From Candidatus Geothermocultor quzhuomuensis (GTDB lineage Bacteria > Actinomycetota > Aquicultoria > Geothermocultorales > Geothermocultoraceae): a stretch of DNA of 64,000 nucleotides. The translations under genes were made by a program, and so were the position numbers. The notes below the pieces were generated by a model. It made no database searches and was not told the origin of the DNA. It was given only the letters and a program-made list of their open reading frames with translations. How positions within the stretch are numbered: position 1 is the stretch's first letter; the number at the start of each line of letters is the position of its first letter. Shown one piece after another: positions 1 through 64,000 of this stretch. Location: assembly GCA_015711795.1 (NCBI GenBank), contig JACVJC010000003.1, positions 44,355 through 108,354 on the forward strand. The letters are read 5' to 3'.

Positions 1-428
1 ACTGTTGAAGGTGAGGCAACAGGCTTTTCAGCTTTCTTTTCAGGCAAAATTGCTTTTGCCTCTTCCTTAATTGACTCTTGAGAAATAGGTGGTACTTCCT
101 TACTTACTTCAACCGATGGTAAAACTTCTCTCTGCGCCTCCTGAGGAGCAAAGCTTTCTTCATGTGCCACTCTCCGAACCGGAGTGGGTTCACCAGTTGG
201 AATACCAGCCGAGACAACAGTTAATATATCAAGCGGCAAAATAATTTCCGAACCAAACAATGTCTCCTCTTTCTCAGCTATTGAAACATCTGAAAGAACC
301 AAGAAGTCCCCTGTTGGGTCAAACCCTTTAAAGGTTCCCTCATAACGCCGATTACCATCCCAAACAACAATTACCCTACCCTCATCAGCTGCTTTCTTTA
401 TGAAAGAGCGATAAAACTTTTTTGACAC
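1..428 (-). CDS. Sm-like (LSm fold) domain protein, partial; C-terminus runs off the window edge. Proposed GTG start at 428-426.
   Basis: Manual minus-strand translation gives VSKKFYRSFIKKAADEGRVIVVWDGNRRYEGTFKGFDPTGDFLVLSDVSIAEKEE..., which fits the Sm/LSm pattern (basic helix, then V.V.L.dG..y.G.L.gfD...nlvL.d). A GGGAGGGGAGAG Shine-Dalgarno-like run lies just upstream. Not in the ORF track because it has no in-window stop. Confidence 0.35.
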   Translation of the reverse strand, partial: MSKKFYRSFIKKAADEGRVIVVWDGNRRYEGTFKGFDPTGDFLVLSDVSIAEKEETLFGSEIILPLDILTVVSAGIPTGEPTPVRRVAHEESFAPQEAQREVLPSVEVSKEVPPISQESIKEEAKAILPEKKAEKPVASPST

Positions 429-585
429 TTTACTCTCCCCTCCCAAAATCATTCACTCCTATAATTTAATTTTTCAATAGCAACAATTATATCAAATCCC
501 TAATTAAATGCAAAAATATCCAAGTAGCAAGGGGATAATTTCATCTAAAATTTAAGCCACTTAGAAAAGAAAGACTTAGTAAAAA

Positions 586-1713
586 TTAAGAAAAAATCTT
601 GGATAAAATGGGTAAGTAAAGGTTGATAGCGGATTCGGGGCAAAGTTCTTGGCAACAATAACAACGAATACAAACATCATAATCAAAATGTGGAATATTT
701 TCTCTCATCTCAATAGCATTAGAAGGACAGTTTTCGTAACATGTTTTGCAGCCAGTACACTTTAGCGCATCAACTTGGGGTTTTGGTGTAACCTGATTGC
801 GAGCAAAACAGAAAATAAAGGAAGGAACCCGATCCATAACACTTCCAGAGGGTAAAACAAAATCTTTAACTAAAACTTCTTCAAGAGAAAGACCTAAAAT
901 CTCAATCAAGTCTGGTTTAATAAGCCCCATTTCTAGTGCTTTTTTAACCGTTGGAACAAGTGAGGGAGCAATATTGCAAACTTGAGCAACCACAAAATCG
1001 AGAGCAAATGGATCACGACTAGCCAAAATTAACCCCAAGTTTCGAGGATTACCACCTGAAGGACCTTCACCATCCATTGCTACCACAGCGTCCATCAGGC
1101 TAAGATGGGGTCTAATTAAAAGATTCAAATCAACAAGCATTTGAGCAAAATTCTCCCGCTGAGGAACTTTTAGGTGAAATTGAGCTTTCTTAACCCCAGG
1201 GATAAAACCAAAGATATTCTTAACTGCTCCTGTTAAAGTCATAAAGCCATGGGTCTTGAGTTTGGGCAAGTTGATAATAACATCAACTTCTTGATAAATC
1301 TTAGCGATTTCAAACCTTTTAAAAGTCTTGCCATCAGGATTCTTTGCCTCAATTACCTCTTGGTCAAAAATGATAATTTGAGTACCAGTCTCTTGGCAAA
1401 CTTTGCCAATTCCCGTTTCCCTAAAAATCTTATTGAGAGCTTTTTGAGTGTTGCGCCCACCTGGACTGTCACCAACCAAAGGAATAGCCTCAATTGATTT
1501 AATCTCTTCAATGAGGACTTTTAAAACTTGAGGGTGGGTAGTAACAGCTCCTTCAGGATTTCGAGCTAAAAGCAAATTGGGTTTAAGAAGAACCTTACTG
1601 GCTGGTTTAACAAAACTCTCTAGCCCACCGAGCAAATCTAGAGTTTTGCAAACTGCTTCCTTAACCTGGCTCTCCTCGTAACTTGAACATTGAACAACTG
1701 CTACTTTGTGCAT
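586..1713 (-). CDS. DUF362-domain protein with C-terminal 2x[4Fe-4S] ferredoxin domain
   Basis: N-terminal and central regions are typical of DUF362. The C-terminus carries two CxxCxxCxxxCP ferredoxin motifs (CTGCKTCYENCP, CIRCYCCQELCP). Confidence 0.7.
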   Translation of the reverse strand: MHKVAVVQCSSYEESQVKEAVCKTLDLLGGLESFVKPASKVLLKPNLLLARNPEGAVTTHPQVLKVLIEEIKSIEAIPLVGDSPGGRNTQKALNKIFRETGIGKVCQETGTQIIIFDQEVIEAKNPDGKTFKRFEIAKIYQEVDVIINLPKLKTHGFMTLTGAVKNIFGFIPGVKKAQFHLKVPQRENFAQMLVDLNLLIRPHLSLMDAVVAMDGEGPSGGNPRNLGLILASRDPFALDFVVAQVCNIAPSLVPTVKKALEMGLIKPDLIEILGLSLEEVLVKDFVLPSGSVMDRVPSFIFCFARNQVTPKPQVDALKCTGCKTCYENCPSNAIEMRENIPHFDYDVCIRCYCCQELCPESAINLYLPILSKIFS

Positions 1714-1892
1714 ATGATTCCTAAAATTAACTCCTATTAGGCTTAAGACCCTGCTTGCTTTTATTCTACATTAGGCTATGTTAGATATAACCCAGCAAAC
1801 AGTTTGTAGCTCCTCTGCTAAACTAAAGCCTTTTCTTACTGGCTCGTTCAATTTTAACATAGAAAAAACTTAACCAATGAAAATGAAAGTTT

Positions 1893-1928
1893 TGAGTTGA
1901 CTTAAATTGACAAAAATTTGATAATTTG
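1893..1928 (+). promoter_or_regulatory. Putative sigma70-like promoter (TTGACT-N17-GATAAT) for the downstream lipoprotein gene. AAGGAGG RBS lies before the ATG at 1967.
   Basis: ttgacttaaattgacaaaaatttgataat read directly. AT-rich context makes chance matches likely. Confidence 0.3.
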
Positions 1929-1966
1929 CCATACTTTTTAAAATGTCTTAAGAAGGAGGCTGAGGA

Positions 1967-2317
1967 ATGAAACCACTTGCAGCAATTTCCCTTATTTTAT
2001 TTCTTACACTAAGTCTTTTTCTTGGTTGTGGTGGCAAAGACAAATCTCAATTCGTCAAAATCACCGAGAAGGAACTGGCGTCTAATTCTTTTAACAAAGC
2101 GGTAATTAAAGGAAAACTCAAAAATAGCGGGAGCAGTGAAATTGGTAAAGTTGTTCTCAAGGCTCAAATTCTAGACGATAAAGGAAGTATTCTTGCGGAA
2201 CCTTTTGAGATGTTTGGTCCAATAAAAGCAGGTGAAGAAATTGAGTTTTCCTTAAAGACAGATGTGGATTACTACAAAGCTAAAGATTTTAAAGTCGAAA
2301 TTGATTCAGTCCAATAG
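1967..2317 (+). CDS. small lipoprotein (signal peptide + LGCGG lipobox)
   Basis: N-terminus MKPLAAISLILFLTLSLFLGCGG is a type II signal peptide with lipobox Cys. Confidence 0.5.
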   Translation: MKPLAAISLILFLTLSLFLGCGGKDKSQFVKITEKELASNSFNKAVIKGKLKNSGSSEIGKVVLKAQILDDKGSILAEPFEMFGPIKAGEEIEFSLKTDVDYYKAKDFKVEIDSVQ

Positions 2318-2719
2318 ACTTAACTAACCCAGGGGTTTGATACCGCAAAAATAGACCAAGTAACTACAATCACTAAGACAATCAAGAGAAAAAGAAGGAG
2401 AATTGACCTAAAAAAGACCTTTCGGCAGTTCTCCATTTCTTTTGAATTCATTTTTATCCCTACTTAAATTAAGATTACTAAGAATATCGGAAAATTTTAT
2501 TTAAAGATTTTTCCCGCTTTAAGTTGATAAATCATCAACCATTTGAGGGAACACAGACTGAAGGCGGAAGACAGTAGACTGAAGTAAAAAGCAGACTGAT
2601 GACTTAAAGCTAAAGTAAGAAATTAGCTTAGAATTTAAGAGAGTTCCCAACTTTAGTCTATAGTCTTGTTTCTTAAGTTCTTGTCTTGAACTTAATCTAG
2701 TAAGCTTCAGTCTTTAGGG

Positions 2720-3469
2720 TTAATAGTGAGCTATTATGGTTTTACCTCCATAAACCTGGTCACCAAACTTTACTCTCAACTCAATATCCCTTTTAAAGAT
2801 AACCAAATCAACTTGGGAGCCCCTCTCAATGAAGGAAATCTTCTGCCCCAAACTTAACTCTTCTCCCTCTTTTACAAAGCAACTTATCTTATTAACAAAT
2901 TTATCAGCAATTTCAACTAAGGCAACTGATAAGTCATCCCCCTTTAATATAATTGTGTTTCTCTCATTAGCTAAGTGAAATTTTTTGTCAAATAAATCAA
3001 CAGCTTTTCTTAAAAAGGTAAATTTAAAATACTCCCAAAGGTCAACCATAGGAAAGTTAACTTTCGCTTGATAATAAAAGACTTTCTCAACTCTCCCTTT
3101 AATTGGAGCATAGTTAAAATGAACATCAAGGGGGGACATATAGATCCCAACGAGCCATCCATCCTTGTCTTCTAAAGTTATCTTGGAAAGCTCGCTAATT
3201 GCTATTTCTTCACCCAATTTTTTCGAAATGACTTTGCCTTCTTTAACTTGCCTGATGTAAATAACCTTGCCATCAGCTGGCGAGGCAATAACTCTCCCCT
3301 TTTCATCAGGGGTTCTAATTGGGTCACGATAAAACCAAACCTTTCTTAAATAAAAATAAATACCCCCTATTAAAAAAAGGGCAAGGAATAACATTAAAGC
3401 TAAACTCTTGGGGGAAACTATAGGAAACCAAAAGCTCTCGATAAATCTCTGGCTCTTAAAAATAACCAT
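2720..3469 (-). CDS. psd: phosphatidylserine decarboxylase-like proenzyme (short membrane-anchored form)
   Basis: N-terminal TM helix. YMSPLDVHFNYAP resembles the PSD LSPxDYHR motif, and ERGSQV resembles the autocatalytic G-S-(T) cleavage site near the C-terminus. Start is trimmed to an internal Met to limit overlap with the upstream gene. Confidence 0.5.
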   Translation of the reverse strand: MVIFKSQRFIESFWFPIVSPKSLALMLFLALFLIGGIYFYLRKVWFYRDPIRTPDEKGRVIASPADGKVIYIRQVKEGKVISKKLGEEIAISELSKITLEDKDGWLVGIYMSPLDVHFNYAPIKGRVEKVFYYQAKVNFPMVDLWEYFKFTFLRKAVDLFDKKFHLANERNTIILKGDDLSVALVEIADKFVNKISCFVKEGEELSLGQKISFIERGSQVDLVIFKRDIELRVKFGDQVYGGKTIIAHY

Positions 3470-4451
3470 GCTCCCTCCCAAACTTGTAAGCAACATAAGG
3501 CAATTTAGGAAGGTAATAACCAGCTAGCCCTAGAGCAATCTTAGCCCAGCTTTTCTTAAAATTGGGGATTTTACGAGGACGAGGGGAAAAACTTCCGCTT
3601 CGATAAGCATTATCTAAAGCAGCATAAGTTTTAACTAAGCCATTTTTTTGGTAATAGCGCCAGACCCTGTCAGAAGGTGTCTCAAGGAAAATCTCTTTAG
3701 GTAAATAGTAAAATTTGCACAACTCTTGATAAAGAGGCTCTAACTCCTTACAGTAACCATGAAGAGCCACTTTCTTGCGAAGATAATTATAATTTTTAAG
3801 GTCAAATGGATATTGATAATCTAGTTGAATAATTACCTCGATAAGTTGAAGCAAGACTTTAATCCGCTCCAAGTCCCAAGTGGGGTCAAAGACCCTTAAC
3901 TCAATTGTCCCAAGCCGCTTTGAGATAATAATGTCCTGAAACCTTTCCTCTCTATCATTTTTTAAGGGACCAACAGCAAAAGAATGGAAAATACGATAGG
4001 ATTGACCAAAGTACTTTCCCCCAACAGCTGGTGCGTTGATGGTCAGTAAAGTAAGAAGAGGCAAAAAATAAACTAGATTTCGGTAAACTCTTTCCTTATT
4101 ATCAAGTTGACTAAGATGAATTTGGAAAGCACAAGTATTTGTGGGGCTAGAAAGATTGAGTAAAGACCCAAGGGGAACAATTAAAGCAAGAGAAACTTCA
4201 GTTAAATCTTTCCTTCTCAATTTAAGGTCATTTAAAAGGCTATCAATGTTATGATGAACCCCTGTTGCAATTTCCACCCCTCCCATTAAAGCTTCAAGGA
4301 TATCTTTTCCTCGAGCAAAATTGGAAGCAGAGTGAAAATAGTAAAATTTTGGGTTTTTCCTCAGCAACTGAGCTAAGTAATAAAGAGACTGAAGGGATGG
4401 TTTTTCTGGTTCTACTAAAAATACTTCTTCTTCAATTCCATAAAGGGGCAT
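3456..4451 (-). CDS. carboxylate-amine ligase, glutamate-cysteine ligase family 2 (YbdK-like)
   Basis: N-terminus PLYGIEEEVFLVEP matches the GCS2/YbdK (T)LGVEEEFxLVD signature. The length (331 aa) is typical. Confidence 0.5.
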   Translation of the reverse strand: MPLYGIEEEVFLVEPEKPSLQSLYYLAQLLRKNPKFYYFHSASNFARGKDILEALMGGVEIATGVHHNIDSLLNDLKLRRKDLTEVSLALIVPLGSLLNLSSPTNTCAFQIHLSQLDNKERVYRNLVYFLPLLTLLTINAPAVGGKYFGQSYRIFHSFAVGPLKNDREERFQDIIISKRLGTIELRVFDPTWDLERIKVLLQLIEVIIQLDYQYPFDLKNYNYLRKKVALHGYCKELEPLYQELCKFYYLPKEIFLETPSDRVWRYYQKNGLVKTYAALDNAYRSGSFSPRPRKIPNFKKSWAKIALGLAGYYLPKLPYVAYKFGREHGYF

Positions 4452-4574
4452 TGTTACCTCAAGTTTTTTAAATAAATTATACTTTTAAAGTATAATTTTA
4501 AAACACCCTCTTTAAAACCCCTTTATTATGAGGACTAGCCCAGCCTGTTAAATGTCCAGATGGTTAGTTAGCCG

Positions 4575-4934
4575 TTAGGATGTTTTTCTCTTAATCATAA
4601 AGAAATAAAGAATGGGGATAACAATGCCGAAAGGTAGGAATAAGCCAACAATTAACCCAATTAACCAGAGGGTTTTATTCTTTTCTTGACCAGGGGGGAA
4701 TTGTGATTCTTCTCTCTTAACGCAATCAACAATCATCATAATCCAGAAAACAAGCGCAACAATGGCAACAACCACAGCTATCCCCCAGCAACAAAGAAGA
4801 GCAGTCCCAATAGCTTTACCTGCTTGTTCCTCTGCATTTTGAGCAAATGCCATTGCTGGGGAAAGTAAAGATAAAATAATTCCTAAAAGTAGCGATTTTT
4901 TTGTCATCTCTGCCTCCTTTCTTAGAAAAACCAA
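4575..4934 (-). CDS. small membrane protein (signal peptide + 2 TM helices)
   Basis: Hydrophobic segments present. No recognisable domain. Confidence 0.35.
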   Translation of the reverse strand: MVFLRKEAEMTKKSLLLGIILSLLSPAMAFAQNAEEQAGKAIGTALLCCWGIAVVVAIVALVFWIMMIVDCVKREESQFPPGQEKNKTLWLIGLIVGLFLPFGIVIPILYFFMIKRKTS

Positions 4935-4938
4935 ATCA

Positions 4939-5577
4939 TCAAATATACTTTTCAGCTAAATCACCAACGATTGGGAACTTATATACCTCTCCACCATAAG
5001 CCTTAATCATTCCAACAATCCAAAAGATAAATCCAATAGGACCAAGAATCCAACCAACCATGCTGATTAAGGAGGGAATGAAAGGGATTCGAGCTACTCT
5101 CAAGAATATAGAGAAAATTGGAATAACAATTTGTAAAATTTGTAAAGCACCAAAAAAGATTAATGACTGAAAAGCATGAAAGCGAACAAACTTATTTTTA
5201 TGTTCAATTAAGACAAAAATAAGCCCAGTAAGCCAACCTAGAAGATAGCATAATAAGCCAGCAATGTTTGGGCTTAAACCAGTTGAGGATTCCATCTCAG
5301 GTTGTGTTACTTCTCCTTGGGCTGGAGGAGGTTGAGAAGAAACAGAAGGAGTTGGGACAGCCTGAAGGGGAACAGGTTGAGATAGTGCCTCGGGTTGAGT
5401 TGAAGAAGTAACAGGTGTTTGAGCTGTAACTAAGCTTTGAGCACAATTAGGGCAATAACTTTTCTCATCAACAAGGGTCCGACAATCAATGCAAATTTCA
5501 TTACCACATTTTACGCAAATAGCAACACTGTTTTTGTCAGGATGATTTACGCAGGCCAACATCTCACCCCCTTTCAA
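4939..5577 (-). CDS. zinc-ribbon / Pro-rich linker / DUF4870 (YteJ-like) membrane protein fusion
   Basis: N-terminal CxxC...CxxC pairs (CVNHP..CVKCGNEICIDC...CPNC). A Pro/Ser/Thr-rich linker follows. C-terminal AGLLCYLLGWLTGLIFVLIEHKNKFVRFHAFQS is the DUF4870 signature. Confidence 0.6.
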   Translation of the reverse strand: MKGGEMLACVNHPDKNSVAICVKCGNEICIDCRTLVDEKSYCPNCAQSLVTAQTPVTSSTQPEALSQPVPLQAVPTPSVSSQPPPAQGEVTQPEMESSTGLSPNIAGLLCYLLGWLTGLIFVLIEHKNKFVRFHAFQSLIFFGALQILQIVIPIFSIFLRVARIPFIPSLISMVGWILGPIGFIFWIVGMIKAYGGEVYKFPIVGDLAEKYI

Positions 5578-5672
5578 ACGATATAAGAAGAGAGTTCTTT
5601 GAAGCTTAAGGAAATAGAAATAATTTTAAATTTCTTTTATCAAATTTCTCTTAATAAGTAAAGATATATTCT

Positions 5673-6353
5673 TCAATAAATTTCAGTCTTACCAATCACC
5701 TTTCCATTTGAAGCATCAATAGAAATTGACATCTCCCTTTCCAAGCTCGAAAAAACAACTTGCCACGCCCAAGAAACTTTTTTCTGAGGAGTAAGAAAAA
5801 ACCTCAAAGACAAAAATATCCTACCCTGGGAGTCAAAAGCTATAACCTCTCTCCCACCATTTAGCAAGGCAATTTTTAAAGCTTCAGGACTGTCCAACCT
5901 CCAATCTGAGATGCTAGAATGAGAAAAAATATCAAAATATTCTTCCGGCGCTTGGTTACCCTTTTCCTTTCGAGTCACTCTTCTATCTTTTACTTCAATA
6001 TAATAAGTGTTCTCTTCCAATGATTTTTTTGAATAAAAAATAAAAGCCCATCCTTCTCCTGATACAGCTCTTCCCCCTTCGTCAACCCGAACTCCCTTTT
6101 CTCTCAAAGTACTATTTATCTCAACCAACTTAGCATCAGGCTGCCAGCTTTTCGCCTCTTTCAAGGCAATTTCAAAAGCTTCCTTAGCCGTGAGATGAAG
6201 AACTGACTTTCCTAAAGTTTTAGCTTCTTTCTTCTGCCGCAAAAAAAACGAATAAAATAATAAAAAAGAGAGAAGAAAATATAAAAGAAAAAAAATAAAA
6301 AGGAAAAGCTGATATCTTCTTCCTGTAGAAACTCCTAAGCTCATGGCTGCCAT
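5673..6353 (-). CDS. membrane-anchored exported protein, unknown function
   Basis: N-terminal hydrophobic anchor, then a soluble domain. Start placed at the internal Met just after the upstream stop. Confidence 0.35.
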   Translation of the reverse strand: MAAMSLGVSTGRRYQLFLFIFFLLYFLLSFLLFYSFFLRQKKEAKTLGKSVLHLTAKEAFEIALKEAKSWQPDAKLVEINSTLREKGVRVDEGGRAVSGEGWAFIFYSKKSLEENTYYIEVKDRRVTRKEKGNQAPEEYFDIFSHSSISDWRLDSPEALKIALLNGGREVIAFDSQGRIFLSLRFFLTPQKKVSWAWQVVFSSLEREMSISIDASNGKVIGKTEIY

Positions 6354-6357
6354 ACTT

Positions 6358-7074
6358 TTATTTATCCCCTTCATGAGAAATAAATTTGCCGTTTTTAGGA
6401 TTAAAATAAACACTCAAACTTCTCGAGGGATCTTCTTCCAAAAAAAATTTTACCCTCCAAACCCAAAACAAAGATTTATCCTTTTGGAAAGGAATTAATC
6501 CTGCTGTAGCCAATCGATTTAACAACTCACATTTAATTTTAGTTTTTAGCTTTCCTTGAGTAATATTTTCTTGAAAAAAGTCCCTCCCCTTCCTTCTCAG
6601 TCCTTCTTCAATTATCTGAGAAAGGTCTACTTTCCAATCAAGTCTTTCTGATGAAATTTTATCCATAATTTTTTGATATTCTTTCCCTTCCTTAGAAGAG
6701 CTAAATGTATGTTCAGAACCCTTTTCTACTCTCACCTTGCCATTCTTATCAACAAATGCCCAAACTTGAAAGAATTTATTTACTTGAGGAACTTCATAAT
6801 AAAATTGCCAGTCCCCTTGAGGGGTTTTTAAAAAACTTGAAAAATCCTTATTTGCTTGGTAAACGGGAGATTGTAATCGGATAAAAACTCCCCCACCCCA
6901 GCTTTTTCTAACCTTACCATCAGCTGCTTGATAAGCTTGCCGGGCTGTGATAAATTGACTTGACTTAGGCTTAATTCCCCCACATCCAACTAAAGAAAAA
7001 AGCAAAATTAAAAAGAATCCACCGAGAAAGAAAGACACTATCAAATTCTTCTTTTTAGTTAAAGCAACCATCAT
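6358..7074 (-). CDS. lipoprotein, unknown function
   Basis: Signal peptide with LVGCGG lipobox. Confidence 0.45.
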   Translation of the reverse strand: MMVALTKKKNLIVSFFLGGFFLILLFSLVGCGGIKPKSSQFITARQAYQAADGKVRKSWGGGVFIRLQSPVYQANKDFSSFLKTPQGDWQFYYEVPQVNKFFQVWAFVDKNGKVRVEKGSEHTFSSSKEGKEYQKIMDKISSERLDWKVDLSQIIEEGLRRKGRDFFQENITQGKLKTKIKCELLNRLATAGLIPFQKDKSLFWVWRVKFFLEEDPSRSLSVYFNPKNGKFISHEGDK

Positions 7075-7532
7075 GGCTTTAGTGGAGTCGGGATTGTAGG
7101 TACAGTTATTGAAGGAATAGTTAATGAAGGCACCTTTAATTTTCCTTCTTCTTTGGCTTTCTCAATTTCCTCTTGTATTTTTTGACAACCTGGTTGAGCT
7201 TGCTTGTATCCAAGATAGCCTAAACCCCCAATGATTAGGAATGATAAGATAAAAATTAAAAGCAAAATACCACAGCCAATAAGGAGACAAGAAGCTGTGC
7301 TTCTTTTTTGAACCGGTGGATATTGAGGGGGAGCTGAAGACGTAGGAGCTTGAGACGGTGGCGGAGGTGGGCTTGGTGGTTGTGGAGTTGCTTGGGTAGC
7401 AACAATTTTTCCTAAACATTTACTACAATAATATTTTCCTGCAATTTCTTTGCCACAATCTAAACAAAAGGCTGAGCCACACTCTGAGCAAGAACCAACA
7501 GCTTCACTCTCAGGATGATTAATGCACTTCAA
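7071..7532 (-). CDS. zinc-ribbon / proline-rich / single-TM protein
   Basis: CINHPESEAVGSCSECGSAFCLDCG...CSKC is paralogous to the N-terminus of 4939..5577. A PPSPPPPPSQAP linker follows, then a TM helix. Confidence 0.5.
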   Translation of the reverse strand: MKCINHPESEAVGSCSECGSAFCLDCGKEIAGKYYCSKCLGKIVATQATPQPPSPPPPPSQAPTSSAPPQYPPVQKRSTASCLLIGCGILLLIFILSFLIIGGLGYLGYKQAQPGCQKIQEEIEKAKEEGKLKVPSLTIPSITVPTIPTPLKP

Positions 7533-7572
7533 CTTTTTCCTCCTTTCCCCATCTTTTTTAGCAAGGGAATTT

Positions 7573-7929
7573 TTAAACTTTCACCTCAGCCGAATATTTC
7601 TCTGCTAACTCTCCAACAATGGGGAGCTTAAATTTCTCTCCTTGATAAGCTTTAACCAAGCAGTAAATCCATAAGATAAAGCTAACAGGGGCAGCTAAAA
7701 TAGAGATTATCCAACCTACAAGGGGAATAAAGCCGCCGACTAAGGAAATAACAAATAAACCGCCAAATGTTATGATTGATTGCATAGCATGAAATTTGAC
7801 AGTACTATCTTCCTTCTCAATTAGAAAAAAGATTAAACCAGTTAACCAGCCAGCCAAATAACAAAGAAGAGCAGCTATATTAGGAGCTAAGCCTGTAGAG
7901 CTTTTGGGAGACTCAGGAGCTTCAGCCAC
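7573..7929 (-). CDS. DUF4870 (YteJ-like) membrane protein
   Basis: GLAPNIAALLCYLAGWLTGLIFFLIEKEDSTVKFHAMQS matches the DUF4870 signature and is paralogous to 4939..5577 and 54038..54496. Confidence 0.55.
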   Translation of the reverse strand: MAEAPESPKSSTGLAPNIAALLCYLAGWLTGLIFFLIEKEDSTVKFHAMQSIITFGGLFVISLVGGFIPLVGWIISILAAPVSFILWIYCLVKAYQGEKFKLPIVGELAEKYSAEVKV

Positions 7930-8191
7930 TTTGCACCTCCTTTCAAAGAGCTAATTGCTAAATTCTAACATTCTCGAGGTCCATTTTATGGCTCAAAATT
8001 ATCACTTAAATCGTAAGGTTGTCAATAAAATTCTCGAAAAGGAGTAAGAAAGCAAGTAGTAAAAGAAAGGTAGCTTATATTTTAGCGGAGCTCACTCCAT
8101 AAATTTGTTTCCAGAAAAAAGAGAGTAGAAATTCAAGCTAGGCTACATTAGAAATTGCTATGACTTTTCTAAATAATTCTTAAGTTGCCTC

Positions 8192-8449
8192 TTAATAATT
8201 AATAACCCTCTTGCTCATACTAGTTTTAAGATACTTCTCACAAGCTCTTTCAACCTTTTCCAAAAGATAAGTTTCGTAATATAAAAGCTTAAAAGGTCTC
8301 CGATTCTTAGTGAAAGTGGTGCTTTTTCTATTATCCTTCTTAAGCCTGCGCCTTAAATTAACAGTAAAACCAGTATAGAGTTTTTTGCCCTTATTGCTTT
8401 CAAAAAGTAAAGATAATACACATCCAACCTTTAAGATCCATACCCTGAC
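8192..8449 (-). CDS. GIY-YIG nuclease family protein (UPF0213/YhbQ-like); start uncertain
   Basis: KKLYTGFTVNLRRRLKKDN...LLYYETY...EKYLK fits GIY-YIG. The track ORF (to 8533) overlaps tRNA-Arg, so the real start must lie downstream of 8471. No canonical ATG is available, which implies a non-ATG start or an N-terminally truncated gene. Confidence 0.35.
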   Translation of the reverse strand, partial: VRVWILKVGCVLSLLFESNKGKKLYTGFTVNLRRRLKKDNRKSTTFTKNRRPFKLLYYETYLLEKVERACEKYLKTSMSKRVINY

Positions 8450-8470
8450 ATCAATTGGAATAATAGAAGG

Positions 8471-8546
8471 TTGGTGCGCCTGGCGCGACTTGAACGCGCA
8501 ATCTTTGGCTCCGGAGGCCAACGCTCTATCCATTGAGCCACAGGCG
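8471..8546 (-). tRNA. tRNA-Arg (anticodon CCG)
   Basis: Manually folded cloverleaf: acceptor GCGCCTG/CAGGCGC, anticodon stem TTGGC/GCCAA, loop CTCCGGA, T-arm GCGCG-TTCAAGT-CGCGC, encoded CCA. Confidence 0.85.
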
Positions 8547-8644
8547 CAAGTTCAAATCCTAGCTCTCTTTTGACTCTTGGTTATAGTTTAGCAGGTAAAT
8601 AAAGAGAAGCAAATATTGTAAATGAGAGCCCCCTTTGGTATGGC

Positions 8645-8731
8645 TGGTGCCCGGGGGGGGAGTCGAACCCCCACACCCTCACGGATAGCGGATTTTAAGT
8701 CCGCTGCGTCTGCCTGTTCCGCCACCCGGGC
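8645..8731 (-). tRNA. tRNA-Leu (anticodon TAA), long variable arm
   Basis: Acceptor GCCCGGG, anticodon stem GCGGA with loop CTTAAAA, long variable arm, T-arm GGGGG-TTCGACT-CCCCC, CCA. Confidence 0.85.
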
Positions 8732-8789
8732 TTGAAAAGAACCAAATGAAATAAAGCAAAGAAAAATATATCAAAGGCAAACCAAAGGT

Positions 8790-9704
8790 TCAATAAGACA
8801 GAGCTAAGCCGTCAAGAAGGTCTTTTTCGCTTACAATTATTTTTTTTGCTTTAAGCGCTCTCATCACCTCAAGAAGAATTAAGGTACCAGCAATAATAAT
8901 GTCAGCTCGAGCAGGTTCGAGACCATCGATTTTTTTCCTTTCCTCTAATGGTACCCTTAGAAATTTCCTCAAAACTTTTTCAACATCACTTTGGGAAAGG
9001 CAAGAGTGATGAACTTTCTCTGGATTATATCTTTTTAATCCCTGATGGACTGCTGAAATGGTAGTAATTGTTCCAGCTACTCCCAATAAGATATACTGGC
9101 TTTTCTTCAGAATTGAAAGAGGTTCTTTGATAACATTTTGAACATACCATCTAGCTCTTTCCATCTCTGTAAAATCAGGCGGGTCTTTTTTTAAAAACAT
9201 CTCCATCAATCGAACAGAGCCAATCTTTAAACTATAAATAAATTCTACTTTCTTAGAACTCCCGGAAATTAGCTCAGTGCTTCCCCCACCAATGTCAATA
9301 ACAAGGAACTTCTCCTTTTCTGAAGCAATTGAACCCACATCGCTAATAGCTCCGAGAAAAGCTAAGCGTCCTTCCTCTCTGCCAGAAAGAATCTCCACAT
9401 CAAGTCCAGCTTCTTCCCTTACCTTTGAAATAAAATTAAAGCTGTTTTTTGCCTCCCTAACTGCGCTTGTTGCTGCAACTCTTACTTCCTCTACCTTATG
9501 CTCGTTCAACATCTTCTGATATTTTTTTATTATTTCGAGAGTTCTCGCCATTGCACTTTCTTTTAAAACCTTACTACGGTTAACTCCTTCCCCAAGACGA
9601 GTAATAACAGTTTTTCGCAAGAGCTCTTTCACCTTATGATTGTCAAAATCAAGGATGAGCAATCTGACTGTATTAGTTCCAATGTCAATTATTCCTCGCC
9701 TCAA
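8790..9704 (-). CDS. ppx: Ppx/GppA family exopolyphosphatase / guanosine pentaphosphate phosphohydrolase
   Basis: MRRGIIDIGTNTVRLLI N-terminus and the actin-like ATPase fold motifs of Ppx/GppA. Confidence 0.8.
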   Translation of the reverse strand: MRRGIIDIGTNTVRLLILDFDNHKVKELLRKTVITRLGEGVNRSKVLKESAMARTLEIIKKYQKMLNEHKVEEVRVAATSAVREAKNSFNFISKVREEAGLDVEILSGREEGRLAFLGAISDVGSIASEKEKFLVIDIGGGSTELISGSSKKVEFIYSLKIGSVRLMEMFLKKDPPDFTEMERARWYVQNVIKEPLSILKKSQYILLGVAGTITTISAVHQGLKRYNPEKVHHSCLSQSDVEKVLRKFLRVPLEERKKIDGLEPARADIIIAGTLILLEVMRALKAKKIIVSEKDLLDGLALSY

Positions 9705-9903
9705 GTATTTTCACACCTTAAAATTAAAATACTTTCTTTAATTTTATTTATCTGCTCAAACAACAGAAAGAAGAGAAAACCTTCCAACATTGGTTGATTT
9801 ATTGTAATAACCTTAACTAGCAAGAAGGTTAGTTTAATTTAAAAAGCAATTTTTGATAAATCTTGGGGGGTAAAAATTCTTGACATTCTTTTAATAAAAG
9901 AAG

Positions 9904-10266
9904 TTATAATTTTCTCGCTTCTCTTCGACGCTTGAGGTCACTTTGTTTTTCTTCACTTGCACGGAGATACTGCTTTAACATCCTCTCAAAAGAAGAATCT
10001 TCTTTCCCTTTCTCCATTTTTAATTGGGGTTTCTCTTCTAATTGCTTTAGAGATAAATCAATCCGCCCGTCTTTTTTAATACTTACTATTTTTGCTTTTA
10101 CAGATTCACCAACATTCAAATAATCGCTAACATTCTTAACATAGGAATTAGAAATCTCCGAGATGTGAATTAAACCATTTTTTCCCCCTTCGAGCTCGAT
10201 AAATGCCCCAAAATTAGTAATCTTAACAACTTTACCTTCTACTATTTGACCTACCTCAAATGCCAC
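9904..10266 (-). CDS. S1 RNA-binding domain protein (general stress protein 13 / YugI-like)
   Basis: GQIVEGKVVKITNFGAFIEL...GLIHISEIS is an S1 domain, followed by a basic C-terminal tail. Confidence 0.7.
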   Translation of the reverse strand: MAFEVGQIVEGKVVKITNFGAFIELEGGKNGLIHISEISNSYVKNVSDYLNVGESVKAKIVSIKKDGRIDLSLKQLEEKPQLKMEKGKEDSSFERMLKQYLRASEEKQSDLKRRREARKL

Positions 10267-10366
10267 TAAGCTAAAAACTCCTTTCTCCTAATTGATGAGT
10301 GTATTTTACTGATTAAGCCGAAACTATGTCAAGGATAACAGGGGTGATTGTCTTTAAGAAGAAACC

Positions 10367-10786
10367 CTAGAATAAATTTTTAAAAAAATCGACCACCCTT
10401 TGCCAAAATGATTTTTTCTTCACCTCTTTAGGCTTTTCTTCTCCACCCCCTAAAGTTTGATTAGCTTTCTCCGGAGGGACTACAATATAAGCTTTTTCTC
10501 CTGGTTTAATTAAACCTAAGTCTTTTCTTGCTAACTCCTCAATGGTGCTTGTGGTTTTTAAGCGAGCTAGCTCCTCTTCTAAAGCTTTATTTTCTCTTTT
10601 TAACTTGAGTAGCTTCTGTTTCATTTCATTAAGCACTTTCTTCTGCTCTAAGCTTTCTCGATAAGTTGGATAAATAAGAAATAACACTAAGAGAATAGCT
10701 AAAAAAGAAAGGAAGTTAGTAAAATTAAAAAAAGAAAAAAACTTAAACCACTTGGATTTCTCTGGCTTTCTTTTCATTACCTTCAA
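10367..10786 (-). CDS. septum formation initiator family protein (FtsB/DivIC-like)
   Basis: Single TM helix followed by a leucine-zipper coiled coil (LLKLKRENKALEEELARLK). Confidence 0.5.
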   Translation of the reverse strand: MKVMKRKPEKSKWFKFFSFFNFTNFLSFLAILLVLFLIYPTYRESLEQKKVLNEMKQKLLKLKRENKALEEELARLKTTSTIEELARKDLGLIKPGEKAYIVVPPEKANQTLGGGEEKPKEVKKKSFWQRVVDFFKNLF

Positions 10787-10827
10787 AAAGATTATAACAA
10801 ATTAAGAGGGATTGAAAAATAAAAGAA

Positions 10828-12952
<2,125 letters not shown>

Positions 12953-13283
12953 TATTCATCCTCATCTCAATAAGCTGCTTTATTCCACTTTTCTACCAGT
13001 GGAAATTATAACATAAAAAGCTGAAGACTATCGCTTGAAGATAGAATAAATAAAATAAAAGAGAATAGCTAAAAATCAAGTTGCTACAATTAAGTGGCAA
13101 ATGAAAGACAAAAGCTTTAATTAATCAAATAACAAGTTCTTCAAGCAAAACTACCTGACCATCAATATTCCAATATTCTTAAGAATTTGAGAATAAAATT
13201 TGAGCAAGATTAGAAGCTATTCTTAAAAAACTTAGCGGTTTAACTATTTTTAACACCTTCACAGCTTTAAAAAGTGCTAAAAA

Positions 13284-14228
13284 TTAAATGTAAATCTTAA
13301 TTTTGGATTTTTTCCGTTGGTTTTTAAGCCAGTCTTCTAAATATTTCTCCTGGTTCTCTTTTTTAATAGCGTTAACAATTTCTTTTTTTGCTTGTTCAAA
13401 AGATTTTTTCTTAACTTTTTTATCTACTAACTTAATAATGTACCAACCAGCACTAGTTTGAATTGGCTCACTCACTTCGCCTTCCTTAAGCAAAAAAACC
13501 TTATCAGCTAGCTCAGCAGGTAACTCCTCTTTCTTCTTCCAGCCCCAATCTCCACCTCTGTATTTTGTCTCTGAATCAATAGAATATCGGCGAGCTTGGG
13601 AAGAGAAACTTTTCCCTTCCTCTAAATTAGAGTAAACCTTTTTAGCTCCCTCTTCTTCTTTAACCAAAATTTCTTTCAATTTAGCTTCCTGAGAAATAAT
13701 GAATTTATCTTGGTTTTTTCCATAATAATCTCTTGCTTCTCGATCACTTACTTTCACAGAAGAGATAATCTTTTCTACTGCTCTCTCGATTGTAAGATTC
13801 CTTTTGATGTTCTCCTTCAAACTCTTTTCTGTCATTCCCTTACTCTTCAAAGTTTGCTTAAAAGCTTTCTCTCCACTAAACATCTTTCTTATCTTGTTAA
13901 GCTTCTCTTCAACTTCCTTTTCCCCTACCTTGACACCTAACTTAAGAGATTCTCCAATGATAAGTTCATCATTTATCATCGCGGTTAAAATTTTCTCTCG
14001 AAAATCTTTTTCAAGTTCTTTGCCTCTTTCCCCAGCTAAAAGACCCCCGTGACTCGCTTTTAAATCATTAATAATCTTATCGATCTCTTCTTGGTAAATT
14101 TTCTTTCCATTAACTTCAGCAACAACTCTTCTCCCCTCGCAGCTTGGAAGAACAATCACCCCTAAAAAAATAAAAAGACATGTTAAAATAAAAAAATATT
14201 TTTTCATCTCGCTTCTCCTTTCCATCAA
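13284..14228 (-). CDS. peptidyl-prolyl cis-trans isomerase, SurA/PrsA family (parvulin domain)
   Basis: Signal peptide, a SurA-N-like helical region and a C-terminal parvulin motif (VSEPIQTSAGWYIIKL). Confidence 0.65.
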   Translation of the reverse strand: MMERRSEMKKYFFILTCLFIFLGVIVLPSCEGRRVVAEVNGKKIYQEEIDKIINDLKASHGGLLAGERGKELEKDFREKILTAMINDELIIGESLKLGVKVGEKEVEEKLNKIRKMFSGEKAFKQTLKSKGMTEKSLKENIKRNLTIERAVEKIISSVKVSDREARDYYGKNQDKFIISQEAKLKEILVKEEEGAKKVYSNLEEGKSFSSQARRYSIDSETKYRGGDWGWKKKEELPAELADKVFLLKEGEVSEPIQTSAGWYIIKLVDKKVKKKSFEQAKKEIVNAIKKENQEKYLEDWLKNQRKKSKIKIYI

Positions 14229-17200
14229 TTTTGAAGTAAGCGTATTATATCACTTAAGAAAAGAGGCAAAAAAGATAAAATTTCTTTTTTATTAATACTA
14301 ATTGACCCTACTCCATAAACTAATTTAAACATAGGATATTTCTTCTTGAGTTCCTGGTAGACTTGGGGGATGCTCTTTCCCTTTAAGAGGAGTTGACCTT
14401 TACGGTAAGAAATCTCACTTAATTGAGCCTCTCGGGCTTGGGATTTTATTTCACATATTTTAATTAAATTTTCAGTTTCACAAGGGATTTCCCCAAACCT
14501 ATCCTCAAGTTCTTCTCTTAATTTTCTTGTATCTTTTAAATTTCTTAAAGAAGCCATCTTTTTGTAAATTTCAAGCCTCAAACTACCCTCAATGTAATCT
14601 TCAGAAATAAATGCACTTACCGGTAAATCAATCTTCACCTCTACCTCTTCTTTAACTAGCTTTCCCTTAATCTCCTCAACTGCTTTCTTAAGAAGGTCCA
14701 TGTAAAGCTCAAAGCCAAGTAAAGAGATATGGCCATGCTGTTCAGGACCGAGCAAGTTACCAGCTCCCCTAATCTCTAAATCTTTTAAAGCAATTTTGGC
14801 GCCCGAACCTAATTGGGTAAAATCAGATAAGGTTTTTAACCTTTCTAACGCTGCTTCTGTTAAGACGCTTTCAGGTTGGTAAAAAAAGTAAGCATAAGCT
14901 CTCTTGTCTGAGCGACCAACTCGCCCTCTCAGCTGATAACCCTGAGCTAACCCTAGTTTATCAGCTTCATCTACGATTAAAGTATTAACAGTTGGAATAT
15001 CAATGCCTGATTCAATAATGGTAGTGCAAACTAAAACATTATATTTCATTTTTAAAAAGTCAACCATCACTTTCTCTAGCTCTTCCTCATCCATTTGACC
15101 ATGAGCTACCGCTAATTTAACTTGAGGAACTAACTTCCTTACCTGCTCAGCTACCTGATAAACATCCTCAACTCGATTGTGAACAAAATAAACTTGACCT
15201 CCTCTTTCAATCTCCCTCAAAATTGCTCTTTTGACTAAACTCTTGTCGTATTCACCGACATAAGTTGAGATGGGGAACCTGTCTTCAGGAGGGGTTTCAA
15301 TAACACTCAAATCCCTAATTCCGCTTAAAGACATTTGCAAAGTTCGAGGAATAGGAGTTGCGGAAAGAGATAAAACATCGACTGTTTTTTTTATTGCTTT
15401 TAAGCGCTCCTTTTGGGAAACACCAAAGCGATGCTCCTCATCGATGATGAGAAGACCTAAATCTTTTGGTTTAAGGTCAGGTGAGAGAAGGCGATGAGTC
15501 CCAATTAAAATATCAATTTTGCCTTGGCTAAAATCTTCAATGATTTTCGCTTGCTCCTTTTGAGTCCGAAACCTAGAGAGAAATTCTATGAAGATCGGGA
15601 ATGGGGCTAACCTTTCTTTAAAGGTATTAAAGTGTTGCTGAACTAAAATAGTGGTGGGAGCTAAAAGTATAACTTGCTTTCCATCCATAACACACTTAAA
15701 AGCCGCCCTAATAGCTACCTCAGTTTTTCCATACCCAACATCACCTAATATTAGCCTTTCCATCGGCTTGGGCTTCTCCATATCTTTTTTAACCTCTTCA
15801 ATTGTCTTCAATTGGTCAATAGTCTCTTGATAAGGGAAGGATTCCTCAAGTTCAGCTTGCCAAGGAGTATCAGGAGAAAAGGCATGCCCTTGAAGACATT
15901 CCCTTTCTGCATAAAGCTTAATGAGGTCAATGGCGAGTTTTTTAATTCCCTTCTTTGCCCGAGCTTTGACTCTTGCCCATTCACTTGAGCTAAGACGATT
16001 TACTTTAGGTAGCTTGTTGTCCCCCCCAATATATTTAGAGACTCGGTCTAACTGGTAAGTAGGAACCTTTAAAAGTCCATCTAAGTATTCAAGAACAAGA
16101 TACTCTTTAGTAGCTCCATCAACCACTATTTTTTCTATTCCCTTGTAAATGGCTACTCCATGTCGTGAATGAACTACATAATCACCTGGTTCTAAATCAG
16201 GTGGAGAAAGAGCTGAAATCGATTGAGTAGAAATTCTTTCGCGTCGAGTTAAAGAAGGGAAAATTTCTTCCTGAGGAATCAAAGCTAAATTAATTTCAGG
16301 ACAAATAAATCCTTGCTTAATTTCACCCTCAAGTAAAATTAATCTGCCTAACAAGTCTTTTCCTCTCCCCTCTTCTAAAGAAAAAATAGGATTTAAACCC
16401 CAATCCCAGAGTATTTCTTTCATTCTTTGAAAGAAACCCTTTTCAAAAACGAGGAGCGTAAGGAATTTTTTTTCTTCTAACTCCCTAAGTAATCTCTCGA
16501 GTCTTTCAATTTTTCCCATCAAAGGGGGAAGATTATCCGACCTTATTTCAACAAGATCCTTCTTGCCCTTTTCATGAAAAGAAAGAAAATTCAGCCTTAA
16601 GAAAGGGGAAAAAGAAAGATCTTTTAAGGAAAATAAATAAGGTTGAGGAGGAAAGGGAATTTTTTTCTCAAAAGTTAAGTAATCTAAGGTTTCTTGATAA
16701 AGGTTAACTATCTTTTCCTCTTCCTTTTCAATTTTTTTAGGTTCATTTAAGACGAAAATGCTTTTTGGAGAGAGGTAATCAAGAAAACAATCAAGCTTAG
16801 GGTAAAGAAAGGGAAGATAAATTTCAGAACCTTCAAAGTACTGAAGTTCTTTTAATTTAGCTAAATCCTCTTGGGGAAAGAGGGAAGAGTCCAAATTCTT
16901 CTCAAGCCTCATCACATCTTCTTTTCTCAAAACGATTTCCCGACAAGGAAAAAGATAAAACTCATTAAGAGTAGAAAATGAGCGTTGATTTGCAACCATA
17001 AATTGGCGAATCGACTCAATCTCATCTCCAAAAAATTCAATCCTTAAAGGGTGAGATTGGTTTGGTGGAAAAATATCGATAATTCCTCCTCTTAAACTAA
17101 AATCTCCCCGCTCTTCCACCATCTTTCTTCTTTCATAACCAAAATTTTTTAAGCAATTGATTAAATTAGAGTGGTCAAATATTTTCCCAACTTGAAAATG

Positions 17201-17653
17201 AACAAAGCGAGGTGAATAATAAGATAAAGGAGTAAAGCCTGGCAAAAAACCTTTAAGTGAAGAAACAACAGTCATTTTTTTTCCATCTTCAAGAAAGTTT
17301 AAAATCTCTAACCGTTCTGAGACAACCTTTTTACTAGGAGCCATCCTTTCTAGTAACAACTCTTCCCGCTCCGGTAAAAACTTAACATTTTCCAAGAAAA
17401 AAGAGAGGTCTTGATAGTAAATCTTCTGCTCCTGAAGAGTGTCAGTTAAAATAAAAAAAGTCCTTTTAAAATAGTTCTCTAAATATGCAATTAAAAAGGG
17501 CCTTAAAGAAGAGGCAGCTAAAATAAAAACTTCTCCTTGATTTAGCCTTTTCTTAATCAATTTAAATTGGTTGCTTTCTTCAATTATTGGTTTTAAAAAC
17601 TTAAATTTTTTATTAATCATTTCCAACACCAAATGGGTCTGGTTAAAATTCAC
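14225..17653 (-). CDS. mfd: transcription-repair coupling factor Mfd
   Basis: 1142 aa. UvrB-like N-terminus, CarD/RNAP-interacting domain, DEAD/DEAH helicase motifs (GDVGYGKTEVA, DEEHRFG) and a TRCF C-terminal domain. Confidence 0.9.
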   Translation of the reverse strand: MNFNQTHLVLEMINKKFKFLKPIIEESNQFKLIKKRLNQGEVFILAASSLRPFLIAYLENYFKRTFFILTDTLQEQKIYYQDLSFFLENVKFLPEREELLLERMAPSKKVVSERLEILNFLEDGKKMTVVSSLKGFLPGFTPLSYYSPRFVHFQVGKIFDHSNLINCLKNFGYERRKMVEERGDFSLRGGIIDIFPPNQSHPLRIEFFGDEIESIRQFMVANQRSFSTLNEFYLFPCREIVLRKEDVMRLEKNLDSSLFPQEDLAKLKELQYFEGSEIYLPFLYPKLDCFLDYLSPKSIFVLNEPKKIEKEEEKIVNLYQETLDYLTFEKKIPFPPQPYLFSLKDLSFSPFLRLNFLSFHEKGKKDLVEIRSDNLPPLMGKIERLERLLRELEEKKFLTLLVFEKGFFQRMKEILWDWGLNPIFSLEEGRGKDLLGRLILLEGEIKQGFICPEINLALIPQEEIFPSLTRRERISTQSISALSPPDLEPGDYVVHSRHGVAIYKGIEKIVVDGATKEYLVLEYLDGLLKVPTYQLDRVSKYIGGDNKLPKVNRLSSSEWARVKARAKKGIKKLAIDLIKLYAERECLQGHAFSPDTPWQAELEESFPYQETIDQLKTIEEVKKDMEKPKPMERLILGDVGYGKTEVAIRAAFKCVMDGKQVILLAPTTILVQQHFNTFKERLAPFPIFIEFLSRFRTQKEQAKIIEDFSQGKIDILIGTHRLLSPDLKPKDLGLLIIDEEHRFGVSQKERLKAIKKTVDVLSLSATPIPRTLQMSLSGIRDLSVIETPPEDRFPISTYVGEYDKSLVKRAILREIERGGQVYFVHNRVEDVYQVAEQVRKLVPQVKLAVAHGQMDEEELEKVMVDFLKMKYNVLVCTTIIESGIDIPTVNTLIVDEADKLGLAQGYQLRGRVGRSDKRAYAYFFYQPESVLTEAALERLKTLSDFTQLGSGAKIALKDLEIRGAGNLLGPEQHGHISLLGFELYMDLLKKAVEEIKGKLVKEEVEVKIDLPVSAFISEDYIEGSLRLEIYKKMASLRNLKDTRKLREELEDRFGEIPCETENLIKICEIKSQAREAQLSEISYRKGQLLLKGKSIPQVYQELKKKYPMFKLVYGVGSISINKKEILSFLPLFLSDIIRLLQN

Positions 17654-17919
17654 CAGACCCCCAAAAGTTCACAAATCTAAAATTCCAAATTTTACATTCT
17701 AACCCATAAAACCAGACTGAAGCTAAAATTTCTTTTAAGAATATTTAATTTTTAGATGATTTTTTAGTCTTAAGCCTATTTTTAATGTACTTTATTCTTT
17801 TTCCCTTTGCTACTATATGTTGGTTCCTCATCTTTTTCCTTAGTCATTTACCCCGTCTTTGACGAGATGGTTCTTGATATTGCCTACCTTGTAAGAAATC
17901 TTTAATTTCCTTTCGGGGT

Positions 17920-18495
17920 TTAGAGCTTAGGATTTGAGCTAAAAGATTGGCTTATAGCTTTTTCAAAGCCATCTCCTACAATCAGCTTTATCACCTCAAC
18001 CGCTTGATTAAGAATAAATTCAATTTTAGCCCATTCACGACGAGTAAATGGTGAAAGAACAAAATTAGCTGGGCTTTGTTTGCCCCGAGGGCGACCAATA
18101 CCTATCCGAAGACGACAAAAATTTTCCGTGCCTAACTTCTCAATTATCGAATTTAGCCCATTATGACCACCACTTCCTCCCTTTTTTCTTAGCCTAATTT
18201 TCCCTAACGGTAAATCCAAATCGTCACAAATGACTAAAAGATTCTCCTCAGAAAGTTGAAAATGTTTAAGAATATTTCTTACTGCCCTCCCACTAGCATT
18301 AACATAAGTAAGAGGCTTAACTAAAACTATACCTTGCCCATTGAACTCTCCCGCCCCCCAAAGAGACTCAAAAGAATTAATTGAAAGAGGAATATTCAAC
18401 TCTTCTTCCAATCTATCAATTATCATATACCCCAAGTTATGACGGGTATTTTCATATCTTTTTTCGGGGTTTCCCAAACCAACGATAACTAACAT
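17920..18495 (-). CDS. pth: peptidyl-tRNA hydrolase
   Basis: MLVIVGLGNPEKRYENTRHNLGYM is a canonical Pth N-terminus. Confidence 0.9.
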   Translation of the reverse strand: MLVIVGLGNPEKRYENTRHNLGYMIIDRLEEELNIPLSINSFESLWGAGEFNGQGIVLVKPLTYVNASGRAVRNILKHFQLSEENLLVICDDLDLPLGKIRLRKKGGSGGHNGLNSIIEKLGTENFCRLRIGIGRPRGKQSPANFVLSPFTRREWAKIEFILNQAVEVIKLIVGDGFEKAISQSFSSNPKL

Positions 18496-18666
18496 TTTGC
18501 CTCAAAATCTCAATAAAAGGATAAAAGTTAAGAGATTAAAATAATTTTAGCAAATTTCCAAAGCCTGGTAAGGTAAACTATTAGTTTACAAATGTTGAAT
18601 TGGTGACCAGGAACTTAAAAGTTTGTCTCTGCCCAAACCCACAACTTTAATAGTTAGCTAAATTTT

Positions 18667-19338
18667 TTATTCTTTCGTCTCTTCTTCAGTTGGTTTTTCT
18701 TCTGTCTTAGCTTCAGTAGCAGCTACTTCCTCTTCTGGAGCTATTTCTTCCACCTCTTCGACTTTTTCCTCATAAACAGTGGGCGGAACAATTGTGAGAA
18801 CAATCTCGCTGGGGTCTGAAAGAGGGATAACTCCTTCAGGGAAGGGTAAATCTTCAACTCGCACCGCGTCACCAATCTCAAGGGAACTAATATCAACTTC
18901 TAGATGTTCAGGGAGATCTTTAGGTAAAGCTTCAACCTCAACTTCCCAAATGCCATGCTGGAGAACACCCCCGACCTCAATTCCTTTGCATTCCTCTTCA
19001 TTCTTAATTACAATTGGAACAAAAGCCGAGATTTTTTTATCCATTTGAATCTTTTGAAAATCAATATGAAGATAACCATCCCTAAGAGGATTTCTTTTTG
19101 CCTCCTTTATTATGGCAGTATGTGTTTCTCCATCATTCAAATTCAACTTAACAATGAAACTCGTTCCTTCGTGAGAATGAACAAGAGAATAAAAATCTTT
19201 TGCCTTAACCGATAATGGTAATGGCTTTATCTTATGACCATAAAGAATTGCTGGAATTTTCCCTTCACGCCTGAGTTTGCGAGCTATTCCCTTGCCCACT
19301 TTTTCTCTTTTGTCAGCCGTTAATTCCGATATTTTCAC
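18667..19338 (-). CDS. rplY: 50S ribosomal protein L25 / general stress protein Ctc, with acidic C-terminal extension
   Basis: REKVGKGIARKLRREGKIPAILYG is the L25/Ctc signature. Conserved position between prs and pth. Confidence 0.85.
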   Translation of the reverse strand: MKISELTADKREKVGKGIARKLRREGKIPAILYGHKIKPLPLSVKAKDFYSLVHSHEGTSFIVKLNLNDGETHTAIIKEAKRNPLRDGYLHIDFQKIQMDKKISAFVPIVIKNEEECKGIEVGGVLQHGIWEVEVEALPKDLPEHLEVDISSLEIGDAVRVEDLPFPEGVIPLSDPSEIVLTIVPPTVYEEKVEEVEEIAPEEEVAATEAKTEEKPTEEETKE

Positions 19339-19429
19339 CTTTCTTTAACCTCCACTATTCAGAATTGTTATATTAACAACTAAAAAAATTATTTTCAACC
19401 CTCCCAATCTCAAGAGAACCTTAAAAAAA

Positions 19430-20368
19430 TTAAGCATGCTCTAGCCCTTTAAAAAGCCGACTTACTGATTCGTCTTTATGAATGTAAAAAATGGCTCGAC
19501 CAAAAAGAGAAGCCACTGAAAGAACTTTTATCTTTTCGCTTTCCTTCCCTTCATCAATAGGAATGGTATTGGTAACAACCACTTCTTTAATAAGAGAATT
19601 TTGAAGTCTTTTAAGTGCAGGGGGAGAAAAAATGGGATGAGTAGCGCAAACATAAACCTCCTTAGCCCCTTCCCTTAATAAAGCCTCAGCACCATTAACT
19701 ACTGTCCCACCAGTATCAATCATATCATCAATGATTAAAGTTATTTTCCCCCTAACTTCACCCACAACATGGGTTACTTCAGCAACATTATGTTTAGGGC
19801 GACTTTTATGCAAAATAGCCAAACCTGCTTCTAAAAAGTCAGCACATTTTTTAGCTATTTTGACCCGACCAACATCAGGTGAAACAACGACTAATTCTTT
19901 AAATTTTTTCCCTTTTATGTAATTAACTAATAAAGGAACAGCGGTCAAATGGTCAACTGGAATATTAAAAAATCCTTGAATCTGGCCGGCATGAAGATCC
20001 ATTGTAATTAAGCGATTAATACCAGCTGTAGCTAACAAATCAGCAATTAATTTAGCACTAATTGGTTCCCTTGACTTTGCTTTTTTATCTTGGCGAGAAT
20101 AACCAAAGTAAGGAATAACTGCTGTGATGCGCTCAGCTGAAGCCCTCTTAAGCGCATCAACCATAATTAACAACTCCATAATATTTTGATTGACAGGATT
20201 ACTGATAGTTTGAATAACAAAAACATCAGCACCTCGAACACTTTCTAAAAAGCGAACATAAATTTCACCATTATCAAAATAAGATATGCTTACCTTTCCC
20301 AGTTTTACCTTCAAATAAGAGGCAATTTCCTTGCCTAGCTTTGGATGGGAATTACCAGAAAAAATCAT
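19430..20368 (-). CDS. prs: ribose-phosphate pyrophosphokinase (PRPP synthetase)
   Basis: MIFSGNSHPKLGKEIA...PRPP-binding motifs. Start moved to the internal Met because the track ORF start overlaps the glmU 3' end. Confidence 0.9.
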   Translation of the reverse strand: MIFSGNSHPKLGKEIASYLKVKLGKVSISYFDNGEIYVRFLESVRGADVFVIQTISNPVNQNIMELLIMVDALKRASAERITAVIPYFGYSRQDKKAKSREPISAKLIADLLATAGINRLITMDLHAGQIQGFFNIPVDHLTAVPLLVNYIKGKKFKELVVVSPDVGRVKIAKKCADFLEAGLAILHKSRPKHNVAEVTHVVGEVRGKITLIIDDMIDTGGTVVNGAEALLREGAKEVYVCATHPIFSPPALKRLQNSLIKEVVVTNTIPIDEGKESEKIKVLSVASLFGRAIFYIHKDESVSRLFKGLEHA

Positions 20369-20393
20369 AATCTTTCCCCGCCAAACAGGAGAA

Positions 20394-21812
20394 TTATCTC
20401 TTCTCAACTTCTTTTTTGCCCCCCTTCCTTCTTTTTCTTCTCTTCCAATCACCAATTATTATTTGCTCTGCCCTTTCCAAAGCTAAAGAATCTTCTGGAA
20501 CATCACGAGTAATAGTTGAACCGGCTCCAGTGACTGCTCTTTTCCCTATTTTAACTGGTGCTACTAACATGGTGTCGCTTCCAATAAAAGCTCCTTCCTC
20601 AATCAATGTCGGATGTTTTTCCACCCCATCAAAGTTACAAGTAATTGTTCCTGCCCCCACATTTACATCCTTGCCGATGGTAGCATCACCGATGTAGCTT
20701 AAATGAGGTACTTTACTTTTCTCCCCTAGCTCACTTTTTTTCATTTCGACAAATGTTCCAACTTTTGCTCCCTTTTTAATTACCGTCCCAGGTCTGATAT
20801 GAGCAAAGGGGCCAATTTCAACTTCATCCTCAATTGAAGCTTCATTAACCCTTGCCCAATAAATCCTGACCTTATCTCCAATTTGTGAATTAGTTATCTT
20901 AACCGAGGGACCCACTTCACACCTTTTACCAATCCTTGTCCGTCCTTCTAGAAAAGTTAAAGGGTAAATTACAGTATCTTCCCCCACTGAAGTCTCTGGC
21001 CCAATAAAAGTAAGTGAAGGTTCCAAAATAGTTACACCACCATCCATCAAGTAAGAGCAGATTCGCTCCCTCATTAACCTGTTAGCTAAAATTAAATCTT
21101 GACGAGAATTGACCCCAAGGATTTCTCTCTCGTCATTTATTTTAAAGGCATTAACCCTCAAGTTTCTTTTATTTAAAATTTCAATGACATCAGTTAAATA
21201 ATACTCTTTTTTTACATTAAGGGGTTTTACTTCAGCGACAGCTTCAAAAAGAGGTCCTGCTTTAAAAAGATAAACACCTGAGTTAACTTCCTTAATTTTT
21301 CTTGTCTCTTCTAGTGCATCTCTCTCTTCAACAATTCTTTGGACACTACCATCCGAATTATAAACTACCCGTCCATATCCAGATGGTTGAGATAATTCAC
21401 AGGTTAAAATAGTTGCTGCTGGTTTCTTCTTTTGATGAGCCATAATAAAACCCTTAAGCGTATTCAAGTTAATGAGTGGAGCATCACCAGGCATAACAAG
21501 AATTTCACTAGAAAAATCCTCAATTAAAGGTTGAGCTGATTTAATAGCATCGGCTGTCCCCTTTGGTTTTTCCTGAATAGCCCAACAAGCGTTGGCTGGC
21601 AAAACCTCTTTAACTTTCTCTGCTTGGTAGCCTAAAATAACAACTAATTTTTCAGGATTTAAACTTTGAGCTAACCTCAATGGATAATAAATTAAAGGTT
21701 CCCCACAAACAGGATGAAGCACTTTAGCTAAGGAAGACTTCATTCTTGTTCCTTCGCCAGCTGCCAAAATAACAACGACTAACTTCACACTAACTCCTTT
21801 AACTTTTTTCAA
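20394..21812 (-). CDS. glmU: bifunctional UDP-N-acetylglucosamine pyrophosphorylase / glucosamine-1-phosphate N-acetyltransferase GlmU
   Basis: N-terminal VVILAAGEGTRMKS nucleotidyltransferase motif and C-terminal left-handed beta-helix hexapeptide repeats. Confidence 0.9.
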   Translation of the reverse strand: MKKVKGVSVKLVVVILAAGEGTRMKSSLAKVLHPVCGEPLIYYPLRLAQSLNPEKLVVILGYQAEKVKEVLPANACWAIQEKPKGTADAIKSAQPLIEDFSSEILVMPGDAPLINLNTLKGFIMAHQKKKPAATILTCELSQPSGYGRVVYNSDGSVQRIVEERDALEETRKIKEVNSGVYLFKAGPLFEAVAEVKPLNVKKEYYLTDVIEILNKRNLRVNAFKINDEREILGVNSRQDLILANRLMRERICSYLMDGGVTILEPSLTFIGPETSVGEDTVIYPLTFLEGRTRIGKRCEVGPSVKITNSQIGDKVRIYWARVNEASIEDEVEIGPFAHIRPGTVIKKGAKVGTFVEMKKSELGEKSKVPHLSYIGDATIGKDVNVGAGTITCNFDGVEKHPTLIEEGAFIGSDTMLVAPVKIGKRAVTGAGSTITRDVPEDSLALERAEQIIIGDWKRRKRRKGGKKEVEKR

Positions 21813-22067
21813 AAAAGTAACTTCTCACTTGTAACCTGTCCATGAAATCAAAAATTAAAAAGTCTTGAAGGATAAAGTTCTGAAAATAAAACTAATAAGC
21901 AGTTAATAGCAAATTTAGTTTTCAATCCTCAATCCTTCAATCCTTCCTACTTCAGCTCTTCAAGCTCTTAACTTTCAGTTCCCTGTTTCCAGCCATAAAC
22001 AAAGAGCCAAAGCCAAGAACTAGAGCCATTTTATCTAAAACCTTATCTTATCTCAATGCTTATTAGA

Positions 22068-22141
22068 TGGCTGGGGCGGGAGGATTCGAACCTCCGCTGC
22101 GGGATCCAAAGTCCCGTGCCTTACCGCTTGGCGACGCCCCA
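22068..22141 (-). tRNA. tRNA-Gln (anticodon TTG)
   Basis: U1-A72 acceptor (TGGGGCG.../...CGCCCCA) as in bacterial tRNA-Gln. Anticodon stem CGGGA with loop CTTTGGA, T-arm GGAGG-TTCGAAT-CCTCC, CCA. Confidence 0.8.
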
Positions 22142-22354
22142 CCATTCCTATAAAACGATCCTTCAGACATAGCTCTCAAACGCAATTTACAAATCCTCTT
22201 GATAAATCCAGATGGTTCTCTTAAATTCGAATACCCAAATGATAAGGCTCAAAATCCCAAACAGTTTCGAGCTTCATATTTCGATTTCTCTCCAAAGATA
22301 CCACCCAGACTTCTCTATCTCTTAAGTGGTCTTATTTGCCAAAAGAGCTAAAAA

Positions 22355-22612
22355 TTATTTTTTTATCTTCTCATACTCTTCCAAAATAGCTTTTTGGATT
22401 ATCTCTCTGGTTTCTGTGTTTAATGGATGAGCAATATCACGGTATTCCCCATTGGGGAGCTTGCGACTAGGCATTGCTACAAAAAGACCTTTTTCTCCAT
22501 CAACAACCCTAATATCATGAACTACAAAATCATCATCAATTGTAATTGAAGCCATTGCTTTTACCCGATTCATTCTTTCAACGAGCCGAACAGCTACTTT
22601 GGTAATGTTCAT
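22355..22612 (-). CDS. spoVG: septation protein SpoVG
   Basis: [65 protein letters not shown] is a near-canonical SpoVG. Confidence 0.85.
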
Positions 22613-22634
22613 TTCTTTCCTCCTGTGAATTGAT

Positions 22635-23021
22635 TTAAGTCAAAGCGATTGCAGAAACTTCAATTTTCACGTCTTTTGGAAGGCGCGAAACTTGAACCAT
22701 TTCTCTGGCTGGATAGTCCTCCTCAAAAAATTCTTCGAAAACTTGATTGACCTGTGGGAATTCTTCAAGCTCAGTCAAGTAAACAGTCAATTTAACCACT
22801 TTTGAAAGAGAGCTATTGCCAGCCAATAAGATTGCCTGGAGGTTCTTTAAAACCTGCCTTGTTTGTTCTATTATTTCTCCTTTAATCACCTCCCCTGTCT
22901 TAGGATCGATTGGAATTTGACCAGAAACGAAAATTAAATTATCTAATTTGATAGCTTGGGAATAAGGACCAATTGGCTTGGGGGCATTTTCAGTTAAAAT
23001 CTTTACTTTCATTTTCCTCAC
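22635..23021 (-). CDS. ridA: RidA/YjgF/YabJ family reactive-intermediate deaminase
   Basis: [33 protein letters not shown] is the RidA signature. Occupies the yabJ position. Confidence 0.8.
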
Positions 23022-23775
23022 CCCAATTTGCCATTACATCCTGGACTAATTTTAAATCTTCTTCCTTATCAACGTCCAAACCTACTTCTGGATAAGGCGT
23101 AATAACAGCAATAATTTTAGCATTAACTAGTGAGGAAAGTCTCTCCTCAGCCTCGGTAATAGTTAATCTTTTAAAGAAGAACTTCAAGAGAAATTTAAAA
23201 CCTAAAACTTTAGCTAATCTCAAAGGACTCTTTCTAAGCGAGTAAAATTGATTGACCAATAACTCATTATTAAGTAAAATTTTGGGATTAACAAAAATTA
23301 AATTACCCCCTGTAAATGTTCCTTCTCTCACCGTAGCATAGGTTCTCTTGGCTAAAGGAAACCTTTTGTTCATTTCTTCTTTAGGAACAATTGGATAGTA
23401 ACCATCTGCTCTTTTTAGTTTACACCTTTCGAGAAAATCTTTTATCGCTTCTGAAGTTATTAGAGGAATGTCAGAAGATAAGATAAGGACTTTTTCGCTT
23501 TTAACTTCTCTCAAGCCTTTAAAAAGGTTTTCTAGCATTGTTCCATCTGTATAAATAACCTTATCTACCTTCTGAGCCCAAGAATCAACTGAAACTGAGG
23601 GGGGAATAGTGACAAAAATATGCTTAATAAAGGAACACATTCTGAGCTGGTCAACAACATATTCTATCATCAACTTTCCCCCTATTTTAATCTCACCCTT
23701 ACAGAGAGTTTTTTTGCCTTTCTTAAGGGTTCCTCCACCAAGAACAACTGCATCTAAAAGCAATTTTCCTCCCAT
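22990..23775 (-). CDS. MobA-like nucleotidyltransferase (NTP-transferase) domain protein; occupies the slot where purR sits in Bacillus
   Basis: [12 protein letters not shown]...[13 protein letters not shown] resembles the G-rich NTP-binding loop of MobA/CofC-like NTP transferases. Substrate unknown. Confidence 0.45.
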
Positions 23776-23796
23776 TTAAAAATTTAATTTGGTTAA

Positions 23797-24735
23797 CTAA
23801 TTCTCAGAAATTGAATAAAGTCCCGTTTGCTCACCAAACTCAACCCCTCTTCGAACTGGAAAAGTTAGATAAACTTCCGAAGATGTCTTTTGAGCCATTA
23901 GCTTGAGCTTTGTATTAACTTTTAAAGCCTTTTTCTTCAAATCAACTAGGGAAAAAACAGCTGGTCCACTTCCACTCATTAAAGAACCAAGTGCTCCCCA
24001 AGTTAACGCTTCTTTTTTTATCTTAAAAATAAGAGGATAAATTCTACCAGTAACTTCCTCTAAGTCATTCTCTAATCCCTGAGCAACTTCTTTAAGATTT
24101 TTTCTTTCAAGCCCTTTAAGAATAATGGAACTACTTTTCTTAGAAACCCTTTCTTTTTTCTCATCAAATTTCTCATAAATTTCCTTGGTCAGAGCTTGAA
24201 AAGGAGGCTTAAACAAGATTATCCAACACTCTGGAAGAGGAGAGAGAGAAGATACATTCTCGCCCTTTCCTTTAACGAGACAAGTTCCTCCTTTAATAAA
24301 AAAAGGGATATCAGAACCAATTTCTGAACCAATTTCTATTAATTCTTCATCCACTAAATTCAAATCAAAAAGATATCTCAACCCCACTAAAACTGCAGCT
24401 GCATCTGCACTTCCGCCCCCCAAACCAGCTGAAATTGGTATTTTTTTAATTAATTTAATAGAAATACACGGAATATTGAATTTTTTTTGTAATGATTGAG
24501 AAGCTTTTAAAACCAAATTATCCTTCCTCACTAAAAAGGGAAGATTGCACCAAAATTTGGTTTCTTTGGAAGGAGCGAGTTCTATTTCATCAGCGAGGGA
24601 AATATTTTGAATAATACTTTCAATCTCGTGATAGCCGTCTTTTCGCTTCCCAAAAACTCTGAGGTATAAATTTACCTTACCGTAAGCCAATAATTTAATT
24701 TTCACTTTTAAGCCTATTCTGAAAAGAAAAAACAA
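23797..24735 (-). CDS. ispE: 4-diphosphocytidyl-2-C-methyl-D-erythritol kinase
   Basis: KVNLYLRV...G.R.DGYHEIESI and the GHMP kinase glycine-rich loop (PISAGLGGGSADAAAVL). Confidence 0.8.
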   Translation of the reverse strand: MFFLFRIGLKVKIKLLAYGKVNLYLRVFGKRKDGYHEIESIIQNISLADEIELAPSKETKFWCNLPFLVRKDNLVLKASQSLQKKFNIPCISIKLIKKIPISAGLGGGSADAAAVLVGLRYLFDLNLVDEELIEIGSEIGSDIPFFIKGGTCLVKGKGENVSSLSPLPECWIILFKPPFQALTKEIYEKFDEKKERVSKKSSSIILKGLERKNLKEVAQGLENDLEEVTGRIYPLIFKIKKEALTWGALGSLMSGSGPAVFSLVDLKKKALKVNTKLKLMAQKTSSEVYLTFPVRRGVEFGEQTGLYSISEN

Positions 24736-24866
24736 AACTTATAACTCTACTTCTGCAGTAAACTAACTCCATTATAATACTTTTAAAGATGTTGCATCTC
24801 AAGAAAACTAAAAAGTAATTTAAGTCTTAACAGTACAAGTAAAATTATTTAAACACAAAGGAAGGT

Positions 24867-25154
24867 TCAATGCAACCAAGGAAAAAGATTTTCGCCACTT
24901 AGGGGATGAGAAAGCTCAACCGTTTTAATTAAAATATCGGCATAACTATAAGATATTCGCCGACTTTTTTCCAGAGGTTCCTCAAGTTTTATTACAAATA
25001 AATTGGGGTGAGTTTCTTCTAAAATTCCAATTCTCTCAACAATCCGACAACGACCTAAATTAGTTCGGAATTTCATCCTGGAGCCACGATAAGATTCCAA
25101 ATCTCTTCTTATTTTCTCGATTACCTCGTGTTGGAATGATTTAAATTCTGACAT
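24867..25154 (-). CDS. veg: Veg (biofilm/sporulation-associated small protein)
   Basis: RISYSYADILIKTVEL and GILEETHPNLFVIKLEE closely parallel B. subtilis Veg (RVSYSYADILTETVEL). Start set at the internal Met (MSEFKSF). Confidence 0.75.
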   Translation of the reverse strand: MSEFKSFQHEVIEKIRRDLESYRGSRMKFRTNLGRCRIVERIGILEETHPNLFVIKLEEPLEKSRRISYSYADILIKTVELSHPLSGENLFPWLH

Positions 25155-25229
25155 TTGCTCCCCTCGCAAAATGTAATTATACCTGATAAATTCAAAAAAA
25201 TCAAGATATTTGTAAGAAAAAAACATTTT

Positions 25230-26093
25230 TTAATTTAGTTTTGTTTTAATTGTTCTGTATAAATTGGTAAATTCTTCCAAATTTAATGCTTCTGCCCTTG
25301 TCTTTAAGTCTATTGACCCCTCCTTTAAACTTTCCGCTAACTCTTCTTGGCTTAAAAGGAAAAACTGAGAAGAAATCAAACTATTGAGAATCGTTTTTCT
25401 CGGGTAAGCAAAAGAAGCTGAGATTATCTTAAAGAACAAGTCAACATCTTCTACCGCTACCTTTGGAGAAGTTAATCTGACAATTTTCATCACTACCGAC
25501 TTTACTTTTGGTGGTGGTTTAAAAACATTTGGTGAAAGTTCCATTACAATTTGAGGGTCAGCAAAAAATTGCACCTTTAAGGAAAGAGCACTATAACTTT
25601 TACTCTTTGGTGTAGCAATCATTTTTTGAGCTAATTCCTTTTGAATCGTCACTACCATTTCTTTAATTTGAGGGTAAGTCTTCAAATAACTCACAATTAA
25701 AGGAGTAGCAATGTTATAAGGTAAATTAGAGACCAACTTATTAGGAAAATTTAACCCCTTAAACAACTCTTTTAAATTTAACCTTAAAGCATCTCCTTGG
25801 AATATTTTTACATTAGGCTGCCCTTGCAGAACTTCATTGAGAACTGGAAGGAGATTTTTATCAAATTCAATCCCCAAGACGAGCCTTGCTTTTTGAGAAA
25901 GGAGATAAGTTAAGTTTCCAACTCCAGATCCAACCTCTAAAACGACATCATCTGGGGAAATGTTGGCAATTTCAACAATCTTTCTCAAAATATTAAAGTT
26001 GACTAAGAAATGCTGACCAAACCTCTTTCGCGGAAAAACTTTAAAATTCTTTAAAATTTGTGAGGTCTTTAACCATCTTGAATTGTTCATCAA
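25230..26093 (-). CDS. rsmA: 16S rRNA (adenine1518/1519-N6)-dimethyltransferase RsmA/KsgA
   Basis: FGQHFLVN...VLEVGSGVGNLT SAM-binding motif. 287 aa. Confidence 0.9.
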   Translation of the reverse strand: MMNNSRWLKTSQILKNFKVFPRKRFGQHFLVNFNILRKIVEIANISPDDVVLEVGSGVGNLTYLLSQKARLVLGIEFDKNLLPVLNEVLQGQPNVKIFQGDALRLNLKELFKGLNFPNKLVSNLPYNIATPLIVSYLKTYPQIKEMVVTIQKELAQKMIATPKSKSYSALSLKVQFFADPQIVMELSPNVFKPPPKVKSVVMKIVRLTSPKVAVEDVDLFFKIISASFAYPRKTILNSLISSQFFLLSQEELAESLKEGSIDLKTRAEALNLEEFTNLYRTIKTKLN

Positions 26094-27094
26094 GGCAAGA
26101 TTTTAACGCTAAGAGACCTTCGGCCAAACTGTTGGGCTTCCTTAAGACTATCAAAGCAAAGGTCAATTCGCTTACCTTTAATTGCTCCCCCCGTGTCAGC
26201 AGCAATGGCAATACCATAACCAGGAATATAAAGCCTTGTCCCTAATGGAATAACTCTTGGATCGACTGCAACGATTCCTTTTCTTGCCCTTGCTCCTGTT
26301 GCGGTTCGGTAACCACAGCCATGACCAGGGGTATAAGCTGTAGCATTTAAAACAAGAGTTGAGTCTCCTCGTGAAACACTAATAGGAAAAATACGAGAAT
26401 AACTCCTTTGCCCTCTTGTTCCAACCGCAAGCACTGCATTAACAGGGGAAAGAGAAAGTTTCTCCGAGATTAAGGTTCGCTTAACTTCTTTACCACCCTT
26501 AATAAGTACCTTAAAAGTACGAACTAAAATACCTTCCTTCCCCCGTTGGATAACTTTTTTTTCTCCAAGAGGAAGTTTATTATCTCTTCTCTCGATTGTT
26601 TTATAGGGTATAGGTACCCTCACCGTCTTTTCTTGTTCAAAAACATGGGTAACATAGACTACTATCCCACGCTTAATTTTAGTAGAAAGCGAAGGAAAAA
26701 TAATATCTTGAGAAGTTATTTTCTCCCCTACTTCATTTAAAGCTTCTTTAACTGTTTTAGCTACTAATTTTTTAGCTTTCTTTTTACCGTCTATTACAAA
26801 ACTTACTGGTGTGGCTCTTTCTACGACTACTTTCATTCCCTCTTTAAGAGGGGTATTAAGATTTGGCTTTACTACATCCCCTGATTCGATTGTTACCCCG
26901 TTTTCTTCTAGTAAGTCACCAACCGTTTCTCCCATTGTCTTTTGATAAGTGACCCTTTCGCCAACTATCAGCTGGACATCTTTCTGAGCCCAGACATAGG
27001 CGCTTACTACCAGGAGAAAAACTAGAGCTAAAAAGGGTAAAATTACCTTCCTTCTTAGCCCTGGCGACTGAAGAAAACGTAAACTCAATCGCAC
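26090..27094 (-). CDS. YabE-like cell-wall binding protein (DUF348 - G5 - 3D domains)
   Basis: N-terminal TM helix. C-terminal 3D-domain motif ATAYTPGHGCG...GIVAVDPRVIPLGTRLYIPGYG...DTGGAIKGKRIDL. Same position as yabE in Bacillus. Confidence 0.7.
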   Translation of the reverse strand: MRLSLRFLQSPGLRRKVILPFLALVFLLVVSAYVWAQKDVQLIVGERVTYQKTMGETVGDLLEENGVTIESGDVVKPNLNTPLKEGMKVVVERATPVSFVIDGKKKAKKLVAKTVKEALNEVGEKITSQDIIFPSLSTKIKRGIVVYVTHVFEQEKTVRVPIPYKTIERRDNKLPLGEKKVIQRGKEGILVRTFKVLIKGGKEVKRTLISEKLSLSPVNAVLAVGTRGQRSYSRIFPISVSRGDSTLVLNATAYTPGHGCGYRTATGARARKGIVAVDPRVIPLGTRLYIPGYGIAIAADTGGAIKGKRIDLCFDSLKEAQQFGRRSLSVKILP

Positions 27095-27205
27095 CAGTCC
27101 TTTCAGTCTTTTCTTTATTCAGTTGTCAAGAGGGAAAAGCGGTTAAAAATTATAACACAAAAGATTTTCAAAAGCAAAACAATTTATTAATTGGGAGACA
27201 AAAAA

Positions 27206-27976
27206 TTAAGTGGCTAACTCTTCAGAAGATTGAGTTTCTCTTCTCCTCTTAATAATAAAAAGGGAAACTACTGCTCCAAAAAGAGCAAAAAGAATTACCA
27301 AAACTATTACAGCTATTAAAATAATTGCCCACCATCGAACATAAACAGAAGAAGCTTCAACCTTCCCCCCTTCAATGGGATTAATTCGCCAGGTTGCTGT
27401 TCCTTCCTTTACCTCTGAAGTATTAGCTTTAGTTAACTTCCCAGGTAAAGTAAGATTATAAACAACTGAAAAAACCTGAGCTAATCTTTTTTCCTCAGGG
27501 GTTGCCTTCTTAAGAGAAGGAAAGCTTTCCAAAAAGGTATAGTTAGAAAAGAAAAGAAAGTTTTTTTGAATTAACTTAATATTGCTTGATTTAGGCTGAG
27601 GACTTTTTTTGTCCTCCCCCATCTTTTCATTTATTTTCTTGAGCTCTTCAATATCAGAAAAGTTAAAACTCGATTCATAATGAACCTTTCCTTCTTGAGA
27701 ATATTTTTTAAAGTTGGCTTCCTGAGGCAAATCTTTTTTTAACTGCTCTTCAAGGGAAATTTGTCCTTCTTTCTTAGCTTGCGCTTCAAGGAGGGTAATA
27801 AGGTTTTCATCGATTGCAACATCAATAATCCTTTTCCCAGAACCATTAGGGTTAATTTTTGTAGTTACCGTAAAAGTGACGCAGCCTGATAAAAAGAGGG
27901 CAAAGATTAAAAGAATTGAAAAAAGAAGATAATATATTTTTTTCATCTTTGCCCCCTTATAAATTGAGTAAGTCAA
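27206..27976 (-). CDS. lipoprotein with C-terminal TM anchor, unknown function
   Basis: LSGC lipobox and a C-terminal hydrophobic helix. Confidence 0.4.
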   Translation of the reverse strand: MTYSIYKGAKMKKIYYLLFSILLIFALFLSGCVTFTVTTKINPNGSGKRIIDVAIDENLITLLEAQAKKEGQISLEEQLKKDLPQEANFKKYSQEGKVHYESSFNFSDIEELKKINEKMGEDKKSPQPKSSNIKLIQKNFLFFSNYTFLESFPSLKKATPEEKRLAQVFSVVYNLTLPGKLTKANTSEVKEGTATWRINPIEGGKVEASSVYVRWWAIILIAVIVLVILFALFGAVVSLFIIKRRRETQSSEELAT

Positions 27977-28016
27977 AAATAGCTTATTGGCTTCGGGGCG
28001 TCAAGAAAAATTTTTT

Positions 28017-28778
28017 TTAAAAAGAGAAAACTTCATAAGCATTATTGGTTGTAATCTTTGCAACCTCATTTAAAGTTACCTCTTTAAGAAAGGAAATTTT
28101 TTCAGCAATTAAGGTTAGAAGAGAAGGTTCATTAGTTTTTCCTCTAAAAGGGTGAGGAGTTAAATAAGGAGAATCAGTTTCAAGTAAAAGATGGGAAAGA
28201 GGAAGTTCCCGCACAACTTCACTTAATCTTCTAGCATTTTGGAAGGTAATTGGCCCGGCGATAGAAATTAAATACCCCATCTTTATTAGCTCTTTCCCCA
28301 TTTCCAGAGAACCTGAGAAACAATGAAAAACGACTTTTCTTTCTTTGGAACCTGCTTCCCTAATTATCTCTAAAGTATCTTGATAAGCTTCTCGATTGTG
28401 CACTATGAGGGGCAAGTTTAACTCTAAAGATAAATCAATCTGCCTTTTAAAAGCATCCTTTTGTTTCTTTCTCGGAGAAAAATTGTGATAGTAATCTAAA
28501 CCCGTTTCTCCAATAGCTACCACCTTAGAATTCATAGCTAATTTTTTTAGCTCAGCAATTGTCTTCTGGCTAACTTCATGGGCATCGTGAGGATGAATAC
28601 CAATAGCGGCATAAACACTTTCAAATTGATTAGAAATGGAAAGAGACTTGAGGCAGGAATCATAATCAGTTCCCACTGTTATTATCTTTTCAATCCCTTT
28701 AGTGAAAGCTCTCTTAATTAGAATTTTTACTTCCTCAGGCTGATAAAGGTCAAGATGAGTATGGGTATCAATGAGCAT
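28017..28778 (-). CDS. tatD: TatD family metal-dependent hydrolase/DNase
   Basis: MLIDTHTHLD start. TIM-barrel metal ligands. Confidence 0.85.
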   Translation of the reverse strand: MLIDTHTHLDLYQPEEVKILIKRAFTKGIEKIITVGTDYDSCLKSLSISNQFESVYAAIGIHPHDAHEVSQKTIAELKKLAMNSKVVAIGETGLDYYHNFSPRKKQKDAFKRQIDLSLELNLPLIVHNREAYQDTLEIIREAGSKERKVVFHCFSGSLEMGKELIKMGYLISIAGPITFQNARRLSEVVRELPLSHLLLETDSPYLTPHPFRGKTNEPSLLTLIAEKISFLKEVTLNEVAKITTNNAYEVFSF

Positions 28779-29184
28779 AACTCCCCCCCAAACTAGGCTG
28801 AAATTCTAAGGGCTTGAAATCTAATTTTAGTTTTATCGCCTACTTTTTTTCAATCCTTTTTGAGCTATGCTTTAAATTTTTTAGTTATCCTTTGTATTAG
28901 GTGGATGGATTATTCCCGCGATTTGGACAAACTTTTTATTGGATACATTTATACTTCTAGTTTTTCCCCTTCTCTTCGCTAATCACCTAGTGCAACGCGG
29001 TAAAAACAACTTACTAATTTTATCAATATCTAGTGACATTAAAAATGTGGTAAAAAGTTAGGTTCACTTTAGTTTTTAAATTTTTGTGAGAGCCTTGGGT
29101 TCATCCTGAACAAAGTTAAAGTCTTTTGCTTTCACTCTTTACTTCTCCAGCTTTTCAGCCTGCTTTTTGCTAATTGTTAGCTGG

Positions 29185-29694
29185 TTACTGATTAAAGAAA
29201 TCCTTAACTTCCTTATGGCACCTTTTACAATCTTTTTCTTTGGGCGCTTCTGTATCGGTGAACTTGGTTGCCCCATGAACAACTCGAGAATGACAATCAG
29301 TGCACTGAATTTCATTTTTAAGGTGAATGTGGTGCTCAACTTTCCTTTTCCCAACCCACTTTATTAAGGTAACTTCTTGGTGGCATTTTAAACAGTTTTC
29401 GTTTCCAACTCGACTTTTAATGGGTTTAGCAAATCCACCTGTGAAATGAAGAAAAACTCCCTTCACCCCTTTAAAGTAAGCAAGGGCTGAGCCAATTGCC
29501 CCTGGCTTAGTGTGGCAAAGTCGGCAGTCAAACCCGTGATGAGAAGAGTTTTCCCAAGAATTATAAGCTTCTTTCATCTCATGACAAAAACGACAAAAAG
29601 AAGGTTTAGAAGCATAATCCAAAGCAAAAATAAAAGCGACTAAAAATATAATGGAAAAGCCAATCCCTAGAATTCTTCGCTCATCAGGATTCAT
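29185..29694 (-). CDS. NapC/NirT/NrfH-family membrane-anchored multihaem cytochrome c (5 CxxCH)
   Basis: N-terminal TM helix followed by CRFCH, CRLCH, CLKCH, CTDCH, CKRCH. Architecture of quinol-oxidising NrfH/NapC. Confidence 0.7.
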   Translation of the reverse strand: MNPDERRILGIGFSIIFLVAFIFALDYASKPSFCRFCHEMKEAYNSWENSSHHGFDCRLCHTKPGAIGSALAYFKGVKGVFLHFTGGFAKPIKSRVGNENCLKCHQEVTLIKWVGKRKVEHHIHLKNEIQCTDCHSRVVHGATKFTDTEAPKEKDCKRCHKEVKDFFNQ

Positions 29695-30728
29695 TATTTG
29701 GCCTCCTTTTTCCTCAAAGCTTTAACCTTTTGGGCTTCCGATTTTAACTGAGCTAAGTGAGATTTAAGCCGAGCCGTTCCATACCAATGACCATAATCAG
29801 GGCTAATGTGGTAATAACCTTGAGTAATATTAGAAAAATCATATTTTAACATTTGGAAAAAGACTTGCTCAATGAAAGAAGTTTCTTCATAAGCTAAAGT
29901 CTTACCTGATAAAGGAGGAATGCCATGCTCTAACTTTGAGCCAGGAACTTCTTTTAAATACCCTTCTTTATATAAATCTTGAATGATTCTCCTTCCTTCT
30001 TCCAAAAGAGCAATTGACTCTCTTTTTATCTTGTCACATTTAAGAAGGTAATCTTGGGCAAACTTTCTAGTGTGGCATTCACTACAAGCCTTAATAATTT
30101 CGGAGCGCTTTTTAGTCACTTTGTGATTACCGTGACAATTTGAACAAGTAGGCTTGCCACTTTCTTGAGCAATCCGCCTATGAACTGAAGAGTCATATGC
30201 TTCTTTTTGAGGGTGGTCTTGACCCATATGGCAATTTTCACACCCACTCGTTACCGTTAAAGGTGGTTTAGGTTTCTTAAATTGATGGGCGGAGTGGCAA
30301 ACATCGCACCTTTCCTGAATTGAATGGCAAGCTTCGCAACCAAGCTTTTGAACCTCAAAACTTTGAAGCTTATACCTCAAATTAGCTCGAGCTAAATTAA
30401 GACCAAGAGAATGTCGGCTCCTCTGCCAATCAGCAAATTCCTTTTCGTGGCATCCAGCACATTTTTTTGGCAAGACCCGACCTTTCAACCTTTTCATTTC
30501 CCGATGGTTTATTCCGTGACAAGCAGTGCAACCAACTCCATTTTCTTTGTGTTTACTCTTCTCCCATAAGATAACTTGAAACTTAGAATATTTGCGGTGG
30601 CAAATGAGACACTTTTCATCTTTTTTGGTAGTTTCCCTCGTTTCTGAAGGAGAGCAGCCAAAAATGATAATTAAAAAAATAAATATCAAAAAAAGAACAA
30701 ATACTTTAATTCTTTTCAAAAAGTTCAC
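29694..30728 (-). CDS. periplasmic octahaem c-type cytochrome (8 CxxCH in 344 aa)
   Basis: Signal peptide. CLICH, CTACH, CAGCH, CEACH, CDVCH, CENCH, CSNCH, CSECH. Start codon overlaps the stop of the NrfH-like gene, which suggests translational coupling. Confidence 0.7.
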   Translation of the reverse strand: MNFLKRIKVFVLFLIFIFLIIIFGCSPSETRETTKKDEKCLICHRKYSKFQVILWEKSKHKENGVGCTACHGINHREMKRLKGRVLPKKCAGCHEKEFADWQRSRHSLGLNLARANLRYKLQSFEVQKLGCEACHSIQERCDVCHSAHQFKKPKPPLTVTSGCENCHMGQDHPQKEAYDSSVHRRIAQESGKPTCSNCHGNHKVTKKRSEIIKACSECHTRKFAQDYLLKCDKIKRESIALLEEGRRIIQDLYKEGYLKEVPGSKLEHGIPPLSGKTLAYEETSFIEQVFFQMLKYDFSNITQGYYHISPDYGHWYGTARLKSHLAQLKSEAQKVKALRKKEAK

Positions 30729-30810
30729 CTCTCAGGTTTACCTTTGAGGTATACCTTTTAGGTATTATTAACAAAATTTTTTTAAGGAGCAACCAAAAAT
30801 TAAAATAAAG

Positions 30811-32925
30811 TTAAAAAGGGCAAATAATAGCAGGACAACCACCTGCGTATTCAGAATCAGCACTAATGTGGTCTTCCTCTCCTGTCTCCTTAGCTAAAAG
30901 AGAGCCAATATAAAGAACCTGTTCTTTTCGGCTCCCATAACGATAGACAGTAATTCCCTTGCACTTTAAATCATAAGCTAATAAATAAACTCGGCGCACA
31001 TCTTCTGGAGAGGCATCGAAAGGTAAGTTAACCGTTTTTGAAACAGCATTATCAGTGTAACGCTGAAAGACAGCTTGCATCTTGACATGCCACTCAGGGC
31101 TAATGTCAAAAGCAGTAACAAAAATTCTCCTTATCTCCTTGGGAATCTTTTTTATCCCTCTTGCTGTTCCCTTCTTAGCTAATTCCATCATCAAGCCCTC
31201 ACTATAAAAACCACATCGAATAGCAACTTCCTCAAAGATGGGGTTGACCTCCAGTAACCTAGTTCCTTCCATTACATTTCGGATAAAGGAAAGAGCAAAC
31301 AAAGGTTCAATCCCACTACTTGCCCCAGCAATAATGCTAATTGTTCCAGTTGGAGCAATGGTGGTTAAGCTCGCGTTGCGCATTGCTCGATAACCTTTTT
31401 TCCTCCAAATACTCTTCTCAAAGTTAGGAAAAGAGCCTCGGCTTTCTCCTAACTCGATTGATTTCTTTCTTGCTTCCTCAGAAATGAATTTCATCACTTT
31501 TTGAGCAATCTTAAGTGCTTCCTTTGAATTGTAAGGAATGCCTAACTTAATAAGCATTTCAGCAAAGCCCATTACCCCTAAGCCAATTTTACGATTTCCT
31601 TTGGTCATTTCCTCCACTTCTTTCCGAGGAAATTGGTTAACATCAATGACATTGTCTAAAAAATGAACAGAACTTCTAACTATCATTCCTAATTTTTCCC
31701 AATTAATTTGATTATCTTTAACCATCTTAGCTAGGTTAATTGAGCCTAAATTACAACTTTCAAAAGGTAAAAGGGGTTGTTCGCCACAAGGATTAGTACT
31801 TTCAATTTGACCAAGAAAAGGGGTAGGATTATGACGATTAATTTCATCGATAAATATGAGTCCAGGGTCACCAGTTCGCCAAGCCATTGTAACAATTAAA
31901 TTAAAAACTTCTTTAGCTTTAAGTTTCTTTGTCTTTTTGCCTGTTCGCGGGTTAATAAGGTAATATTCTTGATCGTTCTTTAACTTATTAATAAACTCAT
32001 CGGTAACGGCAACTGAGAGATTAAAGTTGGTTAAAAATCCTTCTTTCTCTTTAGCAGCAATAAAATCTAAAATATCAGGATGGTCAATTCGCAAAATACC
32101 CATATTGGCTCCCCTTCTTCTTCCTCCTTGCCTTATCACACTGGTCGCAACATCGAAAACCTGCATAAAAGAAAGAGGGCCTGAGGCAATCCCCATAGTC
32201 GTTTTAACCACATCTCCCTTGGGACGAATTCGAGAAAATGAAAAGCCAACTCCCCCTCCTGACTTATGAATTAATGCCATATCCTTAACTGCATCGAAAA
32301 TTCCTTCAATCGAATCCTCAACTGGCAAAACATAGCAAGCTGATAGTTGCCCTATCTCTGTTCCAGCATTCATTAAAGTAGGTGAATTGGGTAAAAAATC
32401 AAGATTAACCATCATCTTGTAAAAGTCTTCTTCAGCTTGAGCAACACTTCTCCTTCCATAAATTTTTTCTGCTTGAGCAACTGCCCTGGCAACTCTCTCA
32501 AACATTTCTTTTGGTGTCTCAACCACCATCCCTTTCTCGTCTTTCAGCAAATATCTTCTTTTCAAAACCTTAATGGCGTTTACTGAAAGTTTTAAATCAT
32601 CTTTGACGCCAAAAAACTTCTTTGCTTCCCTCACCTCAAAGCGTTTTTGACGGTAAAGAATATAAGCCCGAGCAATATCAGCATATCCCTTCTTTATTAA
32701 AACCTCTTCGACTAAATCCTGAATATTTTCAACCGTCGGTATTTTCCCCTTATAATTCTTTTCTAATAAAGAAACAACTTCACTAGAAACCTGAGAAGCT
32801 AAATCTTTTTCCTGGTGACCAGTTGCTTGAGCAGCTCGGGCAATAGCAAAAGCTATCTTTCCTTGGTCAAAATTGGTGATAGTTCCGCTTCTTTTTCTTA
32901 CTTTTTTAATTTGAAAATTTCCCAT
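30811..32925 (-). CDS. nrdJ: adenosylcobalamin-dependent (class II) ribonucleoside-triphosphate/diphosphate reductase with N-terminal ATP-cone
   Basis: ATP-cone (KKVRKRSGTITNFDQGKI). Class II RNR core (LSACYVLPVEDSIEGIF..., SGGGVGFSFSRIRPKGD). C-terminal redox Cys pair (GGCPAIIC). Confidence 0.8.
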   Translation of the reverse strand: MGNFQIKKVRKRSGTITNFDQGKIAFAIARAAQATGHQEKDLASQVSSEVVSLLEKNYKGKIPTVENIQDLVEEVLIKKGYADIARAYILYRQKRFEVREAKKFFGVKDDLKLSVNAIKVLKRRYLLKDEKGMVVETPKEMFERVARAVAQAEKIYGRRSVAQAEEDFYKMMVNLDFLPNSPTLMNAGTEIGQLSACYVLPVEDSIEGIFDAVKDMALIHKSGGGVGFSFSRIRPKGDVVKTTMGIASGPLSFMQVFDVATSVIRQGGRRRGANMGILRIDHPDILDFIAAKEKEGFLTNFNLSVAVTDEFINKLKNDQEYYLINPRTGKKTKKLKAKEVFNLIVTMAWRTGDPGLIFIDEINRHNPTPFLGQIESTNPCGEQPLLPFESCNLGSINLAKMVKDNQINWEKLGMIVRSSVHFLDNVIDVNQFPRKEVEEMTKGNRKIGLGVMGFAEMLIKLGIPYNSKEALKIAQKVMKFISEEARKKSIELGESRGSFPNFEKSIWRKKGYRAMRNASLTTIAPTGTISIIAGASSGIEPLFALSFIRNVMEGTRLLEVNPIFEEVAIRCGFYSEGLMMELAKKGTARGIKKIPKEIRRIFVTAFDISPEWHVKMQAVFQRYTDNAVSKTVNLPFDASPEDVRRVYLLAYDLKCKGITVYRYGSRKEQVLYIGSLLAKETGEEDHISADSEYAGGCPAIICPF

Positions 32926-33121
32926 CTTTCCACTTTCACCTCATCATTAAGGAAATCCTGCTTCAAGTATTGCATGATTGAACATACTATATCAAATTTA
33001 TTTTTAAAATAACCCAATCTAATTAAAGCAAAAACAAAAAGCTGACAAGAATACCTGCCAGCAAAATTAAATAAAGAAAACTAGTTATAGAAAGTTAATT
33101 ACTTATGGTTGAAGGAGATAA

Positions 33122-33313
33122 TTAGGCTTCTTCGTTTAAAGCTTGAACTAATTCATCTGGGTCGATACCATGAGCTTGAGCTGCTTCCGCTAACGTCTCA
33201 CCACTCGCAATTAAACAGCCTAAACAGTGCATCCCATATTGAAGTAAAATCTCAGAGGCCTTTGGGTTAGCGTTAAGAACTTGAGAAATAGTAAAATCTT
33301 TTTCAATCTTCAT
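33122..33313 (-). CDS. DUF1858 (hybrid-cluster-protein-associated redox disulfide) domain protein
   Basis: MHCLGCLIASGETLAEAAQAHGID matches the DUF1858 signature, which is also the N-terminal domain of ScdA/RIC proteins. Confidence 0.6.
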   Translation of the reverse strand: MKIEKDFTISQVLNANPKASEILLQYGMHCLGCLIASGETLAEAAQAHGIDPDELVQALNEEA

Positions 33314-33367
33314 CTTGTTACTCCTTTATTTAAAATTATACCATAAATTGCTTACCTTTAACCAACT

Positions 33368-34066
33368 CTACTGGGCTCTCTTTTTCTTTTGGAGAAACCC
33401 TTCAGTATGGCAAATAATACAATCGTTCTTTAAAACCTTACCATTGTGACAACTAAAACAACTTTCTTCAGTAAGAAAATTCTCATAACCTTTAATCTCA
33501 TGAGCTACACGATTATGACACTTAGTACAATTCATTCCCAATTTTGAATGAGCCTCATGGTCAATTTTCAAACCTTGAGAAGGAGTAATGTTCTTTAAAG
33601 TATGACATTGGAGGCAAGATTCATCACTAATATCTTTAGCTAATTTACTCTCTTTGTTAATTGGCTTTTCGTAATTACCTGTTATCTTAAGAATAAGACT
33701 TTTAGGAGCAACCGTCATTTTGTCCTTAAGGAGAGCAATTAGCCCAGGTTCAACATGACAACTGATACAGTTAACATTGCGATGATTTGACTCTTTCCAG
33801 GCTCTAATATCAGCCTCCATTTCATGGCAGAAAGAACAAAATTGAGGTCGGCAAGTATAAGCAATTCCACCAACAAAACCTAAAACAAGAAAAAAAGCTA
33901 AAGCACTTAAAAGGAAAACGTTTCGGGAAATTACCAAAACAAAAGCTCTTCGAGAAAAACCAACCCCTTTGCGTGCTTCAGTCGTCGTGCATTTTCTAGG
34001 ATCTCTCCCTAAAATGCACTCTCCACTTCGAGTTTGATAATCACAATCTGCGCATTTACTTACCAC
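33368..34066 (-). CDS. NapC/NirT-family membrane multihaem cytochrome c (6 CxxCH) with cytoplasmic Cys-rich N-terminal extension
   Basis: N-terminal CADCDY...C..C zinc-ribbon-like segment, a TM helix, then CSFCH, CISCH, CLQCH, CTKCH, CFSCH, CIICH. Paralogous to 29185..29694 (both have C.FCHEM after the TM). Confidence 0.65.
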   Translation of the reverse strand: MVSKCADCDYQTRSGECILGRDPRKCTTTEARKGVGFSRRAFVLVISRNVFLLSALAFFLVLGFVGGIAYTCRPQFCSFCHEMEADIRAWKESNHRNVNCISCHVEPGLIALLKDKMTVAPKSLILKITGNYEKPINKESKLAKDISDESCLQCHTLKNITPSQGLKIDHEAHSKLGMNCTKCHNRVAHEIKGYENFLTEESCFSCHNGKVLKNDCIICHTEGFLQKKKRAQ

Positions 34067-34271
34067 TTTGCCCCTCTGAATTTTTTAAAATCCTATCACA
34101 AATATTTTTATTTTCCAACCACTTTCTTGATATTTTTTCCTTTCTCTTTAAAATTTAAAAGAAAAGGACACTACCTAGGTTCAAACACATAGTAGACACC
34201 TTGGTAGAATAGATGAGAAATAAAGGAGGTGTCCGTGAAAGGAAGGGTAGGAGTAGCTACAAGGTTATAAC

Positions 34272-34916
34272 TTGCTTTTGCCTCATCAAAGAAAGCTTAA
34301 AAGCCTTAATTTCCTCCCAAAAGAAGCTAAGAAAAGACTTAAATGGATTGACTACTACTTGAAACACAAAAATGGGAGGAAAACTTGCCATTATTTTGGA
34401 ATAAGTCAAACCACCTTCTACAAATGGCTTAATCGCTACGAAAAGATGGGACCCAAGGGCCTAGAGAACCGCTCAAAAAGACCAAAGACCTTCCGCTGGG
34501 ATCTCTTCTCTATCTTGACACTAAACATTTAACCTTTCCTGGAAAGACCTTTTATCAGTTTACAGCCATTGATTCAAAAACCAGAATCAAGTTCATCAAA
34601 GTCTATTCGGGAGCCTCTTCCAAGGCCGGAAAACTCTTTCTCCATAAGTTAATAAAGTTTATGCCTTTTCCTATCTCAAACATTCAAACCAATAATGGAG
34701 CTGAATTCTTAAAGTATTTCCATCAGGAACTTGAAAGGCGAAACATAGCTTACTACTTCTCTTTCCCTAACTGTCCTAAACAGAACTCACGAGTGGAATT
34801 ATACCTACAACTACGTGATACCCCATCAGTCTCTTGATTATTTAACTCCCATGAATTACTTGGAATCTCTAAAAAAGGAGGATAAAATTAACTCCCAAGT
34901 GTCTACGATGATATGA
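34272..34916 (+). pseudogene. IS481-family transposase remnant (frameshifted, internally shortened)
   Basis: Frame 1 gives the HTH region ...GISQTTFYKWLNRYEKMGPKGLENRSKRPKTF. After a frameshift it reads ...LDTKHLTFPGKTFYQFTAIDSKTRIKFIKVY...IQTNNGAEF...CPKQNSRVE (degenerate PQTNGKVE). A further shift gives HQSLDYLTPMNYLESL. Total coding potential is about 215 aa against about 350 aa for intact IS481. Confidence 0.6.
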
Positions 34917-35015
34917 ACCAGTGCACCAAATTGCACCTAAAAATTAATGATGTTATAATTTTTAAAAGAGTATTTATTGCTCAAAATTTAGCAAACTCTC
35001 CAAAATCTAGGGGTT

Positions 35016-37154
35016 ATGAATAAAGAATACGATCAAAGTAGTTCCATTGAAAATATTCTTAAACAAATGGCTTCTGCGCTTAAAACTCTAAGGATTTATC
35101 CAGCTCAAAATCCTATCCCAGCTCAAGCAATTAAAAAATTCTACCAAGCCTTAGAGCAATTCTTGGAAGGAGAAGGGGGCTTAAGAATCAAAGTAACCAA
35201 GGAATGCTTCATTTGTCACAACCTAACCATTGAGCCAACTGGTAATGAATTAATTAGTTCACTCCTCCAAGAGTTGTATACCCGAGGATTAAGTCAAATA
35301 ACTTTTTTCTCTAGTCTCACCGAAGAAGAACTTACCAATTTTTTATCTCTTCTCAATTTAGAACCACAAACTATTAGAGCAAAAGGTGGATTGAGCTCTC
35401 TTCTCTGGGAAAAAGAAATTGTCAATATAATTGTTCAAGAAGTATCCCCTAAAATTTTTCCACCAGCTCAATTAAGTGAAGTTGAAGCATTAGAGAAAGA
35501 GTTTCCTCATCAAAATCTTCTTGAATTAATGCTGGAAAAAATTTCACTCTCGCCGGAAGAAACAAAAATTATCCTAAATTTTCTCTCGCAAGCTGATAAT
35601 TTAACTGAAATCATAAAAGAGGCTCTCGAAAAGGGAGACCTTGAGACAATTTACCAATCAATTATTAAGATTGCCCAAGTTTTTAGACAAGAGTTACCTG
35701 ACATTGCCTCTCACTACTTCCGCAATCTTATTGAGGCTATTCTCTCTTTGGATGAAAAAACACGCAACGAACTTTTCTCTAAGAAACTCCTTCCCCACCT
35801 AGAAGAAGATGAACTTGCCCCGCTCTTCAGCCAACTTTCGGTTCCTGAGTTAGTTAATATTCTTTCAACCGCCATTAAAGATAAAGAAATTCCCATTCAA
35901 AAAATCCCTAAATTAATCGAAAAACTTAATTTAAGCGAAGAAGCTAATAAAGAAACTCTTATCCTTTTAGGGAAAAGAGTAGCTGGAATTGTTCCCTTGC
36001 TAAGAACTTTCGAGAATTCAATTAAAGAAAGAGAAGAAAAGCAAAGTCTCGAGGGTTTAACTTTAGAAGAAAAGCCTCTAGAGGACATTGAAACCACCCT
36101 CGCTATTGAAACGACCCTTGAGTTTACTGAAGAGGAAAAAGAGAAACTTCAAGAATTGATTAAAAGTGGGAATGAGCTTGAAACAGCTTTACCCGTAATC
36201 AATACTTTAATCGACATGCTTTCACTGGAAGATAAATTTGAAAATTTTTCTCAAATTTTAACTTCTTTAGAAAATCTTATGCCTTCATTAATTAGTGCTG
36301 GCGAATTTAATTTATCTGTTAAAATAGTCAACGCCTTCCGTGACCAATATTTAAGTAAAAGTAATTTTCCCCCAAAGTTTCGGGAAAGATTAAATCAATC
36401 AGTTAGAAAAGCAGCTTCACCAGATAAAATTAACCAGATTCTTAGCTCCCTCCAGTATTTAGAAAAAGAAAGTGAAGAGTTTAAAAGAGCTTATTCTTAC
36501 CTCCTCTTACTTGATCGGAGCTGGGTTGTTACCTCTTTGCTTGAACTCTTAGCTCAAGAAAAACAAATTTCAATGCGAAAATTAATTCTTAATTTGCTTG
36601 TCGACTTGGGGCAACATGAAATTCCAATTCTTGGAAATAAAGTTAATGACCCAAGATGGTACTTAGTTCGAAATGTTGTGACAGTTCTTGGATTAATTAG
36701 CCGAGAGGAAGCTCTCCCTTATCTTGCTAAAGTAATAAGCCATCCTGATTCTCGTGTTCGCCATGAAGTCATTAAAGCTCTTGGAGCAATTGGAGGAAAA
36801 AAAGCCTATGAGTTAATGGCTTCTGTTCTCGAGGGAAAAGATGCCGAGGACTCAAGCATTGTCATTAAGATTGCCGCCAAAACAAAAAATCCACAAATGG
36901 TTCCCCATCTAGCCAAAATAATTGAAGAAAGAGATTTCTTTGGGAAAAAAATTGATTTAAAGAAAATGGCAGTTGATGCTTTGAGTCAAGTTGCAACACC
37001 AGAAGTAATCCCAGTTCTTGAAAAATGTCTTCAGAAAAAGTCATTTCTCTTTCGGGCTAGAAATAAGGAAATTAAAAAAAGAGCAATAGAAGCTTTGAAG
37101 CAAATTGGAACACCTCAAGCTCTTGAAGTACTCCAAAAAGCTAAATTAGCTTAA
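35016..37154 (+). CDS. HEAT/PBS-lyase repeat protein (alpha-helical, C-terminal HEAT array)
   Basis: C-terminal repeats of the form ...VRNVVTVLGLISREEALPYLAKVISHPDSRVRHEVIKALGAIGGKKAYELM... 712 aa, predicted helical throughout. Confidence 0.6.
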   Translation: MNKEYDQSSSIENILKQMASALKTLRIYPAQNPIPAQAIKKFYQALEQFLEGEGGLRIKVTKECFICHNLTIEPTGNELISSLLQELYTRGLSQITFFSSLTEEELTNFLSLLNLEPQTIRAKGGLSSLLWEKEIVNIIVQEVSPKIFPPAQLSEVEALEKEFPHQNLLELMLEKISLSPEETKIILNFLSQADNLTEIIKEALEKGDLETIYQSIIKIAQVFRQELPDIASHYFRNLIEAILSLDEKTRNELFSKKLLPHLEEDELAPLFSQLSVPELVNILSTAIKDKEIPIQKIPKLIEKLNLSEEANKETLILLGKRVAGIVPLLRTFENSIKEREEKQSLEGLTLEEKPLEDIETTLAIETTLEFTEEEKEKLQELIKSGNELETALPVINTLIDMLSLEDKFENFSQILTSLENLMPSLISAGEFNLSVKIVNAFRDQYLSKSNFPPKFRERLNQSVRKAASPDKINQILSSLQYLEKESEEFKRAYSYLLLLDRSWVVTSLLELLAQEKQISMRKLILNLLVDLGQHEIPILGNKVNDPRWYLVRNVVTVLGLISREEALPYLAKVISHPDSRVRHEVIKALGAIGGKKAYELMASVLEGKDAEDSSIVIKIAAKTKNPQMVPHLAKIIEERDFFGKKIDLKKMAVDALSQVATPEVIPVLEKCLQKKSFLFRARNKEIKKRAIEALKQIGTPQALEVLQKAKLA

Positions 37155-37168
37155 CTAGGTGACTAAAG

Positions 37169-38632
37169 ATGGAAGATTCTGAAAACCCTTTAAAAAAAGA
37201 GATTAAGTTGCGAGAAGGGGATATCTCGCTTGCTCACTATAAAGCAGCAGTAGAAAAAGCCAGAAAGATTTTGCACTCTCTCGTCTCTGCCTTAAAAAAT
37301 GAAAGTTACTACCCACCCCATCACCCTTTTGTAGCTCAATCTCTATCTGCTCTTCATGAGATCCTTAAAAGCTACTTGCTTGAAGGCAAACCAATTATCC
37401 TTAATTTTTTTCAAGACGAACTTTACTATGAAGATGTTCCTTTACCTGAAGAAAGTCTTTCTCATGCTCAACTAATTAAGAACTTCTCAGAAAGAGATAT
37501 TGGGAGCATAACCTTCCAAACTGGAGTTACTTCTTCTGAACTAAGAATATTCATTCACCTCCTTAACAAAAATCCAGAAGAACTTTCGGAAAAAGGAGGA
37601 TTAATTCAAGCTCTTGCCCATGAAAATGTGGAACATATAATAGTAGGAAAACCTCAACCAACCCCTAGCCAAAAAATTGATACCAATGAAGGTTCAGTCG
37701 AAGAAAACTTAAGAAAGATAGCTAAAGAAACCTACCACTACGCACTAGGAACTATTCAGGAAATTACAGAAAATATTAAATCTGGTCAACCAATCAACGT
37801 TAAAAAGGCTAAATCAACTGTTCAGCTCATGGTAGATCATATTCTCCAAGACCCTTATGCCATGCTTGGCTTAGCCAACTTAAAAAACTATGACTATTAT
37901 ACTTTTTACCACTCAGTCAATGTGCTCATTCTCTCATTGACCCTAGGTGCTACCCTCCCCCTCAAGAGAGTTCCTCTAAGCATTCTCGGCATCTCTGCTC
38001 TCCTCCATGACGTGGGTAAAATTAAAATACCCTCTGAAATTATTAAAAAGCCAGGCCCTCTAACCTCAGAAGAGTGGAAAATCGTTGAAAGACACCCCCT
38101 TGATGGAGCTGAAATTTTAAGTGAAGTTAGAGGCTTAAACAAACTTTCAATTATTGTCGCTTTTGAACACCATATGAGCTTTAACCAAAGAGGATACCCT
38201 AGGTTACCTTCTCCCCGAACTCCCCATATCTTTAGCCAAATTGTAGGAATTGCTGATGCCTATGATGCAATGACTTCGCAGCGCTCCTATCGCCCTCCTG
38301 AACTGCCTGATAATGCTCTTAAAATAATCCTTCAATTGAGTAATGAAAGTTTTGACCCCATTTTAACGAAGTCTTTCGTCAAGTTAATGGGCATTTATCC
38401 TGTTGGTTCTCTTGTCAAATTAAACACAGGAGAGATAGGTGTTGTTTATCGCTCTAACCCTAACGATTTACTTCACCCAATTGTTAAAATAATTCTAGAT
38501 AAAAATGGTTATCTTATCGACCCTTATAAATTTGACTTATCCCAAAAAAAAGATGGAGAATTTGAAAAAACTATCACCAGAAGCTTAGATCCTGAAGCAT
38601 TTAAAATAAATGTAAATCAATATCTTTTATGA
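37169..38632 (+). CDS. HD-GYP domain c-di-GMP phosphodiesterase with N-terminal sensory region
   Basis: HD motif LLHDVGK. EHHMSFNQRGYPR is the HHExxDGxGYP-type HD-GYP motif. Translationally adjacent to the HEAT protein. Confidence 0.75.
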   Translation: MEDSENPLKKEIKLREGDISLAHYKAAVEKARKILHSLVSALKNESYYPPHHPFVAQSLSALHEILKSYLLEGKPIILNFFQDELYYEDVPLPEESLSHAQLIKNFSERDIGSITFQTGVTSSELRIFIHLLNKNPEELSEKGGLIQALAHENVEHIIVGKPQPTPSQKIDTNEGSVEENLRKIAKETYHYALGTIQEITENIKSGQPINVKKAKSTVQLMVDHILQDPYAMLGLANLKNYDYYTFYHSVNVLILSLTLGATLPLKRVPLSILGISALLHDVGKIKIPSEIIKKPGPLTSEEWKIVERHPLDGAEILSEVRGLNKLSIIVAFEHHMSFNQRGYPRLPSPRTPHIFSQIVGIADAYDAMTSQRSYRPPELPDNALKIILQLSNESFDPILTKSFVKLMGIYPVGSLVKLNTGEIGVVYRSNPNDLLHPIVKIILDKNGYLIDPYKFDLSQKKDGEFEKTITRSLDPEAFKINVNQYLL

Positions 38633-38947
38633 AAAACTAAAACTTCTTTACTGATTCGAATCCTGTCCCCATTGACAAGAATTTTTTTTCTTGGGTATTT
38701 TACATGTTAAGATATGTCCCCTTGGTACTATCAAGATTAATGAGGCAATAGTTGTTATCTCTTAGTTCAATTTTCGCCTTTTCCGTAAAACCTTTTCATC
38801 CCGTAAGAAAATGCTGCTTTTTTCATCTTGAGCCTTCCTAATTTTTAGTAAATTTTACTCCTTTTAAAATGAGGAGACTTGACAAAAAGAGTAATTAAGT
38901 TTTAAAATATGACTAATTTAATTAAAAAAGTCATAAAAGGAGAATGG

Positions 38948-39391
38948 ATGAGACTAACTAAAAGAGCTGAATATGCTTTAAGGGCAATGCTGGAGCTTGC
39001 CTTTCAACCTGAGGAGAAATATATTTTATCGAAGGAAATCTCTGAAAAGCAGAGCATTCCTCTAAAATTTCTCGCCCATATTTTTTTAGATTTAAGCCGA
39101 GGAGGTTTAATTCAAACAAATCGGGGTATTGGTGGTGGAATCAAAATAACTAAGCCTCCTTCCCAAATAAACTTAAAGGAAATTATTGAATTAATTGAGG
39201 GCCCAATTGCTCTTAATGATTGCTTAACGACCCCTTCTCAATGCCAAAGAGATAAGTTTTGCTCTCTTTATGATGTTTGGGCTGAAGCTCAGAAAAAGTT
39301 CCTTGAAGTGCTTGAACAAACAACGTTAGAGGATTTAGTTACTAAAGGTTCTAAAAAAAGCCAAAGCTTGAGCGGGAAAAGAAAGCTATAA
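38948..39391 (+). CDS. iscR: Rrf2-family transcriptional regulator, IscR-like
   Basis: MRLTKRAEYALRAMLELA winged-helix N-terminus. Three-Cys cluster ligand motif C-x6-C-x5-C (CLTTPSQCQRDKFC). Start placed at the internal Met. Confidence 0.75.
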   Translation: MRLTKRAEYALRAMLELAFQPEEKYILSKEISEKQSIPLKFLAHIFLDLSRGGLIQTNRGIGGGIKITKPPSQINLKEIIELIEGPIALNDCLTTPSQCQRDKFCSLYDVWAEAQKKFLEVLEQTTLEDLVTKGSKKSQSLSGKRKL

Positions 39392-39412
39392 TAGCTAAAG
39401 GAGAGATAAAAA

Positions 39413-40597
39413 ATGAGAAAAGTTTATCTAGATAATGCTGCCACAACCCCAATTCACCCCGAAGTATTAAAAGTAATGCTTCCTTACCTTAAAGAGATAT
39501 ATGGTAACCCTTTGAGTCTTCACGATTTTGGTGAAGAAGCTAAGAAGGGAATTGAAAAGGCAAGAAGCCAAGTAGCTAATTTAATTGGAGCTAGCCCGGA
39601 AGAAATCATTTTTACTTCTAGTGGCACTGAATCAAACAATTTGGCTTTAAAAGGTATTGCTCAAGCTAATTCTAAAAAAGGCAATCATATAATTGTCTCC
39701 CAAATTGAACACTTCTCAGTTCTTTACCCTGCCAAGGCTTTGGAAAAAGCAGGATTCGAGGTTACTTACATTCCAGTAGATCAATATGGTCTTGTTGACC
39801 CCACCGATATTGAAAAAAAGATAAAAAAAGAAACGATTTTAATTTCAGTTATGTTTGCTAATGGAGAAATTGGTACAATTGAACCAATTAAAGAAATTGG
39901 CAAAATAGCTCGTGAGAAAGGTGTTTGCTTTCATACCGATGCGGTTCAAGCTGCTGGTATTATTCCAATAGATGTTAATGAGACCCAAGTTGACCTGCTT
40001 AGCTTATCAAGTCACCAATTTTATGGGCCAAAGGGTGTTGGTGCTCTCTTTGTAAGAAAAGGGATAAGAATCTTACCTTTTATTGAAGGAGGAATCCAGG
40101 AAGATGGAAAAAGACCAGGTACTGAAAATGTGGCAGGAATAGTTGGTTTAGGAAGAGCAGCTGAACTTGCAAGACAAGAACTTCCAGAGAGAATTACCTA
40201 CTTAGCTCCTCTTCGAGATAAACTCATTGAAGGGCTTTTGGGAAAAATTGACCGCATTATCTTAACTGGCCATCCAACTAAACGACTCCCTGGACATGTA
40301 AGCATCTGCATTGAGTTTATTGAAGGAGAATCGATGCTGATGTTTTTAAATATGGAAGGAATTGCTGCTTCTAGTGGCTCTGCTTGCACTTCTCGTGCTT
40401 TAAAGGCTTCTCATGTTCTTTTAGCCACTGGCATCTCGCACGAAACTGCTCATGGTTCTTTAGTCTTTTCAATAGGAATGAAAAACACCAAGGAAGACAT
40501 TGACTATGTTTTAGAGGTTCTTCCGCCGATTGTAGAGCGCTTAAGAAAGATGTCTCCTCTTTATGCTAAATACTTAAAAGTGAAGGGAGGAATTTAA
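39413..40597 (+). CDS. iscS: cysteine desulfurase (NifS/IscS class)
   Basis: MRKVYLDNAATTP..., PLP-binding region and the SGSACTS active-site loop. Confidence 0.9.
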   Translation: MRKVYLDNAATTPIHPEVLKVMLPYLKEIYGNPLSLHDFGEEAKKGIEKARSQVANLIGASPEEIIFTSSGTESNNLALKGIAQANSKKGNHIIVSQIEHFSVLYPAKALEKAGFEVTYIPVDQYGLVDPTDIEKKIKKETILISVMFANGEIGTIEPIKEIGKIAREKGVCFHTDAVQAAGIIPIDVNETQVDLLSLSSHQFYGPKGVGALFVRKGIRILPFIEGGIQEDGKRPGTENVAGIVGLGRAAELARQELPERITYLAPLRDKLIEGLLGKIDRIILTGHPTKRLPGHVSICIEFIEGESMLMFLNMEGIAASSGSACTSRALKASHVLLATGISHETAHGSLVFSIGMKNTKEDIDYVLEVLPPIVERLRKMSPLYAKYLKVKGGI

Positions 40598-40598
40598 A

Positions 40599-41168
40599 AT
40601 GCCTCTTTATAGTGAAAAAGTGATGGAACATTTTAAAAATCCAAGAAATGTTGGTGAAATTGAAAACGCAGATGGAATAGGTGAAGTTGGCAACCCTGTT
40701 TGTGGGGATATGATGACCTTTTATATCAAAGTCAAAGATAACCATTTAGAGGATGTTAAGTTCCAAACCTTTGGATGTGGAGCAGCCATTGCTGTTTCAA
40801 GCATGGTCAGTGAGATGGCTAAAGGTAAAACCATTGAAGAAGCTCTCAAAATCACCAACAAAATGGTAGCTGAAAAACTTGAGGGTTTACCCTCTAACAA
40901 GATGCATTGTTCCAATCTAGGAGCCTCGGCTCTCCACAAAGCAATTGAGAATTATCTGGAAAAGAAAAAGGTCAAGCTGAAAGTAAAAGAAATGCCCAAG
41001 CCCAGCGAAGAAAAAGTGTGTTGCTGCCCGTATTGCAAATCCTCTATCACCATGCCCTATCCTTATTGTCAATCCTGTGGTAAAGAATATGTGTTCTGCC
41101 CCACATGTAAAAAACCATATCCTAAAGGAACGAGAACCTGTTCTCAATGTGGGAAAAAGCTTGAATAA
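40599..41168 (+). CDS. iscU: Fe-S cluster assembly scaffold IscU/NifU with C-terminal multi-Cys zinc-ribbon extension
   Basis: YSEKVMEHFKNPRNVG...GNPVCGDMM...FGCGAAIA...MHCSNL is the IscU core. An extra 50-aa tail follows: CCCPYCKSS...CQSCGK...CPTCKK...CSQCGKKLE. Confidence 0.8.
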   Translation: MPLYSEKVMEHFKNPRNVGEIENADGIGEVGNPVCGDMMTFYIKVKDNHLEDVKFQTFGCGAAIAVSSMVSEMAKGKTIEEALKITNKMVAEKLEGLPSNKMHCSNLGASALHKAIENYLEKKKVKLKVKEMPKPSEEKVCCCPYCKSSITMPYPYCQSCGKEYVFCPTCKKPYPKGTRTCSQCGKKLE

Positions 41169-41189
41169 ACTCGCGCACAGGAGATTTAA

Positions 41190-41429
41190 ATGAAAGCTAA
41201 TGCTACTTTAGATACCTTTGGGCTTCTCTGCCCCATGCCCATCATTAAAACTGCTCAAAAAATTAAAGAATTAAAAGAGGGAGAAATCCTGGAAGTAATT
41301 TCCACTGATGAGGGGATAAAGGAAGATATGCCTGCTTGGTGTAAAAGCACCGGCAACGAGTTCTTGGGAATTGAGGAAGAAAAAAATGACCCTATTATTT
41401 ACAAAGTTTATCTCAGGAAAAAGGGGTAA
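41190..41429 (+). CDS. tusA: TusA-like sulfurtransferase
   Basis: LDTFGLLCPMPIIKTAQKIKELKEGEILEV carries the CPxP motif. Confidence 0.75.
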   Translation: MKANATLDTFGLLCPMPIIKTAQKIKELKEGEILEVISTDEGIKEDMPAWCKSTGNEFLGIEEEKNDPIIYKVYLRKKG

Positions 41430-41430
41430 T

Positions 41431-41622
41431 TTAAATTTTTTCTCTCAAAATTACCTGGTGTTCAAGAAGCTTTATTTCTTTAACCTCAGCATCAACAAAT
41501 TTCTGTTCGCCAAAAAGGTCAACTAAAAGTAGTTTATCTCCTTCAGGCTTTATGGTAACAACATTTTCCATAAAATCCTCCAGCTTTCCTTCTTTTTCAA
41601 TAAAAACCTTTGCTTCACACAT
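41431..41622 (-). CDS. CooT-like small nickel-binding protein
   Basis: 63 aa beginning MCEAKVF, with the overall length and pattern of Rhodospirillum CooT (MCMAKVVL..., about 66 aa). Confidence 0.45.
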   Translation of the reverse strand: MCEAKVFIEKEGKLEDFMENVVTIKPEGDKLLLVDLFGEQKFVDAEVKEIKLLEHQVILREKI

Positions 41623-41637
41623 AATAGGTCCTCCTCG

Positions 41638-42048
41638 TTATTCTAAAATTTTTTTCTTGACTATTTCTATTGCTTCTTCCATTAAATGAGGTAAAGGGAG
41701 CTCAGATGTACCGACAATCTTTAACTTTGGGTAACTTAAAGGAAGCAAAACTTTTTCCCCGGCTGCCAGAGAAATTGCTTCAGCAATACCAGGAGTCACT
41801 TCGCCCATCATTGAATTGGGAATAACAACAGCAATTGGAGCAATAATTAAATCGGCTTCTTTAATCGAAACTTTAATTGCATTTTCACCACTTGCTCCAC
41901 GATTGGCTCCAGCCTTCATCATTTGACTGACTGCCACAGCATTAGTTGCTAAGGCAACAATCTCAACCTCTGGGAAGTTCTCACGAAGACGAGAAATTAT
42001 TTCTTTGCCAATACTGCCACCAAGCCCATCAATGACAGCAATCTTCAT
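41638..42048 (-). CDS. DUF3842-like protein
   Basis: MKIAVIDGLGGSIGKEII... Small Rossmann-like protein. Family assignment is from memory only. Confidence 0.35.
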   Translation of the reverse strand: MKIAVIDGLGGSIGKEIISRLRENFPEVEIVALATNAVAVSQMMKAGANRGASGENAIKVSIKEADLIIAPIAVVIPNSMMGEVTPGIAEAISLAAGEKVLLPLSYPKLKIVGTSELPLPHLMEEAIEIVKKKILE

Positions 42049-42054
42049 TTTGCA

Positions 42055-42372
42055 CTATATCCCTAGCTCTTCAATTAGTTTTTCGGTGTTCATTGCTCCA
42101 ACAACTGTTTTTTTAACCTCGCCTTTCTCAAAAAGAATAAAAGTAGGAATACTCCTTACCTCATAGCGAGAAGCAACTGCTGGATTATCATCGACATTAA
42201 TCTTAGCAACTTTAATTTTTTTTTGAAATTTTTGGGCAATTTCTTCCATCACTGGCGCCATTATTCGACATGGACCACACCAAGGTGCCCAAAAGTCAAC
42301 TAAAACAGGAGCTTCAAAACTTTTAATAACTTCTTCAAAGTTAGCGTCAGTTAATTCGATTATCTGAGCCAT
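42055..42372 (-). CDS. trxA: thioredoxin
   Basis: WAPWCGPCR active site. 105 aa. Confidence 0.9.
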   Translation of the reverse strand: MAQIIELTDANFEEVIKSFEAPVLVDFWAPWCGPCRIMAPVMEEIAQKFQKKIKVAKINVDDNPAVASRYEVRSIPTFILFEKGEVKKTVVGAMNTEKLIEELGI

Positions 42373-42418
42373 TCACATCCCTCCTTCAAGTGCGGTTTAA
42401 TCTTAACATAATGCTAAA

Positions 42419-43363
42419 TTATTGACGATAAGTTTTTCGTCTCTTCCTTTCAAGATATCTCTCAGCCATGATAGAAGCTAAAGCCCCTTCGCCAACAGCA
42501 ACAGCCACTTGTTTTAACTGACTATGACGAACATCACCAGCCGCAAAGACTCCCTTAACAGAAGTTTCTAGGTCTTGGTTAGTTAAGATGTAACCTTCTT
42601 CATCCAGCTCAAGAGTATCCCCCAGCCATCTAGTATTAGGGATGTTACCAACATAAATAAAAACGCCATCAATTGGTTCCTCAATAATTTCATTGGTCAA
42701 TTTATTTTTGATAACACCTTTCTCAACTTTACTTTCGCCCTTAATTTCAATAAGGTGTGAGTTCCAGATAAATTTAACCTTAGGATTGGCAAAGGCTTCC
42801 TCTTGAAGAATTTTAGTAGCTCTTAGCTCATCTCGACGGTGAACAACTAAAACTTCTGAAGCAAACTTGGTCAAAAATAAAGCTTCACTAATTGCTGAAT
42901 CCCCACCCCCAACTACAATTACCCTCTTATCTTTGAAAAAAGCTCCGTCACAAGTAGCACAGTAGGAAACTCCTCGTCCTGTAAGCCTATCCTCGCCCGA
43001 TATTTCAAGCTTAGCTGGATTTGTACCAGTAGCAATAATAACTGCTTGAGACAGGAAATTTCCTTGAGCCGATAAAATTTTTTTAAAATCATCTTCCAGC
43101 TCAAGCCCTGTAACCTCAGTGAGATTTTTAATTTCCAGTCCAAATCTCTTAGCTTGTTCCTCCATCTTTTGGGCTAAATCGAGACCAGAAATCCCTTGAG
43201 GGAAACCAGGATAATTTTCAATCCTTTCAGAGAGAGTGATTTGTCCACCAGTAACACCTTTGTCAAGCAAAAGAGTTTTTAATCGGGCTCGGGAAGCATA
43301 AATGCCAGCTGTAAGCCCTGCTGGCCCACCACCAACGATAATGAGGTCATAAATTTCTTTCAA
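42419..43363 (-). CDS. trxB: thioredoxin-disulfide reductase
   Basis: GGGPAG FAD motif, CATCDG redox-active disulfide, second NADPH Rossmann fold. Confidence 0.9.
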   Translation of the reverse strand: MKEIYDLIIVGGGPAGLTAGIYASRARLKTLLLDKGVTGGQITLSERIENYPGFPQGISGLDLAQKMEEQAKRFGLEIKNLTEVTGLELEDDFKKILSAQGNFLSQAVIIATGTNPAKLEISGEDRLTGRGVSYCATCDGAFFKDKRVIVVGGGDSAISEALFLTKFASEVLVVHRRDELRATKILQEEAFANPKVKFIWNSHLIEIKGESKVEKGVIKNKLTNEIIEEPIDGVFIYVGNIPNTRWLGDTLELDEEGYILTNQDLETSVKGVFAAGDVRHSQLKQVAVAVGEGALASIMAERYLERKRRKTYRQ

Positions 43364-43364
43364 T

Positions 43365-44435
43365 CTAGCTCCTTTGAGATTTTAAGATAGCTTTTATTTT
43401 CTTGAGATTGCTTTGAGCAGCCTGGGAAAGAGTACCATTAGGCTCAAGCTCAAGATATTTTCTAAATTCTTTTTCCGCTCCTTTTAAATCATTTCGCCCT
43501 CGCCACAAGACAACACCAAGGTTATAGTGAGCATATGCATGTTTTGGGTCAATTTTGATAACCTTATTGAGTTCAGCTAAAGCAAGGTCAATTATGCCTA
43601 AATTAAAGTAAGCAATAGCTAAGTCAGTTCTGACATCGGTATTAGCTGGGTCTAGCTTAATAGCTTTGCGATATATCTCGATTGCATTTTGATACTTATG
43701 GGAGTCAAAATAAAAATTACCTAAAGCAATTAATGTTTGGAGGTCGTTAGGATTTTCTCGAAGAATTCTCAAGTATTCTTGTTCTTGAACTTTATAGGCT
43801 TCAAATTCAGCCCTAATCTCTGGTGGCAATTCCACCTTGGATTTGTTTCCACCCAAAACGCCGAATTGGATAATTAAAACAAGAGCGATAAATAAAACAA
43901 GGCCAGTGGCAATTGGAAGCAAACTTCTCTTTTTTGTTTTCAATAACCGACTGATTGACTCTCTTCGGCTTTCTCTTTCTCTAAACTGTTGCACTTTAAT
44001 TCCAAAAAGTTGAGCCTTCAGAAGCATGTTTAAATCGTTAGTAACAATAGTAACTTCAGCCTGAGGATTATCAGTAGCAATTTGATAAACTGTAGCCAGA
44101 ATTTGGTCATCTGAACTTTTGATATTTAGTGAGGAAGGATAAGGCTTGTTTGGGTCAAAAGAAACCACCCTCAAAGTAGAGCTGTTTTCTAAGCTAATAC
44201 CTTCTACCAGTTTGCCCTTCTCTGAAATATCAAAGAGAAGGCGAGAAACTTTTCTCCCTCGAAAGCGCAAGTCTTTATCTAAGGAAGTCATTTTAAGCTT
44301 ATCTAATTCAACAAAAACAGTTTGAGGAATAATCACTTCACTTTGAGGAAAAGCAAAAATTATTTGAGAATCATATAAAAGAGCATTAGTATCAAGAATT
44401 ATTATTTTCTTTTTTTTATTAAATTCTTTTTTCAT
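43365..44435 (-). CDS. PIN-domain / TM / TPR-repeat protein
   Basis: N-terminal IIILDTNALLYD...VFVELDKLK is a PIN domain. A central hydrophobic helix follows, then C-terminal TPR repeats (ALGNFYFDSHKYQNAIEIYRKAIKLDPAN...). Confidence 0.55.
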   Translation of the reverse strand: MKKEFNKKKKIIILDTNALLYDSQIIFAFPQSEVIIPQTVFVELDKLKMTSLDKDLRFRGRKVSRLLFDISEKGKLVEGISLENSSTLRVVSFDPNKPYPSSLNIKSSDDQILATVYQIATDNPQAEVTIVTNDLNMLLKAQLFGIKVQQFRERESRRESISRLLKTKKRSLLPIATGLVLFIALVLIIQFGVLGGNKSKVELPPEIRAEFEAYKVQEQEYLRILRENPNDLQTLIALGNFYFDSHKYQNAIEIYRKAIKLDPANTDVRTDLAIAYFNLGIIDLALAELNKVIKIDPKHAYAHYNLGVVLWRGRNDLKGAEKEFRKYLELEPNGTLSQAAQSNLKKIKAILKSQRS

Positions 44436-44504
44436 CTTTTAGAAATTATTTTTTATGTCCTTTAGTTTCCTAACTCCTCTTAGAAGCTTACCAGCTAAAA
44501 GTGG

Positions 44505-44771
44505 TTACTTGACATATCGAGCATACTTAAGAAAGACCTCTAAAGCTAATTCTACCGCACTTTCGGTATCGAGTTCGTTTTCTTTCAGGCATTCTCGCAT
44601 TCTCTGGCTGATTATCTGAATTCCTACTTCATCAAGAGCACTTCTCACAGCAGCTAACTGAGTTAAAACCTCTTCACACGAGCGATTTTCCATAATCATA
44701 CTTTGGAGACCTTTAACTTGCCCCTCGATTCTTTTCAACCTATTTAAGATTTTTTTGTCTTGATTATCCAT
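44505..44771 (-). CDS. CsoR/RcnR/FrmR-family metal-sensing transcriptional repressor
   Basis: LNRLKRIEGQVKGLQSMIMENRSCEEVLTQLAAVRSAL is the DUF156/CsoR signature with the conserved Cys. Confidence 0.75.
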   Translation of the reverse strand: MDNQDKKILNRLKRIEGQVKGLQSMIMENRSCEEVLTQLAAVRSALDEVGIQIISQRMRECLKENELDTESAVELALEVFLKYARYVK

Positions 44772-44933
44772 AATACCCTCAAGGGTATTCTAAAAGAGCC
44801 CAATAATATCTGTCAAACTAATTCCAATAAGGAGAAGACTATATAAAGTTACTTATGATTGAAATAAAAATTGGTTTAAAAAAGTTTCTAACTTCAGTCC
44901 TTAGCTCAAGTTAATCTTGCCTCAAGTAGCTGC

Positions 44934-45296
44934 TTATTCATATGAGGGGGTAGCACTTCCAGTAACGGAAACTTTCAGGTACGGTTGGAAGTAACCAATT
45001 CGGTGAACGATAAAGGTATCTCGAACAGGGATAATAACTTCTACTGTAATTTTCTCAGGTGAGAAATTAAATTTGTTTAAAGTAACCCCCATTTCTTTAG
45101 CTTTGCTTTGACTAGTATACTCGGCAGCACTTGGAGAATGAGTTGAGAGGTAATTTTTCATACCTTCTTGAGCAATCTCATCAGCTAAACTTGTTTGAAA
45201 GCGTGGCATTGCAACTCTTATGGCGTCATTAATAATGACAATACTGATAGCGATGATAATAAAAAATTTAATAACTATACTAAATGAGTTTCTCAT
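44934..45296 (-). CDS. small membrane-anchored protein
   Basis: N-terminal TM helix. Translationally coupled to the upstream large gene by a 4-nt overlap. Confidence 0.35.
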   Translation of the reverse strand: MRNSFSIVIKFFIIIAISIVIINDAIRVAMPRFQTSLADEIAQEGMKNYLSTHSPSAAEYTSQSKAKEMGVTLNKFNFSPEKITVEVIIPVRDTFIVHRIGYFQPYLKVSVTGSATPSYE

Positions 45297-47239
45297 TTGA
45301 ATCTTTCACCTTTCTTAAGTTGATAGCGCAAAATAAGCAACAAAATTGCTAGTAATATTAAAGTGAAGAATATTTGAGAAATCAAGCGAGAAAGATAAGT
45401 GCTAGCAATGGGAATGGCTGAAGTCTTGATTAATTTTCCATTAAGGCTTTCAAGTCTTACCGATAGTTTAAGTTGACCATACTTCTCAGCAACTACAGGA
45501 AAAGAAAGGATATTTTCCTTTGGATTAAGGGTGTATTCTCTCGCCCCTCCTTTGGGGAAAGAGAGACCAGCACAAGAAACTTTTACTCTTATTTTCAAAG
45601 GATAGTTATTTTGATTAAGAATTGAAATAGGAATTTTCCCTGATTTACTTGCTAAAGTAATTTTTGTCTCACTTACTTTAATTTTTTTTAAATCTTCTTC
45701 AACTGAATTTTGGATTGCTTGAAGAAATTCCATCCCCTTATTTTGAAAATCTTTTGCCTGGCTAAAGCTTCTATTTTCAGCAATCAAAAGAAATCTTTTG
45801 AGCTTTTCTCTTAAGGGATTTTCTTCCATTGTTAGGTCAAGAAAGAGATTGAAAAGTTCCCGAGTTTTTTTAACTTTTTCATAATATGACTTTTCAACTG
45901 AAGATTCACTTTGAGGGTTAAGAACAAATTTAATCTTTTGAGGAAGGAAATTTGTAAATTCTCGCAAAAATCTCGCTTTGACCCAGGGAACTTTCTCCAA
46001 GCTAAAAAGGAGAACCTCGAGTCGGCCTGGTTTAATATCAGAGAAGTCAACTACAACTAGGGAGTTAATTTGATTTGAAAGATAAATTTTGGCAAGGTAA
46101 GCTAAAAAATCCTGAACAGCTAATTGATGAGAAGTATCCTGAGAAAGAATACTTGACGCCTCTAGGTCAATGGGGAAAAAGAGTAAATTATTTTTTTTAA
46201 CTGGTTGATAAGGAAAAAGATTTTTACTCCTACCTACAACATACTTGACTTTTCCTGATAGAAGCGAAAATGATTTTGAATCCAAATTAAGGTTAGGAGG
46301 ATAAACTCCTTCAATCTTATTTGGAAGTTCCAAAATTTTTCTGGCAACTTTTTCTCCCTCTTTAATTTGCTGGTTAAAATCTTCATGCCAACCCCTCTTA
46401 ACTAGCGAGGGGAGTGAAGGAGAAGCATAGGGCAGAAAAAGTACCTCAACTTTTTGATTAGTAATTAAACTTTTAAGCAATTGGAGAAGTTTCTTGGTGT
46501 TAGATGGCCCCCTCAAAGCTGAAGGGATACTTTTAACTCTTTCTCCATCTAAGATCTTGTAACCATCTGAGAGATCTTTTAATTGTTCGAGAAGGATAGG
46601 GGAAAAAACTAGGTTAACCCGAGAATTGTGAAGACTAATGATTTGAGCAATGAGAAAATAAATACCTGGAAGCTGAGGGTTATTATCGCATCCCTGAACT
46701 AGTTCATCATCGAGATATATCCCCTCAGAGTTAAAGTGAACATTTTCTTCTAGGGGAAGAACCAAAGCAAAGTTTAAAGGAGGAGTGAGCCGATTAACAA
46801 TGATTAAAGAGGAATTTATCTCCTCAACTATCTTTCCCCTTTGCTTGAGGATGAACTTAATAGGATAAACGCCTTCCCTTAACTTTAATTGGGAAATTTT
46901 CTCTCGAACTTCAAAAGCCGTAAAACCGGGAGAGAGCTTGTTTTTGTAAAGGGAACGGCTTAAAATTACTTTTTTAATCTTTTTTTCTTCAGGTTTTTTG
47001 GGCTCAGTTATAGAAAAATAAACCCGGATATTCTTTACTGATTGAGTAGTGTTGTTAGCTACCCTGATAGACAAGATGAATTCGTCAGAAGTAGAGTAAT
47101 AAATCTTATCAAAGTTAAAATTTAATGAAACTGAAGGCTGCGGGAGATTCTGTGAAAAAGCGAGAGAAATTTTTAAATTAACTAAGAGAAAAATAACTGA
47201 TAAAATAGTTAAAGAGTGACGAATTAATAATCTTTTCAT
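45293..47239 (-). CDS. large exported protein with C-terminal TM anchor, unknown function
   Basis: Signal peptide, 648 aa, C-terminal hydrophobic helix followed by a basic tail (RYQLKKGERFK). No domain recognised. Confidence 0.4.
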   Translation of the reverse strand: MKRLLIRHSLTILSVIFLLVNLKISLAFSQNLPQPSVSLNFNFDKIYYSTSDEFILSIRVANNTTQSVKNIRVYFSITEPKKPEEKKIKKVILSRSLYKNKLSPGFTAFEVREKISQLKLREGVYPIKFILKQRGKIVEEINSSLIIVNRLTPPLNFALVLPLEENVHFNSEGIYLDDELVQGCDNNPQLPGIYFLIAQIISLHNSRVNLVFSPILLEQLKDLSDGYKILDGERVKSIPSALRGPSNTKKLLQLLKSLITNQKVEVLFLPYASPSLPSLVKRGWHEDFNQQIKEGEKVARKILELPNKIEGVYPPNLNLDSKSFSLLSGKVKYVVGRSKNLFPYQPVKKNNLLFFPIDLEASSILSQDTSHQLAVQDFLAYLAKIYLSNQINSLVVVDFSDIKPGRLEVLLFSLEKVPWVKARFLREFTNFLPQKIKFVLNPQSESSVEKSYYEKVKKTRELFNLFLDLTMEENPLREKLKRFLLIAENRSFSQAKDFQNKGMEFLQAIQNSVEEDLKKIKVSETKITLASKSGKIPISILNQNNYPLKIRVKVSCAGLSFPKGGAREYTLNPKENILSFPVVAEKYGQLKLSVRLESLNGKLIKTSAIPIASTYLSRLISQIFFTLILLAILLLILRYQLKKGERFK

Positions 47240-47298
47240 CGTTTAATTTCAAATGTTAACATGATTTACAAGTGAGGTAAAATAGAATAAAAGGAAAG

Positions 47299-49686
47299 GT
47301 GAGAAAAATGGCTAAAATTTTTGGAAATTTTAAAATTCCGAAGGAGTTGCCCTTAATTCCTTTAAGAGATTTGGTTGTTTTTCCTAATTTGGTGGTCCCC
47401 CTTTTTGTTGGAAGACAAAGATCGATGAACGCTCTTGAAAAAGCAATGCAAAAAGACCACTTAGTTCTACTTGTTTCTCAAAAGAAAGCTGAAATTCAAG
47501 AACCTTCTCCTGAAGAACTTTATGAGATTGGTTGCGTCGCTACAATTATGCAAGAGTTAAAATTGCCAGACGGAACAGCTAAAGCACTAGTTGAAGGAAT
47601 AAGAAGGGTTAGAATTCTTGAGATTGTTCAGGAAGAACCTTACTTTAAAGCAAGGGTTGAAGAACTTCCAGAGATAGACCATAAGGATTTGGGAGCCGAA
47701 GCTCTAATGAGGAATGTCGTCAGTCAATTTGAAAAAGCAGCTCAATTGGGAAAACCAATTCCTCGAGAAGTGATTTTAGCTGCTTTAAACATTGAAAGCC
47801 CAGGCAGGCTAGCTGATTTTATCGCATTTCATCTTAGTTTAAAGACCGAAGAGAGACAAGAAATTCTTGAAGCGGTTGACTCTGTTAAAAGACTTGAAAA
47901 AGTTAACCTCCTTTTAAGTAAAGAATTAGAGATTCTTGAAATTGGAAGCAAGATTCAGTCAAGAGTTAGAGAACAAGTAAATAAAGCCCAAAAAGAATAT
48001 TTCTTAAAAGAGCAGTTAAAAGCAATTCAGAAAGAGCTGGGGGGGCTTGATGAACAGCAAGCTGAGATTGAAGAGCTAAAGGCAAAGATAAAAGAGGCAA
48101 AAATGCCACCTGATGTTGAGGAAAAAGCAATGAAGGAAGTGGAGCGGTTTTCGAAAATGCCACCTGGCTCGGCTGAACTTTCGGTTGTTCGCACTTACCT
48201 TGATTGGTTAATTTCTCTTCCCTGGGCGATTAAAACAACTAAAAAATTAAATTTAAAAGAAGCAGCTAAAATTTTAGATGAGGACCATTATGGTTTGGAG
48301 AAAGTGAAAGAGCGAGTAATTGAGTTTTTGGCTGTTCACAAGCTGACTAAAGGTAAAGCTAAAGGTTCCATCCTATGTTTTGTTGGACCTCCCGGAACCG
48401 GAAAGACATCGATTGGTAAATCAATTGCTCGAGCCCTAGGAAGAAAGTTTGCTCGAATTTCCCTAGGTGGAGTTAGAGATGAAGCCGAGATTAGAGGTCA
48501 TCGAAGAACTTATGTGGGAGCACTTCCGGGGAGAATAATCCAAACATTGGCTCATGTTAAGTCAAAAAATCCTGTTTTTATGCTCGACGAGGTAGACAAG
48601 ATAGGGGTTGACTTTAGAGGTGACCCTTCCTCAGCTTTGCTTGAAGTTCTTGACCCAGAACAAAATTATTCATTTTCTGACCATTATCTTGAGGTTCCCT
48701 TCGACCTTTCTGAAGTAATGTTTATTACCACAGCCAATATTCTCGATACTATTCCACCCGCCTTAAGAGATAGAATGGAGGTCATTCATTTCCCTGGATA
48801 TACTGAGGAAGAAAAATTAAAGATAGCTCAAAACTTTCTTATTCCGAAACAAGTTAAGGGTCACGGCTTAACCAAAAACAACTTAGAAATAAAAGAAGAT
48901 TCACTTCGAAAATTAATTAGAGAATACACGCGAGAAGCTGGTGTCCGAAATTTGGAGAGGGAAATATCCTCCATTTGCCGTCAAGTTGCCAGGAAAGTAG
49001 TTGAAGGACGCAAAAAGAAAATTAAAGTTAAATCAAATAATTTAGCTGATTTTCTTGGACCAACCCGATTTAGATATGGGATGGCTGAAGAGAAAGATGA
49101 AATTGGAACAGCCACTGGATTAGTCTGGACTGAAGTCGGAGGAGACATAATTTCAGTTGAAGCAACTTTAATGAAGGGGAAAGGAAACTTAATTTTAACT
49201 GGCTATTTGGGAGATGTCATGAAAGAATCAGCTCAAGCAGCAGTGAGCTATATTAGGTCGAGAGCGAGTGAGCTCGGAATTGATGAAGATTTTTATAAAA
49301 AATATGATATTCACATCCACGTTCCGGCTGGAGCAATTCCCAAAGATGGCCCTTCAGCTGGAATTACTATGGCAACTTCACTAGTTTCCGCTTTAACCAA
49401 GAGAAAAGTTAAGAAAGATATTGCCATGACGGGGGAAATAACTTTGCGTGGGCATGTTCTTCCAGTTGGAGGAATTAAAGAAAAAATTTTAGCTGCTCAT
49501 CGTGCTGGTATTAAACAAGTTATAATTCCAGAAGAAAATGAGAAAGACCTAATTCTTGTTCCCAAGCATGTTCAAAAAGAACTCAAATTTATTAAAGCTA
49601 AAAATGTTGATGAAGTTTTTAAAGCTGCTTTAGAGCCTAACCGAGGCAAAAAAGCTACTCATATCCGTGAGGTGGTTAAGGCTTGA
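47299..49686 (+). CDS. lon: ATP-dependent protease Lon
   Basis: LON N-domain, Walker [10 protein letters not shown], and the protease Ser-Lys dyad region ([17 protein letters not shown]). Confidence 0.95.
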
Positions 49687-50177
49687 AAATTGGGGTAATT
49701 TCCGATACCCACCTCAGAGAGTCAAATTCACCATCAGTTCAGCCTTTAAAAGAAATTCTTAAAAAACACTTCCATGGCGTTGATATGATTCTTCATGCTG
49801 GTGATGTTGGAGATTTAAAGTTTCTTAACTGGCTCAGCTCCATTGCTCCTACTTATGCTGTCTGGGGCAATATGGATTCGTTTGAAGTTAAGCAAGCTTT
49901 ACCTGATAAAAGGGTAATAGAATTAAAAGAGTTTAAAGTTGGTTTGACTCATGGTTGGGGTCCTCCTTGGGGTTTAGCTGAAAGAGTCAGGAGCAAATTT
50001 GATGAAAATATCAATTGTCTGGTCTTTGGCCATTCTCACCAGCCTTTTAATGAGTTTGAAAGGGGGGTTCTCTACTTTAATCCTGGTACTCCTACTGATA
50101 GGCAATTTGCAACAGTTAACACCATTGGTATTTTAACCGTTGAGGAAGGGATTAAGGGAGAAATTATTTACCTATAA
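49683..50177 (+). CDS. YfcE/Vps29-like metallophosphoesterase
   Basis: [11 protein letters not shown]...HAGD...GNMD...GHSH metallophosphatase motifs. 164 aa. Confidence 0.75.
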
Positions 50178-50441
50178 AAGTATAAAAGCAGTAGCGAGAA
50201 TATAGCCTGCCTGTTGCCTTCCTGTCGGCAGACAGGGCGGACAGGTAGCGAGTAGCGAGAGAAGAGTCCCCTTCCCTCTCCCCTGAGAGAGGGCTGAGGT
50301 GAGCAGATATAGAATTTCATACTTTTTCCTCTCCCTGTCTGCGGTAGGCAGGCTTCTGGGTACTTGACAAGGTGAAGCAAATATGAAATCTTGCACTCTT
50401 CCCCTTTTTAGGGGGAAGAACAAGATGGGGGTAAGTAACCC

Positions 50442-50473
50442 CCATTGTCACTTTCTCGAGAAAGTGACAATGG
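50442..50473. repeat. perfect 32-bp palindrome CCATTGTCACTTTCTC|GAGAAAGTGACAATGG. A related imperfect copy TCACTTTTGCGAGAAAGTGA lies at 50528-50547.
   Basis: Read directly. The reverse complement of the first 16 nt equals the last 16 nt exactly. Sits inside a locally GC-rich structured island in a 670-bp convergent intergenic region. Confidence 0.8.
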
Positions 50474-50848
50474 TTAGAAATTGGTTTGAGGTGTGTTATT
50501 GAAAAACCAAAGCTCAAACCTTCTTTTTCACTTTTGCGAGAAAGTGAGAAAGGGGAAAGTTGGTAATTTTCTGTTTTGGGACATTTTGGGACAAGATTTT
50601 GTGAAAAAAGTAAAAAATTTATTGACAAGGAAGAAAATTGGGGTCAAACCTCGCATCTAATCTGAACAACTCAAATGAAATCTTACTTTCAAATTCACTA
50701 GATTTCTCCCTCAAGGAAGAGGAAAGGTTAGGGGATTGGGTGATTGGAAAGTTAAAATATGAAGAAAAGAAAACAAAAGAGTGAATGTCTTTATTTTGCC
50801 TTGACCTGTTTTGCCTGGAGCTTGCTGGCTTGTAAGCTAATTTGTTGG

Positions 50849-51331
50849 TTAGTTTTCCTGGTCTAGGTAGACTTCCTCGGAGTCAGAGTTGTAGCCAATA
50901 AGCTCAGCGTATCTCCCCCAGTCAATGGTTGTATGGACCAACTCTTCAGCTTCTTCTTCAGGAAGATGGGTTGAGAAAATTTCAACAAAGTACTCTCTGT
51001 CCATTTGTTTATCCTTTTGAGACTTGAGGATGTTAATAATTTCCTTAAAAACTTTTAGCTTTTTAAGCTGCTTCTTAAACAACTTTTTTCTCTGGTTAAC
51101 ATCACTGGCTAAGAAATCTTGGCCAATTTTAGTTAATCTTATGTCACCAGTTGAAACTTCAGTTAGGTTAAGTATTTCAGAAGCGTCAACAATAGGCATA
51201 AAGTCTTCGAGGTCGTATTGGAGTTTCTGAGCTAAATTAGGGAGGTCTTCCTTCCCCTCAGCGTCTTCAAGGAACTCTAAAAGACCAATAATTTCACTTA
51301 CACTAGCCCGCGGTAGCGGTTCAACTTTCAT
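50849..51331 (-). CDS. stand-alone AAA-associated-domain protein (the type of domain usually fused to the C-terminus of NitT/TauT-family ABC ATPases)
   Basis: 160 aa, acidic. Family recalled from memory. Position immediately downstream of the ABC ATPase supports the assignment. Confidence 0.45.
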   Translation of the reverse strand: MKVEPLPRASVSEIIGLLEFLEDAEGKEDLPNLAQKLQYDLEDFMPIVDASEILNLTEVSTGDIRLTKIGQDFLASDVNQRKKLFKKQLKKLKVFKEIINILKSQKDKQMDREYFVEIFSTHLPEEEAEELVHTTIDWGRYAELIGYNSDSEEVYLDQEN

Positions 51332-51351
51332 TCCTTTCTCCCTCCTTAATT

Positions 51352-52113
51352 TTACAATATCATTGAATAAATTTCATCGGTTATTTTCAGGAGCTCTTTG
51401 TCTCTTTTTTCTCTAGGTCTTTTAACCTTTACTGGCACCTCAGCGATAACCTTGCCTGGTCGTTCTGAGATAACCACTATTTTGTCAGCCATATAAACAG
51501 CTTCTTCAATTGAGTGAGTAACCATAACAATACTTTTTAAAGGTAAACTTTTGTCTTGCCATAAATCAATAATTTCCTCCCTTAGGTTTTCAGCTGTTAA
51601 AACATCCAGAGCAGCAAAAGGCTCATCCATGAGTAAAAGCTCAGGCTCAACCACTAAGGCTCTAGCCAAGCCAACCCTTTGTTTTGTTCCTCGGGAAAGC
51701 TCACGGGGATAAGCTTCTTCAAATCCTTCTAAACCCACTTTGTCAATATACTTTTCTGCTTTGGTAATTGCTTCTTCATATGGAACACCTCTAGCTTCTA
51801 GGCCAACGCAAATGTTTTGAAGGACTGTTAGCCAAGGTAATAGGGCAAAAGTTTGAAAAATAAGGGCAGTTTTGAGGTTTATCCCTTTAACTTCTTCACC
51901 TCTATAAAGAATCTTTCCACTGGTTGACGCATCTATCCCAGCAATTATTCTTAGGAGAGTGCTTTTTCCACAATCAGTTGGACCTACTAAGCAGACAAAC
52001 TCACCTTCTTTTACTTCAAATGTAATGTCTTTAATAACAATGATTTTTTTAAACTCTTCCATATACCATTTACCAACATGCTTGACTTCAAGCAAAGGCT
52101 TTTTCCTCTTCAT
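51352..52113 (-). CDS. ABC transporter ATP-binding protein (NitT/TauT/SsuB-like)
   Basis: Walker A GPTDCGKST, signature LSRGTKQRV, Walker B LLLMDEPF. Confidence 0.85.
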   Translation of the reverse strand: MKRKKPLLEVKHVGKWYMEEFKKIIVIKDITFEVKEGEFVCLVGPTDCGKSTLLRIIAGIDASTSGKILYRGEEVKGINLKTALIFQTFALLPWLTVLQNICVGLEARGVPYEEAITKAEKYIDKVGLEGFEEAYPRELSRGTKQRVGLARALVVEPELLLMDEPFAALDVLTAENLREEIIDLWQDKSLPLKSIVMVTHSIEEAVYMADKIVVISERPGKVIAEVPVKVKRPREKRDKELLKITDEIYSMIL

Positions 52114-52115
52114 CT

Positions 52116-53756
52116 TTAAGCTAGAACCTCCAGGGAAAATCGATTAGCCCCTAAGTTGTAAAGTTTTTGCCAAACTAGCTTGTTAAGCAAGATAATCGTT
52201 AAGATAAGAGAAGCCAAACAAAGAAAAATCATCAAAGAATTCCCCTTTTCATAAGTAGCAATATCCAGAAAAGGACCAATTCCGAAGACTGAATGAACTT
52301 TATCATTAAAAACAACATATTCTGAAACTACTAAGGCATTCCAAGCACCGCCCCATCCGCTCAAGCTTCCTGTGATTAAAGAAAGGAAAGAAGCAGGTAA
52401 AATCACTTTTCTAATGTAAAACCACTTGGAAGCCCCAAAAGCTAGGACAGATTCCTTTAATTCCTCAGGGATAGTTCTAACCCCAACGATAAGGTTAAAA
52501 AGGACATACCACTGCATCCCAGTAAAGACTATGAGAAAAGAAGCTAAGTTCATCCCCCCAATCAAGTAGCGATTGACTAAAACAACAATGAAAGGAAAAA
52601 GAGCAGTGGCTGGAATAGCAGCTAGGATTTGAATTAAAGGCACTGTCCAAGCAAGACAAATCAGATAGGCGATTAAGAGGCGGAGAAAAGAGACTAAGAT
52701 ACTAAAAGGAATAAGTTTAGCCTCTCGAGGAATGGGATGAGAAAGGAGCTTAATCAAACTTTCCAGTGACCACCAAACTAAATAAATCCCTAAAAAAATA
52801 AGGGAAATGTATAACCCATAAAGAGCTACATTGCTTACCGTGATGACTATTTTACTTTCTTTTAAGTTAGAAAAGGCCTTTCGAAATGGCTTACTTTTTT
52901 TTTCAAGTAGTTTTAAGGTTTTAATCCAAAGGATGTTAACCTTTAAGGAAAATAAAAGATCTTTTAAAGAAGAGAGCCAAAAACTTTTGGGAGTGGTTTC
53001 GCCCTGGGGTATCATTTGATAAGTAAATTTATTTGCCCAAACTGAGAGAGGATGCCAAAGAAATATATCCATCAAGACAATGATAAAAACGAGAATACTA
53101 AAGGCAAGGAGAGTAAGGTCATAACGCCCCTTATCGGAGCTGTAAAACAAAAAGCTTCCAATACCAGGAAGGTAATACCTTTTGGCACCAATAGCAATAA
53201 TCTCACAAGCCATAAGGAAGTACCAACCGGTAGCCCATGAAACCATAGAATTATAAATTAATTTGGGGATACAGGCAGGGAAAAGAATCCTTTTAAACTT
53301 GAGCCACTTATTAATGTTGTAAGCAGCTGCTGCTCGCTGAATATCTTTAGGAATAGTGATGAGCGATTCGTAGATTCCAAAAGCCATGTTCCAAGCTTGA
53401 GAAGTAAAGATGAGAAAAATAGAGGCCAATTCAATTCTAATACGCTCCCCTTGAAAGAGAGAGATGAAAAAGAGCAAAGCGACTGGGAAAAACCCAACTA
53501 CAGGAACGGATTGAAGGATATCAATCGTCGGCAAGAGGAGCTTTTCTGCCCATTTCCTGGAAGCAGCAGTAAAACCGCAAACAATAGCAAAAGCTAAAGA
53601 AAAAAAATAAGCTATGCTCATTCGGAAAAAAGAAAAAAGGGTATCACGAGGCAGAGTCTTTCCTTCAATTGAGAGAAGGGAGACAAGCTCTTTAACTAAA
53701 ATGGCAATAAGCCCAAAGAATATAATTAACCCAACCCACTTTACAAGCGTTTTCAT
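52116..53756 (-). CDS. ABC transporter permease, duplicated (two fused NitT/TauT-type transmembrane domains)
   Basis: 546 aa with two blocks of about 6 TM helices. The second half contains the EAA-like loop region. Confidence 0.7.
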   Translation of the reverse strand: MKTLVKWVGLIIFFGLIAILVKELVSLLSIEGKTLPRDTLFSFFRMSIAYFFSLAFAIVCGFTAASRKWAEKLLLPTIDILQSVPVVGFFPVALLFFISLFQGERIRIELASIFLIFTSQAWNMAFGIYESLITIPKDIQRAAAAYNINKWLKFKRILFPACIPKLIYNSMVSWATGWYFLMACEIIAIGAKRYYLPGIGSFLFYSSDKGRYDLTLLAFSILVFIIVLMDIFLWHPLSVWANKFTYQMIPQGETTPKSFWLSSLKDLLFSLKVNILWIKTLKLLEKKSKPFRKAFSNLKESKIVITVSNVALYGLYISLIFLGIYLVWWSLESLIKLLSHPIPREAKLIPFSILVSFLRLLIAYLICLAWTVPLIQILAAIPATALFPFIVVLVNRYLIGGMNLASFLIVFTGMQWYVLFNLIVGVRTIPEELKESVLAFGASKWFYIRKVILPASFLSLITGSLSGWGGAWNALVVSEYVVFNDKVHSVFGIGPFLDIATYEKGNSLMIFLCLASLILTIILLNKLVWQKLYNLGANRFSLEVLA

Positions 53757-54037
53757 TTTTTACCTGAAAAAGACTTTACTTTAAAACTTTTATTATTTTA
53801 CCTTTTGGTAGAGGGGGAGAAAAGAAAAATTTATTTTTCTCAGGCTTGACAAAGGTATTAAAACTCATCAAGAAGTGAAATGTAAAAACGACTGTCAAAT
53901 TGCGAAGTTAAAAGTTTTGAAAGCCAGGATGATACTGTTTTATACCATATTATAACTTTCAATCAGTGAAAAATTAAACTTTTCTTTTAGTAGTTTAAAG
54001 ATTATAATGTTTTCAGATAATATAATTTAAAAAGTAA

Positions 54038-54496
54038 ATGGAGGTGGAAAAATTGGACGAGCCCCGAGAACCTTCTGAAGGTAAGGAAGGAAAGGAACTA
54101 GAAGAAGGGGAGGCAAGGGTATATGCGAGGGAAGCATCAACACTCGAACCACATATGGCAGCTGCTTTGTGCTACTCTTTAGGTTGGTTAAGTGCTTTAA
54201 TTATCTTCTTTGTTGAAAAAAGAAGCCGCTATGTGAAATTTCATGCAATCCAAGCTCTTCTCTGGAGTGTAGGAGCTTTAATTGTCTGGTTAATCTTAGG
54301 AATTTTGTGGGTTGTCCTTGTTCCCCTTGGAGTCGCCAATTTTTTCTTTAAGATAATTGGAATGATTATAATGGTAACTTTTTTTGGTTGGGGCATAGGC
54401 AATGTTTATATGTGGTTAATTTTAATGTTCAAGGCTTATAAGGGAGAATGGCATAAGATTCCTATTTTAGGTGACAAGGCAGAAGAAATTGCTTAG
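54038..54496 (+). CDS. DUF4870 (YteJ-like) membrane protein with acidic N-terminal extension
   Basis: HMAAALCYSLGWLSALIIFFVEKRSRYVKFHAIQAL is the DUF4870 signature. Third paralogue in the window. Confidence 0.55.
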   Translation: MEVEKLDEPREPSEGKEGKELEEGEARVYAREASTLEPHMAAALCYSLGWLSALIIFFVEKRSRYVKFHAIQALLWSVGALIVWLILGILWVVLVPLGVANFFFKIIGMIIMVTFFGWGIGNVYMWLILMFKAYKGEWHKIPILGDKAEEIA

Positions 54497-55542
54497 ATAT
54501 TTTGTTTGATTTCCCCCTTATTTTCAAGACCATTAACGGCGAAGATTTCCCCCTTAGAGTTAACAACAAGAGCTTTAATTTTATTTTCTTTTAAAAATTT
54601 CATCCCCTGATGATATCCTTGGGCAAAAACAGCGGTTGAGAGAATATCGGATAAAGCACATGAATCTTTAGTCAAAATTGAAACACTCATAAAGCCCTTG
54701 GATGGTTTGCCTTCTTTGGGATTTAAAATATGGTGATAGCGCTTCCCCCCTTTAATAAAAAATTTTTGATAGTCACCAGAGGTGGAAATACAATCCCCGT
54801 CAGAAAGGTTTAAGGTAGCGATAATTCCTCCTTTCTCTCGAGGATTTTCTATTCCTACACGCCAAGGCAACCCATTGGGCTTTTTACCAATAACTTTAGT
54901 GGAACTCCCCGCAGTTACAAGGGCGTTTTTAATTCCATTCTTTTTTAAAGCTTCAATAGCTAAGTCAACAGCATATCCTTTAGCTACTCCTCCTAAATCA
55001 ACTTTTACCATACCGTTTAATTTGATAATCTTTCCTTTCTTTTCGAGCAAAATTTTTTCGAAGCCAATTGAATGAAGAGCAGTCAATAACTCTCGAGAGC
55101 TTGGTATTCGTCCCTGATGAGCAAAGCCCCACAAATCCATTAACTTCCCAATACTAATGTCAAAATAACCATTGGTTTTTTTAGCATATTTTTGAGAAAG
55201 AGAAACTATTTCCCAAAGTTCCTTTGAAGCTTTGATTTTTCTCGTTCGATTAAGTTTGGAGAGCTCGCTTTGAGCATCAAAATAATTTAGTTTTTTCTCA
55301 ACCTCTTTCATCCTTAAAAAAGCTTTCTCAATAGACTCTTCTGCCTCTTTCCTATCACGATCAAAGACTTTAATAGTTACCAAAGTATCCAAAAGGAATC
55401 TCTCTTTAGTAACCGGTCTCCTTGAAATTGAGAGTTGATTGGAGAAATAAAAAAGAAAGGTCAAAAAGAGAAAAAAGCAAATTCCTACCAAAGTATTTCT
55501 GATTTTTTTCATAAGTTTTTTCATAAGATTTCTCGAAGCCAA
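54493..55542 (-). CDS. apbE: FAD:protein FMN transferase (ApbE family), lipoprotein/secreted
   Basis: DLGGVAKGYAVD ApbE motif. N-terminal hydrophobic anchor. Confidence 0.8.
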   Translation of the reverse strand: MASRNLMKKLMKKIRNTLVGICFFLFLTFLFYFSNQLSISRRPVTKERFLLDTLVTIKVFDRDRKEAEESIEKAFLRMKEVEKKLNYFDAQSELSKLNRTRKIKASKELWEIVSLSQKYAKKTNGYFDISIGKLMDLWGFAHQGRIPSSRELLTALHSIGFEKILLEKKGKIIKLNGMVKVDLGGVAKGYAVDLAIEALKKNGIKNALVTAGSSTKVIGKKPNGLPWRVGIENPREKGGIIATLNLSDGDCISTSGDYQKFFIKGGKRYHHILNPKEGKPSKGFMSVSILTKDSCALSDILSTAVFAQGYHQGMKFLKENKIKALVVNSKGEIFAVNGLENKGEIKQNI

Positions 55543-55611
55543 CTTTCATAGTATAATAGCATTTGTCAAAGTAAGAAGGTAGTTAGATTCTTTAAGTCAC
55601 TTGGGGGGGAA

Positions 55612-56574
55612 ATGACAACAGTAGGAATTCCTCGAGGTCTTTTATATTACAAATACTATCCCCTTTGGAGCACCTTTTTAGAAAACCTCGGCATTCAAGT
55701 GGTTACTTCCCCTTCAACAAACAAAAAAATTTTCTTAAGGGGATTGAATACAGCTGAATCGGAAGTCTGCTTACCAGTTAAAGTTTTCTATGGTCATGTT
55801 CTAGAGTTAAAAGATCAAGTTGACTTCCTTTTTATTCCGCGGATTGTAAGTGTTGAAGGGAAGGCTTATACTTGCCCTAAATTCTTAGGCCTACCCGATA
55901 TGATTAAAGCAGTAGAAAATACTCTCCCCCCCATTTTAAATCCTACCTTTAATGCCAAGAAAGGCATAAGGGAATATTACCTGACCTTTTACAATTTGGG
56001 TCGAAAATTTACTCAAAATTCAATTAAGATTGCTCAAGCTTTTCTGAAAGCAAGGAAAGCTCAGAGTACATTTAATAGGAACCTTCTAAAAGGGGAACTT
56101 CTTTCAGATATTTTAGAGGGGGGGAAAGCCCCAAATCAAGATAACTGGAGTGGTTTGCGAGTTGGCTTAGCTGGGCACCCTTATAACATTTTTGATTCTT
56201 ATGTTAGTTTAAATTTAATAAAAAAACTAAAGGAGAAAGAGGTCAAGATAGTTACAGGAGAATCAGTACCTCACCGAAGGATTGAGAAGGAAACCAAGCA
56301 CTTACCCAAAAAACTTTTTTGGACCTACGAAAAAGAGGTTGTTGGGTCTATTCTTTACTGGTTAAAAGAAAAGGTAGTTGACGGGATAGTTTATTTACTT
56401 TCTTTTGCCTGTGGCCCTGACTCACTAATTCAAGTTTTAATTGAAGATGAAAGTAAAAAGTTTGGTATGCCCTTAATGCCTTTGACAATAGATGAGCACA
56501 GTGGAGAAGCAGGCCTGGTAACTCGTCTTGAAGCCTTTTTAGATATGCTAGCAAGGAGAAAGAGGAGAAAGTGA
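55612..56574 (+). CDS. CoA-enzyme-activase-associated protein, DUF2229-like (first of two)
   Basis: VGIPRGLLYYKYYPLWSTFLENLGIQVVTSP...SEVCLPVKVFYGHV...VDFLFIPRIV matches the remembered DUF2229 N-terminal pattern. Confidence 0.5.
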   Translation: MTTVGIPRGLLYYKYYPLWSTFLENLGIQVVTSPSTNKKIFLRGLNTAESEVCLPVKVFYGHVLELKDQVDFLFIPRIVSVEGKAYTCPKFLGLPDMIKAVENTLPPILNPTFNAKKGIREYYLTFYNLGRKFTQNSIKIAQAFLKARKAQSTFNRNLLKGELLSDILEGGKAPNQDNWSGLRVGLAGHPYNIFDSYVSLNLIKKLKEKEVKIVTGESVPHRRIEKETKHLPKKLFWTYEKEVVGSILYWLKEKVVDGIVYLLSFACGPDSLIQVLIEDESKKFGMPLMPLTIDEHSGEAGLVTRLEAFLDMLARRKRRK

Positions 56575-57722
56575 AAATAACCTTTCCTCATATGGGGCAT
56601 ATTGAATTTCTCTTAAAAGATTTATTTACCCGCCTTGATGTTGATTTTATCATTCCTCCTCCAAATTCAACTGAGACAATAAAGCTGGGAGTAAGACACG
56701 CTCCTGAACTTGCCTGCTATCCCTTGAAAGTCACTCTTGGTAATTTCATTGAAGGACTTGAAAAAGGTGCAGATACCTTAATTATGGCTGGCGGAGTTGG
56801 GCCTTGTCGCTTTGGTTATTACGCTGAGACTCAAAGGAGAATTCTTAAACAATTAGGGTATAGTTTTGAAATGATACGAGTTGAACCTCCAGCTGCTCAC
56901 CCTATTCAGTTTATTAAATCATTTAAAAGAGTTGCTCCGAAGAAAAAAATTCGGGAAATCTGGAAGGCAATTAAGGTTTCTTTTTCCAAAGCTCAAGTAA
57001 TGGACTTTATTGAAAAAAAAGTTTTAGCTATTAGACCCTTTGAAGTAAATAAAGGCGAGACAACAAAAACCAAGAAGAAAGCAATTAAACTTCTTGATCA
57101 AGCTTTCTTAGAAAGTGAGATTGAAAAAGCAAAGGAAGAAGCGCTTAATCTTTTAGATTCAATCCCTCAAGATAAAGAAAAACCATTTTTAAAAATAGGG
57201 CTAGTTGGAGAATTCTATCTCTTGCTTGAACCCTTTGTTAACTTCGATCTAGAAGAACTCCTTGGCAATATGGATATCTATCTTGAGCGAGGAGTATATT
57301 TAACCGATTGGATTGGCCCCTCCAGTAAAAATCCAGTTATGGGAGTGAGTAATGAAGAAATAGCCCAAGCAGCTTTCCCTTACCTTTCTCACTTCGTAGG
57401 AGGGGAGGGTAGACAAACAGTTGGCCATACCATAATCTTTGCTTACCAAGGTTTTGATGGAGTCATTCACTTGATGCCCTTTACTTGTATGCCCGAACTC
57501 ATCGCCAAGAGTATCTTACCTAAGATAAGTCAAGATTTAGATTTTCCCATTTTAACTTTAGTTTTTGATGAGCAAACGGGTAAAGCTGGTTTAATAACGC
57601 GAATTGAAGCCTTTGTTGAACTTTTAATAAGCCGTCGCCGTAAGGGGCTTTCTCCGAAAAGACTTATCAAAATAGCTTATCGGGGAGATTCACTTGAACT
57701 TACAGGATGGAAAAGAAGATGA
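56571..57722 (+). CDS. CoA-enzyme-activase-associated protein, second DUF2229-like / dehydratase-like subunit
   Basis: ITFPHMGHIEFLLKDLF...APELACYPLKVTLGNF...GGVGPCRFGYYAE parallels the preceding gene. 4-nt overlaps on both sides indicate translational coupling. Confidence 0.45.
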   Translation: MKITFPHMGHIEFLLKDLFTRLDVDFIIPPPNSTETIKLGVRHAPELACYPLKVTLGNFIEGLEKGADTLIMAGGVGPCRFGYYAETQRRILKQLGYSFEMIRVEPPAAHPIQFIKSFKRVAPKKKIREIWKAIKVSFSKAQVMDFIEKKVLAIRPFEVNKGETTKTKKKAIKLLDQAFLESEIEKAKEEALNLLDSIPQDKEKPFLKIGLVGEFYLLLEPFVNFDLEELLGNMDIYLERGVYLTDWIGPSSKNPVMGVSNEEIAQAAFPYLSHFVGGEGRQTVGHTIIFAYQGFDGVIHLMPFTCMPELIAKSILPKISQDLDFPILTLVFDEQTGKAGLITRIEAFVELLISRRRKGLSPKRLIKIAYRGDSLELTGWKRR

Positions 57723-58711
57723 AAAGACTAAAGGGTTATCTTGGAGTTGATGTTGGCTCAGTCAGCACTAATTTAGTCGCTTTATCCGAGGAAGGGGAGG
57801 TAATTTCCTATGTTTATCGCCGAACTCAAGGTCAACCTATTCAAGCAGTTCAAGACGGTTTAGCTGAGCTAAGAGCTCAATTACCTTGCGAAATAGAAGT
57901 TAAAGGGGTAGGAACAACTGGAAGTGCTCGTTATTTAAGTGGTGTCATTGTTGGTGCCGATATTGTTAAGAATGAAATTACAGCCCATGCAGTTGCTGCT
58001 ATGCATGTGATTCCCGAGGTAAGAACTGTTTTTGAAATTGGAGGGCAGGATTCCAAAATAATAATAATAAGAGATGGCATTGTGGTCGATTTTGCTATGA
58101 ATACTGTTTGTGCGGCTGGTACTGGTTCCTTCTTAGACCATCAAGCAACTCGTTTGGGAATTCCAATTGAAAAATTTGGGGAAATAGCCTTAAGAGCAAA
58201 GAAAGGAGCTCAAATAGCTGGTCGTTGCACTGTGTTTGCTGAATCAGATATGATTCATAAGCAACAAATTGGTTATCCAGTCGAAGAAATTGTCTATGGC
58301 TTGTGTGAAGCTCTAGTTCGGAATTACCTTAATAATTTAGGTAAGGGTAAAGACCTTTTACCTCCCATTGTTTTTCAGGGAGGGGTAGCAGCTAATGAGG
58401 GAATTAAGCGAGCCTTTGAAGAAGCTTTAAACGGGGAGGTAATTGTTCCAAAATATCATCATGTTATGGGAGCAATTGGAGCGGCTCTTTTAGCTCAAGA
58501 AGCAACTGATGATGGAGAAATCTCCAATTTTAAGGGCTTTGAAGTATCTCAAATTGATTACGAAACATCTAGCTTTTTCTGTGGTGGCTGTGCTAACAAT
58601 TGTGAAATTGTCAAGATACAAGTGGACGGAGAAGTTTTAGCCCGTTGGGGAGGAAGATGCGGAAAGTGGGAAGTTGATGGTATTGGTAAGCGAAAGGCTC
58701 TTCTCTTCTAA
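57707..58711 (+). CDS. BadF/BadG/BcrA/BcrD-type ATPase (CoA-substrate-specific enzyme activase, HgdC-like)
   Basis: LGVDVGSVSTNLVAL... acetate/sugar-kinase fold. Cluster-bridging Cys (AAGTGSF, ...TVCAAG). C-terminal FFCGGCANNCE tail. Confidence 0.75.
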   Translation: MEKKMKRLKGYLGVDVGSVSTNLVALSEEGEVISYVYRRTQGQPIQAVQDGLAELRAQLPCEIEVKGVGTTGSARYLSGVIVGADIVKNEITAHAVAAMHVIPEVRTVFEIGGQDSKIIIIRDGIVVDFAMNTVCAAGTGSFLDHQATRLGIPIEKFGEIALRAKKGAQIAGRCTVFAESDMIHKQQIGYPVEEIVYGLCEALVRNYLNNLGKGKDLLPPIVFQGGVAANEGIKRAFEEALNGEVIVPKYHHVMGAIGAALLAQEATDDGEISNFKGFEVSQIDYETSSFFCGGCANNCEIVKIQVDGEVLARWGGRCGKWEVDGIGKRKALLF

Positions 58712-58719
58712 ATTCCCAA

Positions 58720-60120
58720 CTATTTTGAGAGATATTCATCGATGGCTCGAGCGGCAGTTCTTCCCGCCCCCATCGCTGAGATTACTGTAGCTGAACCAGT
58801 AACAATGTCTCCGCCAGCAAAAACTCCTTTTTTGCTTGTTCTCCCAATTTCATTGATTTTTATATAGCCTTTCTCATTTAATCTCAAGCCAGGAGTGGTC
58901 GAAGGGAGAAGTGGATTAGCTCGTGTCCCGATAGCAACAACGACAACATCGACATCGAGAATAAATTCTGAACCAGATACTGGAACGGGGCGGCGTCTGC
59001 CCGTTTCATCAGGTTCACCAAGAATCATTTTAATACATTCAATCGCACCTACCCAACCATTTCCTCGCGAAAGAATTCGCTTGGGTAAAGTAAGAAAAAT
59101 AAACTCAACTCCCTCTTCTTTAGCATGTTCAAACTCCTCATGCCGGCAAGGCATCTCCTTTTCAGATCTTCGGTAGACAAGATAAACTTTCTTAGCCCCG
59201 AGGCGGAGAGCTGTTCGAGCTGAGTCAAGAGCAACATTGCCCCCTCCTACCACTGCTACTTTTTCTCCCCTCTTAATAGGTGTATCATATTCAGGGAAAA
59301 GATAGGCTTTCATTAAATTAACACGAGTTAAGAATTCATTTGCAGAGTAAACTCCATTTAAATTTTCTCCTTCAATTCCCATAAAAAGGGGTAATCCCGC
59401 TCCAATACCAATGAAAACAGCTTGATATTCTTGATTAAGAAGTTCGTCAATGGTAACTGTCTTTCCAACTACCACATCAGTTTGAATTTTAACCCCCATC
59501 TTTTGAAGAAATTCTATCTCTGCCTGAACAACTTTTTTGGGTAATCTAAATTCAGGGATACCATAAACTAAAACGCCACCTGGCTTGTGTAAAGCTTCAA
59601 AAATAGTTATATCGTAACCCAATTTGACTAAATCACCAGCCACTGTTAGACCAGATGGTCCCGAACCAATAACCGCTACTTTTTTCCCATTGGGTTTTGG
59701 CACTTCAAACCCTTCAACCAGACCTTTTTCTCTCTCAAAATCAGCCACAAACCTTTCTAATCTCCCAATAGCAATTGGTTCATATTTTTTCCCCAAAGTA
59801 CAATACTTTTCACACTGGTCTTCTTGAGGACAAACGCGTCCACAAATAGCTGGGAGAATATTTTTCTCTTTGATTTTCTTTACCGCTTTTAAGAAATCTC
59901 CTTCTTTTACAAACTGGATAAAGGCTGGTATGTCTACCTCAACTGGACAGCCCCCTACACAAGGAGCTTTCTTACAAGAAAGGCATCTTTCTGCTTCCGC
60001 AATAGCGTTTTTCACACTATAACCTAAAGCCACTTCGTTAAAATTCTCTATTCTTACCAGAGGTTCTTGCTCCGGCATAGGAGTTTTTTTAGGATTAATT
60101 TCTTTCTTTTTCTCTGCCAT
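58720..60120 (-). CDS. nfnB: NADPH-dependent glutamate-synthase-small-subunit-like oxidoreductase (NfnB/SudA/GltD family)
   Basis: N-terminal Fe-S Cys clusters (CLSCKKAPCVGGCP, CGRVCPQEDQCEKYC). FAD and NAD(P) Rossmann motifs (VAVIGSGPSGL, VAVVGGGNVALD). Confidence 0.8.
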   Translation of the reverse strand: MAEKKKEINPKKTPMPEQEPLVRIENFNEVALGYSVKNAIAEAERCLSCKKAPCVGGCPVEVDIPAFIQFVKEGDFLKAVKKIKEKNILPAICGRVCPQEDQCEKYCTLGKKYEPIAIGRLERFVADFEREKGLVEGFEVPKPNGKKVAVIGSGPSGLTVAGDLVKLGYDITIFEALHKPGGVLVYGIPEFRLPKKVVQAEIEFLQKMGVKIQTDVVVGKTVTIDELLNQEYQAVFIGIGAGLPLFMGIEGENLNGVYSANEFLTRVNLMKAYLFPEYDTPIKRGEKVAVVGGGNVALDSARTALRLGAKKVYLVYRRSEKEMPCRHEEFEHAKEEGVEFIFLTLPKRILSRGNGWVGAIECIKMILGEPDETGRRRPVPVSGSEFILDVDVVVVAIGTRANPLLPSTTPGLRLNEKGYIKINEIGRTSKKGVFAGGDIVTGSATVISAMGAGRTAARAIDEYLSK

Positions 60121-60179
60121 CTAACTTTTCTAAAGTTACTCCTTTCCCACTAATGAAAATTTTAAAATGCTTTATAAAA

Positions 60180-61007
60180 TTAGCTTGCTTTTTCACTTAA
60201 GGATTCTAAAGCTATTTTTTCCTCTTCAAGGTACACCTTTTGCCGAGATAAAAGGAGGTTCCAATCAACAAGGTGTCCATCAAAGTCAGGACCATCAACA
60301 CAACAAAATTTTGTCTTTTCTCCAACCTCAACTCGGCAAGCACCACACATTCCAGTTCCATCAACCATAATTGGGTTCAAACTAACGATTGTTTTTATCT
60401 TTTCTGGCTTTGTCACTTCTGAGACAAACTTCATCATAATAGCTGGACCAATAGCAATAACTAAATCGACCTTATTTTCTTTGATTAGTTCCTTTAAAGC
60501 ATCAGTTACTAATCCATGGCGACCTTTAGAACCATCGTCTGTTGTAATATGAAGCTCATGAGAGACAGCAAGTAAATTACCTTCTAATATTAGTAGTTCT
60601 TTGCTTCTTGCCCCCAAAATAGTGATGACATAGTTTTTAGCTCTTTTTAGTTCTCGAGCTATAGGGAAAATCGGGGCTGCTCCAATTCCTCCAGCTACAC
60701 AAATAACCTTTCCATATTTTTTAATCTCTGTTGGCTTTCCTAAAGGTCCCACTAAATCAACAATTTTATCTCCAACTTTTAATGAGGCTAGTTTCTTGGT
60801 CGTTTTCCCCACCGCTTGGAAAACTAAGGTGATGCTTTTATTTTGGCTTTTAAAGTCGACAATAGTCAAAGGGATTCTTTCACCAACCTCATCAACTCGA
60901 ATAATGACAAATTGACCAGGCAAAGCTTTCTTTGCCACTTCTTCAGCTTTAACTTCAATTAAGTAAATCTCAGGAGCCAACTCTTCTTTTTTTAAAATTT
61001 CAAACAT
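60180..61007 (-). CDS. nfnA: ferredoxin-NADP reductase-like subunit with [2Fe-2S] (NfnA/SudB/PyrK-like)
   Basis: FAD-binding barrel N-terminus (RIPLTIVD), NAD loop (VAGGIGAAPI), C-terminal CGACRVE...CCVDGP cluster motif. Confidence 0.75.
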   Translation of the reverse strand: MFEILKKEELAPEIYLIEVKAEEVAKKALPGQFVIIRVDEVGERIPLTIVDFKSQNKSITLVFQAVGKTTKKLASLKVGDKIVDLVGPLGKPTEIKKYGKVICVAGGIGAAPIFPIARELKRAKNYVITILGARSKELLILEGNLLAVSHELHITTDDGSKGRHGLVTDALKELIKENKVDLVIAIGPAIMMKFVSEVTKPEKIKTIVSLNPIMVDGTGMCGACRVEVGEKTKFCCVDGPDFDGHLVDWNLLLSRQKVYLEEEKIALESLSEKAS

Positions 61008-61196
61008 CCCTTGCCACCCTCGTTTATAAAAATAGTGAAAGCTAATCGTTGACTAAATTAAACAACATGATATTATTATCGCTAATCAGAGTTATGTCTA
61101 AACTAGTATAATTTAACAAAAAGATTAGAGGCAAGAAAAAATTACAAATAGTTTTACTCAAAAAGGAAAATAAAAAAGTTTGAGCAAGGAGGGGCA

Positions 61197-63212
61197 TTGA
61201 GTTATAATCAGGAAAAGCTCCAGAATCAATTTGTTATTCTCCGGTGGATTGTTCTTTTTGCTTTAACCTTTTATTTTCTTCAATCTTTTCCAGAAGCAAG
61301 ATTTTATACACTTCTTTTATTTTCTTTAGGTTTACTTTACCTCCTTGCATACCATCTTCTCCGTCCTTATTCCCGATTTAGTTCAAGAAAAATTGATGGG
61401 CTAATTTTATTAATCGATACCTTTTTTGTTGTTATGATAAGTCCTTTCTTTGGCGGTTTGGCAGGAAACGCTTACCTTCTTTACCTCGCAGTTATTTTAG
61501 AATCAGTTTATGAGTTTAGTCTTCTCGGTGCTTTTTTTGTGATAGGAGGAATACTTCTTTTAAATGCTTCTATCTATACCCTCACTCATAGTCCTTTCTG
61601 GTCTCCTTCAAGCTTTCTTAAAGAGCCGTTGCGAATATTAGCTACTATCCTGATAGTCCTTGCGGGAAGCATATTTTGTCAAGTTCAAAAAGAAGAAATC
61701 CTTAAACAAAAAGAAACCTTAAAAAACCTCCAAGAAAGGATAAAACAACTCTCTGTTTTGGGGAAAATAGTTGGGACAGAAAGGTTTTTATTTGACTTTT
61801 ATGCTCTTTTAAATTTTATTCTTTCACCAGTGAAAGAGGCTCTTCGAGCTGAAACTTTGATTATTAGCCTAAGGGAAGGTGATACTTTAGTTCACCAAGT
61901 AGTTATCGGAAAGGGAAAGGAAACTTTGGAAAGAAAAAGAATGAAAATAAACCACAACTTGCCAAGCTTGACTATTAAGAAAGAAAAAACTCTCCGAGTA
62001 GAACCGAAAAACCTGACCCAGTTTTCAAGAGAGTTAAAATGCTTCAGCTTTTTGAATCCTAATACAGTTATTTCAGCTCCGATAAAAAGTGAAGAGGGAA
62101 TTATTGGGGTAGTTACTGCCATCAATAAGGAAGAGAGAAAAATTTTTTCACCTGACGACGCAGAATTTTTAGGAATTGCAACTCACCACTTTCGAGCAAT
62201 GATTAAAGAATCCATCTTGCGTCAAGAACTCCACCAAAAAATTAACGAACTTACAGCCATGTCCCAAATCGCTCAAGTGACCACTTCTACACTTAAACTG
62301 GTTGACTTACTTAATCAAGTGCTTCAAGTTCTCATCAAGTTATTTGATGCCTCTTCAGGTTCAATCATGCTAGTCGAGAAGGGCCTTTTGAAAATTAGAG
62401 CAGCTCATGGCCTTCATCCATCAATAGTTAAAAGGGCCCGAAGAAAGCTTGGAGAAGGCATTAGTGGTTATGTAGCTCAAGAGAGAAAAAGCCTCCTCTT
62501 AACCAATCCCCTTGAAGAATCAAAGCTTAAAGGAGTTAAAGAGTCAATTCGTGATTCAGTAATTGCTCCTTTAGAAGCAAGAGAAAATGTTGTAGGTGTT
62601 GTATGTTTAAACAATGAAAACGGAAAAAACCGTTTTACCTCAGAGCACCTTAGACTTTTAGAAGCTCTCTCGAACCAAATCGCTATTGCGGTAGAAAATG
62701 CTCGAATTTACGAATTAACTCAACGAAAATCCGTTACCGATCAGCTTACTGAACTATATAACCACGCTTACTTCTGGGAAAGACTGAATGAAGAGATTGA
62801 GAGAGCAAAAAGGCACTCTCATCATCTTTCTTTAATTATGATAGACATTGATGATTTTAAAAAATATAATGATTTATTTGGTCATCTCAAAGGGGATGAT
62901 TCTTTAAGAACTCTAAGCCAAATATTAAAAACTCAAATTCGCAAATCTGATATTGCTGCTCGATATGGTGGAGAAGAGTTCGCCATTATCCTCCCTGAAA
63001 CTAGCATGAAAAAAGCTTTTGTTTTAGCTGAAAGGGTCAGAAAAGCGGTGGAGGAAAACAAAGATAAATTTCTTTCACCATTAACTATTAGTTTAGGAGT
63101 AGCTACCTTTCCCACCTCAGCACAAGATGCTAAATCTCTTCTTCAACAATCCGATTTTGCCCTTTATGATGCCAAGAAGTCCGGGAAAAATAAGGTTTGT
63201 TCCAAAAAGTAA
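61197..63212 (+). CDS. membrane-anchored GAF-domain diguanylate cyclase (GGDEF)
   Basis: About 5 N-terminal TM helices, two GAF-like regions, RYGGEEFAIILP GGDEF active site. Confidence 0.8.
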   Translation: MSYNQEKLQNQFVILRWIVLFALTFYFLQSFPEARFYTLLLFSLGLLYLLAYHLLRPYSRFSSRKIDGLILLIDTFFVVMISPFFGGLAGNAYLLYLAVILESVYEFSLLGAFFVIGGILLLNASIYTLTHSPFWSPSSFLKEPLRILATILIVLAGSIFCQVQKEEILKQKETLKNLQERIKQLSVLGKIVGTERFLFDFYALLNFILSPVKEALRAETLIISLREGDTLVHQVVIGKGKETLERKRMKINHNLPSLTIKKEKTLRVEPKNLTQFSRELKCFSFLNPNTVISAPIKSEEGIIGVVTAINKEERKIFSPDDAEFLGIATHHFRAMIKESILRQELHQKINELTAMSQIAQVTTSTLKLVDLLNQVLQVLIKLFDASSGSIMLVEKGLLKIRAAHGLHPSIVKRARRKLGEGISGYVAQERKSLLLTNPLEESKLKGVKESIRDSVIAPLEARENVVGVVCLNNENGKNRFTSEHLRLLEALSNQIAIAVENARIYELTQRKSVTDQLTELYNHAYFWERLNEEIERAKRHSHHLSLIMIDIDDFKKYNDLFGHLKGDDSLRTLSQILKTQIRKSDIAARYGGEEFAIILPETSMKKAFVLAERVRKAVEENKDKFLSPLTISLGVATFPTSAQDAKSLLQQSDFALYDAKKSGKNKVCSKK

Positions 63213-63240
63213 GCAGACAATCTAGCAAGGCTATAAGCGA

Positions 63241-63627
63241 TTAAAAGTCTCGCTCTTTATCTCTCAATTTCAGAAGAGACTTTACTTTCTTTGCTAATTC
63301 AATTGGGTGAAATGGTTTAGTGATGTAATCACTTACCCCCAATTCTTTCCCCTGCTTAATATCGGCTTCTTGAGCTTTAGCCGTAAGGATAATGACCGGA
63401 ATGGATGTAGTTAAAGGATTATAGCGAAGGGAATTATAAATTTGCCAGCCATCAATATCAGGCATCATAATGTCAAGAATAATTAGGTCAGGTTGTTCAA
63501 CCAAAGCTTTTTGAAAGGCTTCTTTTGCTTTTAGAACTTTAATAACTTTAAAGCCTTCCAACTCAAGGCTTATTTGAATTAGTTGAGCTACATCAGGGTC
63601 ATCATCAACAACTAAAACTTTTTCCAT
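63241..63627 (-). CDS. single-domain response regulator (CheY-like receiver)
   Basis: MEKVLVVDDDPD...ILDIMMPDIDGW...TAKA are receiver motifs. Confidence 0.8.
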   Translation of the reverse strand: MEKVLVVDDDPDVAQLIQISLELEGFKVIKVLKAKEAFQKALVEQPDLIILDIMMPDIDGWQIYNSLRYNPLTTSIPVIILTAKAQEADIKQGKELGVSDYITKPFHPIELAKKVKSLLKLRDKERDF

Positions 63628-63636
63628 TTCTAACCT

Positions 63637-64000
63637 CTATAAAAACTTATGATTAGTGTTTTCGTGTTTTCGCAATGAAATCGGAAGGATAAAAGTAAAT
63701 TTACTTCCCTTTCCAACTTCACTTTCGCACCAAATTTTTCCTCCATGCAACTCGATGAGGCTTTTAGCGATAAAAAGCCCTATACCTACCCCCCCTGTTT
63801 TCCTGGTAAGAGCTGTATCAACCCGATGAAATTTCTCAAACAAGTAAGGTAGGTGTTTTTCAGGAATACCAATACCTTCATCCTTAACGCTAATTTCCAC
63901 TTGGCCATTTACTTCCTTTCCCAAGATTTCAATGACCCCACCATCAGGGGAATATTTTATAGCATTGTCAATAAGGTTAGTTAAGACTTGCTCAATTCGG
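63637..64000 (-). CDS. sensor histidine kinase, C-terminal HATPase_c part; N-terminus lies beyond the window
   Basis: Manual extension of the track ORF upstream (it starts at a TTG) reads ...[21 protein letters not shown] (N-box), continuous with DEGIGIPEK (G1) and GGVGIGL (G2). Confidence 0.75.

Follow-up and report, generated by a model that had tools for sequence, protein, structure and literature searches.

The three consecutive genes at 55612 to 58711 of the window (the whole 64,000-nucleotide stretch of Candidatus Geothermocultor quzhuomuensis DNA analysed here) probably encode machinery of the PlsA/PlsR and Ger type, driven by ATP, fed by ferredoxin and with an NfnAB oxidoreductase as electron supplier. 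On this reading, to which we give a probability of roughly 60%, the trio is the split, single-activator-gene form in the PlsA/PlsR/Ger (DUF2229) branch of the benzoyl-CoA reductase/2-hydroxyacyl-CoA dehydratase superfamily. That its substrate is a lipid ester is the leading but more tentative proposal, made by analogy and held at somewhat less than even odds. The trio would be a single-ATPase relative of bacterial enzymes that convert ester to ether lipids, and it lies beside a ferredoxin-reducing NfnAB. The features are as follows.

54038 to 54496, plus strand: DUF4870 membrane protein (PF09685), context only
54493 to 55542, minus strand: ApbE-family FAD:protein FMN transferase, transcribed divergently from Red1 with 69 nt between the two genes (PF02424, 274.6 bits; PDB 7esa, 8e-47)
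55612 to 56574, plus strand: Red1, 320 aa, DUF2229 protein, putative first subunit of a [4Fe-4S] reductase/dehydratase heterodimer
55768-55770, 55873-55875 and 56410-56412, plus strand: C53, C88 and C267, the only three cysteines of Red1
56571 to 57722, plus strand: Red2, 383 aa, divergent DUF2229 paralogue in a PlsR-like position, putative second subunit
56715-56717, 56805-56807 and 57486-57488, plus strand: C49, C79 and C306, the only three cysteines of Red2
57719 to 58711, plus strand: Act, 330 aa, HgdC/HadI/MbdQ-type ATPase ("archerase")
58109-58111 and 58226-58228, plus strand: C131 and C170, predicted cluster ligands of Act, aligned with HgdC Cys127 and Cys166
58580 to 58660, plus strand: putative additional metal-binding site (Fe-S or Zn) in the C-terminal tail of Act, motif C288-x2-C291-x3-C295-x18-C314
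58720 to 60120, minus strand: NfnB-like large subunit, NADH-dependent ferredoxin:NADP+ oxidoreductase, convergent with Act, 8 nt between stop codons
60180 to 61007, minus strand: NfnA-like small subunit (FAD and [2Fe-2S], PyrK-like; 5jca_S from P. furiosus NfnI, 2.6e-97; 4ylf_A, 1.5e-81; NF004862, 414 bits)
61197 to 63212, plus strand: GAF-GGDEF diguanylate cyclase (Pfam GGDEF, GAF)

The layout, domains and motifs of the trio are not a chance pattern. The first-pass annotation had described a split system of three genes, a pair of DUF2229 paralogues followed by a single HgdC-like ATPase that carries an additional cysteine tail, and the reading frames and overlaps are exactly as it claimed: the junction sequences show a 4-nt overlap GTGA between Red1 and Red2, with Red2 starting at the GTG at 56571, and a 4-nt overlap ATGA between Red2 and Act, with Act starting at the ATG at 57719. 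The Act start and its 330 aa are those of the NCBI gene call (P0392). NCBI starts Red2 7 aa further downstream (P0123); the GTG start is backed by the N-terminal residues P6, M8 and G9, which are kept in homologues. The Pfam profile check that had been suggested finds DUF2229 (PF09989) in Red1 at 182 bits over profile positions 1-218 of 218 and in Red2 at 45.6 bits, and BcrAD_BadFG (PF01869) in Act at 165 bits, along with TIGR00241 at 195 bits. An hhalign comparison shows that the two Red proteins are paralogous (probability 99.8%, E 1.9e-27). The motifs CLPVKV, CYPLKV, GPCRFG and CGGCANNCE are all present, and the cysteines are invariant in 77 orthologues of Red1, 79 of Red2 and 68 of Act. 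Exactly three invariant cysteines per Red subunit is the pattern of HadB/HadC, where three cysteines go with a free iron (PMC7317905). In Act, both the C131 and C170 pair and the four-cysteine tail are invariant in 68 of 68 orthologues. The tail is missing from all solved activators, whose aligned sequences end near residue 260-270; the same spacing follows Act2 in the fused Listeria protein (604-630), and a near-identical motif, with x19 in place of x18, is found in the split Act of Monoglobus.

The same annotation fared less well on the fused relatives of the trio. It held that the modules are fused in most genomes, yet no fully fused protein occurs among the top 150 representative clusters and the split-type motif is found in at least 596 species; the split trio is a large self-contained family, widespread among anaerobes and not a rarity, and in almost every one of the 80 species-level loci with enough sequence the three genes stay together. 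Cultured carriers include Monoglobus pectinilyticus, Thermincola and Natroniella. [quoted passage not shown] PlsA/PlsR is known from C. perfringens (CPE1194/1195; UniProt Q8XL48, Q8XL47) and, in single-gene form, from Enterococcus, Lactococcus, Bifidobacterium and Listeria. Like it, the trio combines an HgdC-type activation domain with a DUF2229 reductase module (Red1) and a divergent second module (Red2, the PlsR equivalent). Listeria monocytogenes has one DUF2229 gene, whose Red1, Red2 and Act2 modules are the respective counterparts of Red1, Red2 and Act with its tail; the correspondence extends to all modules, to the cysteine motifs of both Red proteins (six in total) and to the CxxCxxxCx18C tail that follows the activation domain. 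Activity of the Listeria orthologue is reported under anaerobiosis (PMC9702350); PlsA/PlsR is an anaerobic Fe-S enzyme, and the trio putatively one as well. Ger, compared by its described architecture only, shares the Pfam blocks B (PF01869), D (PF09989) and H (a PF06050 fragment) (PMC13159169); in Thermotoga maritima Tmari_0479 and Desulfatibacillum alkenivorans SHJ90043 these are arranged as BBDHDDH or BBDHDHDH on one polypeptide, whereas the trio has DH, DH and B on three.

The differences from PlsA/PlsR are also considerable. PlsA/PlsR occupies one or two genes with two tandem activation domains, in the order Act1-Act2-Red1(-Red2); the trio has three genes, a single activation domain and the order Red1-Red2-Act, and forms a separate deep clade. 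The suggestion that the trio is the unfused ancestral form is not supported, given this difference in gene order and a tree that places the fused Listeria protein, with its long branch, outside every split trio. Moreover, the trio shares only 23-34% identity with the fused Listeria orthologue, below the 41-55% shared among functional PlsA/PlsR orthologues (PMC12838417), which counts against a PlsAR-type role.

On the preferred reading, the trio would be a self-contained, oxygen-sensitive, ATP-driven radical reductase or dehydratase. Act would form a dimer around one bridging [4Fe-4S] cluster, with C131 and C170 from each monomer as ligands, and reduced ferredoxin would reduce this cluster. ATP hydrolysis would then power the uphill transfer of the electron to the Red1/Red2 heterodimer, in which each subunit is predicted to hold one [4Fe-4S] cluster on its three cysteines with one iron left free. 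The substrate carbonyl oxygen may bind at one of the free-iron sites and accept the low-potential electron; if the trio works as PlsAR and Ger do, it would most likely reduce an ester carbonyl of a membrane glycerolipid, with or without dehydration, to give a vinyl ether or alkyl ether. A low-potential ATP-driven system with an unidentified target had been proposed for this locus; the type of system stands, and its electron acceptor would be the Red1/Red2 pair itself.

The adjacent NfnAB, in this genome's lineage, most likely regenerates reduced ferredoxin from NADPH, and such a supply fits an enzyme that uses up electrons stoichiometrically rather than a dehydratase in which one electron is recycled. 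Both subunits match T. maritima (4YLF) and P. furiosus NfnI (5JCA) at full length with E values of 1e-81 to 1e-185 (for NfnB, 4ylf_B 7.7e-185 and 5jca_L 6.7e-166; TIGR01316, 611 bits). NfnAB is usually viewed as a housekeeping transhydrogenase; here, by contrast, it shows a clade-wide link to an archerase-type reductase operon. It adjoins the trio in 17-18 of the 80 species-level loci, spread over a deep Actinomycetota-type clade, independently in locus L085, and in all 10 metagenome contexts read; it is co-directional with the trio in L001-L011, and in L008 the genes overlap and are translationally coupled. The significance earlier attached to the Nfn context is thus borne out, although the linkage was not found in Bacillota. 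About three quarters of the loci have no Nfn linkage, which could itself be inherited synteny, and in the window nfnBA is on the strand opposite the trio.

Instead of acting on lipids, the trio may be a functionally distinct PlsAR/Ger paralogue in which the same ATP-driven, ferredoxin-fed Fe-S radical machinery acts on a soluble, non-lipid substrate such as a carboxylic acid, an ester or a 2-oxo/2-hydroxy acid derivative. We regard this as a serious possibility, though one short of an even chance. The low identity to the fused PlsA-type protein and the long separating branch are consistent with it. So is a 2026 study reporting that Bacillota which possess a complete PlsA or Ger have, besides it, "additional PlsA homologs" that lack the activation domain and whose role is unclear (PMC13274423); if these belong to the trio family, the trio is a paralogue and may differ in substrate. 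Substrates across the superfamily are varied, and DCCP reduces small molecules (PMC7317905). Some neighbourhoods point the same way: in L085 the genes for NfnAB, a TPP-dependent E1 alpha/beta pair, an HpcH-type aldolase and a 2-oxoacid:ferredoxin oxidoreductase are packed closely together with the trio, a setting suggestive of soluble metabolism, and in Bacillota, where the neighbours are spoVA, a TrpB-like gene and lysA, the PLP-dependent TrpB-like gene follows the trio by 44-240 nt in 16 loci. However, no soluble-metabolism neighbour is kept across clades, no CoA-transferase, CoA-ligase or dehydrogenase recurs as a partner, and the characterised DUF2229 enzymes all act on glycerolipid esters (PMC13159169, PMC9702350, PMC12838417). 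In the Thermoleophilia-type clade, moreover, the genes directly upstream (GT4, polysaccharide deacetylase, LPG_synthase_TM) are related to membrane glycolipids, and L005 has MGDG synthase and DedA near the trio. Among the loci examined there is no universal phospholipid-synthesis neighbour.

A highly diverged but otherwise ordinary 2-hydroxyacyl-CoA dehydratase (HgdAB/HadBC plus activator) or class I benzoyl-CoA reductase is very improbable, despite real resemblances. Red1 and Red2 have the HadBC/BzdNO/DCCP fold, with structural matches to HadB/C, BzdN/O and MbdN/O (MbdN and BzdN at the top for Red2), and some orthologues are named "2-hydroxyglutaryl-CoA dehydratase" by NCBI. Act is closest in the PDB to MbdQ (3e-40), HadI (1e-35) and HgdC (4e-33). 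As in HadBC with HadI (PDB 3O3M, 4EHT), there are two paralogous subunits of the same fold with three cysteines each and a separate ATPase, predicted to be homodimeric, with equivalent ligands; as in the class I reductases (BzdNOPQ, MbdONQP; PDB 8S02, 9G87, 9GAI), ATP-coupled, stoichiometric use of electrons from ferredoxin would be expected. Against this, structural identity is 9-16% (12-16% to HadBC/HadI), HGD-D (PF06050) covers only the C-terminal 60-75 residues of Red1 and Red2 at 27.7 and 22.0 bits against a gathering score of 28.4, and phmmer against the PDB gives a marginal C-terminal match for Red1 and none for Red2. The benzoyl-CoA reductase TIGRFAM models, BcrB/C and Bzd included, match neither protein, and the single ATPase gene contrasts with the two different ATPase subunits and different active site of those reductases. 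Nor are CoA-transferase, 2-hydroxyacid dehydrogenase or dienoyl-CoA pathway genes found across about 90 loci. The first-pass annotation is supported in setting the trio apart from ordinary HgdAB and BcrBC enzymes.

The first-pass annotation also grouped the trio with ApbE. The ApbE gene is genuine and divergent from Red1. It lies immediately upstream of the trio, at a distance of 53-130 nt, not only in the window but also in L008-L011 and about 11 of the 80 loci, and this position speaks for a single flavin-dependent electron-injection module of ApbE, trio and NfnAB with ApbE flavinylating a component. Such a module is nonetheless highly unlikely, and a functional link between ApbE and the trio is not supported. 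ApbE, which also adjoins the trio in L007, is a conserved neighbour in the window's clade only and is missing from many Nfn-linked loci (e.g., L015, L017-L019, L021, L024 and L025). Its N-terminus is a hydrophobic anchor, LVGICFFLFLTFLFYF, and such membrane anchors are typical of extracytoplasmic ApbE. No window ORF, Red1, Red2, Act, NfnA and NfnB included, carries the flavinylation motif [DEN]xx[ST]GA[ST], and the FAD of NfnAB is bound non-covalently (structures 4YLF, 5JCA). Within its clade ApbE travels instead with DUF4870, homologues of which adjoin ApbE or the trio in L011, L024, L025, L027, L032 and L047. Least probable of all is a double-cubane cluster protein system (DCCP with DCCP-R) reducing small molecules at an [8Fe-9S] cluster, since DCCP is homodimeric and uses six cysteines of its 7-Cys motif as cluster ligands (PMC7317905), whereas Red1 and Red2 are different subunits with three cysteines each and the score for NF040772 is 16.7 bits where the cut-off is 350.

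Beyond Act, the GGDEF, nfnA and nfnB genes of the window form a three-gene block. No inverted repeats were found flanking it; the block is inverted relative to L011, L032 and L087, where the order is Act(+), GGDEF(-), NfnA(+), NfnB(+).

Three genes on the forward strand of the window make up a trio: Red1 and Red2, encoding two DUF2229 paralogues, and Act, encoding an HgdC-type ATPase with a Cys-rich tail. The coordinates placed on them by the first-pass annotation were confirmed by the ORF map and by junctions read directly; a flavin transferase gene, ApbE, lies divergently upstream.

55612-56574, plus strand: Red1, 320 aa; from the ORF map, with junctions and stops read in the sequence.
56571-57722, plus strand: Red2, 383 aa; GTG start, whose bases overlap the stop codon of Red1 as GTGA.
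57719-58711, plus strand: Act, 330 aa; ATGA overlap, with the same start in the NCBI call (P0392).
54493-55542, minus strand: ApbE, 274 bits in Pfam.

The GTG start of Red2 at 56571 is backed by conserved residues 1-9 in the homologues; the public annotation (P0123, 376 aa) takes an internal ATG at 56592, 7 aa later. Profile searches agree with the reading of the trio as two DUF2229 proteins and a BadF/BcrA-type ATPase, all above cut-off: Red1 matches the full DUF2229 profile (PF09989) at 182.2 bits and Red2 scores 45.6 bits (Pfam cut-off 29.4), and Act scores 165.4 bits against PF01869 (BcrAD_BadFG; cut-off 31.5) and 195 bits against TIGR00241 (cut-off 125.4).

Red1 and Red2 are clearly paralogous (hhalign probability 99.8%, E 1.9e-27). 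HGD-D (PF06050) matches both weakly and at the C terminus (27.7 and 22.0 bits, below the cut-off of 28.4), covering profile positions ~267 to 342 only, and sequence matches to solved structures (HadC, DCCP) are confined to the last ~70 residues; the structural relatives given for the pair are HadC, HadB, DCCP, BzdN, BzdO, MbdN, and MbdO. Each protein has exactly three cysteines, C53, C88, and C267 in Red1 and C49, C79, and C306 in Red2. A check on cysteine conservation had been proposed, and it came out positive for all six, which are invariant across 77 Red1 and 79 Red2 orthologues from several phyla. Since this is the three-Cys pattern of HadB/HadC and not the 7-Cys pattern of DCCP, Red1 and Red2 are by analogy the probable electron-accepting catalytic pair, each with a predicted [4Fe-4S] cluster on three Cys with one ligand-free Fe. 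The “unidentified target” of the first-pass annotation thus needs restating: the electron acceptor would be the Red1/Red2 pair themselves, and the term would apply to the small-molecule substrate instead.

The pair shares with HgdAB/HadBC a two-subunit fold and three Cys per [4Fe-4S] cluster, but differs in that its PF06050 match is partial and below the gathering score, with no full-length fit for Red1 or Red2, and the earlier view that this is not an ordinary 2-hydroxyacyl-CoA dehydratase therefore stands. Neither a CoA-transferase nor a 2-hydroxyacid dehydrogenase occurs among the recurring neighbor clusters of the 80 species-level loci or in L001-L011, a set of metagenome and MAG loci. Class I benzoyl-CoA reductase has four subunits and two different ATPases (BcrA/D or BzdP/Q), whereas the trio has one ATPase gene, and scores against the BcrA, BcrD, and BzdQ equivalog models are far below cut-offs. 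DCCP is homodimeric, with a 7-Cys motif and [8Fe-9S] (PMC7317905), in contrast to the three Cys each of Red1 and Red2; its model, NF040772, gives 16.7 bits against a cut-off of 350.

To judge from its sequence, Act is an activator of the HgdC/HadI/BcrAD type (an “archerase”), with an ASKHA-fold ATPase and both cluster cysteines. Residues 8-270 align with MbdQ (3e-40), HadI (1e-35), and HgdC (4e-33), and C131 and C170, invariant in 68 of 68 orthologues, fall in the alignment on HgdC Cys127 and Cys166, which are the ligands of the [4Fe-4S] bridging the dimer interface (HgdC structure, 1HUX). Solved activators end at about residue 260-270 of this alignment, and Act extends ~60 residues further. 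The “extra tail” that had been pointed out is real: its motif, C288-x2-C291-x3-C295-x18-C314, is likewise invariant in 68/68 orthologues, lies beyond the end of all solved activators, and is a family hallmark. Monoglobus pectinilyticus, a cultured gut bacterium that carries the trio (L093:5995-9212), has a near-identical motif at Act residues 288-315, with x19.

The larger proteins that join activation and DUF2229 modules on one chain had been described as being of unknown substrate, but the literature identifies them as PlsA/PlsR and Ger, ether-lipid enzymes that turn the sn-1 ester of glycerolipids into a vinyl or alkyl ether. PlsA/PlsR is the plasmalogen synthase with which C. perfringens makes these lipids anaerobically; single-gene forms exist in many other bacteria, and proteins of this fused type combine a pair of BcrAD_BadFG domains with DUF2229 and with fragments of HGD-D (PMC13159169, PMC9702350, PMC12838417). 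The glycerol ester reductase Ger, known from T. maritima and D. alkenivorans, is built from these blocks too (PMC13159169). Because both were validated through anaerobic expression in E. coli (PMC13159169, PMC9702350, PMC12838417), the fused proteins are no longer substrate-less; the Listeria plsA/plsR orthologue is reported to be active under anaerobiosis (PMC9702350).

The trio was compared with the fused enzymes through the Listeria monocytogenes protein, taken as a proxy for PlsA/PlsR and Ger. It is the sole DUF2229 gene of L. monocytogenes (1475 aa; L092:3997-8424, found by tblastn in chromosome-like records of a plasmid collection), and in Pfam it has two BcrAD_BadFG domains and DUF2229 at 669-886. 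Act aligns, tail included, with the second activation domain, Act2 (318-634; 34% identity, E 2e-56), and more poorly with Act1 (29%); Red1 aligns with 669-982 (28%, E 5e-28) and Red2 with the Red2 region at 1037-1234 (23%, E 4.5e-9), where its three Cys motifs are conserved. These motifs read CFPAK, NCPV, and FGCGLD in the Red1 region and ACYPA, GGCRA, and FACLPN in the Red2 region, and the spacing of the Act tail recurs after Act2, as CNLCSNTC-x18-C at 604-630. The trio thus retains every Fe-S ligand of the fused enzymes, as compared through Listeria, and since Red1, Red2, Act, the six Cys motifs, and the tail map in order onto the Listeria protein, it corresponds to the PlsAR type taken apart module by module, with one activation domain only. 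Shared are the DUF2229 reduction domain and a second, PlsR-like reductase module (Red2). However, PlsA/PlsR and Ger have tandem activation domains (BB) upstream, whereas the trio, family-wide, has one, in a separate downstream gene; because gene order differs in this way, simple read-through of the trio operon does not give the fused form. Moreover, the trio is 23-34% identical to the Listeria protein, whereas validated orthologues are 41-55% identical to C. perfringens PlsA/PlsR (PMC12838417). Since the tail directly precedes Red1 in the fused enzyme, it may, speculatively, be an extra Fe-S or Zn site docking or relaying to Red1. The CxxCxxxCx18C linker, used here as a criterion, comes from this analysis and not from a published definition of PlsA/PlsR/Ger. 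Paraclostridium bifermentans has a 1282-aa fused protein (L094:4192-8040) with two BcrAD_BadFG domains and DUF2229, followed by an ABC transporter gene; it has 12 Cys only, is without this linker, and may be a different fused subfamily.

The statement that these modules are fused in most genomes does not hold up. Homologues of Red1, Red2, and Act number in the thousands for each, and the best 120 matches in every case are unfused proteins of equal length. An exhaustive Red1 search of 1.84 billion representatives gave 3052 cluster matches, including 549 with E values of 1e-30 or below; among the best 150 of the 3052 there was no full fusion, most being standalone proteins of ~290-400 aa, with ~11 Red1-Red2 fusions of 690-770 aa and one protein of 514 aa. 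A scan with a single Red1 motif of the split type gives at least 596 species-representative genomes of anaerobes. The carriers include Actinomycetota (Aquicultor-like, Thermoleophilia, Coriobacteriia), many Bacillota (Pelotomaculum, Thermincola, Moorellales, Natroniella, Thermoanaerobacterium), Atribacterota, Dehalococcoidia, and Sumerlaeota, and the closest relatives of the window trio are in Actinomycetota MAGs (Red1 58% identity, Act up to 78%). The order Red1-Red2-Act is retained in the 80 loci wherever the contig permits, with three exceptions (L071, L066, and L074), the first being Red1-Act-Red2. Red1-Red2 fusions of 690-770 aa occur at L066:2717-4969, with Act separate, at L074:448-2550, with no Act nearby, and in P0245, P0248, P0259, and others. 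In a concatenated neighbor-joining tree, which is without support values and indicative only, the Listeria protein sits on a long branch outside every split trio. A literature search on the split system and on the database names of its family found no paper describing or characterizing it. The trio is no orphan activase amid flavin genes but belongs to the PlsAR/Ger branch, as a split member that is complete, widespread, and of putative function.

The flanking genes of the window fare differently. ApbE adjoins the trio in ~11 of the 80 species loci, always divergent, membrane-anchored, and accompanied by DUF4870; no window ORF of ≥60 aa contains the flavinylation motif [DEN]xx[ST]GA[ST], so the proposal that ApbE belongs to a flavin and electron system of the trio was dropped, and its adjacency is treated as lineage synteny. 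The window has three DUF4870-family membrane proteins, at 4939-5577 (minus), ~7576-7950 (minus), and 54038-54496 (plus), the last of which is conserved beside ApbE in relatives. Co-occurrence with NfnAB, on the other hand, is borne out. NfnA-like and NfnB-like genes lie 3′ of the trio on the same strand in all ten metagenome/MAG contexts (L001-L011), at spacings from gene overlap (L008) through 20 nt (L010) up to an insertion of one or two genes, and NfnAB adjoins the trio in 17-18 of the 80 species loci. The pair in the window is a genuine Nfn match, with a PyrK-like small and a GltD-like large subunit similar over their full length to structurally characterized NfnAB: NfnA matches the P. furiosus NfnI small subunit (5jca_S, 2.6e-97) and 4ylf_A (1.5e-81), and NfnB matches T. 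maritima 4ylf_B (7.7e-185) and 5jca_L (6.7e-166); bifurcating activity of the pair is putative. In the neighbor-joining tree, the Nfn-linked loci are paraphyletic across a deep Actinomycetota-type clade that includes the window, the linkage is lost in a nested Thermoleophilia-type subclade, and L085, from Sumerlaeota, shows Nfn proximity independent of the Actinomycetota-type clade. Three loci (L011, L032, and L087) read Act(+), GGDEF(-), NfnA(+), NfnB(+), and the window arrangement at 58712-63212, nfnB(-), nfnA(-), GGDEF(+), is an exact inversion of this block; Act and nfnB are now convergent, with 8 nt between their stop codons and without an apparent terminator. No convincing inverted repeats flank the inverted block, and no riboswitch or other RNA regulator was found. 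Since the link outlasts rearrangements over a wide evolutionary span, it argues for selection, although it is not universal. Most noteworthy among the new points are the coupling to NfnAB, clade-level and sometimes operonic, and the 4-Cys tail of the ATPase with its invariant cysteines; operonic NfnAB is a concrete, testable candidate for the low-potential electron source.

The analysis directly shows to which family and fold the proteins belong, that the Fe-S ligands and the operon are conserved, and that the trio corresponds to a PlsA-type enzyme; a mechanism can be sketched by analogy with HgdC/HadI-HadBC, BCR, and DCCP-R/DCCP. Act would be a homodimer with one bridging [4Fe-4S], reduced by ferredoxin; ATP hydrolysis would send an electron from Act into the Red1/Red2 clusters; and the substrate carbonyl would bind the free Fe of one Red cluster. 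NfnAB, running from NADPH to ferredoxin, would supply the reduced ferredoxin. With PlsAR and Ger, each turnover takes up two to four electrons. It is plausible for such a reductase to have its own supply of reduced ferredoxin; a dehydratase that recycles one electron would need it less.

As to the substrate, our leading guess, by analogy, is an ester glycerolipid, at a probability of roughly 0.35 to 0.4; all characterized DUF2229 enzymes use one (PMC13159169, PMC9702350, PMC12838417). A different, non-glycerolipid substrate is a serious competitor, if still short of even odds, and the neighborhoods cut both ways. In a Thermoleophilia/Gaiellales-type clade (L028-L040; e.g., L038:6598-9807), genes for a GT4, a membrane-anchored polysaccharide deacetylase, and LPG_synthase_TM (MprF flippase-like) immediately precede Red1 on the same strand. 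This cluster is of glycolipid type and, together with the MGDG synthase and DedA close to the trio in L005 and the uniform record of characterized DUF2229 enzymes, it weighs against a different substrate. L085:3448-15450, from a Sumerlaeota MAG, hints instead at a soluble-substrate pathway, with soluble-metabolism neighbors in a packed string of a 443-aa Cys-rich ORF, NfnA, NfnB, TPP-dependent E1 alpha and E1 beta, an HpcH-type aldolase, Red1, Red2, Act, a P-loop protein, and a 2-oxoacid:ferredoxin oxidoreductase (names other than the Nfn pair and the trio being a reading of translations, not profile matches). The low identity to the Listeria protein, under that of functional orthologues (PMC12838417), also favors a different substrate, as does the finding that Bacillota with PlsA or Ger hold in addition “additional PlsA homologs” without an activation domain, whose role was termed unclear (2026, PMC13274423). 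If these homologs are of the same family as the trio, they belong to a conserved set of three genes that is complete, its ATPase included. We consider it less likely than not, but a real possibility, that the trio is a widespread, unrecognized non-lipid ATP-driven Fe-S reductase, which basal anaerobic Actinomycetota wired to bifurcating NfnAB so that NADPH oxidation and ATP hydrolysis together yield an extremely low-potential electron, the tail being an extra redox or docking site absent from solved archerases. N-glyceroyl alkylamine lipids, present in some Bacillota, were rejected as the product because aerobic Thermus and Meiothermus have the same lipids.

PlsA/PlsR and Ger provide the sole route known for turning ester lipids into ether lipids anaerobically in bacteria, and they bear on the “lipid divide” debate and on the identity of the producers of brGDGT palaeoclimate markers. 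The screens in the literature searched with whole fused proteins and filtered on coverage or identity (PMC13159169, PMC13274423). A set of three short, unfused proteins at 23-34% identity would for the most part be missed by them. Should the trio make ether lipids, candidate producers would extend to uncultured Actinomycetota, Atribacterota, and many Clostridia, and the minimal enzyme, at ~1030 residues, would be producible by subunit for mechanistic and structural work; should it make none, it would represent a new substrate class for archerase-driven chemistry.

Two further neighborhoods deserve mention. About 20 loci of spore-forming Bacillota (L043-L091; e.g., L076:8308-13064, L091, and L089) have the trio 13-180 nt after spoVAC/AD/AE/AF on the same strand, with a PLP-dependent TrpB-like gene and lysA 44-240 nt downstream, and there the trio may share a transcript with spoVA, an operon of the forespore. 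The placement of spoVA beside lysA is ancestral Bacillota synteny. For this reason, and because the trio is equally conserved in Actinomycetota-type lineages without flanking sporulation genes, a role in dipicolinate or sporulation chemistry was set aside. Finally, the window has enolase and Mfd (10828-17653) at a distance of ~40 kb from the trio, and in the Thermoleophilia-type loci L034 and L038, enolase, MazG, and Mfd are found just downstream of it; the pattern resembles what is left of a broader synteny and fits a window of Actinomycetota-related origin.
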